Shown piece after piece: positions 1 to 64,000 of a stretch of DNA of 64,000 nucleotides. The translations under genes were made by a program, and so were the position numbers. The number at the start of each line of letters is the position of its first letter. Position 1 is the stretch's first letter. The stretch is from Balanoglossus misakiensis (Eukaryota; Animalia; Hemichordata). Where the stretch lies: NCBI GenBank assembly GCA_040954595.2, contig CM082597.2:4717244-4781243 (forward strand). Reading direction: 5' to 3'. The notes below the pieces were generated by a model, which saw nothing but the letters and a program-made list of their open reading frames with translations, ran no database searches and was not told where the DNA came from.

Positions 1-55
1 ATTCTGCCAACACAATTTTCTCATATACATATTTTGTAAATGACATGTGTTTCAG

Positions 56-3000
56 CCCAAGACTTTACTACTGTGATTGAAAATGAGTTGAAACTTGCCA
101 ACTATGAAGCAACGTGGATGGAAGCAAAAGAAGCGTGTGAGCAGGACAATGGGCATCTGTTGAGGTTCTACGACCGAGAGACCATGAATATAGTTGTCAG
201 CTATATAGCGTTATTAGATACGCCAGGTGATTAACATATTTAAGTGACTTAAGATAATGGCAAATTAAAGATAACATGGTCCAGACTTTGGTGATATAAC
301 GTATGTAGTGTGCTAAATGATCTTTCTGCGGAAATTTCACAAAATATCCTACTGCTTCCCGGTAAAGAGTAATAAAGTACCCAACTTTGTCATTACTGCT
401 TGCGATGTCTTCTCATTCAGAAGTACAATTGTTATAATAATTAACGTGACTTTTAAAGTACACAAATCGACATGTATCACTCAACGTTCAAGATGCCTTT
501 CCTCTTTGGAATGTTTTACAGTCATTATCTGGATCGACGCCAATGATAGAGAGACGGAAGGTCACTTTGTTTACTCGGACGGTTCGAGCATAGATGAATG
601 TGTGGCAGCATGGTACTCGTTAGAACCATATGATCCCGACAGTAAAGATTGTGTTTTTATATGGTAATGTTGTTTTAATTTGAAATTTTAATTGGAGTAA
701 CCCGACCTCAAGTTGCCCGATTTGTATTTGGCTGAAACGAGTTCTCTATTGGCGGAGCATTAGAACTGTGGATTGGAAATTATAATATGACAGAACCTCA
801 TGGCCAGATCGAGCAAACGACATTACATTTATATACAGAAAACTGCAGGTGTCAGATGAAATCGGAACGTCAATTGCAGCACATACATAATAATACATGT
901 AATGAGACATACGCTATAATAATAATCGTCCATAATGAGAATAACTATAGTATTATTTTACTTTTAGTCTCAATCTTAAATCGCTGATGGATGCCATGTA
1001 CTTGACCATTCAGCAGACACCTTAAAGTTGTGTTAAAAACACCAGTTCATACACACATCTTTGCATTCTCCTAGACCTGTATGTGTGTATAGTGAGATAT
1101 TCCGTCTGTTTTAATGATATAGGGCGTCAACTTTTTGGCATGCTTGGAGATGTGACCAAAGCTTTTCTTTCATGTGCCAGTATAAGAACAGAATTGGCAA
1201 CTCAAGTTCATGTAAGTGATATAAAGCTAATAATTAAATAAAAAAATATAAAAAATAATAATTTAAATAATAATAGGTTCGATTTCAACCAAACTTGCAC
1301 AAATCGAATTCAGCATCGAAAACAGAAATGCGAGGTGCCACGTCTGCCCTGTCAACTCATTTGCTGCTAATTCAAACTTTTCTCAATATAATACCACCAT
1401 GGTTAAAGTGTCTTTATCAGTAAATTAAAAACTTAATGATTGTACATAAAATCTCTTTGTGCTATGTTATAATTATACAATTCTTTAAACCCCCTAACCT
1501 TGTAAAAAAAATTGTAATAATAATAACAACAATCTACTTGCTATACATATCTCAAAAACAAAGGTGAATGAATAGTTTAATTCCCCTTCTTAAATCTTTG
1601 TTAGTGTCTCTTGATAGATTCAATGACGAATACAAGGTATCCAGATTCCTCGCAAGCTCCCGAGACGCCTATGAGTACTGCTTGAATGATGGAGGGGCTT
1701 TACTACGAGTACCTGACCAACAGACAATGGAATATGTTGTAAACATGGTTGACTCGGTTGACAATAGTCTTGGGATGCCTATTGGTAAGTATCTTGCGTG
1801 ATTCGCACAATTTTCAGAAATTTTGTATATTTGACATAGTTACTTTTACTTCCGGGTTTAAAACAGGTTAAAAGCAGCATGCCTTCCTGAAAAAATGATT
1901 ATTCATTCCATTATTTTTTGTTGCGTCTACATAAACTAAACCTGTCACTAGCAAAATGTCGCAGTTGTCCGGCCTAATATCAATTCTAATCTTTACGTCA
2001 ATAAAGGTAATATAATGTATAGAGTATTGTGGATAGATGGTGTGGATTTGTATACAGAGAATGAATGGACGCACTATGATGGGACACCAATGACTTACTT
2101 ACCGTGGTTGGATAATCAGCCAGACGGAACCTCTTCGAAAAATTGCATTACAGCAAATTTGTAATTATATATTTGTCTACATCAAACCACGTTTCCCTAC
2201 ACAATTAGACACTGTTAAGCACTGTATCCACAGCAAAACATTCGTCTGGATAAGGTGCACTGCTATGTAAACTAGAAAATGCACAGTGACTGCGCGTCCA
2301 TGATCTGTTGTCTCCATCTATAAACAGAGCACGTCTGTGCAAAAATTAAGTAATGAGCTGAAGGCCGATAATCATCTTATGTGCATGAATGTACTTTTGT
2401 GTGTACCAATATTACGTCCAATCCAAATGTTCTGCAAATTTTGCATTTGACATATTTTAAATAGTGGGCTGTATTCGCGTCCTTTCTTCTTTCATGTGTC
2501 GTCCCTTCGTTTCATCCAATTTTGTCTTTTCCAGACTAGTCACTGCGATCGTGTCTGTTGTTACATCAGCATACTGGCTGAGTTTCTAGTTTGGCTCATG
2601 CATATGTGGTGATTGTCGCCTTTTAATGAAGGCCAAGGAAATGTGACACAATTCAGATTCAGCTGATAACATGTTATAAATGATTTTAAACGTATTGAAC
2701 AGTATATTTGTTGGTAACGATTATTTATTGTCATTTTATCAGATTCGGTGGAACTAGTAAGGTGTACAGTGTGGATGATTGTCCACGTCTGCGTAGATTT
2801 GTCTGTCGATATGGTAGGTGTATATCTTTATGAAATCCTTCCACAGTACACCAGAGACTCCCATGCAAATTTGTGGTGATCAGGTTTCTAATGAGTGCAG
2901 ATTTATTGTATAGCAAAGTTGTGGCGTAATAATTGTACCACGTTTGTCGATAATCGTAACCCTTAATCAGATGTGACTTGAGTCACGAACATGTGTGACA

Positions 3001-4535
3001 TGCCAGTACTGAAATTTCGCCCACATTGTAAGGCTAACATCTCAGAAAAGATCTTCATCGAAATTTTTGCATTGGTTCTCTCTTGCGTGGGTCGGAAATC
3101 CTTCGTCACGAGAACGTTACATCATCCACATTACCAGCCGAGAAAATAAGTGTAAACGTCTTAAGAAATAAACGACAAAACCGTTTTACTAAGAGGTGTA
3201 TCCAATCTGCACCATTGATTTATTGCAGTTATAAGAAATTGCAATATTTGGCGTTGCAGTTTCTTGTTAAAAGTGAACCTAACAGACTTCAATGAATCAC
3301 TGATACATGCCGAAGTAAACATGGCGCCCTTTTGTGGCCTAATGCCTCTATAAATACCACTTATCCTACACCAGTTATTTCTTGTTGGTTTTTACATTAC
3401 AGGTGTGTCGTACACACCCAAACTGCCGAATATAAAATCTGAATGTTATAACAGTAGTCTGACGACACCTGGATATACAGGCCATGTTGGCTCTGACGTT
3501 ACTAACACCGGTTCTTCAGAAATGTCAACAGATGTCACAGAAGATACTGGCGCTGATGCTAAATCTGACACTAGCCCGACTGACACAGAATCCCTGTTAG
3601 AGTTAACTGTAATGCAGCGAACCGAAACGACAGATAATGAAGTTTTGACAGACATCCCTGACGACAAGGCCACCGAGAGTGTCTCTGGTTTCATCTCGAA
3701 GGAAAACCCTACTGAAACGGCTACAACTGTAGTGCGTGGGACTGAACCAGGCGTTGAGGGAACCCACACTGATTCTGTCTCCATATCAACGGATACAATC
3801 GACGCCAGCACCTTGCCTCCTAATACAGCATGTAAAGGTCCATTCTGCCAACATTTGCCAAGCATTAGTGTTGTCGATAGCAATTCGAAACTGCCCCACT
3901 GTAAGTATAAGTTCACTGTGCTTCATAGCCACACTTGTAGAAACAAAACACAATTGAATAATATAAAATGAGGCAGGGTGGCCTTAATATTTTTTGAAAC
4001 ACCTGATATCACGTCTTTATTTTGCCAGAGGTCAGTGCATCTTTCTTTCACGGTTTTGGCATCTGGCTGCATTTATGGTTGTCTGTGCTAGGCTACACTG
4101 TGCTGCTGTTGTGTGTGTGTGCACATGTGCGTGCGTGCGTGCGTGTGTGTGTGGTTTGTGATTGGCCATGTACCGGTCAATGGTAAAGTATATTTGCCCT
4201 TTGATTTTATTGTATATAGATGGTTACGCTTGCAAGTATATAATACTGTACTTCACAAGTAACCCGAATGGATCCTGTCCACGTCACAAGTAACCCGAAT
4301 GGATCCTGCCAACGCCCCATAGCCCAAGGCCTCATATTCTGCACTTAAGCTTTTTTGCTATCAATTTTATTTTTTCTTGACAGGTGACAAACTCGACAAC
4401 AATGGCAACACTTTCATAGGCCTAGTCCTAGGCTTTATCGCTGCATACCTGGCTGTGCATATTGTGTTGATACTCGGGATTTCTCGTTGTGTAAGAAACC
4501 TAGACTCTGCTCCGAAGTTGCAAAATGACGCATAG
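56..4535 (+). CDS. C-type lectin receptor, copy A (two CTLDs, mucin-like stalk, TM). The signal-peptide exon lies upstream of the window.
   Basis: Phase-consistent exons 56-226, 522-663, 1123-1211, 1605-1784, 2007-2160, 2743-2813, 3403-3900, 4384-4535. CTLD1: ATWMEAKEACEQDNGHL...WIDANDRETEGHFVYSDG...W..EPY..DCV..WRCDQSFSFMCQY. CTLD2: DAYEYCLNDGGALL...LWIDG...PWLDNQPDG..NCI..DDCPRLRRFVCRY. Thr/Ser/Asp-rich stalk, TM FIGLVLGFIAAYLAVHIVLILGI, tail SRCVRNLDSAPKLQNDA*. Confidence 0.88.
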
Positions 4536-5194
4536 AATACTGTTCTTGATTTGAGCGTTACTCATGTTATTGGTGCCGTTTCTTCATCTGACACAGTGAT
4601 CGAATGCAAAACATCAATTATAATCGTTAGTTAGGTTTCTGTTACAGTGTCACCATGTTTCTTGATTTCATTAATGATTGAGAACAAGCTAAATTAGTAA
4701 AGTCAGCGTTTTAACATAAGTAACTGTATTGAAATGGAATTACAACCATCTGTGAACAACGTAGTGCATGTTTATTTAATGATCATGGGTTTTCAATGTG
4801 AGTAGGACATTCGCTATGGATCTCGCTATTTATCATATGCACATGCGTACTGTCAATTATCATTCTGTCGCGACTTAACTCATGACCTTAGCTGTGCTGT
4901 CTTGTATTGCGTTTGTCTTTACAACGTGCCACATGAATGTGATACTTGATCGATAATTTTTGGAATATGGATGGTTTTGATCTTACTTATTAATGATTAT
5001 TGTTGTTTTAATAAACATACTTTAGTTCACTATCACTTCAAACTTCGCGTACGTGTTGCTGTATTCCCTCGAACTGAATTCGAAAAACGTAACGCCCATG
5101 CCAGCAAAGGGACATATGGACCCACACCAAACGAGTTGCAAGCAGCACCTATAAGTATTAGGTCAGAGCTTTACTGACTATCAAGTATCGACGG

Positions 5195-5253
5195 CCAGTC
5201 ACGTGGCTCTAATAGACCAGTCACGTGGCTCTAATAGACCAATTACGTGTCTC
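5195..5253 (+). repeat. 22-bp tandem repeat containing GTCACGTGG E-boxes (also at about 14592-14650)
   Basis: ccagtcacgtggctctaataga twice, plus a degenerate third copy ccaattacgtgtctc. Confidence 0.75.
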
Positions 5254-7022
5254 GTTCAGTTGACACACAATGCATCCACGATAACAATGCAGGCTCCTCA
5301 GTACATGACATTGATGAAAGGGCATGCGCAGGAAATGGAATTAACAATCCCCTGTTCGTGGGATTGAAAGAATCGCTACACTGCTGTTTGTAGCGATGCG
5401 CCTGTCGGTACGCGCCTCTGGTTATCAGGTCTCAGGGGACTCTGATAGTTCTTGTACTGGTATGCGGGTTGATGCAGTATAAGTTCTTGGTCCGTCAACC
5501 TGCGGTCTTTGCAAGTACATGTATTGTGCATGGAGTATCAATTTGAGTAGCAACAATTGGTGGCTGTGACTGTTTTTTTTAACTTCCTGTGTCATCTATG
5601 GGAGTTAAGACAACGGTCAGAATGACAGAAATTAATGTTTGACGAGCAAAGAACATTTGTCATGCTGTGTTTTGATCCCCATTCAACCACGCCAGTCAAG
5701 GCCACTGAAGTTCTTAACTGTTTCCTATCGGCACTAAAATTGTACAGAAGAATGCGGTGTCATCTGGAGAAAGAGATCTGAGTTTCCATCATATCATGTC
5801 ATTGCAGTGCAAACAGAATTGTTATCCATGAATGCAATAACCTGCGAAGCTTATAGGTTCGTGTGGGTTAATCTGAAATCCCCAACCAAATTAATTGTTT
5901 TGACAGACAAATCATAATCTGAATACACTGGGGGAATACCGCAAATTGCACAAACTATAAACATTTTGCTCGAAAGGGACTTAATACTTGTCCACCTCTC
6001 AAACAAGTAATACATGTACTTCATTAATCCCAAATCCTACATCGACCTTCGTAATGCGAAAATAAGAATTCGAACATTTGGGGTTTGTCGGTCTATGACA
6101 ATGGTACTCAGACACACTAACCGATTTTGAATTGTTCAGTAGCTGTCATGAGTTACGAACCAAAATCTCTCAACACAAACACCCAGACAGCAACAACAAT
6201 GATACACTGAACACCCAAAGTTTTACGTTTCACTGCGAATCTATTTGTCTCAGGAAGAAAAATAATCATAGTACAAGCACTGAACTTAAATGTTACAAGG
6301 GTTCTTACCCTAATATTGTGATGTCCTCAAGAAACTTGTATAAGGTCCGCGGTAATATCACACACGTGTTGAGCGGACGCGATAATTCAGTGTTCCGTGA
6401 GTTCTCTGCACCGACCCGACGATGGTTCACGCTGGCGTGCTGCTTTCTCTCAAAGTTCTTTCCTGAAGTCCTCTCAGAAGAAATTAACGGGTTCACTTCA
6501 CTTACAGTTGCTGGCGTATACAAGCATTTTAAGTCCGAGAGCAACGCTGAATTCAAACCAACAGGACATACTCGACGTGCCTGGGCGAGCTGAACATACC
6601 AGTCCCGGTCGCTCATGGCCGAGTGCAACTTGTCTGTTTTCTGTTCGGCTCACGCCACTAGACTGCCGTTGCCGAGAGTCAAAAATCAAAACCCTTACGT
6701 AATATTCAAAATACCCAGGTGTACCTCTACGGCTAATACTATGTTAATGACGTACACCCTTATTGTTCACCCACCACTGATATTTAAATTCTGTGCATTC
6801 GTTGTACAATCGTAACACATGCAACTTGACTGAGAATGTGCTGAGAATTTGGGTTGTGACACACAATAAAGGCGATACAAGTCAACGAACAGATATTCAG
6901 TACTGTGTATAACATACTTTTTGTACATAGTAAGACACTATAAATTAGCTGCAGTGGATTTCGATTTTCACTACATTTCATCTTTTGTAACTTAGCTTTT
7001 CTCTATTGTTAATTGAGTACAG

Positions 7023-7574
7023 ACTATTGACATGGGATATATGAACGTTGAAATGTTACGCAAAAGTCTGGTTTCATTCATCAAAGAAGACAAGTTAGTT
7101 AAAGAGAAGTTTGCGTTGTTTTATGATGCCATGAGAGATAAAGAGGAAGAAGAGTTGCCGTCGATTGATGATGTAAGTATCTGAAGAGAGAAAGAGAGAG
7201 ACAGTATTGATGATGATGATGATGTTCAAAAGACTGGCCACTGATTGATTAACTAAAAATTCTCGGACACATGTACTTACAGAGAGAGAGATGGTATTGA
7301 TGATGATGATGATGTTGTTCAAAAGACTGGCCATTGATTAATTAACTAAAAATTAAGGATTCTCTGACACATGTACTTGCCTTCAGTATACTCACTCTTG
7401 TTTATGTGTTTTGTTTTTTCGTTTTAGGCATGGTTGATTCTAGACTATGCAAAGAAAGGTTTCCTGACTCGCAGTGATGTTGCCAGTTTGGACAGAGAGA
7501 TTCTGAAAGACTTTGCACGACTAATAGATCCTCCACATGGTCCAGCAGCTGGTGAAATTCACGATGAACTTTGA
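7023..7574 (+). pseudogene. Orphan last two exons of an ER-resident JmjC paralog ending in HDEL
   Basis: Exon 7023-7172 (TIDMGYMNVEMLRKSLVSFIKEDKLVKEKFALFYDAMRDKEEEELPSIDD, cag/gtaagt) and exon 7428-7574 (AWLILDYAKKGFLTRSDVASLDREILKDFARLIDPPHGPAAGEIHDEL*). These are homologous to exons 6-7 of the gene at 27628-31883 (TIDIGYGDVYLLKK...; VWPLLDDQGKGYITTEDVQAWDREKLKTFSR...HEEL) with the same phases. No upstream exons occur before the duplication junction at about 6900. Confidence 0.82.
7190..7378 (+). repeat. Local duplication of about 90 bp with (GA)n and (GAT)n, inside the orphan JmjC intron
   Basis: gagagagag..gtattgatgatgatgatgatgtt..caaaagactgg..aactaaaaatt..gacacatgtactt occurs twice. Confidence 0.75.
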
Positions 7575-8394
7575 CCTCAAATAATGGTGTCCAATTCAAA
7601 TAATCACAATTTCAAATCATGATACATTATTTTACTTGGTTTGATACATTCTCATTTTTTACACAAAATTTTTGTATTCAAACAAGGATTATAATATTCC
7701 TAACAACAACTGCATTCACTACAGTTATTTTCTCATGATTTTAAACTCAAAGAAATCATTTAGAAGATTTTGGGGGTTTAAATGAATGACTGTTATATAA
7801 ACACTGGGTGATGTATATCCAAGGTTTAGAGTTTGTACGGAGTATAACTACAGTTTGACAATATGTATATCAGATCAATTTTCATTATGAATTTGAAAGA
7901 TTTTTTTGATGCAAGAAACAAATCAACAATACATGTACATTAAAGCCTCTAGAGCTGCCACTTTGTGCATAATTTTCATGATTTATTTTTTATTTTTATA
8001 GAAATAAGCTGACTGATAGGTATACATGAACATCTCATTGTAGCTTCACATTGCAATTTGAACAGGTTATATATTAAACTGTTGAGCAATATAATTTCCA
8101 ATGGTGCTCATCTTAGAATAAAGTATTGAGACTCTATGGTTTGGTTTCGACCACTGAATTGATTTCATAATAAGGTTTCAGCAAATAAACTTTTCCTGAA
8201 AATGACATATGTTGTTGTTGGGTTTTTGATGGGATATTGTCTTTTAGGATAATGTGTCATCGTATCAGTATTCGATACAATGTGCTTGTGGCGTAAACAT
8301 TCGACGAAACTTGATTCGTCTCTGACGACGAATTCTCTCAGCCATCTGGTGCATGCACATTGTAAACAGCTCAACTCACAGTCGCTTTGGAACG

Positions 8395-11300
8395 ATGGAG
8401 AAACTACATCGATGGCTGTGCTACCTCACTCTTGTATCCGTGGTAATTTTCTCACATACCCAGGTGACGGTGAACGGTATTGTAGACCATTTTCATGTAT
8501 TCAACTTCAATGAATTCCTGATGGTAATCTCAGTATGAGAGTAGCAGTGTTTTACAACTTCATCACGACGTTTCGAGCAAAGTGACAATGATCACAAATC
8601 ATAACATTTTTTTTATAATTATATTATGAAATTTCGGAATACACGTTCTAGTCATGTACCCTCAGTTGCCAACACGCTATAAATATTTGAAGTTAAGTTT
8701 AGATGTTTAGTTTGACATTTAGAACAGTACTGCCAACACAATATTCTCTTTTTTAAAGTAACATGCATATGGTAGTTTAGATGTTTTAGTTCGACACTAA
8801 GATCTATTCTGCCAACACACTTTTCTCATATACATATTTTGTAAATGTCATGTGTTTCAGCCCAAGACTTTACTAATGTGATTGAAAATGAGTTGAAACT
8901 TGCCAACTATAGTGCAACGTGGCTGGAAGCAAAAGAAGCATGTGAGCAGGACAATGGGCATCTGTTGAGGTTCTACGACCGAGAGACCATGAATATAGTT
9001 GTCAGCTATATAGCGTTATTAGATACGCCAGGTGATTAACATATTTAAGTGACTTAAGATAATGGCAAATTAAAGATAACATGGTCCAGACTTTGGTGAT
9101 ATAATGTATGTAGTGTGCTAAATGAACTTTCTGCGGAAATTTCACAAAATATCCTACTGCTTCCCGGTAAAGAGTAATAAAGTACCCAACTTTGTCATTA
9201 CTGCTTGCGATGTCTTCTCATTCAGAAGTACAATTGTTGTAATAATTAACGTGCCTTCTAAAGTACACAAATCGACATGTATCACTCAACGTTCAAGATG
9301 CCTTTCCTCTTTGGAATGTTTTACAGAAAACGTCTGGATCGACGCCAATGATAGAGAGACGGAAGGTCACTTTGTTTACTCGGACGGTTCGAGCATAGAT
9401 GAATGTGTGGCATCATGGGAAACGTGGGGACCAAATAATTACGGCGATAAAGATTGTGTTTTTATATGGTAATGTTGTTTTAATTTGAAATTTTAATTGG
9501 AGTCACCCGACCTCAAGTTGCACGATTTGTATTTGGCTGAAACGAGTTCTCTATTGGCGGAGCATTAAAACTTTGGATTGGAAATTATAATATGACAGAA
9601 CCTCATGGCCAGATCGAGCAAACGACATTACATTAATATATATATAACAAGGCACCGTTCGTTGCGTGAACTAACCAACCACAGCGACCGCGTAATTTGT
9701 ACAGATGACGGCAAGAGTATGCCACAGACAGAAAACTGCAGGTGTCAGATGAAATCGGAGCGTCAATGGCAGCACATACATAATAATACATGTAATGAGA
9801 CATACGCTATAATAATAATCGTCCATAATGAGAATAACTATAGTATTATTTTACTTTTAGTCTCAATCTTAAATCGCTGATGGATGTCAAGTACTTGACG
9901 AATCAGCAGACACCTTAAAGTTGTGTTAAAAACACCAGTTCGTACACACATCTTTGCATTCTCCTGTATGTGTGTATAGTGAGATATTCCATCTGTTTTA
10001 ATGATATAGGTGGTCAACTTTATGGATTGTCGGGAGATGTAACGAAAGATGTCGTTTCATGTGCCAGTATAAGAACAGAATTGCCAACTCAGGTTTATGT
10101 AAGTGATAGTAAAAGTTAATAATTAAAAAAAAATATATAAATAATAATAATTTAAATAATAATAGGTTCAATTTCAACCAAACTTGCACATATCGAATTC
10201 AGCATTGAAAACAGAAATGCGAGGTGCCAAGTCTGCCCTGTCAACTCATTTGCTGCTAATTCAAACTATTCTCAATATATACCACCATGGTTAAAGTGTC
10301 TTTATCAGTAAATTAAAAACTTATTGATTGTACATAAAATCTCTTTGTGCTATGTTATAATTATACAATTCTTTAAACCACTAAACTTGTAAAAAAAATT
10401 GTAATAATAATAACAACAATCTACTTGCTATACATATGTAAAAAACAAAGGTGAACGAATAGTTTAATTCTCCTTCTTAAATATTTGCCAGTGTCTCTTG
10501 ATAGATTCAGTGACGAATACAAGGTATCCAGATTCCTCGCAAGCTCCCGAGACGCCTATGAGTACTGCTTGAATGATGGAGGGGCTTTACTACGAGTACC
10601 TGACCAACAGACAATGGAATATGTTGTAAACATGGTTGACTCGGTTGACAATAGTCTGGGGATACCCTTTCGTAAGTATCTACTTCATCCTTCTGTCAGA
10701 CATTGCAGTTTTGTTGTGTATTGATTTGTACGGGGTTGTAGTTTATTTTATTTGATGTAATGCTTTATGGGTTGTGTTGCGTTGTGATGTGTTAGGCTAC
10801 GGTACACAATGTACTATGGTATGTTATTATGTCATGTATAAAATTGTTGTGTTTTGCATATGAATGTATGTTGTTTAGGTTATTCTGTTGCATCATAGAA
10901 CAATATATTCTAGACTGATGTGGTGATCTCGTTGACTAAGGCATTACATGTACATGGTTTTCAAAAAAGGGTAGGTGGTTAATGATGTTTTTTTATTTTG
11001 GTATTTTTATCTCTCTGGCTGCCGTAGTGTAGAAGAATGACGTCATAGTTCTTGCGTGATTCGCACAATTTTCAGAAATGTTGTATATTTGACATACATG
11101 TAGTTACTTTTACTTCCGGGTTTAAAACAGGTTAAAAGCAGCATGCCTTCCTGAAAAAAATGATTATTCATTCCATTATTTTTTGTTGCGTCCACATAAA
11201 CTAAACCTGTCACTAGCAAAATGTCCCAGTTGTCCGGCCTAATATCAATTCTAATCTTTACGTCAATAAAGGTATAAAGTATAGAGTATTGTGGATAGAT

Positions 11301-13513
11301 GGTGTGGATTTGTATACAGAGAATGAGTGGACGCACTATGATGGGACACCAATGACTTACTTACCATGGAAGGAAGGCGACCCAAATGAAGACCTCAGTA
11401 TAATAGAACACTGTATTCAAGCGGAATTGTAATTATAAATTTGTGTTCACCAAACCAAGTTTTCTCCAGCAGGATGTTGGTGAATGTAGCACAGTTTCAC
11501 TTAGACACTATAAAGCACTGTATCCACAGCAAAACATACGTCTGGACACGGTGCACTGCCATGTTAACTAGAAAATGCACAGTGACTGCGCGTCCATGAT
11601 CTGTTGTCTCCATTTATAAGTAGAGCACATCTGTGCCTGTAGGCCGACGATCATCTTATGCGCATGCATGTACTTTAGTGTGTACAAACATACGTCAATC
11701 CAAATGTTCGGTAAATTATGAGTTCGACAGTTCAAATAGTGAGCTGCATTCGCCCCTTTCTTATTTCATGCGCACCGAATAAGTAGACTTCAGTTTTGTC
11801 CCTTCGTTTGTTATCAAATTTGTTGTCTTTTCCCGTTCTCCAACACAGACTAGTCACCGCCATCTTGTCTCTTGTTAGAACAACCCACTGCCCCAGCCTC
11901 TCGTTTGGCCCATGCGCATAAGGTGATCGTCGCCCTTTAATCTAGCACAAGCAAATGTGACACAATTCAGATTCAGCTGATAATATGTTAAAATGATTTC
12001 TCGCCATAAACGTATTGAACAGTTTATTTGTTGGTAACGATTTTTCGTTGTCGTTTTCTTAGATACAGCGAACCTACTAAGATATTCAATTTGGAATATT
12101 GTCCACGTTTTTCGAGATTTGTCTGTCGATATGGTAGGTGTATATCTTTGTACTTAATCAAATCTAGCACAAGTGCACCAGAGACTCCTATGCAAATTTG
12201 TTAAGCAATACTTTTTATCTGAAATAAAGACGAATGGCGGCCTTTTATAATTTTGATCAGCTTTCTAATGAATGCAGAATCATTGTATTTCAAAAGTTAT
12301 GGCGTAATAATTGTACCTCGATATGTTAAACTTTTAACGGATATGAGCTGAGTCACGAACATGTGTGACATGCCAGTACTGAAATGTCGCCCACATTGTA
12401 AGAGTACCATCTCAGAAAAGAACTTCATCGCGACTTTTTGTATTAATTGGCTCTTTTGCGTGGCTCATAAATCCTTCGTCGCGAGAACGTTACATCATCC
12501 ACATTACCAGCCGAGAAAACGACTGTAAATGTTTTATGAAATAAACGACAAAACCATTTTTACTAAGAGGTGTATCCGAACTGCACCATCAATTTATTGC
12601 AGTTCGAATGAACGATGTTATAAGAAATTGCAATATTCAGCGTGGAAGTTTCTTGTAAAAAATGGACCTAACAGACTTCAATGAATCACTAATACATTCC
12701 AAAGTGAACATGGCCTAATGCCTATTTGAATACCACTTATCCTAAACCAGTTATTTCTTGTTGGTTTTACATTACAGGTGTGTCGTACACACCCAAACTG
12801 CCGTATATAAAATCTGAATGTTTTAACAGTAGTCTGACGACACCTGGATATACAGGCCATGTTGGCTCTGACGTTACTAACACCAGTTCTTCAGAAATGT
12901 CAACAGATGTCACAGAAGATACTGGCGCTGATGCTAAATCTGACACCAGCTTGACTGACACAGAATCCCTGTCAGAGTTAACTGTAATGCAGCGAACCGA
13001 AACGACAGATAATGAAGTTTTGACAGACATCCCTGACGACAAGGCCACTGAGAGTGTCTCTGGTTTCATCTCGAAGGAAAACCCTACTGAAACGGCTACA
13101 ACTTTAGTGCGTGGGACTGAACCAGGCGTTGACGGAACCCACACTGATTCTGTCTCCATATCAACGGATACAATCGACGCCAGCACCTTGCCTCCTAATA
13201 CAGCATGTAAAGGTCCATTCTGCCAACATTTGCCAAGCATTAGTGTTGTCGATAGCAATTCGAAACTGCCCCACTGTAAGTATAAGTTCACTGTGCTTCA
13301 CAGCCACACTTAAAGAAACAAAACACAATTGAATAATATAAAATGAGGCAGGGTGGCCTTAATATTTTTTGAAACACCTGATATCACGTCTTTATTTTGC
13401 CAGAGGTCAGTGCATCTTTCTTTCACGGTTTTGGCATCTGGCTGCATTTATGGTTGTCTGTGCTAGGCTACACTGTGCTGCTGTTGTGTGTGTGTGCGCA
13501 TGTGCGTGCGTGC

Positions 13514-13551
<38 letters not shown>

Positions 13552-13932
13552 TTTGTGATTGGCCATGTACCGGTCAATGGTAAAGTATATTTGCCCTTTG
13601 ATTTTATTGTATATAGATGGTTACGCTTGCAAGTATATAATACTGTACTTCACAAGTAACCCGAATGGATCCTGTCCACGTCACAAGTAACCCGAATGGA
13701 TCCTGCCAACGCCCCATAGCCCAAGGCCTCATATTCTGCACTTAAGCTTTTTTGCTATCAATTTTATTTTTTCTTGACAGGTGACAAACTCGACAACAAT
13801 GGCAACACTTTCATAGGCCTAGTCCTAGGCTTTATCGCTGCATACCTGGCTGTGCATATTGTGTTGATACTCGGGATTTCTCGTTGTGTAAGAAACCTAG
13901 ACTCTGCTCCGAAGTTGCAAAATGACGCATAG
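8395..13932 (+). CDS. C-type lectin receptor, copy B (complete: signal peptide, two CTLDs, stalk, TM)
   Basis: Exons 8395-8476 (MEKLHRWLCYLTLVSVVIFSHTQVTVN, signal peptide), 8861-9031, 9327-9468, 10010-10098, 10492-10671, 11272-11428, 12063-12133, 12778-13275, 13781-13932. All introns are GT-AG and the frame is open throughout. Confidence 0.9.
13486..13550 (+). repeat. (GT)n/(GCGT)n microsatellite; a shorter version is at about 4110-4153 in copy A
   Basis: Directly visible. Confidence 0.9.
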
Positions 13933-16900
13933 ATTACTGTTCTTGATTTGAGCGTTACTCATGTTATTGGTGCCGTTTCTTCATCTGACACAGTGATCGA
14001 ATGCAAAACATCAATTATAATCGTTAGTTAGGTTTCTGTTACAGTGTCACCATGTTTCTTGATTTCATTAATGATTGAGAACAAGCTAAATTAGTAAAGT
14101 CAGCGTTTTAACATAAGTAACTGTATTGAAATGGAATTACAACCATCTGTGAACAACGTAGTGCATGTTTATTTAATGATCATGGGTTTTCAATGTGAGT
14201 AGGACATTCGCTATGGATCTCGCTATTTATCATATGCACATGCGTACTGTCAATTATCATTCTGTCGCGACTTAACTCATGACCTTAGCTGTGCTGTCTT
14301 GTATTGCGTTTGTCTTTACAACGTGCCACATGAATGTGATACTTGATCGATAATTTTTGGAATATGGATGGTTTTGATCTTACTTATTTATGATTATTGT
14401 TGTTTTAATAAACATACTTTAGTTCGCTATCACTTCAAACTTCGCGTACGTGTTGCTGTATTTCCTCGAACTGAATTCGAAAAACGTAACGCCCATGCCA
14501 GCAAAGGGACATATGGACCCACACCAAACGAGTTGCAAGCAGCACCTATAAGTATTAGGTCAGAGCTTTACTGACTATCAAGTATCGACGGCCAGTCACG
14601 TGGCTCTAATAGACCAGTCACGTGGCTCTAATAGACCAATTACGTGTCTCGTTCAGTTGACACACAATGCATCCACGATAACAATTAATGCAGGCTCCTC
14701 AGTTCATGACATTGATGAAAGGGCATGCGCAGGAAATGGAATTAACAATCCCCTGTTCGTGGGATTGAAAGAATCGCTACACTGCTGTTTGTAGCGATGC
14801 GCCTGTTGGTACGCGCCTCTGGTTATCAATTCTTTAAAATGATACGTCGGTCTCAGGTGTTATTGTTGATGCAGTATAAGTTCTTGGTCCGTCAACCTGC
14901 GGTCTTTGCAAGTACATGTATTGTGCATGGAGTATCAATTTGAGTAGCAACAATTTGTGGCTGTGACTGTTTTTTTAACTTCCTGTGTCGCTTACTGTAA
15001 TATACATCTATGGGAGTTAAGACAACGGTCAGAATGACAGAAATTATTGTTTGACGAGCAAAGAACATTTGCCATGCTGTGTTTTGATCCCCATTCAACC
15101 ACGCCAGTCAAGGCCACTGAAGTTCTCAACTGTTTCCTATCGGCACTAAAATTGTACAGAAGAATGCGGTGTCATCTGGAGAAAGAGATCTGAGTTTCCA
15201 TCATATCATGTCATTGTAGTGCAAAGAGATCTTAGTTTCCATCATATCATGTCATTGCAGTGCAAACAGAATTGTTATCCATGAATGCAATAACCTGTGG
15301 AGCTTATCGGTTCGTAAGGGTTAATCTGAAATCCCAAACCAAACTAATTGTTTTGACAAACAGATCATAATCTGAATACACTGGGGGAATACCGCGAATT
15401 GCACAAACTATAAACATTTTGCTCGAAAGGGACTTAATACTTGTCCACCTCTCAAACAAGTAATACATGTACTTCATTAATCCCAAATCCTACATCGACC
15501 TTCGTAATGCGAAAATAAGAATTCGAACATTTGGGGTTTGTCGGTCTATGACAATGGTACTCAGACACACTAACCGATTTTGAATTGTTCAGTAGCTGTC
15601 ATGAGTTACGAACCAAAATCTCTCAACACAAACACCCAGACAGCAACAACAATGATACACTGAACACCCAAAGTTATACGTTTCACTGCGAATCTATTTG
15701 TCTCAGGAAGAAAAATAATCATAGTACAAGCACTGAACTTAAATGTTACAAGGGTTCTTACCCAAATATTGTAATGTCCTCAAGAAACGTGTATCAGTTC
15801 CGCGGTAATATTACACACGTGGTGAGCGGACGCGATAATTCAGTGTTCCGTGAGTTCTCTGCACCGGCCCGACGATGGTTCACGCTGGCGTGCTGCTTTC
15901 TCTCAAAGTTCTTTCCTGAAGTCCTCTCAGAAGAAATTAACGGGTTCACTTCACTTACAGTTGCTGGCGTATACAAGCATTTTAAGTCCGAGAGCAACGC
16001 TGAATTCAAACCAACAGGACATACTCGACGTGCCTGGGCGAGCTGAACATACCAGTCCCCGTCGCTCATGGCCGAGTGCAACTTGTCTGTTTTCTGTTCG
16101 GCTCACGCCACTAGACTGCCGTTGCCGAGAGTCAAAAATCAAAACCCTTACGTAATATTCAAAATACCCAGGTGTACCTCTACGGCTAATACTATGTTAA
16201 TGACGAACACCCTTATTGTTCATCCACCACTGATATTTAAATTCTGTGCATTCGTTGTACAATCGTAACACATGCAACTTGACTGAGAATGTGCTGAGAA
16301 TTTGGGTTGTGACACACAATAAAGGCGATACCAGTCAACTAACAGATATTCAATATTATCATATGCCCATGGTCGGCTACTCGAAAATGCAAATCAAAAT
16401 ATAAATTGCCATCATCGCCCCTCTTTGTGGAAAATTATTTTTCACGATTAAACTGTCAGTCAGTATTACCATGGTTATCAGAAGCATAAAGCAGCATAGA
16501 ATGGAAGCCATAAATATGGCTGAAATCTGATCACCCGTTTTGGGATATTGATGTCACAGACAGCGAAAGAGACACAGGGAGAGACATCGGTACAACATAA
16601 GTTTCCCTGATATTTTATCAATACCACATATATAAATATTTGTTCCATTAATAGTATTTTCAAGGGATTTGGAGGTTTGTTGTGATAAAAAACAGCATTT
16701 TAACTATCATTATCTCATAGCCTTTTATCAAAACGTTCTATTTAATTCCAGACACAGAGATGATAATAACTTGTCAATGTAATTTTAATCAGATGTAACG
16801 CCTAATGGCTTTTCTATGATAACCGTTTGTGCAAATAACATTGCACTTTAGTTGATGAAATGTATCAGGTTAGCTTGAATACAGCACAAAACATTAGGTT

Positions 16901-18099
16901 TTTGTGTTATGTGTTCGTTCACCTCTCTGAACAGCTGTCGCTAATTAGTACAGTGATGAGTGGCACATTTTATCTGAAAAATCGTTTTTTCCTGAAATAG
17001 AAAAAATAAAGTGCCGATGGAGAGGTCGAAATATTAAATAAAGTTGAAAATATATCATTATTCATTTGAGTTTGCTAATCGGCTTATTCTGAAGCGAAAA
17101 TTTATCGTTAATGCTTTCCTCTGTGCCACTTGACTGACAGAAGTAAACAATATTCGACATGTGATGCAAGAAAATCGACAACAGAGATTACTCAAATTAC
17201 ATATTTTATACAACTCAAATATTGCTACAGTAAATGGCACATTGGAGCCCAGACTTTGATTGTTCAATAAGGACAGACGGCAATAAATAACAATGTGCGT
17301 GGTTGCAGAGGATGTAATATGACAAGCCGTTCTGGCAGTCGAGTCTATTTATACATGTATGTTGTTGCAAACGATGTAATATCATGATCAGCCTCGAGCC
17401 CATTTAGGGACTGTATTCTGTGCATTCAAAGATTTAAGTATTTGTGTGACGACGACCATATCTTGACGAATCAATTCTAGCCTGGACTTGAATCCAGATA
17501 TCAGTAATCAACGACGCCGACGATGTACAGATTGCTAGAGTTGTCATTCTAAATACTGGATTTTCGTCCGTGCTTTATTGAGTGTGAGAACAATTTTCAT
17601 AAGCTAACAACAAACTAAACAATACCCAAAGCCAAAGGTACGAATAACGGAGCTTTTTCTAAAAGCAAAGAATAATACCATATAACGTACATTTAATGCG
17701 GGCTGTGACATCACGTTGTAGGTATATAGAGAAGAGTACATGATGATATTATGACATCCTGGTTTGCCTGTGATGCTTCATCATGCTGACGGTTAACTAT
17801 TGGACATAATGTAACGTGGAGTAGTGTTGTAAACGCGTTAATGATTTGTGAATGTGTTTACCAATTTGTAAATTTAGCAACCAGTTCAAGACTGCGATCA
17901 TGCCTTTTAAATATACAGTATTTACATGGCCAGCTGCAAAGAGAGTCACACTATGTTACATCAATCAACAAAACACACAGAACAAAGTCAAGTCCGTGAA
18001 AGACGGACATATGGACTTCAGGCAAAAAAGACAAGGAAAATATGTAATGTGTTTCGAAAATAGTGAGTGAACCCTGCCCCACACGTGTATATGTACAAT

Positions 18100-20067
18100 T
18101 TAGGTCTTGCGACGAAGTGCACGTTTGGCCACTCGGACGGAATCTTCATACATCGACAGAGTATCACCCTCGTAATGCTTAGCAAGTACCATGTTCCCAA
18201 GCCACCACATAGTCAGTGGAGTCCCTCTCATTTCCAAACCATACACGAATGTCGGCACTATGTTCATAGTTTTCAGAACCGCTCCAATGAAAACATCTTC
18301 GAATCGCACGAGTTTTGTGAAATGTGCACCTATGTACACGTCCCTGATGACGTCACGCGAGAGGATATAAGCCCCACCCGAGAAGTAAAGAGGGTACTGA
18401 TCATCTCGGTACTCTTTTCTTGACATGTACCATTTAGATGTTTTGTTCCTGTCCACATCCCGCATGTAGTGCATTTTTCCTCCGGCAAATTGCAACGTCG
18501 GCACGTTTAACAGATATCGAACAACATTGTCTACATTGAGAAACATATCTTCATCAATCTTCATGAGGAACTGTGCAGTAGGACAATACATAAAGGCCCA
18601 TTTTATCATCATCACAGACTTCAATGTCAAATTTTCGTAAGTGTCTAGGAAGGCAGGAATAATCATGTCTTGGTGTTTTGTGTTTTCGGCGATGAGTTCG
18701 TCATCAAGGGATTTCGAGTTGGTTACTCCCACCACGAACAGCTGAACAACTGTCTTCCCATGATGGATGCTTTGCGTTTCCCTCCGGAGTTTTCGAATGA
18801 GGGTTCGTTCTTTAAAGTGCTCGGGTATTGAAGGGATGAGAATAAGAAGAAATACATCCTTGTTTTGAGCGGACGACTGTATACAGACAGAATCATGCGT
18901 TGTTAAAAAGTCGATACGGAAGGAGTTGATAATGCGCGGGGTCACTTTGGAGTTGCCCAGAAATGCCTGCACGACCTCTCTATCTGGGAATTGCGAATTA
19001 CAAATATCTTTGGTTAACATTTTCGGTATCAGTTCATAAAACTGAAATAAGAAGAAATCCACATTGGTGACTATTTGCAGTTGGCGAACATCGCAGAGGT
19101 TTGCTTTGTGTGACCCTCTCATGTCAAATGGTGAATGGTTGACGATGTCTATACGTGCCATTTCAAGTAGAATTCCCAAGTAGATGTCTTCAATCGGGAA
19201 CGGTTTCGCCAGTTTTGCCACCACGTTGAGTTTTTCAACGGTATCAGCTGACATCAGCAGGGTTTGTCCCATTGGATAGGGAGGGTATTCAGTAAATGGC
19301 CATGTTGTGTTTGTTATGTTCAGAATTTCGACGGTATCGTCACGCTTGCCACCAGCTACCACAAATCCTGCTGCGAACTTATCACCGGCGCCAAGTGTTG
19401 CAACATACTGCATTAATTCGCCAGCATATATGTAGACGTTATCCCTTGCGAACAGGATAAAGCTTGGTTTCCGAGCACAACGGCTTGCCCAGTTCAGCAT
19501 GTCGTTTATCCTGGCCGTAGTGTTTTCCTGCGAGTCAACAATATCGGAGAGAATCATGTCCTTATGTTGGCGAAACTCGTCCCGAATAAGAGTGCTCGTT
19601 TTCGGGTAGAGTGGTTTGGGGACATAGAAGACGACATCCATGCAATGCTCAAGCGGAGTGCCCTGCAAACTTCGCGCCCACGATTCTCGAATCGCCGCCC
19701 GGCGACCGTAGCCTCCTTTGGGATGTGACGTCACCAGTACCAACAGGATCAGACCATCCTCAGTGTTCTTGTTCTTGGTGAATTTGTAGTCTACGAGATC
19801 ATTTCCCTTGTAGTAGGATTGGTTACGAGTGACTTGGAACTGTGCGTCGAGTGCCCAAAATTCTTCATCAGTGAGCGTCGATTGTGACTCATAATCAGCG
19901 CTTGTCGCGTTAACCGTGTCCTTACGCTTACCTGTGTAAATCCTAGATGAATACAGACTAACAAAACCCAAACAATATATCAGTCCGCTCACTGATACCA
20001 GAGGAAGAAAAACCTTCCGATACATAGTAGCCATTTTAAAGAAATGAAGACTTGGAGCGAACAACAT
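18100..20067 (-). CDS. Intronless beta-1,3-galactosyltransferase-like (GT31) protein with two tandem catalytic domains; type II membrane
   Basis: 655-aa ORF (alternative start MATMYRK at 20034). TM VFLPLVSVSGLIYCLGFVSLY. Domain 1: LVLVTSHP..RRAAIRESWA..YPPYPMG..IEDIYLG. Domain 2: LILIPSIPEHFKER..DTYENLTLKS..FLMKIDEDMFLN..YPLYFSGGAYILS..FEDVFIG. Confidence 0.92.
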   Translation of the reverse strand: MLFAPSLHFFKMATMYRKVFLPLVSVSGLIYCLGFVSLYSSRIYTGKRKDTVNATSADYESQSTLTDEEFWALDAQFQVTRNQSYYKGNDLVDYKFTKNKNTEDGLILLVLVTSHPKGGYGRRAAIRESWARSLQGTPLEHCMDVVFYVPKPLYPKTSTLIRDEFRQHKDMILSDIVDSQENTTARINDMLNWASRCARKPSFILFARDNVYIYAGELMQYVATLGAGDKFAAGFVVAGGKRDDTVEILNITNTTWPFTEYPPYPMGQTLLMSADTVEKLNVVAKLAKPFPIEDIYLGILLEMARIDIVNHSPFDMRGSHKANLCDVRQLQIVTNVDFFLFQFYELIPKMLTKDICNSQFPDREVVQAFLGNSKVTPRIINSFRIDFLTTHDSVCIQSSAQNKDVFLLILIPSIPEHFKERTLIRKLRRETQSIHHGKTVVQLFVVGVTNSKSLDDELIAENTKHQDMIIPAFLDTYENLTLKSVMMIKWAFMYCPTAQFLMKIDEDMFLNVDNVVRYLLNVPTLQFAGGKMHYMRDVDRNKTSKWYMSRKEYRDDQYPLYFSGGAYILSRDVIRDVYIGAHFTKLVRFEDVFIGAVLKTMNIVPTFVYGLEMRGTPLTMWWLGNMVLAKHYEGDTLSMYEDSVRVAKRALRRKT

Positions 20068-20394
20068 TCATTCCCAGGGCAGCGAATTGTAGTCCGGGTG
20101 CGTGCACCTTCATAAATACCATTTATGGATGATGTCACTCTATAAAGAGAGAGGGCATACTTCATATAGCCATGGTGAAATATGCGCTTTTACACCATCA
20201 GTCTGAGTTTCGACTGCATCTGTTACACGTTGTCTCCCAGGCAATAATCAGTTTAGGATTAGTAGTTGAGACCGTGATGTACAAATATCTGTGTATATAG
20301 ATATACGGTTTGAAGTGACATAGATCGATCCATCTATATATAGCAATACATGTATATAGACAGATACATACTAGAAAGCTATATTATGTGTGTG

Positions 20395-20412
20395 AGAGAG
20401 AGATTGAGAGAG

Positions 20413-20459
<47 letters not shown>

Positions 20460-20482
20460 CAGACACACAGACAGACACACAG
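20395..20482 (+). repeat. (GA)n/(GACA)n microsatellite
   Basis: Directly visible. Confidence 0.9.
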
Positions 20483-21284
20483 ATATTTAGTCCACTTGGG
20501 GATTGGGCTTTTTTGATTCCATTATCATCCAGGTATACCTGCAGCACTGAAACAGACGTATGCACATAAATGTCCTTAATCGTATGATCGAATGTTGCAG
20601 TAAGGCGGATTAAAACACATTTTCCCTTGTTCGGTGCCGCTATACACCAATGGCTGAATGTAGTCCACTCAAACCCAGAGTCCAGCCGGTCCAACATGGC
20701 CGGCATCTTGTAGCCGTGTTTCTGGATCCAATATCTAGAAACACACATGGGTATGTTTCATTCATCCAAATTGTCAACAACAACAATGTGAACATCTTAC
20801 TTCCGCCGTTGAGGGCTCCTGAACAAAAGTGTATCAATCAAATAACGTTGGAAAGATAACATGGTCATTCTCCATTTAGCCATATATGCTCCAAGACTAT
20901 TTAAGTCTCAAAAGGTAATCAATGGTGATTTGAAATATTCAAAAGCAAGTGATCGTATCAAGTTTGTAAATATTTATTGCAAAAAATTGCTGAACCTCAA
21001 GCACATCGAATGTTATATAAAAGAAATTGTTGTGGTAGGAAAAACAAACATCTTACAATGGGAAACAAATCATTAAACAGAAATATAAGATCTGAGAGAA
21101 AGACATTATTCTCTATAAACATTACTTTGCATACAATGCACTAGGCAGGTTATGCGTACCCTTGTTGTGATGAGGATCTGGCAAAGACTCATAAGCGTAG
21201 TTGGTTCATATGCAGTAATTACAATGCCGGAGTTTGTAATGGATGGTTATTGTCCTAACTCGCCACTGATTCCAATGGGATTCT

Positions 21285-24200
21285 TCATATATGTATCATT
21301 TTGATACAGTCTTGTTGTGTCACAATCAATACGTGACTCCGCTCTTTGCTTAGCGCTAAATATCGAGGCCTGTCTAATTGACCGTCACCCAGGTAACGTA
21401 GAAAGTCGCCATTTGCAGCGAAGTGTGCTAGGTTACTCATCCCCCAGTTGCACACATAGACGCCATCTTGATTCTCATCGAGGCATAGACCCGTGGGACT
21501 TTGCAAGTGGTGCTCGCCAAATGAGAACAGACTTGTGAGTTCACCATCCAAAACATGGACACGATTCTTGTCATGTTCTGAGACCAGCACCTGGTTTCTC
21601 TTGTTGAAGAGCAAGGACACTGGTTGGCTAACCTGACCTGCTTCAGTAGCTGAAACTTCTGCACCATCTGTACTGTACTTCCTGATGTACCCTTTGTAGT
21701 CTGCTATGTAAACATACTTGTTGCTGCCTAAACATATAGCATAGGGAATGATTTCGTTCCCCGTACCGAAGATGCTCAGTACCTGGCTCTTGCTGTTTGT
21801 CACAACAGCCTGCTTGTTTTCCTTGTCAGTGATGTAGAATCTTCCATCCTCCCCTACCGCAACGTCAGATGGTGTAAATGGTTTGGGAAACGCCAGGAAT
21901 TCAACTACAGCACGGCACTGGTTTCTCTTGTCCAGTACCTGAAGACGATTATTCTTCATGTCGGTCACGACAACTTGGCCATTCTCCTTGACAAAAATGC
22001 CGTTGGCCCAGTCAACTTGTCCAGGCTGTTTACCAGACTTTGTTAGATCCCAAGTAGTGCCCTCTGGTGGAATATCTGTATGAGCATAGAGAAGATAAAA
22101 CAAGAGGCTTTATAAGCTTTTGAAATATATGTTTGATTTGTAGAATTGGTGATTTTGGGGTCATGAAAATGACCAATTACTTGCCTTGCTGTACTCTATC
22201 AAGGTCTGAATGGACTTCCTTGAAGTGTGCCCCCAATGTTTCTCCCCTCTCGGCTTCTGATGCTGCCTTTACAGAAACACCTTCTAGTTGTTCTGCCAGG
22301 TTGTCCATTTTCTTCTCTAACACATTAGAAGTCGAGCTGTGGACATTGTTGATCTTGCTTTTGAGTTCTATGAAGTTCCTCAGGCACTCCTCTTCCTCTG
22401 CGGTGTATGATCTGCTCTCCGTCTGCAAAGTTGCTTCAAGCAATGACTTGTCTTTAATCTTTGCTTGAAGCAAAGAGTTGCTGATCGCCAGCTGACTGAT
22501 CATCTCAGCAGCCACCTCCTTGTCACCCACAAGCGTTGTCAGAGGTTTCTCTATATACGCAAGGAGTGACTCTCTCGTTGGTATGCGGGACGGGCATTTT
22601 TCTGGATGTGATCGCATCAAATTAAGGCACTCTAAGGTATGTCCTATTGGCAGTGCCTTGTTCTCCTTGACTAGTGTTTCAGCTTCGGATGGAGCAGCAA
22701 TACTGTACCGACGAGATGGTATCCTTTGCTTACCTAAGTATAGAATGTAATGTTTGGATATTAGTCCCTAAATTAATAGAATCACACTGTTTACCCATTA
22801 TTTGAATGAAGGTAGTGAATTATGTTTCCATACAGCAGTTCTTTGTGTCTACTGACACTTTTTAATGACTACCCCAGCCACATGATGAAAGTTCCTTGAA
22901 GTGATAAAAACACTTGTAAGTGCTTGTTACACAAGGCAGATGAATACACGAGCACAGTAATGCATGTGTAATATGGCCGACGGCTGTAAGTTACCTTTTT
23001 TCAGTAATTCAATCTCCTTCTTACAAACTATATACTCATCCGCATCAATGTAGACATCCAGAGATATATGGCTTGCTTTGTATCGTATACTTCTCTCATA
23101 GTCCATTATGTCTTCCTCCATATTGGTCTCGATGTCCCCCTTCACATAGTTGGACCACAAAGCTTCCACTGCCTCCAGAGATTCACAGGACAAGACATAA
23201 CCCAGACCCGTTCTGTCGACTTCAATCATGTCGATGGCTTCCAGCTTTAACCCAGTGTGGATGTCCTCAGTGATCATCCGTGCCATGCCTTCGTTGAACG
23301 GCCTCTTGCCTTCCTTCTCATAAAACATGTGCTCCACGACCAGCATTGACCCATCCTGTTCTGGAACCCCATCCAAGACTTTGACATGCACGGTGATTCT
23401 GCCTGTTGAATCAAGAAAATGGTCAGGACAGAACATATGTTTTAAAAAGCCACGTTTCAAGAAATGGTTCTGATTCATAACTTCAAACACTCAGAGGTTT
23501 ACCCAACTTGGTTTCCTTAAGCAAATAACTGTTGTCACAGACTACTTAAAAGCTGCTATCCCTAGCCACATGAAAGTCACCACAAATCAAGATCTAATGG
23601 CATTACCTATCTAACAGCATGCATTAAGGCATTTCATCATCTGGCTATGACCAACTTGATTTTTAGGTATGCACCTTAAAGTCATTCACCGAATGTTAAA
23701 TCTAGTCTGTCTACAAGCAGTGTGAACGTTGCAGTTGACTAGTATGTAAGCACATTACAAGAAGTCATACAGCATGGAAAACTTAACCAAAATGGTCGAT
23801 AGAGTGTGATTTTGTCCCTTTAATGTAGTTTAACATACATGGATCACGCCATTTCTTGGGTCCAAAGTCATATCCACTTGTTATTTCTTCAAGGTTGGGG
23901 TACACAGGAATCGCCCTGTCAGGATGTTCAGAGGCTATATACGAAAATATACAAGAAAATGGTTTAGTGTGATAAACATAGAAACTACCAGTACAACCTT
24001 CAAAGTTGAAAGAAAACAAACTTACAGAGTTGTTTTGCCATTTAACTTGTTATCTATGGAGGATCTCATTTTGGTTTCTTTACGTCTTATATTAATCAAA
24101 ACAGGTGAAGGATTAACAAAGGGACATGTACCTTTGGATGTGGTTGGACACTCATCTGTAGCTTCGGATGTTGAGTCTGTCCATCCCAAGTAATCTTCAA

Positions 24201-25810
24201 CTGGTTCCACCAACGACCGATTAATTAGGTCTGTCCTTGCAGATACAGCATTCAACATGGCTTGTTTCACTTCAGCAGCGATCTCCAGGTACTTCTCGTA
24301 ATTTGAGACGACGTCGATCAACTTCTCCTGCAGTGGCTGTGGACTGTAGTGCATCCTAACAACGATGTCCTTGGCGAACAGCGGTACATATCTCTGTATG
24401 TAGAAGGCACCACTTGACAGTTCTGGAACCAGGGCTGGTCTCCCACTCGCCATGGCAGCAATGGCAAAGTTCATGCTATCTCTCGACGCTGGAGGGACCA
24501 GGAACAGGTGGCAATCCCGAAGCTCCTCCTCAAAGTCTTGCGCAGTGATATGCCTGGTTACAAGTGTGCATTTACTATGCATGCCTAATTTCTCTCTGAG
24601 TTTAACACCAAAGCGCTTTGCCGGAGAAATGATTTTCCATATAGGTGGACCATCAAGTCCTCTTCTATCAAAGAAACGTTGAACAGCCTTAATAGCACGA
24701 GGCAAGGTGTCGTTACCCGATATATTTTTGAAGGCGTACTCCTCCAAGAAGGTCAAGATGTGAAATTCGCGACTTTTGGGTACAACCGCGCGCGGCGCCA
24801 GATCAAAATGGCTGTCGCGTGGGGACGGTAACATCAGAACGTGCTTCATGTTCGTGTAGCCGTGCTGCGCGTCTATAGAATCGTACGTGCGAGGGCCGAC
24901 GGAGACGACGAAGTCGGCGATGAGCATCTCCTGGTCGAGGAATTTCCGGCGGTGCTTCAGGCTGCTCCTCATGTAGCCGAGCATCTCGTGGTTGATGTGG
25001 TCGTGCTCCCAGATATTCACCGGGCAGTACGCGGTGTGGGGCAACACTCCATCGAATATATCCAAGGCCACCTCGGACGTGACCAATCCGAACCCGAAAA
25101 TCAACTTGATTTCTTTCATTTCTGGCAGCTGCGGGAAAAAGGACTCGTGGGCAATCAGCCAATCGTAGCCGGGCACTATTCCATCCATAAAACGCGATTT
25201 CTCTTTTGGATATATTATTTTCACCCCAAGGGCCTTCGCTTCCCTTTCCATGGCTGGGTGACCTTTCAGGACGATGCAGTAGACAGTGAGTCCCATATCT
25301 TTCAGTTGGCGAGCAAGGATATACAAGGCAGCTGTGATGCCATCTAAAGCAGGGGTAACCCAAAACTTTGTTATAATCAGTGCTGCAGCATTTTTACCGA
25401 CCCTCTGAAAACAAAAAGACAGATAATGTTGCGGTTAAGTCAAATTGCACGTGAATGTGCAACTTAATAGCAAGGCTTGGTGGGGTATACATTGCTACAA
25501 GGTTACGCCCTTACCTAAGGCTTGCTACCAGGTTACACTGTTACCTTCTCTTTGAAAAAGAAGACGGTCACGTTTTACAGAAGACAGTAATTTTAAGACT
25601 AGCCGCCTTCTTTTTAAATACAGAAGACAATCAGAACTGACGGAAGACAGCTACTTTAGAACTATCCTCTCTACCACATAGTTCTTAACCGATGATGAAC
25701 TTTGCCCCGCATACCTGCATTTTGCGTCGCTTCCTCGCTACACTATCCTGGTTGTTGTTGTCGCTCGCTCTTTTAGTGGCTTCACTGCCACGGCTGCCGT
25801 CTTGTTCCAT
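21285..25810 (-). CDS. Multidomain protein: GT4-like glycosyltransferase, TRADD-N-like domain, coiled coil, NHL beta-propeller
   Basis: Exons 25810-25715 (MEQDGSRG...ARKRRKMQ), 25404-24132, 23934 to about 23787 (3' end uncertain), 23402-22995, 22733-22185, 22075-21285. GT-B/GT4-like motifs: W....DGITAALYILARQL, ADFVVSVGP, CHLFLVPP..AIAAMASGRPALV. Central motif LSCESLEAVEALWSNYVKGDI..SLDVYIDADEYIVC. NHL repeats: GQVVVTDMKNNRLQV, PSDVAVGEDGRFYITD, QVLVSEHDKNRVHV, LQSPTGLCLD. Confidence 0.8.
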
Positions 25811-27627
25811 GTTCTACAAAACACCAGCGTCGCCTGCCACTCCCATGACATAGTCACTGTCAATTTGATTGTATTCCACGCCGCAAACCAGTCTGAGGGT
25901 CAGCCGTGGTGACAACAATGCGGAAGTGCAAACTCCTACAATGTAACAAATCGAAAGACCCAGCTACAAATACGGCTGCTTAAAACGGTCATGTGTGAAG
26001 CACGAGCATTCAGGAGAACAATAGGCCAGTCAAATGCTTTTTCATCGACGATGACTTAATATCAGGAGGACTTTCAACGTCTCTCTGCGTTGCTAACACC
26101 TCAACTGAAAACCTTTAACCCCATGTTGGCTTGTCACTTGTTTTGACCTTGCAGAAGGCAGAGACACCAGCGGTTGTTTAGCAGTATATCTTTCGTTTAC
26201 ACGAGTGTTAAAAAATTAAGTCTCAAAGGTTTCGCTGAATTGTCAAGTAGTGATTTCATTCTCATAATGTGCACAGCAAGATATCGTCAATGTCTAGGGT
26301 TGTGACCCAGATCATGAGGTCATTCTCAACAGTGGTGACTTGAATGGGATTGTCCCAGCACATGATAAGCTATATATGCTGACGCCATTTTGTGCAAGCA
26401 AGGGTTTTTCGACAACTTAATTTCAAACGGATATTGTGTGCTAAAACATTGACATGCAACAAACTGGAAAAAGACTAGTCATTATACTATACAAATTTTG
26501 AAGACTAGTAAAATATTTATTAGCGAAGGGGTAAACTTCGTGGCCTTGGAGTCATGACCTACGCAATTATGTCACCGACCACATTGCCTCGACATACCTC
26601 ACGAACTTACCTCAAACGACAAAGAAATCCTGGAATCCGAGTCTTTGTACGTACACCCAGTTGCTTCCTACCCCAGCTAACAACGAAAAACTACAGATAG
26701 ACTCATGTTTGCGCCAATTATTCCAAAGCAGGCACGCTGAGCGTCGTGTCTGGACTCGACTAATAAAACGGTACAAACTTTATCAACTGGTTTATAAGTA
26801 ACATATTAAAGTTAATAATACACTCCACTCCTGCAGCTAGTTAATGCATGTCATGGTGGCACTAGGTTACTGCCCTGATACGTTTGGCATTCTTGCCTTG
26901 CAAAGAATCAATTCAAAACGGTCATAGTCGATAACATTCAAGATTAGCCTAACATTTGTATTTAATTGAATTCTGCTTTAAAACGAAATATGCCAACCAT
27001 TTGTTGGAGCATATAGCTGAACTCGGACCCAACAGAATTGGCCGTTTCAACGGTACAATTAATTTTGTGACATATTTTCTAATATTAACTAAATTTGTGT
27101 CCAACCTCAGAGAATATACCGGCAAGACCGAACTGGTCAATGCATACACATGTGGAAAACATTAAAACAGTACCCATCAAATATCTACTAATGCAAAACA
27201 GTTACTGTAATACTGAACGTTGTCAGAAGTCAGCGACCTTACTGCGAGATTTTAAATTGACGTTATCCTTGGCAATGACCTCATCAGCCACTGAGTAGTC
27301 AATAAATTCTTACATGGCTAGAGTAGCCATCACATGGTCCGCCATCCATTCATCAACCCGCTCACGCGTTGCTTGAACTTTTAACCTGATACGTGGAGCT
27401 TGGCCTGTGAGGCGGCAATGCAGGTTCGCTACACACCACCATGTATCTTAATGGGCAACGCATTGTTTTAAACCATTGTGGCCAGTATGGTTTAAATACT
27501 CTCAATTGTGTTCCATAGCCTGTCACAAAGCATTTGGCACGCATTCCAAGGGCGTACATTGTTATGTAAATAAATGGGGGACCCCAATGAATGACCTTTA
27601 AGTATCAACGACCCCAAACACAGAAAC

Positions 27628-30600
27628 ATGGCTGGGTGGTTAGGTTGTCGTCGCCCTACTTCCTTCTTTATGTTGGTAGTGTTGCTTATGGCTTATGGAA
27701 TTCAGACACAAGAATCCCCAGAGATGCAGGCTGACATTCAGTTTCCACCGGTGATCGAGGCAGGCAACGGGGACATTCCAACGGGCCACTTAAAACCATT
27801 CGGTAGGGCTTCCTATTCTCTGTCACACCAGACCTGCATATAACACTATTCATATATTATGTTCACGTTCCGTCCAGATTCTCTCTCAGTGTTAAGCTCT
27901 TGGAACTGCCACACACTGTGTCAAGAGTTGCTTTCAATATAACTTACTGTGGGCAACAATTTAGAGAGTTTGCCTGCCTGTTATGAATTTGATCTGTGTT
28001 ATTAACAGGTCAGTACGTTCCTTGTAATAAATTGGCCAAGCAGTTAACAACGTAGAGGGACCATGCATGAACACACGTAGGGTTCTACCATAAAGTTGAC
28101 GTGCCAGCAACTGACAGACTAACAATGCCATATGTGGCCATCGTAGAGGGGGTTAATCGACAAATGGTTGGTTGATGCCTGTGGGGAAACTTGAAATGCA
28201 CACTGGCTGTAATGTAGACTATGGTGGCCCTTAACATATCATATGCGTTCACATGGGTTGTAGATTTGCCACTCTAATACGTCGAATACATTCACCTCTC
28301 AAATGTCCAAATACGTTTGGGAAGGTTAGGAATTTAAGATTTTAATCCACGTGTATATAACTGGTCAGTGAGCATCACGATTTTTCGCCAATGTTACACA
28401 CCCACTATACATATCACCTGAACAAAAATCGAATTAGGACATTCTCGCTGAATGCAAGAAAATTCTGTTTCACAGTACAAAATGGTACAGTTCGATTTCG
28501 AATGTATCAGGCAAAAGCTGAAATAGGGTGATTAATGTAAATTTAGTTCTTTGTGTCAGTTTATTTCCGACAGTGACGCGCACACTGTTGCTAAACATAA
28601 TTTTAATTTGCTGAGACATGTCTCATTCAATGAATAATTAGGCCTATAGTCAGTAGTGCATTCTGTATGCACTACTGTCAAGATGGTTCTATCAGTCACT
28701 GACCCAGTTAGTTCCCGTTTCATATTTATATGAAATGTATTTTTATATTTTTATTTGTAGCACGATCGGCATGAATGCGCAATGTTTTTAGTATTTCTGC
28801 ACGTCATGGAAGCAATGGAAAAAAGGAGAAAATCAGTTGATCGAGGTTTTAGAAGTGACCAAAAACTAAAACTGACACACATTTATTCTTTTAATTACGG
28901 ATTACTTGATTTGTCAGGTCACCAGAGGGCACCTGATGGCAAGATTGTCGAATATGACACCTTCATCCACCCCAAAGAATTCTGGGAAAAATACGTCGAC
29001 AAGTCTGAACCAATGGTGCTCCGTGGTGGGGCCGGGCGGTCGCCAGCCAATCAGAAGTGGACAGACGAATACTTGGATGAAAAGTGAGTCGAAGTTACAT
29101 TTATTCGGAAATTCTTAAAATATTAATAAAACTGAAGGATGTCAGATAAGCCAGAGAAGAATAACGTTATCGTTGCACAATGAACATATTTTTTTATCAA
29201 AGAGAGAATATAAAACGAGGCTTGGGTAAGCTAATGTAAGCGAGGAGGTATTAGATTGATTTGATAGAAGAGACAAGAAAAATATTCACCATTAACGTAT
29301 GTCTTTCATCCAGATACAAGGATCTCCATGTTATCATCGAGAGGAAAGTTGAACGCAGACCTCAGATTAAATTGCGAATGACCCTGCGACATTTCCTCCA
29401 AAATTACAAAAAAGAAAACTGGTATATTGTATCGCTGTTGCCCAATGAAATGCGACATGAAGTCGAGGTAAGTCCACATAGATCAGTTGCTCCCACATTG
29501 TAGAATATAGCATTGTTGCATGTCGCGTGTGTGTCACTATTTCTTCATTATTTCAGGCACCAGTCTGTCTGTTCTGTGGAAACTTCCAACACAACCTTCA
29601 AGAGCTGAATTTCTGGATGAGTAACGGTGGTACAGCATCTATCATTCACTACGACGCAGATCATAACATACATTGCCTTCTGGCGGGAAGAAAAGACTTC
29701 ATAATGATTCATCCCTATTACAATAAGTACCTTGATTTATACAAGGTGAGGTATAACATAGACTGATTTCTTGTCTGAGGGCGCTCTGTTTCGTCAACCA
29801 GGATCCAATAGCTACCTTATGTACTTGTTTTCTCCATGCTAGGGGGTCAAACACACAAAATTGCATTGTGGGTAAGAAAGTCGACAGCTCATTGTAGCAA
29901 GAGTTTGCAAACATGTCATGCTACCCGTATTTCATGATATGTTTGTATCTACAATTTGTGTCATAGTGTGTAGAACTCGTTCTGCTTTGGTTCTGCTGTA
30001 AAATTTAGTACGACCTAACATAAATTTCACTTTTCTTAACGACAATTGACACCAAAAATTGTTAAGTTTTGTCAGTCAAAAGAAATACAGAATGTACCAA
30101 AATATGTATAAGAAGCAGACCAGCAGTGCTATTCCATTTCCATGCAAAGCCACACAATATTGGGGATACTGACGAACAAGCCTCCCCTGAAGTCACACAA
30201 TTCATGCAAATCCACCACTAAAATCCTACATTAATTTCACATTTCGATCATTTCTAAAGCCGCCATCAGCAGGCTCTGGTTTCACATCAATCAACGTGGA
30301 CAGTGTCGATCTGAGACAGTTCCCCGAACTTAGCAACGTTCAGTGGACATGGACGACCCTACATCCAGGTGACTGCATTTTCATCCCCAGCAAGTACATC
30401 CACCAGGTGCGGTCCTATGGACGAAGCATATCTGTGACCACACTCTTCACAACCCATGACGTTTACAATGAGACAGATTGTGACAACTTTACCTTCAGTT
30501 ACGCCTCCCTGGCTGACTTGGATATCATGTGGACCTATCAGGAAGGTGACGAGGTGGGTAATGAACTATGCTATTAGAAATTGTATCTATCACCTCGACA

Positions 30601-31883
30601 GAAGCAAGAGCTATCACAGTTAATGAACATAACTTCACACTGCTGGGATCATGAGAATGATTGCAACAGTGGCAAACTTAGTCACATATAAGCTCCTGCA
30701 TCACCTAAAGATAATTTGGATCTGAAAACTTATATACAGAAACACTTCTAGCAGTCTCCCAACACTCCCGTCTGTCTGTACATCCATCCATCTGTACATA
30801 GTACTTAGATGAACTCCACGCACGATTTGACTGACAGAAATGCTTGTCATAATCCATCCACTGCAACTACAAACATCGTTATGTATTGCCATCTTTGCTT
30901 AGGTGCTATTTGCCGAAGCAATATTGAATTGTAATCATATAAATTATCAGTAGCAATGACGGCATTGTCTTTACCCGTAGACTATCGACATTGGTTATGG
31001 AGATGTATATCTTCTGAAAAAGCTTTTTCTGCATTTGGTGCAAGAAGAAGATGATGGTAAAATGACCAAAGAAATGTTTGAGCATGATGCTTACGATATG
31101 ATTCGACGAATACACGAAATTGATACTCCCGTCGACGAGGTAAGCATCCACATTTTGTCCTGATTGACAAATAATAACTGTGTGATTATTAATGCTAAGC
31201 ATTCAAGGAAAACACATCTCTTAAACAATTAAGTAAGACATGTTACAACTGAAAACAAAATAAGACGGACATGATCTTTTATCATAATGTCGTTCCAATC
31301 ATGTTAATAATGATACATGCAGTATCGATAAAACTATTCATTCATCGGTACCATGGATACTATCTCACAGTATTACATTTTCAGAAGGAATATGTATGAA
31401 AAGAGACTTGATGCTGAGAAACTTTTCCCCGCACTACAATCATAATATCTCGGCTGCATCGCATTGTTCTAGGAACCTGAATATAATACCATATTGGACG
31501 ATTCCAAAACTATTCAAATTGCATTAAAAGCATACGTACACTATATCTGTAATATCGAATGAGTGGGATATTTTAACCATGCGGCACTGTTTTCACAAAT
31601 TTTTTGTTGTTGTGTCTTGGCTCAGGTGTGGCCTCTCCTTGATGACCAGGGAAAAGGATACATCACGACGGAAGACGTACAAGCATGGGACAGAGAAAAG
31701 CTGAAGACGTTCTCGCGCATGACAACCGCACCTGCAGGACCTTTGCAGGAGTTCGTCATTTCCGAAGAGGAAATGGCGATATTGCTCAAGATCGAAGAAG
31801 AAGAAGAAGAAAAGCTAGAGATGCAGGAGGAAGAAATCGATCTTTTGAAAACTTTGTTGGACAGAAAACATGAAGAGCTCTGA
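27628..31883 (+). CDS. Secretory-pathway JmjC (cupin-8) 2-oxoglutarate/Fe(II) oxygenase with EF-hand-like motif and HEEL ER-retention signal
   Basis: Exons 27628-27802, 28918-29083, 29314-29467, 29557-29745, 30260-30553, 30981-31139, 31626-31883, all phase-consistent. Signal peptide; PKEFWEKYVDKSEPMVLRG; KWTDEYL; FWMSNGGTASIIHYDADHNIHCLLAGRKDF (HxD); LHPGDCIFIPSKYIHQVRS (distal His); LDDQGKGYITTEDV; acidic tail; KHEEL*. Confidence 0.92.
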
Positions 31884-31897
31884 CATTGCATAATATA

Positions 31898-32000
31898 TTA
31901 ACCCTTTAAGCCCCAGTTCCCTCTTTAGAGGTCCAACCTTACCATAGAAAACAATGGACTTGGACTGAATTACCATTGTTGCGAATGGGTTAAGGGTTAA
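31898..32000. mobile_element. About 95-100 bp MITE with TTAA-CCC termini (piggyBac-like), copy 1
   Basis: ttaaccctt...aagggttaa ends; internal tccaacctt.ccatagaaaacaatgg..ttggac shared with the copies at 36497 and 38723. Confidence 0.7.
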
Positions 32001-32283
32001 CAGTACACTCCAACTCAGTTTGTTGTAATGGTTCTCAATGGGTCTACCTACACTCATTCTGTGGGTTCGAAAAGTAATCAGCTAAATGTATTAAACTTCT
32101 ACACATTTATACACAGTAAAGCCAAAAGCTGAACGAAAGTCCTCAGTTCGATGTATTTAAAAATAATTTCAAGTTGTGCATGCCATTTTCCGTATAGCAC
32201 ACGTCCATAACATTGACATTTAGTTTCCCGGAGGTTTTCTAATTTATACAAGTACTTGGCGTGCAGAAATATTACAGCTTGAT

Positions 32284-35200
32284 TTATATCAACTTATGCA
32301 GTTGTGTTGGAACTCCAGGCACTTCGTTCAAGAAAATAGTACTTTTGTTGTGAGCTGATCTTTCTTCTGCAACAAACTCTGACCAGTTTGTCGTCAAACT
32401 CGCAATAAACACGTGGCCACCTGGAATTACAAAAAATAGAATCAGTGGCACTGTGCTCCCATATGATCAGAATTTTCACTGGAGTCTTTTGCATACTTGA
32501 CATCAAACATAACTCAGCATTCTCGCCTAAGACACTTTATCAGAAAAAGAACATGGATTTTTTTATGTACATTAAAGTTTCAAAATATGGAACATTCGGC
32601 CAATGCAAAGCGAATATTTCGATTATACCAAAGGTATGAGCTGAATAAAGTTGTCACAAAGCAAGAGGCAACGCGGTATATTTTTAGTAGTGAAGTGTAT
32701 GTATTATATGGCCTCTCGAGGACTGCAGAAATACACTCTTATCAACCTAATTGATACTTACGATAAACAATTTCTTGTTCTACCAATGACAGTAAGTAAT
32801 TTTCATTCAACCCAGCAACTTCAGGAATATCCAGTGCTAGAATATCCTTTGAAGTGAAAACGTTTGGTATCCTGGCCTTCATGTGTTCAACGATTTCCTT
32901 TGGAACAAAAATGAATGTGACTTCTGTAAAATTATGAGTTTTCAATATTACAACATATTCAGATGGTGCTTAGCTTGGATTTCTCTCTCTCTCTCTCTCA
33001 CTCACTCTCTCTCTCTCTCCCCAATCTCTCAGTGAAAATTAAGTGTTATAGACTGACCCATGAATAAGAGGGATGCGCTATGTAGACACAGTGCAAGTTG
33101 TTGGTAGACATAATCTCCTCCACTCCACGCACGACTTTCTTGGTTGCCATGGTGATGTATGTGAGCAACCTTGTACAGTCAAGCCGCCCAACATTTCTCA
33201 ATTGCATCTGACACCTATGAGAAGATAGATCAATACATACAGACTCAGTACTTCTCTATTTGTTTAAAAAGATTCTGGACATGTAACATAGAAAAAAAAA
33301 CCTTACATCTCGCCTGTCCGATTTCTCCAATGCATTGATAGGAACGGTTGGCCGTGGCACAGGTGTTCCAAAATGGCGTCTGCCCTACGCTGCACGGACG
33401 GCGCCCTGCTCAAATGTCTTGCGATGCGGTCAACGATTTCCCTCTTCCGATGGGGTGCCACCTCGCTCTTCAGTGGCCTCCAGAAGTCCAGAGGCTTATA
33501 CATGCCCAGGCAGCGTGCCTTGCTAGCGCCCATGTACCGTTTGCGAGCTTCCTCTACCGACATGGGCATGTCCTCCCACAGGGGGATTGTGATGTTGGTC
33601 AGCTCTTTCAGCCGTTCCCGGGTGAGCTGATAAGCGTGCTCGTAGACCGAGAAACTATTCGTGTTGCGTTGTGTGTAGGGGTTCATCAACAAAACATCAA
33701 CAGAACCGTTGCAGAGCTCGCGGAATTCTTCAGGTGTTACAACAGGCAGCAGCTGCCGAAGCACGTCTCTGTCAAACGTGTCGTCAAACGACCAGTAGAA
33801 TTGTTCATCTTTGTGCCCGTAGTGGTTCGCAAACGGTAGCGTGACGATCGCCCTGTTGCTTAAGATGGCGTAGAAGAGACCAATCTTGAAGTTTTCGTAA
33901 AAGAAGTTTGGCCCACCCTGTAAAAAGCTGAGGGATAGCAGGTACTTCTTGTCTCGAACTTCTGCAATGACCTGAGTGGAGACACCCTGAAACGGACAAG
34001 AATAGTCATTTCCCTTTATATTTATCTCTGGTAGAAGTTGTTGAATAATTCAGACAGCCTTGTACTAAGGAGGCAGAAATCGGAAACAAAGACAATTGTA
34101 TTGGAATCAGTAAAAATAAACGTTGTATATCGCAATGTACACACGGTATGACCTCTAACCCTATATTGACCTGTTCGACAAAATATATTAAACCAGACCC
34201 CATCTAGTATTTTGTTTTTATTACATCTTCCATATAGTGACATGCTGTGCGGAATATGATGGCTTCACCGTGGCAACGATTCGTTTCTAAACAACACACG
34301 GCAATCAAATGGGTAACAGCAGTGCGGTCACACCGAATCTTGTTTTGCAGTCTATGTTTCTAAATTCGACCGTTAGTAAGTGGTTGGTAAAGTGAATTCT
34401 TGTGTTTATCCTGAAGCTTGCTATGTCTCTTGGACCAAACTTTCTGTGCGTGAAGGATCAAATTAGCCTAATGTACAGATGCTCCTGTCTGCAGTTCCGA
34501 TACATTTACGCGTCTTTTGACTGAGCATAGCAGCGTTGATATACGAATAAAGTTTGAGAAAAAATTATTTATGTAGTTCAGTTTCATAATAAATGTTTCA
34601 AATCACTGTACAGTGTTACATGCAGTTAACCGATGTTACAACTGTTAGGGTGAATCTTATTACACAGATTGCCAACACCAACAGAACATATCAAATATGT
34701 ATCATTTTGCAACATATCAGTAAGACGTGGAACTAATTAACATTTGTAAGGGGAATCTTGTTTCAACTTGTTACAAAAGTAGCGATAAAGGGCAGTCCTA
34801 CAAATGTCCTGCTCTCACCTGTGTATTACCGACTTCCCCCTTTCTCTCAGACATCGCTTCCTGTCCATTTTGAAGAATCCCAAGCTTGGGGGTGTTTTTT
34901 GAAGAAGTGATCGCCTGCGTAGGATGTGCTGACGTGTACACCGTCGTTGTTTTGGTCTCTACGTACGACAGCATATCCATTTCGGGTTGTTGACTGTCGC
35001 TCTGAACCGGTCCTATGTCCTCTACGTCCAACACAACTTTTTCGGCCGTTACATCCATCCCCGCCGTCTTTTCCCGCATTTCGTCAACAGGTGATGGAAC
35101 TGTCGCCGGGGGTCGATCGATCGTGACCACCGCATCCTGTCTCGGTTTGCTTCGCGACAACAACTCATCAATGCTTCTGTCGGGACTCAAATTCCTGTTC

Positions 35201-35313
35201 GTATCTTCGCCCAGAAGGCTTGTCAGCAACAGAGTTACCGCCGAGAAGAGTACAACCAATTTCAAAATGCGAAAACATGTTTTCTGATACATTTTCAAAG
35301 TTGAACGCACGGA
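32284..35313 (-). CDS. O-fucosyltransferase-like (GT-B, POFUT/GT68-GT65-like) type II membrane protein, paralog 1
   Basis: Exons about 35313 (or 35358)-34819, 33986-33307, 33214-33058, 32897-32762, 32420-32284. TM ILKLVVLFSAVTLLLTSLL plus stem; QGGPNFFYENFK; motif I FLSMHWRN; CVYIAHP; motif III SLVEQEIVYRGHVFIASLTTNWSEFVAEER. Confidence 0.82.
32982..33030 (+). repeat. (CT)n microsatellite in an intron
   Basis: Directly visible. Confidence 0.85.
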
Positions 35314-36496
35314 CATACGTGTGGAACGACAGTACACGTCATTGGGTCGTGCAGGCATGATGGGCCAGTGTATGCGATTATCATAAGGCTTTAGTCAATC
35401 AAACTTTAATCGCATCACTTTTTACATGCGCCCACTTCCCTAACTTTTATGATATTAATAACACAAGTAACAAGCTTATTTTTATTTAATGGACTAAAAT
35501 TATTTGTTTAAATCCTCAGCAGAAATGCTCTTACGTTGTTAACATTCCAACTCCAATTTGCAGTGCTGAAATAACTTCCGGTTCTTTTCGTTTTGAGAAA
35601 GCAAGGCTAGCTTTGCATCGCCTTGTACCACCATGGACATATTTTTTTTGTACAAATAAACACCTTCGTTTTACTGGTTTAATTATCTATCATATACCCA
35701 TGGAAACGTCATATGTGCCGTACGAGTAAAATTCCTAAGATGCCACAGTTTCTGTATTCTTAGGGTTTCGAAGAAAGGTTTGTATTGTTAAATGTATGAT
35801 AGATAACTGCGCAGGCTCTGCTGACGTGGACAGGGTTGTAATAGTTGTTTTGAACTCTATGGACGACGGTGTATCCATTTCAAGTTGCTTCTTATCAATG
35901 TTAGCCCTTTGTTATTCCTGATATTCTTTCCTGCATTAGCATCTCATGTGGTGTTTTTTTTCTCTCCAGGGCAGCACTCTCCAACGAGTCTGTCTGAACT
36001 CAGCTTCCTCTTTGTCTATCTCACCCGGAAGGCTTGTTACGATAAGTGCGTTCAATTTCACTACCATCTGCACGTTTTTGATACATTTCCAAAGTTCAAC
36101 GCACGGGCAACGTGTCGAATGACTGTACACGTCATCAGAGGCTTGCGTAGGCATGATGGTCGCCTCTGGCATGTGATCATTACACCAGCTTCAGCCAATA
36201 GGGCACATATGCAAATACCTCCACTTGTTCGCATTTGTTTTATGATTCTGTTTAATGGCGAAGCCACACTAATAATTGTAACAAGTTTATTTGCTATCAG
36301 TAGGCTAAACTTGTATGTTTTCCTGTTTTATGGGTTCAGATACATCACTTACTCTGATTTGCATTGTTGAAATGGCTTCTAAACTCCCTATTTGAATCAT
36401 ATTGTTGCAACATCACATCTTGGTGCAAATGTATTACACCCCTTTTTACAGTACAAGCACAAGCACTGATTATTTGCAAAGTGTGCTACCCAAGTT

Positions 36497-36590
36497 TTAA
36501 CCCTTTCACCACCGACTTCCCTGTATAGATGTCCAACTTTACCGTAGAAAACAATGGGTTTGGACCAAACCATGATGATGAAAGGGTTAA
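36497..36590. mobile_element. piggyBac-like MITE, copy 2 (best preserved)
   Basis: Perfect terminal inverted repeat ttaaccctttca...tgaaagggttaa, i.e. a TTAA target site plus CCC/GGG ends. Confidence 0.8.
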
Positions 36591-37352
36591 AGTTCGCCTG
36601 GTTACTCAGATTTTTATTTCTTGCATTTTATTTAATCGACAGCAGCCTGGCACATATAGCTGTGTGTTTCTATATGGACACACATTGTTTTATCTCCGTG
36701 GAAACTTCAATCAATGAACATATGTTGTCTATCTCCGTAGAAACTAAAATTAATGCAGCAACAGATAAACAGACAATGTACGCTATAAAAATACTCCATG
36801 GTTTTTATACCGGAGAGAGTATTTATTTTATACGAATAACATTGTAGATTTGCATAAATACGGGAAACGTGGAAAGGGGCCAGGGTATTGTTATCATGGA
36901 AATCGCAGTCAGCAAAGGAAATTGAGTTTTGTAGAAAACAGAGATAGACAGACTGCTCAGAGTTTACCAGGAAACCCTAAAAAATTAGGTCAAATCAAAT
37001 ATGTGGCAAAGATATCAAAAAATAATTGCAACGATAGACATGCATATTCAATAAAATCATAGGTCAAATATCACATCTACATACCGGTGGCCAATTTTAT
37101 AAACAAACAGAAAAGCCCACAGACAACCAACAGAGTACGCAGAACTAAGTCAAATCCATGACAGAAAGATATATCGACCTCTGGGAAAAATACTAGAGAG
37201 TTTCATATCCATTGTAGTAATAACAGTGTCCTTACATTGTACATTTGGTGACTGTGGCAAGATGGGCTATTCAAGTGACCGAATTTGTATTTTACTATTC
37301 ATGTGCCGTATACATGTATGCGTTCTAACATTGTAGTTGGGTCTTGCTTTGT

Positions 37353-40300
37353 CTATATCAACTTATGTAGCTTTTTGGGAACTCCAGGCACCTCGTTTAA
37401 GAAAATCGTCGGCTTGTTATTGGCAGCTCTTTCTTGGGCAACAAACTTCGACCAGTTTGAAGTCAGACTTGCAATGAAGACGCTGCCCCCTGAAATGTAT
37501 ACAGTAAAGTGAACTTAAACCACAATTGGACAGAAACGCATGTGATGAACTTTCATCCTCTTCTAATCAACAGGTGAACTTTTTGCAGCACAGTCTCTGT
37601 GCGGAAACACACTAAGTGTTTGTAAGTGGACTTTCTCAATATGCTGTTACAAGATGATTCTCTGAAACAATCAGCAAAGAGTACGTCCTCGTGTATTCAT
37701 TATTACATAGTTACAACAAACCTCTCTATAGTGGCCAGTCAAGGGACTTTCCTCAACTGGCCTTTACAGACAGGTCAATTGACACACTTGTAAATGGCAC
37801 AGGGAATGCAATAAAGTGGCCACTATATAGAGATGGCTGCAAATAGAGGTGGCCAATAACACAGGTTTGACTGCACTTACGGTAAACAATTTCTTGTTCA
37901 ACCAATGACAAGAGGTAGTTTGCATTCAACCCAGCAACTTCTGGAATGTCAAGCGCCAGAATGTCTCTTGAAGTGTAAACGTTTGGTATCCTGGCCTTCA
38001 TGTGCTGAACAATTGCCTTTTGGTGAAGAATGATTTGAAAGAAAAAGCTAAAATCTCCCATAGCGAAATATTTCATCAATGGAACAAATTTTAATACATT
38101 GCTTTGAATTAAAGTGTGGATATCCTTGTGTGCACAGGCAGATGAAATTTGGAATAATTGTTTAACATGGTGATTAACCAACTGTCACATACTTTTGTTA
38201 GTAAATTAGATTTTTATTATATTGACACTTATTATTGGGGGCATACTATATACATGAATATAGTCAGTGGCGTGCAATTATCTACCTCCCTCCCTCCCCA
38301 CTTGCCTTCCCCTCTTCCCCTCCCACCACAAGTTGGATATTGCTAAAATAAGAAACATATACTAACCGATGAATACGAAGGGTAAGCTATATAGATGCCA
38401 GGCAACTCATTGGCATACATGATCTGTTCCACGCCCTGTACAACCTTCTGCGCTGCACTGCTGATGTATGCAAGCAAACCATTACAGTCAAGTTTCCCCT
38501 CGTTTCTCAATAACATTTGGCATCTAGTAAAAGAGAGTAAACGACAGTATTCTTAGAAAGTTTTCTTCACAAGTTTATCCTGCATAACAAATTCGATGAC
38601 ATATATACTGTTTAAGTACAGTAAAACCTAATAAAGGAAATATCAAATAACCCTGCCGAGGGTGGGTATAGCACTCAGGCCTATATTTCATGGTATACCT
38701 GCCCTTGGCATAAGTTTTTGCCAAACTCTTTCACCCCCAGCTCTCTCTCTCTCTTAAGAGGGCCAACCTTGCCATAGAAAACAATAGGTTTGGACTGAAC
38801 CATTGTGGTGAAAGGGTTTACAACTGTGTTCTGCTATTCACAAAAAACACTCACATCTCACCGGTCCTATTTCTCCAGTGCATTGAAAGAAATGGCTTCC
38901 CACGAAACAGATTTTCCAAGATGGCGTCAGCTCTCTGCTTCAATGACAGGGCCCGCACCAGATGACCAGCCACAGTATTGACGACATCCGTCTTACGATG
39001 CACCGATACCTTACGATTCATAGGCCTCCAGAAGTCCAGAGGCTTGTACATGGCAAGACACCGAACCTTGTTGCCATCCATGTACCGTCTTCTGCTCTCT
39101 CTGACGGACATAGGCCTGTCCTCCCACGGGGGGATTGTTATGTTCGTCTGTGACGCAAGCATTCCCCGGGTAACGTTGTAAGCGTGCTCGTAGGCAGAGA
39201 AAGTTCTGTTGTTGCGTTTAGTATAAGGGTCCATCAGCATAAAATCAACCGTCCCGTTGCATTCTTCCCGGTATTGCTCAGGGGTGATGACTGGTATCAC
39301 CTGTTTGAGGACATTTCTGTCAAATGTGTCGTCAAACGCCCAGAAGAAAGGTTCGTCTCTGTGTCCGTAGTGGTTGGTGAATGGTAGCGTGACAATCGCC
39401 CTGTTGTGTAAGATGGCATAGAAAAGACCCATCTTGAAGTTCTGGTATGAGAAGTTCGGCCCTCCCTGCAAAAAGCTCAGGGACAACAAGATTTTCATGT
39501 CGCCAGGATGTTTAGTAGCTTCAGTAGTTTGACTTAAAACATCCTAAAAAGTGACAGATGACAATATCAGGTTATTTCAGTTAAACTCACTTGTTAAACT
39601 TAAGAATGTCTTGTTATGTCACAACTCATTGGATGGCTGATTACGAATGTGATTTGATGAGTTAACATTGTGTTCTGTTGTTGCCGTTCATCATAAATTG
39701 TGTGCTACATCTTGAGAGATTTTTTTCATCGTCAAAGCCGGTTAGGTTTGTGTATTGTATAGAGAGGGGTTTTGTATGATCACTTGAAATCCAATTTTCC
39801 GCTGCCTGAGCACATCTGACAATTTACATTGCAGCTTGGGTTGTTTGAATTAATCCACTCAATTTACGAGGACCAATTCAACAGGATTAATCGCAGCACA
39901 TGTTGGACCTACAGTGACGTCACTATTTGAAGAAGACTATCGTCAACCATATTGTTGCACAGAGAAGCATGAAAGCAATACTCTGTTTGAAAATTTCCTA
40001 TTTTCAGGATACCACTAGTATCTTCAAAAGCTAACAGTATCCTATAAGCCAATAAATTCTTATATATATGCCATTCAACTAGTTTGCAGATAACATGACC
40101 TTTAACCTTACAACGACCTGTTCAATACAATCTCCTCACATATCACTGTTTTTATTATTTAGGTCTGTTACATGCTGTGTGTATAGGAAGTGTATCGCCA
40201 ACTGTACTTGTCTAAATATTATTTAGCAGCACATACATTGACACAGTGATTACTGTAGTTTAGTTTTGGCCAACTACTGTAGTTTAGTTTTGGCCAACTA

Positions 40301-40883
40301 CAATTTGTATATTTGAAAGCAATTAAACTATACTGCAAAATGGTGGCAAAATCATTTATTTTGTCTAATCGAAAAAAATCTCGCTGGGGTCAATTTTAGT
40401 CACAGCCTCACACTGATGATAATGTTTGGCTCTCACCTGGGTATGACCTGAATCGTCTATTCTTGCTATCGACGTATCCCCTGAATTTTGAGAAGTGGCG
40501 AGCTTGTGGGTTCGTTTCAAAGATGCAGGCATCTGCGAAGGCTGCAGTGCTGACGTCATTGTTGTTATTTTGTGCCAAAGCACATCCTTTCCAAATTGGT
40601 TACTGTTACTCCCAGAGAGTATTGTATCTGTTTCCAGCAACTTGGTTTTTGTAGCGGTTGTGTCCTCTGCCATGGCTGGCGACTTTTCCTGCAATTCGCT
40701 CGCCAAGTGTCCATTTATGGATAACTCCTTCTCAACAGTTTTGTCTAAACTCATCTTCCTATGATCGTCGTCTTTTCCAAATTCGATTATCAGGACCAGT
40801 GCAACTACCGAGAAGAGTGTTACCAAAGTCACAACGCGCAGACTAATTTTTCGATACATCTCTAAAGTGGGGAACACGGACAT
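37353..40883 (-). CDS. O-fucosyltransferase-like type II membrane protein, paralog 2
   Basis: Exons 40883-40437, 39543-38855, 38523-38367, 38016-37881, 37489-37353. Same intron positions as paralog 1; FLSMHWRNRTGE; SLVEQEIVYRGSVFIASLTSNWSKFVAQER...KLHKLI*. Confidence 0.85.
37712..37875. mobile_element. Degenerate MITE-like element in the last intron of paralog 2
   Basis: Imperfect inverted ends taca.caaacct / aggtttgactg, with internal repeated gtggcc/agaggtggcc motifs. Confidence 0.45.
38723..38820. mobile_element. piggyBac-like MITE, copy 3 (degenerate)
   Basis: aactctttcacc...ccaaccttgccatagaaaacaataggtttggac...gtgaaagggttta. Confidence 0.65.
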
Positions 40884-41100
40884 ATGTGTTTACCAACAGA
40901 ATCTGTCACATAGGCATTATGGTAGTGGGCCAGGAATGGATTACCATAAAACTGCTCAGTCGCAGCAAACACAAAATCCCATAACCTGTATTTATAGTCC
41001 ATACATTCCTCCTCATGATTATATTTAATCACATTATAAATTGAACATACTTATTTTCGCTTAGGGAGCCTTCAGTATTTACTCAATTACACATCAGTGC

Positions 41101-41103
<3 letters not shown>

Positions 41104-41141
<38 letters not shown>

Positions 41142-41247
41142 CCATCCCACCCACGCCGCCACCACCAAAACCATCACCCACGCTGCCACCACCAACAAAA
41201 CCAAAACCACCACCCACGCCGCCGCCACAACCAAAACCACCACCATT
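41104..41247 (+). repeat. (CAT)n followed by (CAC/CCA)-rich low-complexity tract
   Basis: Directly visible. Confidence 0.85.
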
Positions 41248-41583
41248 GTCAAACGTCACAGCGGTGTTCTGTACGCTGATTTGACATTTTTAAAATCGTT
41301 TGAAATGTGAAAGCAACATATTGCTTCAGTAACAATAAAAGCTTCAGTAAACAAATATAAAAACAAGTACTCCAAACCTCCTTTGAGCGTTGACTGACAT
41401 CATATATTGCTTGTACATTTTATGGTACTTTATTTGATTGAGCCTGATATTGTACATAATGATGGATTGGTAGCTGATAGAAGAAACATTAATAATGGCA
41501 AGTATCACTGACTACAGGGGAGTATGATGAAAAAAAGATAAAAACTGGTACACGAGCAATTTAAAACCAAACAGATATTTCAA

Positions 41584-44421
41584 TTAGGGCGCCGCCTGTA
41601 ATGAGTATGTTGTTTTGTTAAATGCTGTTCTCTCGTCCACGACGAAGGACGCCCAGTTAGAATGGTCGCTGGACACAAACACGTCTGCTTCTGTCGCAAG
41701 AGAAAGAAACAATAAGTTTCAGTTAGTCCGTTAGTATAACGTTACTCCGAAGTGTATATGGTAGAGTCTGTCTGTCTGCAGGCATGAATCTCTGGACCTA
41801 CCATAGTCGACATTGCAGTACTACGAAGGTAATGCATGATATAAAAGTGGCAAGTTCAACCTTTTGACCTTTGATACAGTTTGTCGAACAGAAACATTGT
41901 TGATAAGGATCATGGATGGAGACACTTGTGTACAAATGAAGGTAAACACGTGTATCATATCAATTTTCAGTTAATTTTAATTATGAAAGTTCATGGAGAG
42001 TTCTTAACCATGAACATGACGCAACATGAGGACTATATACGTTTACAGTAACCCAGTATGTGGGGAAAGTGATGATAAGTGGTACATATGGAAAGCAATT
42101 TCCAGTTCAATATTGTCTACATTTACATCTGAAAGGCACAAACCCAGAACAAATCTACTGAATGGAATTAAATCAGGTCATATATCTCGAACACATTACA
42201 CGGCGAATTGACAATCGACTCATACTCACGAAAAGCAATTTCCTGTTCCAATAGTGACCACAAGTATTTCTCTTTGTCGAATCTGCTGTTTTGCAGAAAA
42301 GCTATTGCGATGGCATTACGATAGGAAAACATGTGTGGAATGACTTCCCGAAGGGCTATTTCTACTTCCTATAGGATTTAAGCACAAAGTATAATGTAAG
42401 ACAAGCAATGAAAACACTACACCTATTGAAAAGATAAATTATACCCACAGGCAAGAGTAATTTCCTTATGCTAAAACAAACTTATTTAACAGCTGCAAAG
42501 TTAACTCAGATCGACATCTAGATAAGGATGTTACGATTTACTTGAATTATTAGAGACAGATTATGACAAGATTCTACGCTGATGCAAACACTTTAACACT
42601 ACCGCATGTGTTTTAGTCTTATTCAAATCTGCCAGGCACTTCCCTCAAATCTTAATACACCAACATTTTGCTTGTGGTAAAATAACCACTTGTAACAATG
42701 AAAATGCTGTGCAATATGTATGTTGCAATCAATGCAACAACTAGGCAAATGATGCATGCAATGCCTTACCGTATTTAAAAACGAGGGATGTACGACGTAT
42801 GCGACCTCTATATTGTGACGTTTCATAAATTTGGATATGGCTTGTGAAACGTCCTTCCTGCATCAAGAACAGTCGAGGTAACAATATTATCAGCAGGCAA
42901 TTTTGACGGATTTACGAGAATATAACTAAATTCGGTACACCAAATCTTCTAATCCCCAAATATCATTAGGACGAATATGCAAAGTTACGTCCCACATTGC
43001 AAGGAAAGTACGACTCTATGACCAAACTTAAGGAAAATTCTGCCCTATACCCATGATATTTTACTGGTTTGTGTATGCAATTTATTTTTCATTGTCATGT
43101 GACTTACAATTCCAATCCTGTGGGGTGCCACTCAAATGCAATGTAATTTCCATAATTTCTGACGTAATCTATGATGCCCTGTGCCGTTTTCCTAATGTAC
43201 AGCGGCCTAGTCAGGTGCTGATTGATTAGTGTTAAAAGTTTTGGCTGCAAACTCTCGGGTATTTCAGCCGCAATCATGTGGGTTATCTCGCCCGGTTTGT
43301 ACATACACAGACAAGACTCCCCGTCGGCAGCTTTGTAGCGCGACTCGACCTCTTCAAACGACCTGGAAATGGCGGTAAGCGCTGGAACCTCGATGTGGCA
43401 CTTCTGCATCATGTGCAGCCGGGATTGGTTGAAATCCCTCTCGTACCCATCATGCCTGATGACGTGCGGTTCCGCCAGCAGCTTAGCAACCCCACGACAC
43501 TGCTCCCGAAAGTAGTGCGGCGACACCAGCGTAATGATCTGCCCGAGCCTCTCGACGTCAAACGTTTCATTGAAATCCCACCAGAACTGCTCGTCCCCGC
43601 TTTCCTTGTAGTAGAAATTAGCGAAGGGGGTGGTGACGATGGCGCGTTTGTGATATAGGGCGTAAAGGACGCCCGCTTTGAAACTTCGGTGACGGGCGCT
43701 CGGGCCGCCAATGATAAACTGAGGCATCACCAACAACATTCTCTTCTCTGGCATCCATAGTCTATTGAAAAGTCTACCCACACCCGTCTGGTATTCATAT
43801 TCCTTAAGAAAAACAAAGGGAAATTAAAATTTTCGACCAGTAAAGCCTGTTTGTGGTGACCTCACCGCACAATTACATACACAGCCGTGTATACTCGCGG
43901 TGAATCGATAATTGCGCAATGGCGACTTGCGCAAGGATACCATCTGCCACTTGCTATGTGATGTGGCCAATTCCGCTAGATGGCACAGATGTGTACATTC
44001 AATGTCAAAGGTCATAAGTGTCTGCAATATGCATATATATTTAACGGCTTTGTTATCCTGGTTGGTATTGTATTCAGCTGTACGAGACACAAGGTTACAA
44101 TGTAGCTATATACTATGCGAATGTGACTACATCATTAGAACTATGTTAAAAAAGATACAGTTTAACTGAATTTTTCTTTTGTGTGGCAATTGGCAATACT
44201 TTACCCATAGAAAGTAAGTGAGAACATACCTCTGGGGAGGTGACGTTTGTTTTGGGCGGAGGCATAGTCCAGTCGTACGGATCGATGTGGTATTCTCGTC
44301 TGCGTGTTTCCGGTTGAACAAACTGTTGCAAGACCTGCAAAGCTACCGACAGCAAACTGATTCCCAGTACACAAAGCACGACGTACTTGCCAAACCTACA
44401 GACCGCTTTTGGAATAATCAT
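41584..44421 (-). CDS. O-fucosyltransferase-like type II membrane protein, paralog 3 (divergent)
   Basis: Exons 44421-44230 (MIIPKAVCRFGKYVVLCVLGISLLSVAL), 43802-43108, 42857-42770 (5' boundary uncertain), 42368-42230, 41690-41584. GGPSARHRSFK..RAIVTTPFAN; AYVVHPSF; SLLEQEIAFQADVFVSSDHSNWASFVVDER. Confidence 0.75.
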
Positions 44422-46969
44422 GCTTCGCCTAACGCCGTTGCAAGGAATTGTATCTTTGAAACCAGACGCCACTTCCGGGAAAAAAACAAGAAAACGGTTA
44501 CAAGGCTTGGGTTTCTGGTTACTGTACAATTAATTCACCATTCCACACGCTTGTATTCATAATGCGCAGTGATTTCTAGTGGAACGGTTAACCGCAGCTG
44601 GCACGATTGTGTGCGACAATTCTAATCTTTATAAACATGTAACATGTGTTTGATATAAGTGACACGCATGCACAGGCATCTGGATAGCCGTCGCCATATT
44701 ATAATTAATGGTAGAATCATTAGGCTCAAATAGAGTATGGATTCGAGATTTATTATATTTTATACTACATGACGGCATGCATCCAGGTATGTAGGTGTGT
44801 ATGTGGACAGGCGCCATGGATGCATGCACGCCCACAGGATAATGGACATGAATGTGATGTTCTTGCTTTTAGGTGCGCCCGTGGGAACTACCACCGGGCA
44901 TGGTCTTTGTAGTCTTAAATGTTACCACTCCCGAGGTGCACGTGACTCTTAACAGACAGGGGTGGGGACAGAGCATAGGAGAGAGTAAGGGAAAGAGAGA
45001 GACCGGAAAAAACAAGTGAAATATTTTTGTTTTTGGGAGAGGGCGATGTACCTGCAGTAGACAATCGTTACCTTTAAAATTGTTATAGTGGAATTAGTGT
45101 GGAATTACATACGCATTATTTCGTTGTGTGAGACGGAACTTGCAGTAGATGAAACAAGACCGAGCATCTACTACAAATGTTAATGATAATAATAGCCATG
45201 ATCTTCAAAATTGAAGTCATGTTCCACATTAAATTTAAATATAACTTATGCATTAAATTTAAATATAACTTATACATATGCATAGGGTCTGTACCTGTGC
45301 TAATTCTTACAGTACAAAGCCTATCATGGTAAATTCAAAAGAAAAGTACTACATGTAGTAATTTTCATGTTTCTCTCACTAAGAAAGTCGCCTTAAATTG
45401 AATAAAACTGGATATAGAATTGAATGTTAGTCTTTTGGATACTCTCTATACATCTACAGCGAATACTGATTTCGGGAAGCCATGCGAAAATAAATTATAC
45501 TGACGTAACACATGGTGCCGTGATAATTTGCATGACATAGCTGTCGCCAATCCTGTTTTACAACCAACAAAACGCCAATCAAAATGACGGTATTTTCTTA
45601 TTATCACTGTTGCTTATCAAGCGCAGCCTGGCCATATCAATGCCTCTGTCGTAAAAATATGCTGCGTATCTTGAAACGCACTCGTTAAATCACCCGTTTC
45701 GTCTGAGAAAAGGATTAATCATCTCGGGGCCTTTCATTACATTTTAGTATGTCCACACCTGGCGTGCAGGTATTAAACTGGGACAGGTACAATCCATCAT
45801 AGAATCCTCGCTCTGTCGAAGCAGACTGCGTATTATTGTCTATAAAAGAAAACGAGCGTGAAATGAGTGTTGTTTTGTTCTACAACTAACAAGACTGCCT
45901 CGTCGTGTTTCTCTGATTATTAAAGCCACTAGCAAGGACGCTATCGAACAACAAGTGCGTATGTAATATGGATTAGTGTTGCTGCTTAAAAAGTGCAGGC
46001 ACTGTTCACGTCCATCTCGCTAAAAGTACACGGTCACCTCCAATTTACATATGTCCATATATGACTAAATGGCGTACCTGTACCCGTATGAGTGTGCCAT
46101 CAACTGAAAATCTCACTTTGCCATGGTAACTGTAGCTAAATTTCATAGGTACCGTATACTTCTGAAGGTAACATCAACGCAATGCGTCTGAAAATTGTTT
46201 TTATCCCTCCAGTCAATCAGTACGAAAGTCAACTCTTCCAAGAATGTACAATCCCACTGGTTGAAGTACGTCCAGCGAACAATGCCAGCGCTTAGCTGGA
46301 AGCATTCACGAAGACTACACGAAACCATTCGACAGAACAGTCCCTAGGGAAACACAACTGCCAACTGGTTACCAATTAAGCCGGGCAGGATCATACCGAT
46401 GCACAGAAAGCACTTCAAGCTATATTATTTCGAATTTTAATAATTCAAACCATCCTCACGTTCTGCGTGTTCAACGCTTGAGTAACTCCGTTAGGTACAA
46501 AACAGTGGAGTTACGTACAACACATAGTCGATACTCATGTCCTTGGTACACCGGAAACTTAATCGACGCCACCCCTCAACTACACCTACGACATTTTGAA
46601 GACTAACAATGACGATATATTGTTATTCCTAACAGACATTGGGAAAATTGACGTAGCAGAGAAATTCCCATCAAATACATACTGTTATAATACCCATTCA
46701 AGTATTCTTTCATATAACGGACTGACTCCTAATCTAAGAGAACCATATTTTTGCATACATAATGGTGATCCCCCACCCACCCATTAGGATACATGTTTTC
46801 CGTTATAGGGACTAAAAGTCATGTGTCATATGCAGTATGTTGTAATTCACGGCTGAATACTTTACGTGCAGAACTTGAAAGAAACGCGAGTAATCATCGT
46901 CATTGCTCTGTTGCCTCGAGTGACCTACTGAGGTATGTGCTGCTAGATGATTTGTCTGTTGCTTTAATG

Positions 46970-47260
46970 TGACACCCGCAACGCGCACCAGGACCGGTGT
47001 CCTAGTGCGAAGACGCCGTCTGAGTGTAACGCCCCCGGGGCCAACGGCTGCTATTTGATTGGGTCCCAGAGATGCTGTCCGTGATCATCTTCGTGGGTTC
47101 GTGACTGTTCCAGCGTAGCCGATCGGGAGACTGGAAAGTCCGTTCTTGACGTCACGTTTTGTTATTCAGTCTGTCTCATTGTGAGGAGCTCTTGCCTTTA
47201 TTCACCGGGTGTAATCTTTCACGCGTCGAGTGGGCCCTGAATTTGCATCAAAAGGCAAAC
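46970..47260. promoter_or_regulatory. CpG-rich promoter-like or enhancer-like segment
   Basis: Locally GC/CpG rich. ATTGG (reverse CCAAT) 47058-47062, perfect CRE TGACGTCA 47147-47154, octamer ATTTGCAT 47241-47248. Confidence 0.4.
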
Positions 47261-50200
47261 ACAGTTCACCAAAGGTTTAAGCGTGTAAAAGGTTAACTTG
47301 TCCTTTGACAAGGAAAACTTGGTGAGAAGTTAAAAGTTAAAGTCTGTAATTCTCAATGGAGAAAAGAGTACATTAACTTTCCGGGATGTCTGACAAGTTA
47401 AGCACACCAATAGCACAATGTCATCATAGACGACATCTTGATAGAAACGACACAAGACAGAATATGCTCACAATTTTACATACAAAGCAAGGCCAACCTA
47501 CCAACCATCCTACGCACCTTCCTACCTACCTACCTACCTACCAACTCATCAACCATCAAACCAGCCGACAAGCCAACTGCCTACCTACCCACCCATCCCT
47601 CTGTCCTTCTGGCTGTATGTGTATTTCTGTCTGCATGTCTTTGTCAGATCGATATCCCTCATATATATTTGACTATGTAATACAAGGCTGCCCATCTACA
47701 TGTAACCAGCCTGGGGGAACATGTGTTCTGTAAGGCAGAGATTCAACAGCCGATTGTATATATTGTCATAGTATATGCCAAAGGTGATATATATTGAATG
47801 TAATGTTACATCTGAAAAGTGAGATTCTTGACACGCAATAGATATGGTATTCTTGCAGATTTCCTACTAGCAACCAGACCAGAACATACCAGAACTTTCA
47901 TTGAAGTATCATGTGGCTTCTACAATATTTAAGATATACATTTGTTCTGTTCAAGATGTAAAGGAATACTTGCAAAGAGAAAACTTGAGGCAATTTACAT
48001 ATGCTGGCTGGCGATTTTGTGAGCATTGATTGATAGTAAACTGGGAAATTGGATGGTGTAAGGGAATAAAGACTGCTTTCAGCGTTTGATGCGAAATCGC
48101 TATGTTCATTTCATCATTTCATCTCCAGAGAATTGAATTCAAAATCTGTAACAAATGTATATGAAAAGATGAAAGATAGTTCCTTATTCACATATGTGGA
48201 TACCTCCTACGTGACTGCTTGCGTGTTAACGCTCACATATTGATTTACACGACCCATGTCCTTTAAGGCAGAATATGCATGATGAGAACGTTATAGCTGT
48301 GTGTGGCTTTGGGAAAGGCATATGGCCTGATATAGTATCGGATCCTCTACGACGTCTGGCTTTACCGTATCGCACTCTCATGCTTCATGCCACTTACGAA
48401 ATTGCATTTCTTGAGTTTCCTAATGTAATGGACAGCACGCCTACACAAGCCATACAATATGGAAACGATAAAAAACATAAAAGGGAATCTTTAAAAGTTA
48501 ATGAGTAAGCGGAAATGTTGCATGGTCGCGAATTACATTTTCAAGGAAATGGCAAAAATGTCCTCAAGTACAATAATTCTTTTCTCCGAATACTTTCATG
48601 CATGCAATTGATCCAGATATACGGAGAACTGGGGCACGCAAAACGACATATCCTCATTAACATCGGCTGTTTGGATGGTTCCATAGTTTACATGTTTGAT
48701 TATGTAAGTAATTAAATAAATAGATAAAGAAACGAATGAATGAATAAATAAATAACTAACTAAATGAAGAGTTATTTTCCGCAACCTCAGCTCCCGAGGT
48801 AACAGTTCTTATGTCATGATTTGTGTTTTGTTATCCAAAGGCTTCTATGAATTAAAGAAATACAATTGACCATGAATGTACTGATAAATATGCTGAATGT
48901 CTATTTGATTAAGAGGATAAGATAACCTCTGAGTTTTCTTACTTAGAAATACAGGCCACATGTTTTTGCAACAATGACAATGTACAAGAAATATTTCCTG
49001 TGTTCTGCAGTCGACATTTCTTGTAGGATCTTGTGATGGACCAAGCTACCGGTACAGGTGAAGGTTTATTCCTAGTCTTTGATTTTGATGCTGACTGATC
49101 TGATAGAGATTTGTACCTTTTTGAAACTACACCCTCAGCCAACTTCTGCTGTTTCACTGCCTCCATATTCAGTTCTATGCTGTTGATTTTTACTTTGACC
49201 CTTTCTTCAACTCGAATCACTGCATCGATAACATCTGATCTGCCCTGTCTTGGAGAGAGAAAGCCCGCTGCCTGCCGCCGGCGATTCACGACATGTCACT
49301 CTGCGGGTTATTGGGGTTAATTATCAAAAAGTGCAAAACAGTCCCTGTATTACTGATACCCAAGTTATTTAATGTTTGATCAGGAAACACCGTGATAATG
49401 AACAATATTTTACCTGAAGCAGGGGATAGCTTACAAGGCAGGTAGGATTATCGTTTCATTCGTATGACGCAGATGGAATACTGTAAACACATCTTTGAGA
49501 AAAATAACTACATTTCTCGTATAAATTGTGATTGATATCCATTGATGTAATTACTACGTGACTCTTAATCTGCAATAATGGCCTTGTGTGCACCACGTAC
49601 ACTTTTTAAAGTGCAACACAATCTCAGCTCCTGAGGCTGAATGTATGAGAAAACATGTTTAGTATAGTGATTTTGCTGGCTTCGCCATTGAGAACTTGTG
49701 AAGCTGCATTGATGTTTTGAAAGTGACAGATAACTTCACTGGTAGGTATAGCTGGGATTGCTGACTGGAATCACATGCGGTCACCGTGTGGTTTGCTGTA
49801 GGGCACCAATGACGATTTTGTCTCAGCATCCATGCTGACCGTTTTCAATGCAAGTCTCTAAACTTTTTAGAGTGACAACGCCCAGAAGACGCGCCACCAG
49901 CAGGATACCCTGACCACTTCCTCACGCACACTTGAAAGCACATGCAGATAGTGGTGCGACCATATTTGTCAATGTGACTGAGAATGTCACGTGAAAATGG
50001 AGCAGTTGGTTTCTCTACTTAAATTACACAATTCAATCATTTATCACATACATGAGTTAATACATGACAGCTACAGCCGATACCATATCACTCAAACAAA
50101 GCAGATGTCAGAAACTGTGTCAAATTTCTCATTGACAAGAAGGGAATTAGCTTGATACTTCTTTGAAACGTGTTTAATCTGTTTGGAATGACGAATTGGA

Positions 50201-53200
50201 TAATCACCATACCCACCGAACAATTTAATATCATAATGGCATAAAATATTAAAACCGGGAAGGCTCATTCATTACGTGATCACATGCATTCAGTTGTGAT
50301 AATTTATCCTTGGACAGAATGTCCACAAGAATTCAAGTTGTGATGGCATATATTGAAGATGAAATTTATTTATTCCTTTGATAATGGCAACACAACAAGC
50401 CTTTTAGGTGGAAAAGTCAAATAGGGTTTCACTTAAAGTATATCCTTTAAAAGGAGTCTAAATAATATCATCAAGCAAATGTATGGAAAGCTATGACTGA
50501 TTTAAGTGGGCTAAGCATGGATCAATCACAAGCCTTGAAGTCCCATTGCCTAAAACTTTGGGTGATTTTTCACTCTAACTTTTGTTGAATCAAATGTTCA
50601 TGTGGTTTCTCCTTTACCACTGCTGTGAGCTAAAGTATTACATGTTGTGCTTGTATACAGAATCAAGCGTTACAACTAATACAGCTGTAATACCGGCCCA
50701 TTCAATTTGGATTTTTTTGACAAATGGGAGCGATATAGTTGAACGCTCTTAACGACACTAACTATCACAAATGAATCATTAACGAACGCGATTTCACATC
50801 CGATGAAAGAAGTAACAGATGCCTGTATGACTGAAGTGAAAACTGCTCAAAAGAAATATTTTTTGAAAGGTATGTTTCGTAGTCTTAATGTACATGTGTG
50901 AAATCTTGAGACTAATGATTTTGGTTTTTCAAATAAATGTTCTAAGTATTTTAGTTTGCCTCGGGCCATGTCCTTATATTCGTGATCACATGTGATATGC
51001 GAAAACAGTTATCGTAAGAGTAATGTATCGACTATATGTAAAGGAAGAAAAAAAACTTGAAAAAGTATATCGTGTAATCTAACTGCACGTGTATGATATC
51101 TCGAGACTAATGATTAAAGCGTTTGAAATGACTGTTTTTGTAAATGGTAAGTTTGCCTTGGGCCATGTCCTTTCTAAACGTATTCTAGTTGTCAGAAAAT
51201 TTCGATCTATTCACCACAGATTTCTTTGGCGACGCGATGGTATTGTGGCGTTCTCTATACACGCGGAGGGTCGTTGCTTGCGTTTGAATGCCGGCGATGG
51301 CTCTTCAGCGCTTGTTTACGCGGGTCTTTGTGTTGTTTGATTATTCATCTTGTTATGTGACACACGCCTCAGATCCCAATCAGTGGTGGTGGGTTCCAGC
51401 CTGATTTTCTTTTCACGCCTTTACAATCCCCTCTGATATTTCTCGTGTCCTCAAAGAGGTCTTTGAGGGTTACCCACTGCAAAATACAAAGCCTTGCCTG
51501 TGATTGGACCCTTTGATCAAGTGCGATTTCGATGCAAACCATCCAACCACTCACTCTTGGCGCTTACTGCACAACTGGAGCAGGCAGGAAACGCTAGGAA
51601 ATGGGATTTCAGGCTCTATAAATCAAGAGATACACATACATGGGCAGGATGCCTGTGAATACATTCTTATACAAAGTGAATGAAACTTTATACATACTTG
51701 GCAGAATACACTTTCAGGTCATTGTGGCCACACTGGTCTATGCTCCAAAAGAACTGGCCACATCATATTTCACATGCACATGACCAGTTGCAAAGACAAA
51801 GTAATGCAGCACAGACAACAACAAAAAATACCACAAAGGAAAAAAAGCCCAGTCCGTGAATGACAGAGTATGGACCTCTGGCAAAACTTCCAAGAAGTGT
51901 AGTTTGTGTTTAACAAATGAATTTGTGTCCAGGTTGAATTCAATTTCTAGCAAAAGCAATGCCTTGTGTACACATATGGGTTGTCATGAACTATAACACA
52001 ATTGCAACTATTATTTTGACAATAAGATATATATGCACCAATTGAACCTGAACGTACATTGACATTTTATAAATTGCTTATTTTCATCTCAAGTATTAGA
52101 ATTGTGGGTGTTGTTTATTTAACAAAACTACTGCTAGATTGTAAATTGTTAAAGAAATTTTGACAAAATGTTCAAGACCTTATTATCACACAAATTTGTT
52201 TTAATCTTGTTCTGTATAATAGCATGTGTTAGAGATACTCAAATGAGACACAGCATGCAGTTGGTACAAAAAGACAGTGAAAATAATACCCATGAGTTAA
52301 AGCTAATGGAGCTCTAATAATATGTAGCGCCATCAATTGGTGCAATCAGTCTTCTGGACAGCATCACTGCCAGGATTGAAAACATCAATGATATATGTAG
52401 TCTAGATATCTTACCAAACAGGTATCTGTGCCATCTGAACCTATTCCTTGAGAACTGCTGCCAAATGTGACATTAAATTGGCTGACAAATCGCTCAAAGG
52501 ATAGTCATGTCCATTCACTAAAATGCATATACTTTAGGGCAATTTGCTACACCGGGCACTGAACAACTATGGTGTGAACTTACATTTAAATGGTAAAATC
52601 ACACGAAAGCCGATATAGCAAACCTTTGGAGGGTCGATCTATGAGCGTAAATCCATCGGTCTCACAGTGCCATGGGACCCCCGGTGCATTTAGCTTCAGG
52701 AGCTGATATTTATTTCTTGAGGGGAGGATAACGTATGTTGGCCGTTGGGATTACTTCAGTAAGCGATCAGTCACGCTACAATCTCGTGCAATGCTGTTGT
52801 AAATAGTCATTAATGATGTATTCGATGATGTTCTTGATGGTATGTCTTTTTCAGCCATGCATCTCAGAACATGAATAGGCACACTCTTCATGAAACAGAC
52901 TGAGAAGGTTTTCCTGCAGTATGCTAGTTTAAGAGTGCCAATGCTGTGTGTTGTGATGATTATGATTTTCTTCCAGCAAGAGAATGCCAGGGAGATGCTA
53001 AGACATTCACGACGCTGACATTTATCCAAACTGAAACAAATCCCATCTAATGAAGCGTAAATGTCGCTGAATACTACTGAGTATTGAGGTCTATTGGACA
53101 ACTGACATGCACTTAGACAGGATACCAACAACTAGACAATAACAATCGAATCTTGCCAACTCCGTATCAATATTTCTACTCAAGAAATCAATTCCCAGCA

Positions 53201-56200
53201 TGTTTCACCCAACCCATTCACACACAACTGTTTCGCATGATTGGGCAATGGAGGAGATATTGACAACAGGCGACACTATAATTGATATTTTTACTTTCCA
53301 AAGCACCAGCGGTCGACCCCGGAGTGAAAACTCTTCAAAGGTGACGACCTGCGTTCATTTCCAGGACACACACGGGCAGCGTCACTTTAAATCTAATTAG
53401 ACAGGCCACTTTTGGAGCAATTCATCCATCGAGAAAGCAATCAAAAGGTGTGAACTGAGCATAGCGCTGCTCTTAGCCCTTCAGTCGTCTGGGAAATAAC
53501 ACGCTTTCGCAGAGTCATACAGCCATTAATCACTCTGCTGGCACTGTATCAGATATTGAAGTGGCATTGCGCACATCACACTGGATTCCTTGTGTGTTAA
53601 TAATGACCAGGATATTCTACAATGAATGAAGGAAGGAACTTAATGAATGGATAAATGAATGAATGCATGTATGTACTTACATAAACATGTACTTCACTAC
53701 TCAGAAGAACCTATTGGTGATGAAAGTTGCTAATGTAATTTGACAGTAGGAATTATCATGTTTGAGTTCTAAAACATGGGCTGTATTGATTTACTTAACA
53801 TAAGTATTAGCCAATACCAACTTTTCACAGATGTCAATGCATGTATATTTTGTAAATGTCAAACCTTTCTTAATTGGATAGAGACTTGCAACACACAGCT
53901 AGCTAATGATCATGTATGCTCTTGAATTAAGCCTCAACACTGGCCCATTCACCAGAAATGTCATATCCCCATTACTTGCTAAAATGGATATTCCGCCAAT
54001 TTCAAGTTATCAAACTTCTTGAACCATTCACTTCTGAGACAATGGGAATGCAACTTTCTGACATGCTTTCCAACTAATACTACCTGTAAGGTCACATACA
54101 TGGAACTTCGCCGTGCAATTCGTTCTGTTCATTGCAACATGCCTACTTTACTCAGGGGAAAGAGTACACGTCACCTCTTAATGCCAATTTATGTTTCCAT
54201 ATGGCATTAGACCTGACAAACACCGGAAGGTAATAACACTCTGAGATTACCTCATTTATATATATCCTGTTTTCAACAAGACTTAGAAAGTCAATATATA
54301 TTTCAATTTGTTTCCCTTTTTCGCGGAATAAGAAGATAACCACTCGCGGTTTCACTATAAATAAACTGCCTTGATGTGATGAAAACAAGAACAACAGTCG
54401 TTGAGTACGAACGACCCTTGATAATCTTAAAACCTGGTGTATAAAACATTGATGCTTGGTTATATGCTCGAATGAGGCGTATGAGTTATTGATCAAACGT
54501 GTAATAGAAACTTTCTGGGCAACTTTGTTGGTTTCTTACAGATCAGATATGAAGACAATGTATGTCTCAATTAAGTGACTGTGTCATGGTTGTGGTCAAC
54601 ATGTTGTCCTACATTATCCTGTACTATGGCTGCAATTATTTAACACATTTGTTAACATTACCAAACAAAAGAAAGACTGTACTACAAAACACATGGAAGC
54701 GGCACAAAAACACACATAGAGAGTGGCATCATCATGAACTCAAAGATATGTGTGAACATGGCCTCCACACTTACAATGCCATACATTTGTTGATATTCGT
54801 ACTGTTGTATTGTCACGCGAGAGCATGGGAAAGCAAGCAACTGCAATGGTGAAGTTCATATCATTGCAGATAGTGTTTCTTGAGACAATTAAGACATAGA
54901 TTAGCACGGATGCATAGGTTGAAAATGTCGGATATTGGCTTACGGCATTGGTCATATTCGTGACATCAGGTAATAGGCTTTCTCAACAGAGAGGCAGGAC
55001 AGGTGAGTTATTGAAGCTGATTCCCCTCGCACGATGCAATGCTAACTAGTTCTAAGGCGACCTTTGGGATACGGTCAAGGCTAGATGCATTTCATGCTGG
55101 CGGGTACGTATATGAAAATAATCAGTCCCCATGACATTTGTAGTCGATTTGCTGTCATGATGTGCCGTGTTTGACATTAACTGATTTCGACCGAAGTCGG
55201 CTTGACATGCTTTTATGCAAATGAGGTAATTTATGTCATTGTTGTGAACGTCGTTCATTCGACTGTAATTGGCTGTAGCGCCACTGAGACGATCTCGTGG
55301 AGTTCCAAGGCGAGTTACTTGAGTTGTCGCTGACCCACTTTGGGAAAGGTATTACCGCGCGAGTGTAGCACACTCGTCCGGGTGAAGGTTCGACTGAACA
55401 GTAAGGTGGCGAGGCAATTTATAAAAGCGGAATTTGTAAATTGGAACGCTTTCAGAGAAAAGCGCTTGTTTCATCACTCTGACATTTATCATAAGAGTAA
55501 TGTATCGAGAAGGTGTGACCGAACATCGAGTAACCACTCTGCAAAAATATCAAAATGTCAAAGTGGCACTTGTGTTATTTCTCTGCTATGAAAACGTACC
55601 GACCTGTTTTATTCTAACCCCAGTTTCATGCTTCTAGGAAATGACACTAGTGCATGCATATGATTCCTGTGAATCTCAAAATTGCCTTTGATAATAGTCA
55701 TGGCATTAGAATGCTCTAGTTAACAAAAGGTCATACAACTTCAATCAAACTTCAAGTCATATTGATAGCATAACGACCCATACAAAATTATACACTCAGT
55801 CGCCTCATCAGCATATTAAGGTAGTACACACCTGGGGGGAGAGACATTAAGAAAAATGTTAGCCAAGAGTACAAGAATCTTTAAAACACATTGATTTACC
55901 AATCAGGACAATCAATTGTGTTGTATAGAAACAAAATAATACGGGAAAGACTTTGACTGTATTCGACTTATCAAATTTGACTTACATGATTGACCGAAAA
56001 GAAGCCTATTCTCTGACGCTATGAAGGTTTTAATCAACAAAGTCGTGTAGACATTGTGTGGTGAAATTTCGATTTAATTGAACAACAAGTCCAATTTTGC
56101 ACAGACAGTCGAGTGCTTCAAGAAGTATTTGGAGACATATGTGGTCATAATTGCGCAATAGACAGATAAGGCTTGAGATCTGTGGCAGACTGAATGTTGT

Positions 56201-56435
56201 GGTGGGCGATTCCATGTGAGGGACCATAGCAAGAACCGCACCGTCAATCCACACTGGCTATCAATAATGCATGATGCAATGTCTCTGCAGAGAGGCATCC
56301 ACTAATGTTCGTGTCTTGTTGAGCAGGCTCCACTCCTCCACGCACCCAGCTGACTGATTCGATTAGGCGTGGTGCCGTCTTGTGCAGAGCAGCTGCTGAA
56401 GAGGCTGGCCAAATATTAGTGCCGAGCTAGACTGA

Positions 56436-56659
56436 CAATAGACCATTTTCTGAACTCCACGAGACCCCGCGAGATCTTGCGTGGTTAGGCAGTTTATATG
56501 GGGGGGGGGACAAACAACAGACGGTTCATCGTGGTAAACTGCACAAACGAGTCAATTTTTGTATAAACTCTGCACATATTATTGTTTTAAACAAAGCTTG
56601 CTGTATGCCTTTGCTACAAGTCTCGCGAGATCTCGCAATACGCGGAAAATCAACTATTG
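56436..56659. mobile_element. Possible MITE remnant
   Basis: Imperfect inverted ends caatagaccattttc / gaaaatcaactattg, with subterminal cgcgagatct(t/c)gc motifs near both ends. Confidence 0.4.
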
Positions 56660-58670
56660 GCAGCAATCAATACAGGCAAGATTTATACACAGATAAACAC
56701 GCAACACATAGCCGAGGAGCCAGTCCTAAAGAAAACATGTTAATTTTAAGAACATCGCCAAGGGCCACCATTCCGCCATCTTTTATTTTCCGATATGGCT
56801 CTTGGGTAAATAATAAAAATACCATAAACAGCTGATCGACTGCTATTTTATGTCAAAGACACCATTCTCAGACTTGCAATATTCTTTGTGTATGAAATGG
56901 TCTTCCTACAATTATATGCTCTTGCTATTTATATATGTTGTAAAAACTCGAGTCCTTCTCTACGGGGGTACCTACATCCCTTGGCTAAAAAGGACCCGCA
57001 AGGCATCGTATCTTACCAGTGTGTTGTGTAATTGTAGGGAAGTGGTCTTAGATCCGACAAACATATAAAGCCTTATCATCCGTTAATGTACCACTAAGAA
57101 CATACGTCACGGTTCGCCTAGGCGAATCCGAGTCAGATCATTTTCATTTTTGGGATCTTGTACATTATTCATTAAGACTCTGTCTATTTGTCTGTCTGTC
57201 TCTCTGTTTCCCTCACTCTATCTTCCTCAGTCCATGTTTTTACATGTATCCGTAAACAATCAATGAGAGAAGATCGCATCCTGTGCCCTTATGGCTTCTT
57301 GTGAACAACGACCCTAGTATTACACCTCATTCGTTACTAAAACACACTGGCTGAGAATATATTGTCCGTTTACGGCAATCTGCTTTGTCTTCTTCAAGAG
57401 ATGCATCTATATACACCAACACCCCAAAGTTATTGCACACATAATAAATTATCCTGGACGGCGTCCCGCATGGATGCTGTAGACTCTAGTCATATATTGC
57501 CAATGATTTGTTGGGCACAACATCCGTTGCTTGTCACAGAAACACCTTGATGTAAACCACCCAAGGCACGTTATCTTTCAGTCGTTTAAATTAACAGTAG
57601 AAAATCTCTGGAAATACTGAATTCAACGCATGTACAGTGCCCGCTCTGTGAAACACATGTATGTATCAACTGGTATCCCCGTAAACAATGTGACTGTACA
57701 CGTCCTTTCAAATTCATGCACACATATATGGCATGACTTCATTTTCCATGTATTTGTAAATTCTATGGGAAGTTTAGTTTTCCATAAATAAAAAAGATGG
57801 ACTCTTGCAGACGTTGGAATTTCACTGAGCATTCTCAAGGAGTAAGGCCAAATTAGACCCAGGGGTAAAGGTCAATTCAGGAACTGTTTAACTGGTGTAG
57901 TTATAGGATCATAAAGTTTCAATCATCACAAGCAATTAAAGTACCGCTTTGGCGGTTCAGTATTTCAGGCACCATGGTGCTCGTTCAAATGTTACATTCT
58001 TCATTTTCATGACGCAATTATTTATATCTGTATGCTTACTGGCAGGATCTGCTGAAATGGCCAGTCGTTTAGATATATGGCGCCATCTTGTTTGGTGGAT
58101 ATGTCATTCACACGCTGCGATGACGTTGTTACTGGACAGTATATATATTTCAAGAGGTCGAAGGTTGAATATTCTGCACATTTTAATGATATGGCAGGAC
58201 AAATAACTTCTAAATCAAGCATAATTTAAGGCGAATTGTGTGCACAACTTCCTGTATTGCAAGTGAATTGTCAGTCATTTCTCAAATCGTTAAGATGTAA
58301 AGAAGCAGTTTACCCTGTATGTAATATTATTGAAAGAAAGGTCCAGTTAAGCAAACAATCGACAGATTGAATCATAATGTCACAAATGTACTAAGCTTGC
58401 AGGGCAACGACACGAGAATTTGTTTGTTTTGACTACGCTCACAAATAGTAAGGGCACATCTGACAAATTGGATTTTAGTCATAGTGGTTACTTTGAATGA
58501 CACACAATGAGAACAAGTATTAAATAACATAATGTAAACATTTACATGTATAAGCTTATTAGTGAGCTAAACAAACACATTGGATGCACATATGCTGTTG
58601 CCTTGTGCGATTCACGGTCGGGACCACTTAGGTGAGTTTAGTATATTCATGGACTCACAGACAGAGAGAC

Positions 58671-58739
58671 CAAAGGAAGTCATGAAATACAGCAACTATC
58701 ATGACTAAAGGAAGTCATGAAATACAGCTACTATCATGT
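58671..58739 (+). repeat. 35-bp tandem duplication
   Basis: aaaggaagtcatgaaatacagc(a/t)actatcatg twice. Confidence 0.8.
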
Positions 58740-61700
58740 CGTTTCTTCAATCCCTTATTACAGTGAGTTGTCGACTTATTACCCACAATACAATTATTCT
58801 AATAGGATGAACCCCCTAGTGTGAAGTAAAATGTATTTAATTAGCGAGAGTTACTTCACAAAGCTTGATAGGCCGCTGGTTTACTTAGCTGACATATAAC
58901 CACTATTATCAAGTGATTCAGTGACAGTTTGTTTTGATTGATTGCCTACAATGTTCCACTTTACAATATATTCCCTAATAACAAGCTAATGAACCGCTGG
59001 ACGTCGACTTTAATGTTCGCACTCAGCGAGCTACCAGTAAATTGACAATATTCACCCCTGCTGTTACTTACTCGACAAACTGTTCACACTGTTGAGATGA
59101 TTATTGTGTTGGTTTCTGTTAACAATGAGATGGCTTTAATGAAAAATAAATAGTTACGCCAATCACAATGTAACTAAATATCTATTACATGTATTATGGA
59201 GCAGGTCGATTCTATGGGTCTTTTAGAGAAGGAGGTCAATCACGCGGTACTGGGAAAGATATTACATATTTTTCTCAGTAAAGCTTGTATTATCTAACAA
59301 TTTACATTGGTTAGGGTGCTATTTATGCACGAACTGCGTGTAACTGACTTTTATAGCCCCTTTTCCATCATATTTTACATAGTTTGTGGGAAAATAAACT
59401 GTGTATTGTAGATGCTGAACACTGATTTTAACAGCAACACATCTAGTGTAAAGGCCATTATGAAACCCTTGGTTTTATTTCAAACTAAGACTGCATGTAT
59501 GGGCTATGAATTCTGCAAATTTGAATGCATTTCCAAACTGTATAAACAGAGGATAAGATTATATTAAAAATGTGTGGCGAGTTCAAATATCCTGGTTTCT
59601 CTATACATGTGTTTGCCCTTTGCTTTTAGGAGTTACCAGTTACATGTATATTGTATTCTAAATGCCTCATGTACCTTTAAAACTAAGAGAGTCTGGTGTG
59701 TGGGTCAAGCATATACTGACAACAGCCAACACACAAATACGAGGTAATACATTTAATAAACAACCAATAAAATGTTAACAAATAAATGCAGTGGTACATT
59801 GCACGTTACTTAGAGCATACTAAAATCACATTACCAAGTGTATGTTAAACTTTTTTGTTGATAGGAAAGGTTGCCTCATTTACATTTCTTTTTGTATTGC
59901 AATGTTATAACCTTTGTCAACCGAAACCGGTTGGCCATTCAAGCAAAGCTACTCTGATTGCAAGAATATGAAAATAATGCCAATTCATAGTGATTCGGTG
60001 TAATGTCCATTTGGTCTTTAAATTATGACATGGCCAAGAGGAAAGAAACATGTTCAACAAGGGAATCTCTGTGCTTTGGTAGAGTATTACATACTTAATA
60101 TTACGCAAGTATAATGCCCACGGTTACTAAACATCAAAATTCAAGTAATATGTATTTAAGAATATTTACCAAAATATATACATTTCACGGAAACGCAATA
60201 AATAAGTCTATATCTGAACTGTTATATAGAAAAAACAAAATAGTCGGCCATTCTTTAGGAGCTAAAAATCGTGCGTTATCTTAAGCATTCGTCACTGGCG
60301 AAAATCGTTACAACAGTGGCTTAGCAACCCAAGAATTGTCATAACTAGTAAAGTTAATACTGGTACGAAATACCGTACACATCAATCAATGTCTGAGAAA
60401 TGGAGTCACAAAGACCCCAGTTACACCTCCCCCTGAGCCAGCTGCCTCGGAACTGTAAATGCTTCATCACCAAAAGAACTGAGTGACATTCTTATTTATC
60501 TTAGACGTAACTCTTATCGTTGTTCTGCTGAATACTGATTGACAGTGCATATACCAATTTTCTTTGTATCTTTTCTATCTAATTGCGTGTGATCAACACA
60601 CTCTGGTAATCCTCCGCTGTCGTCAAATATAAGACTCTCTATATTCTGTGCTAAGTCTTCCGACTGGTGAAAAATGCCAAGGTATGTGTTGGAACATTTC
60701 TGATATCCATAAAAACTGACAGATGCATTAACATTACTAATAATACAAAAATATGTGCCTTTTGATACCAAACTGACGAGGTGCAGTGAAATAAACCAAC
60801 AGTCGTTTTCAAACACTTTCGAGTTTTTGTTTCATTCATCTTATACTTAAACTGATTATATCCCAGCTGCAGACTTCTAAGACAACTGGTGATGTCAGAA
60901 ATTTAATATTAATGTGGATAATAAAATATACAAAGATACAGAAAATCTTTCCGTATATTCGTAAATGCCTATTCTTCGTTGACGTTTGCATAATAACAAA
61001 CAAATGCTTCAATATGCAAATTTATCATTAAAAATATCAAACAGCACGGGCTACGTTAAACTGCTACACACATGTGAAATAGTCTGAATATTAAATTCGG
61101 CAACATGGAGATTACTACAATTATATACAATCGGTTCTTCTTGGAATATGCCAAACTGGAGGCCGTATTATCGATCGTTATCTAGAATAAAATATAAAAG
61201 AGATATAATTACACGTCCTCAGCACCAGTGTTCAATAATGCACTCAACTGCACGGTAAACATGCCCTTACTATACCATATATCATCAATTTGCTCTGTAC
61301 CGTTTTGGACCTTATGAAAGTTTAGAAACGCACACTCTAAATACTATTTACAGTTATCGTTAATCTGTCACTGGGTCGGGATTATCACAGAGAAATAGAC
61401 GTTAATAAATCACAGCCAAGCCGTAAAAGCCAACTGAAAGGAAATCCATTCTCAGAATTTGTAGAAACGCAGTTATGGGCTGTAATTCAAAATCCAGGGG
61501 GGGGGGGGGGGTAATTTATTAGCTAGGTAAACATTATGACATTATAGGTTTAGCCTTCACTTTGTTAATGATACTTCGATGCAGGTTTATGCCAGAATGA
61601 CTGAAATGGCTGCAAGGATTTCTTCGCTGGTAATTATCTTTTTTTTTGGGGGGGGGATACGCACAAGGCTATCAACCACGACTGTAAGCCTTAGCGCACC

Positions 61701-62397
61701 TGAAAACCCTTTCTTTGGAACTCTATATTTAATTGGCCCTTATTAATCAAAATGACATGTCGATTTGGGCAATGGATCGGGCCAATTACCGACAGTATAA
61801 AGCTTATCAAAAGAACTGGGTCAATTAGTGACCGCAGAAACCCAAACAGCGAATTTATTATCGAAATAAAATTGCCACTGATGAATGGATAGGCAAAGAA
61901 AAAACTCATTGATTTGAAATGAATTCATTGCCAAAGTCTTCATGATATATAGATAATGCCTCACAGAGCATTGTATATCTTGGTTAGTTTTTCGGACAAA
62001 AAATCCAATGTACTACAATTTTAATCATCAAAAGTATTGAAAAAGCCATTTTAGTTCAAGATCCCAGGTACATAGTTACAAGGTCCTGTGTGGTATTGAC
62101 AGAAGCTAGTCCTTTATAGGTTAATATTAATAGAAGCTGCCGGTCTACATTCATGTATTCAGATTTCCAAAGACTGTGCTTCTTCTCACCACAGTAAATA
62201 TGGCTGTAACACTGTCACGTGATCGTCATTTAGCCAATGCTGTAAAAGGATGCATCGTGTCGCGATGGTCACAATTCTCTCCGCGAATGTGCGTCGAGTA
62301 ACATCGTCATGTGATCCTTGCTTCAGCCAATGCTCGCAAAGGATACATCGTGTCGCAATGGTTATGTTTATGATCTCTGCACACGCGCGTCACACCT

Positions 62398-63492
62398 CTA
62401 AGCTTGTGTTGTTGGTGTCGGTTTATATCTGCAGACGTGGTTCAGATGGCGCTCGATTTTACAATTGCAGAGCGCCTCGCGGAATGCTTTGCGGTATCTC
62501 TCGTTGAGAATGTTGTAAATAGCCGGATTGATGGCCGAGTTGATGTACATTAAAATCCGAGAGACCAGCAATAACACATATAGCCGGCTGGGCGAGATTT
62601 GGACGTTGTCGAGACTTTGCAGGAGGGTCAGAAACCGGAAAGGGGTCACGCACACAAGATATATTAGTGTCGTTGCGATGAGCATGCGCACGACTTGTTT
62701 TTTGGCCCGCACGGACGCCGTGGACGTTCCCGTTCCCGCGCGCTCTCGCAGATGGATTAGGGTGAGAAAGTACAGCAGTGCGAGAATGGGCACGACGAGA
62801 ATGAGTACCACGCGATCAAACATATAATAGGCGTCGTAGGCAGCGCAACCTCCCTCTGGCGCGCAGCTGTGTATGCATATGTGCAATTTCGCCGGTGCCC
62901 ATGTCTCGTTCCAAGCAGGCGGCCAAGAGATCCGATAAGCGGCCAGTCGGAGTATGTACACCTCTGGGAAGGAGTATATCGCCGAGACTATCCAGATGCT
63001 GGTGCAGGCGACGATGGCCTTCGGCTTGGTGCGCAGCTCTTTGAAGCGGAACGGCCAGCGCACGGCGACGAACTTCTCCAGGGCCAGCAGGATGATGGTG
63101 ATACTTGATGACGTAATCGCCACGGCGGAAGGATAACTGATGATGGTGCAGCCCCAGTCGCCCAGAGAAGACCAGTCCTCCTTCAGCGGAAGCGACGTCG
63201 AGTAATACTGTATCAACTTGGGCGGCACGACCGAGAACAGAAAGAGCATGTCGGCCACGGCCAGATTCACCAAGAAGTAGTTTGTCACCGTCTGCATCTC
63301 CCGCACTCGAGCAAACACATACACAATAAGACCGTTGCCAAGGATCCCTATTGTAAATACAATCGGCATGACGATGGTCACAAGAGCCGTGTCCGTTGCC
63401 GAGTACAACAGAAGCTCCAAGTCATTCTCATTCAGGTTCCAAAGGCCTGAGAAATTATAGGAGTAGTTCTGTCGATAATCCATGTCGTCCAT
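62398..63492 (-). CDS. Class A (rhodopsin-like) GPCR, peptide-receptor type, single coding exon
   Basis: Seven hydrophobic segments: GILGN (TM1), TVTNYFLVNLAVADML (TM2), C..LALEKFVAVRWP (TM3), W (TM4), KKQVVRML..CVTPF (TM6), YINSAINPAIY (TM7). N-terminal N-glycan sequons NYS and NFS. Likely ATG at 63492, just after a polypyrimidine-cag acceptor at about 63503. Confidence 0.92.
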   Translation of the reverse strand: MDDMDYRQNYSYNFSGLWNLNENDLELLLYSATDTALVTIVMPIVFTIGILGNGLIVYVFARVREMQTVTNYFLVNLAVADMLFLFSVVPPKLIQYYSTSLPLKEDWSSLGDWGCTIISYPSAVAITSSSITIILLALEKFVAVRWPFRFKELRTKPKAIVACTSIWIVSAIYSFPEVYILRLAAYRISWPPAWNETWAPAKLHICIHSCAPEGGCAAYDAYYMFDRVVLILVVPILALLYFLTLIHLRERAGTGTSTASVRAKKQVVRMLIATTLIYLVCVTPFRFLTLLQSLDNVQISPSRLYVLLLVSRILMYINSAINPAIYNILNERYRKAFREALCNCKIERHLNHVCRYKPTPTTQA

Positions 63493-64000
63493 GTTGATAG
63501 ATCTGAAGAAAAAGGCCAAAATACAGAAACATTAGGCACACATTTGGAAATATCTCAGTTGTTATAAGCATAATACACCATATCGATAAATCTGATGGAA
63601 AAGACAAACATATAGAAGCAGGTAAACATATGGAAATATCTCAGGTGTATACACAGTATACACGATGTAGATAGATCTGAAAAAGAGACCAAAGCATATA
63701 GAAACTCTAAGTACATATTTGGATGTATACATATTACTGGACATCAGACCACACCCAGACCTCTCCATCTACCTCTCTTCATCTGCGCATTTAACAAAAC
63801 AGACAGACCTGCTCACAGCGTTACCGACCGCCATAAAATTGTCTACGATTTTGACGTCTTCCAAGTGTAGGCAGTGGATAGCACATGATAGCCACCGTCA
63901 TTAGGTCATATTGTCTGTAATGAAGGCAGCAGTGTCTTACCCTCGTCGATGCCGGACTGCTTGTCAACAGTGCACTTCAACGACGCCAGGGAAAATGACC

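What the first reader, a model, noticed from the sequence alone, without database searches (positions are those of the whole stretch)
522..12133. Near-identical lectin receptor duplicates that are hypervariable only in the ligand-binding loops
Counted by hand from the sequence: intron 2 (295 nt) differs at about 5 positions between copies. The adjacent exon (522-663 vs 9327-9468) differs at 19 of 142 nt in 13 codons, and the next exon (1123-1211 vs 10010-10098) at 17 of 89 nt in 13 codons. All 26 changed codons alter the amino acid; none is purely synonymous. CTLD1 reads AAWYSLEPYDPDSKDCVFIWASTFWHAWRCDQSFSF versus ASWETWGPNNYGDKDCVFIWWSTLWIVGRCNERCRF. Structural Cys/Trp, stalk, TM and tail are essentially unchanged. 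Established knowledge: this region (long loop and beta3-beta4) is the CTLD binding face. Inference: a variable recognition-receptor family under intense diversifying selection or targeted micro-conversion, for immune, allorecognition or gamete recognition.
Basis: partly seen in the sequence, partly recalled or inferred. Interest (0 to 1): 0.88.

Follow-up and report, generated by a model that had tools for sequence, protein, structure and literature searches.

The report
Acorn worm receptors with hypervariable tips
An acorn worm carries two neighbouring, nearly identical genes for a cell-surface lectin-like receptor that differ mainly at the predicted binding surface, and more versions turn up in public reads, pointing to a likely immune-type recognition family diversified by selection and by DNA exchange between copies.

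Summary
The counts are exact. Two tandem copies of a predicted type I membrane protein (signal peptide, two C-type lectin-like domains (CTLDs), Ser/Thr stalk, TM, 17-residue tail) lie in an enteropneust hemichordate genome. In CTLD1, exons 3-4 differ at 36 of 231 nt. All 26 changed codons change the residue, against 3.0% divergence in nearby introns (omega 3.3-4.0, p 0.01-0.03). Changes sit at the EPN, WND and extended-site positions. A public contig carries copy A's loop letter for letter, another spans the tandem junction, and three further loop variants appear, so this is a real family, not an assembly error. Two corrections. (1) CTLD2 is not loop-only: its binding face lies in a 1.25-kb block whose introns are 13-15% diverged and whose omega is about 1, an old cassette swapped in or shielded from homogenisation. 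(2) The Ca2+/sugar site is broken in all four domains, so 'lectin' is unproven. Short-tract conversion cannot be excluded for CTLD1. Function is untested: non-self recognition is most likely, gamete recognition second. The process is known (opsins, oyster bindin, suREJ, Ly49); the family was not found in my searches.

The parts
56..226 (+). Copy A exon 2: CTLD1 N-half (exon 1 of copy A lies before the window)
   Evidence: AG/GT ends, open frame; same exon of copy B hits Pfam Lectin_C at E 9e-4, below the curated cut-off
522..663 (+). Copy A exon 3: WID strand and long loop of CTLD1; variable 522-529 and 607-643
   Evidence: 19 of 142 nt, 13 codons, all amino-acid changing; loop letters found in a public contig
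1123..1211 (+). Copy A exon 4: beta3-beta4 (WND-equivalent) to last Cys and linker; variable 1123-1168
   Evidence: 17 of 89 nt, 13 codons, all amino-acid changing
1605..1784 (+). Copy A exon 5: CTLD2 N-half
   Evidence: phase-consistent splice sites, 6 of 180 nt differ
2007..2160 (+). Copy A exon 6: CTLD2 WID strand and long loop (QPD)
   Evidence: PDB hits to mannose receptors E 1e-6; loop part 29 of 61 nt differ
2104..3352 (.). Old diverged block in copy A (copy B 11366-12728): CTLD2 loop, intron 6, exon 7, most of intron 7; left edge at the conserved loop Trp
   Evidence: change-point fit 16.9% inside vs 3.5% before and 1.5% after
2743..2813 (+). Copy A exon 7: CTLD2 beta3-beta4 to last Cys
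   Evidence: 18 of 71 nt, 13 of 13 changed codons amino-acid changing
3403..3900 (+). Copy A exon 8: Ser/Thr-rich stalk
   Evidence: 32% S+T in copy B; 10 of 498 nt differ
4384..4535 (+). Copy A exon 9 coding part: TM helix and 17-residue tail without Tyr; poly(A) signal at 5010
   Evidence: hydropathy peak; 0 of 152 nt differ
6899..6900 (.). End of the duplicated unit in copy A (tandem junction)
   Evidence: similarity to 16353 ends here; a contig covers 6849-7184 with 1 mismatch and 1 gap
8395..8476 (+). Copy B exon 1: predicted signal peptide
   Evidence: ATG, hydrophobic core read by eye, phase-1 donor joining exon 2 in frame
8861..9031 (+). Copy B exon 2
9327..9468 (+). Copy B exon 3: CTLD1 long loop (GPN)
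   Evidence: aligns with collectin-11, MRC2 and DC-SIGN loops
10010..10098 (+). Copy B exon 4
10492..10671 (+). Copy B exon 5
11272..11428 (+). Copy B exon 6: CTLD2 loop (DPN, two residues longer than A)
12063..12133 (+). Copy B exon 7
   Evidence: third-variant letters at 12069-12096 in public contigs
12778..13275 (+). Copy B exon 8: stalk
13781..13932 (+). Copy B exon 9 coding part: TM and tail; poly(A) signal at 14407

Best explanation
These are two germline members of a multi-copy family of predicted cell-surface receptors with two C-type lectin-like domains, whose binding faces likely diversify under positive selection while DNA exchange between copies likely keeps the scaffold, stalk and membrane anchor alike, most likely to recognise changing foreign (microbial or parasite) ligands. 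Shown: tandem duplicate, open frames, gene anatomy, amino-acid-changing excess in CTLD1, a sharply bounded old block over the CTLD2 face, patchy background divergence (0.4% to 5%), further loop variants in public contigs. Inferred: (1) the pair is a young duplicate or a recently homogenised one; (2) CTLD1 loops changed by selected point substitutions, perhaps helped by short conversion tracts from paralogs; (3) the CTLD2 face came in as one cassette from an older paralog, or was shielded from conversion; (4) binding is Ca2+-independent and probably to protein or non-canonical glycan, on the same face that DC-SIGN and NK-type receptors use; (5) the stalk holds the domains off the cell, and with no Tyr motif in the tail the protein would capture or tether ligand or signal through a partner; (6) the selecting agent is non-self.
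For:: counts; omega 3.3-4.0 for exons 3+4 (LRT p 0.031, 0.020, 0.010 for kappa 1.5, 2, 3); changes at codon positions 1/2/3 = 15/14/7; 0 of 46 amino-acid-identical degenerate codons differ; 19 of 33 columns differ between the loop Trp and the last F-x-C in CTLD1 and 27 of 39 in CTLD2, against 9 of 94 and 8 of 100 outside (2 of each are end-offset columns), p 9e-8 and 8e-13; EPN- and WND-equivalent positions vary. plus recalled DC-SIGN numbering puts F313 and V351 (extended site, PMC7618208 passages) on variable positions 58 and 95; block 2104-3352 at 16.9%; 3950-5350 at 6 of 1401 vs introns 2-5 at 41 of 1361, p 6e-8; three more loop types; in one, 9 of 15 visible codons differ from copy B and all 9 change the residue (read by eye). 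Divergence peaks under conversion are a described signature (PMC3924837 passages). Hemichordate immune cell clusters express mannose-receptor-like C-type lectins (PMC13554239 passage).
Against: Only two full sequences; the omega test is modest, was one of 7 overlapping partitions, and the region was picked after seeing it. With changes confined to the loops the lack of synonymous codons is borderline (P about 0.05). CTLD2 gives omega 0.7-1.0, so selection there is inferred from the block's position only. One extra variant shows 1 synonymous codon among its 4 visible changed codons. Copy B's exact loop was not among the contigs shown. The tail has no ITAM, ITIM or Tyr-based motif, unlike most signalling immune receptors. 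No expression or ligand data support an immune role.
Confidence: 0.55

Rival explanations
1. Same evolutionary mechanism, but the protein is a gamete-recognition receptor (sperm or egg surface) diversifying through sexual conflict or polyspermy avoidance in a broadcast spawner.
For: Sea urchin REJ1-3 carry C-type lectin domains under positive selection, and REJ1 is heavily glycosylated with one or two TM segments (PMC1934368 passages). Oyster bindin lectin repeats diversify by selection around the pocket plus recombination in an intron (PMC5712786 passages), much like the CTLD2 cassette. A tail without signalling motif fits an adhesion role.
Against: No REJ, EGF, PKD or GPS module. Variation is among many co-existing paralogs, whereas bindin diversity comes from one or a few genes. 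No expression data for either side.
Confidence: 0.2
2. The family is a self-recognition or cell-identity code (homophilic adhesion, allorecognition), with paralog-specific tips on a shared stalk, as in clustered protocadherins or Hydractinia Alr (both recalled).
For: Constant stalk, TM and tail with two variable outer domains; broken sugar site suggests protein ligands. Protocadherin conversion is cited as a case of local divergence under conversion (reference list of PMC3924837).
Against: Acorn worms are solitary (general knowledge); no evidence of homophilic binding or mosaic expression.
Confidence: 0.12
3. The CTLD1 differences were not selected in this pair: short conversion tracts copied loops from older paralogs, and relaxed constraint on loops did the rest.
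For: Older paralogs with frameworks about 8-13% diverged and very different loops exist; changes come in dense 37-46 nt clusters with near-identical flanks (0 of 77, 2 of 117, 2 of 97, 0 of 27); few degenerate unchanged codons lie inside the clusters, so power is low.
Against: Whole-exon import from a 14%-diverged donor is unlikely (P 0.001 for 0 of 46 silent differences). Three or four separate tracts would all have to land on one protein face. The donor-like variant is itself 9 of 9 amino-acid changing, so selection is still needed somewhere.
Confidence: 0.09
4. Somatic or enzyme-driven hypermutation (DGR-like adenine mutagenesis or deaminase editing) makes the variants.
For: The C-type lectin fold is the scaffold of DGR variable proteins (search listing and abstract starts); the variable face is the same by recall.
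Against: No base bias: 20 of 36 differences involve A, 15 of 36 are transitions, all six pair types occur. No template repeat in the window. Variants occur as DNA contigs at germline-like depth.
Confidence: 0.02
5. Assembly artefact: base errors, or two alleles placed in tandem.
For: Background divergence (3%) is within reach of allelic divergence in marine invertebrates (general knowledge); the runs may be the assembled sample.
Against: A contig carries all of A's loop letters (13 listed rows match; 14 differences, as expected). A contig spans the junction at 6899 with 51 letters on the short side, and a 332-nt piece of B's intron 6 is matched with 0 differences. No frameshifts or stops.
Confidence: 0.02

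Closest known systems
Group V NK-type C-type lectin-like receptors (Ly49, NKG2D, dectin-1, LOX-1)
   Same: CTLD without Ca2+ site II motifs (PMC7618208 passages); multigene, fast-evolving ligand face (Ly49: recalled). NKG2D contact residues Tyr152, Ile182, Met184, Tyr199 (PMC6105697 passage) fall, by recalled motif offsets, on positions 58, 93, 95, 110, all variable here.
   Different: Those are type II, single-CTLD, with tail motifs or charged-TM adaptors; this is type I with two CTLDs, a long stalk and a tail without Tyr.
Sea urchin receptor for egg jelly (suREJ1-3, PKD1 family)
   Same: Ambulacrarian membrane proteins with C-type lectin domains under positive selection (PMC1934368 passages).
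   Different: No REJ module or other PKD1 parts here; suREJ selection was measured between species, here between paralogs.
Oyster sperm bindin (F-type lectin repeats)
   Same: Selected sites around the binding pocket plus recombination through introns (PMC5712786 passages).
   Different: Different fold, secreted acrosomal protein, one or few genes with alternative splicing.
Mannose receptor family and invertebrate multi-CTLD type I proteins (MRC1/MRC2-like)
   Same: Nearest sequences found: amphioxus MRC2-like protein at 28% over both domains; PDB hits to MRC1, MRC2, collectin-11.
   Different: Only two CTLDs, no ricin or fibronectin II domain, Ca2+ site broken, no endocytic Tyr motif.
Red/green opsin and RHD/RHCE duplicates (divergence peak under gene conversion)
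   Same: Homogenised introns with a local peak of divergence at functional sites (PMC3924837 passages).
   Different: Those preserve two fixed functions; here at least five loop types suggest open-ended diversification.

Membership tests
[quoted passage not shown] | Four core Cys and WIGL-type beta2 motif in register with solved CTLDs | tested here: met
   WID motif, loop Trp, C3/C4 and last F-x-C align in both domains; Pfam Lectin_C on single exons E 9e-4 and 6e-3, below the cut-off for half-domains
[quoted passage not shown] | CTLD fold in three dimensions | not testable with these tools
   No model of the spliced domains was made; each domain is split over three exons
Ca2+-dependent C-type lectin (canonical CRD) | EPN or QPD triad in the long loop | tested here: inconclusive
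   EPY (A1), GPN (B1), QPD (A2), DPN (B2); intact in 1 of 4
Ca2+-dependent C-type lectin (canonical CRD) | Site II Glu two before C3, and WND on beta4 | tested here: not met
   Lys at the Glu position in A1, B1, A2 (Glu in B2); WND replaced by WHA, WIV, YSV, FNL; 0 of 4 keep WND
Group V NK-type CTL receptors | Type II topology, single CTLD | tested here: not met
   Signal exon, two CTLDs, C-terminal TM
Group V NK-type CTL receptors | CTLD lacking Ca2+ site II | tested here: met
suREJ / PKD1 family | REJ module (with GPS/PKD or multi-TM parts) | tested here: not met
   After CTLD2 only a 166-residue S/T stalk, TM and tail; no Pfam match on the stalk
Mannose receptor family (group VI) | Ricin and fibronectin II domains, 8-10 CTLDs (recalled) | tested here: not met
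   513-residue protein with two CTLDs
Diversity-generating retroelement target | Template repeat, reverse transcriptase, adenine-specific changes | tested here: not met
   No template repeat in the window, no adenine bias; the rest of the genome was not available
Innate immune receptor | Expression in immune or barrier tissue and binding to non-self | not testable with these tools
   No RNA holder listed

The most novel reading that the evidence does not exclude
This is the first diversified recognition-receptor family of hemichordates: a dozen or more germline two-domain CTLD receptors whose two binding faces are shuffled as independent cassettes between copies, giving a combinatorial, individual-specific repertoire for non-self or gamete recognition, built on the face of the lectin fold that NK receptors and DGR proteins also vary.
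Probability: 0.25. Interest if true: 0.8.

Novelty: new variant of a known kind. Interest (0 to 1): 0.55.

Why it matters
Echinoderms, amphioxus and tunicates each have described diversified recognition families (recalled: SpTransformer, VCBP, Fester/FuHC); I found none described for hemichordates (searches; a 2026 review of immune diversification, PMC13428168, has 0 mentions of 'hemichordate'). A family with selected binding faces and exchangeable cassettes gives a concrete, testable handle on how acorn worms tell non-self or mates apart. It is also an unusually clean example in one gene of two routes to binding-site diversity: fast amino-acid change in one domain and an old cassette in the other. 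The evolutionary process itself is well known, which caps the surprise.

Tried and rejected
No whole genome was held, so paralogs could not be collected. Homolog searches: stalk exon vs longer proteins, 0 of 922 candidates; exon 2 vs longer proteins, 0 of 11; HMMER on representatives, 71 hits, all generic CTLD proteins at 25-44%, best 28% over both domains; metagenome contigs, 0 of 176 pattern matches confirmed; ESM Atlas gave only unnamed or weakly Lectin_C clusters. These are weak evidence that the family is lineage-specific, since short single-exon queries were used. No RNA holder listed. Run X3 holds a spliced contig of the neighbouring gene but shows almost no cover on the lectin exons: no conclusion drawn. 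Contig depth is not copy number; the 10-20-fold excess of one paralog class is a hint only. tblastn found no third copy in the window. Four look-ups of earlier findings returned nothing. The first splice model was out of frame and was corrected. Adenine or deaminase bias, DGR, haplotig duplication and base errors were considered and rejected (see rivals). Four-way sharing of letters among the five loop types was checked by eye and is compatible with a simple tree, so it is not evidence of shuffling in CTLD1.
Full report
Setting. The window is animal DNA. A GPCR at 62401-63495 has as nearest relatives proteins of Ptychodera flava (79%), Glandiceps talaboti (54-74%) and Saccoglossus kowalevskii (74%) (6 hits of 2888 candidates), so the host is an enteropneust hemichordate, probably a ptychoderid (inference). 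No whole genome was held.

Anatomy. Self-BLAST shows one large direct duplication, 1-6902 against 8806-16355. Both copies hold the same eight exons with AG/GT ends and open frames; copy B also has a first exon at 8395-8476 that reads as a signal peptide. The predicted product of B has 513 residues: signal, CTLD1 (exons 2-4), CTLD2 (exons 5-7), a stalk with 32% Ser+Thr, one TM helix at 475-493 and a 17-residue tail without Tyr. Single exons match Pfam Lectin_C weakly and solved CTLDs (collectin-11, MRC2, MRC1, DC-SIGN).

Intron 2 differs at 5 of 295 nt. Exon 3 differs at 19 of 142 and exon 4 at 17 of 89, each in 13 codons, and all 26 change the residue. Introns 2-5 together differ at 41 of 1361 (3.0%); the contrast with exons 3+4 has Fisher p 3e-12. 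Within the exons the differences are packed into 607-643 (14 of 37) and 1123-1168 (14 of 46), with flanks of 0 of 77, 2 of 117, 2 of 97 and 0 of 27.

It is not an artefact. Three runs of one sample hold the stretch; they may be the assembled sample, so they test the assembly, not the population. A contig of depth 70.5 differs from copy B at 14 places over 9389-9490; the 13 listed are exactly copy A's letters. A contig covers 6849-7184 across the end of the duplicated unit, so the copies are truly adjacent, and a 332-nt piece of B's intron 6 is matched with no difference. B's exact loop was not among the records shown (2 of 2 in X1, 8 of 14 in X2), but another variant shares B's letters over the first half of the loop.

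Selection in CTLD1. A pairwise codon model gives omega 3.3, 3.6 and 4.0 for exons 3+4 at kappa 1.5, 2 and 3 (dN 0.22-0.24, dS 0.06; LRT p 0.031, 0.020, 0.010). Exon 2, exon 5 and stalk+TM+tail give no departure from 1. Scattering 36 neutral changes over the 77 codons yields 5.8 purely silent codons on average and none in 0.15% of 4000 runs; confined to the 27 loop codons the figure is about 5%. None of 46 unchanged degenerate codons differs. That fits the 3% background (P 0.25) but not whole-exon import from a 14%-diverged donor (P 0.001). Short tracts covering only the loops cannot be excluded.

Its loop (29 of 61 nt), exon 7 (18 of 71) and the introns around them (86 of 559 and 72 of 567, 21 indels) are all diverged. 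A change-point fit gives a block at 2104-3352 (B 11366-12728) with 16.9% divergence, against 3.5% before and 1.5% after; its left edge falls at the conserved loop Trp. Omega there is 0.7-1.0 with dS 0.3-0.7, and 4 of 18 unchanged degenerate codons differ, against 0 of 46 in CTLD1 (p 0.005). The background is patchy too: 6 of 1401 around the TM exon versus 3.0% in introns 2-5 (p 6e-8). So the CTLD2 face is an old cassette, either brought in from another paralog or shielded while the rest was homogenised. The second pattern is the described signature of selection under gene conversion in opsins (PMC3924837, passages).

Where the changes sit. Aligned with canonical CTLDs from stored proteins, 19 of 33 columns between the loop Trp and the last F-x-C differ in CTLD1 and 27 of 39 in CTLD2, against 9 of 94 and 8 of 100 outside, 2 of each being end-offset columns. 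The long loop with EPN/QPD and the WND on beta4 form the canonical site (PMC7618208, passages). Here the triad reads EPY, GPN, QPD, DPN, the site II Glu is Lys in three of four domains, and WND is lost in all four. Ca2+-dependent sugar binding is therefore unlikely (inference). Most remaining changes lie just before the WID motif in both domains. By the coordinates and recalled DC-SIGN numbering, position 58 equals F313 and position 95 equals V351, two of three extended-site residues named in that paper. By recalled offsets, the four NKG2D contact residues named in PMC6105697 (passage) map to variable positions 58, 93, 95 and 110. This suggests one surface, but no 3-D model of the spliced domains was made.

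The family is larger. Over exon 3, run X2 shows three further loop types (read by eye). One (depth 239) resembles B with three residue changes and one silent change among the five listed differences of nine. One (depth 253) differs from B in 9 of 15 visible codons, all changing the residue, and restores an EP triad and the Glu before Cys. One (depth about 2400) has a loop that does not align, while high-depth framework contigs differ at only 5 of 57 nt. In one search, contigs 8-14% diverged from A and B lie along the whole gene at depths of 900-1400 in X1, against 70-95 for A- or B-specific pieces, and their CTLD2 loop region does not align either. Depth is not copy number; some variants may be alleles; but more than two members are needed.

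Relatives. No ortholog was found. The best match over both domains is an amphioxus MRC2-like protein at 28%. The queries were single short exons, so this is weak evidence.

How it likely works. A stalked receptor presents two binding faces. Duplication and exchange between copies keep the scaffold uniform and move faces between copies; selection favours new faces. The most likely selecting agent is non-self: hemichordate immune cell clusters express mannose-receptor-like C-type lectins (PMC13554239, passage), and expanded CTL repertoires are typical of marine invertebrate immunity (PMC10140915, abstract start and passages). Against it, the tail has no signalling motif. Gamete recognition is the main rival, given selected lectin domains in suREJ (PMC1934368, passages) and oyster bindin (PMC5712786, passages). 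A self-identity code is third. DGR-like or deaminase mutagenesis is rejected on the base spectrum (20 of 36 differences involve A; 15 of 36 transitions) and the lack of a template repeat.

Novelty. Five searches showed no paper on such a hemichordate family; I saw listings and abstract starts only for most hits, the library lacks most subscription journals, and hemichordate genome papers and their supplements were not read. The process is known, the family and its two-route pattern appear new: new variant of a known kind, interest 0.55.

Noticed in passing
window 7021-7172 and 7428-7574 (+): Last two exons of an EF-hand-like protein ending in the ER-retention signal HDEL, between the two lectin copies; a contig in run X3 joins them with the intron removed. 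By eye it resembles the JmjC/cupin gene at about 28761-31880, which ends in HEEL. It may be a partial copy carried along with the duplication.
   Followed up: partly
window 8889-8916 and 10490-10600; copy B residue 43: A three-base change in exon 2 (Glu to Ser) creates an N-glycosylation sequon in copy B only; copy A has one in the linker instead.
   Followed up: no
window 599-601, 9404-9406, 10050-10052: CTLD1 has an extra Cys before the long loop in both copies, and copy B gains a further Cys near beta5; they could pair in B or allow dimers in A.
   Followed up: no
window 9640-9727 and 10679-11049: Copy B carries insertions of 88 nt in intron 3 and about 370 nt in intron 5 that copy A lacks; the second ends in a high-copy dispersed repeat.
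   Followed up: no
window 2395-2490 and 11755-11820: High-copy dispersed repeat inside intron 6, within the old block (loose ends); a possible substrate for exchange.
   Followed up: no
window 18103-20034 (-): Single-exon galactosyltransferase with two Galactosyl_T stretches (Pfam E 2e-67).
   Followed up: no
window 21288-25434 (-): NHL-repeat exon and a GT4-conflict glycosyltransferase exon (E 3e-16), possibly one or two genes of a type linked to conflict systems.
   Followed up: no
window 33306-44529 (-): Cluster of at least three O-fucosyltransferase-like paralogs, so glycan-making genes flank the lectin-like pair.
   Followed up: no
window 6099-6590 and 15552-16043 (+): A 164-codon stop-free frame kept in both copies of the downstream flank; no function assigned.
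   Followed up: no
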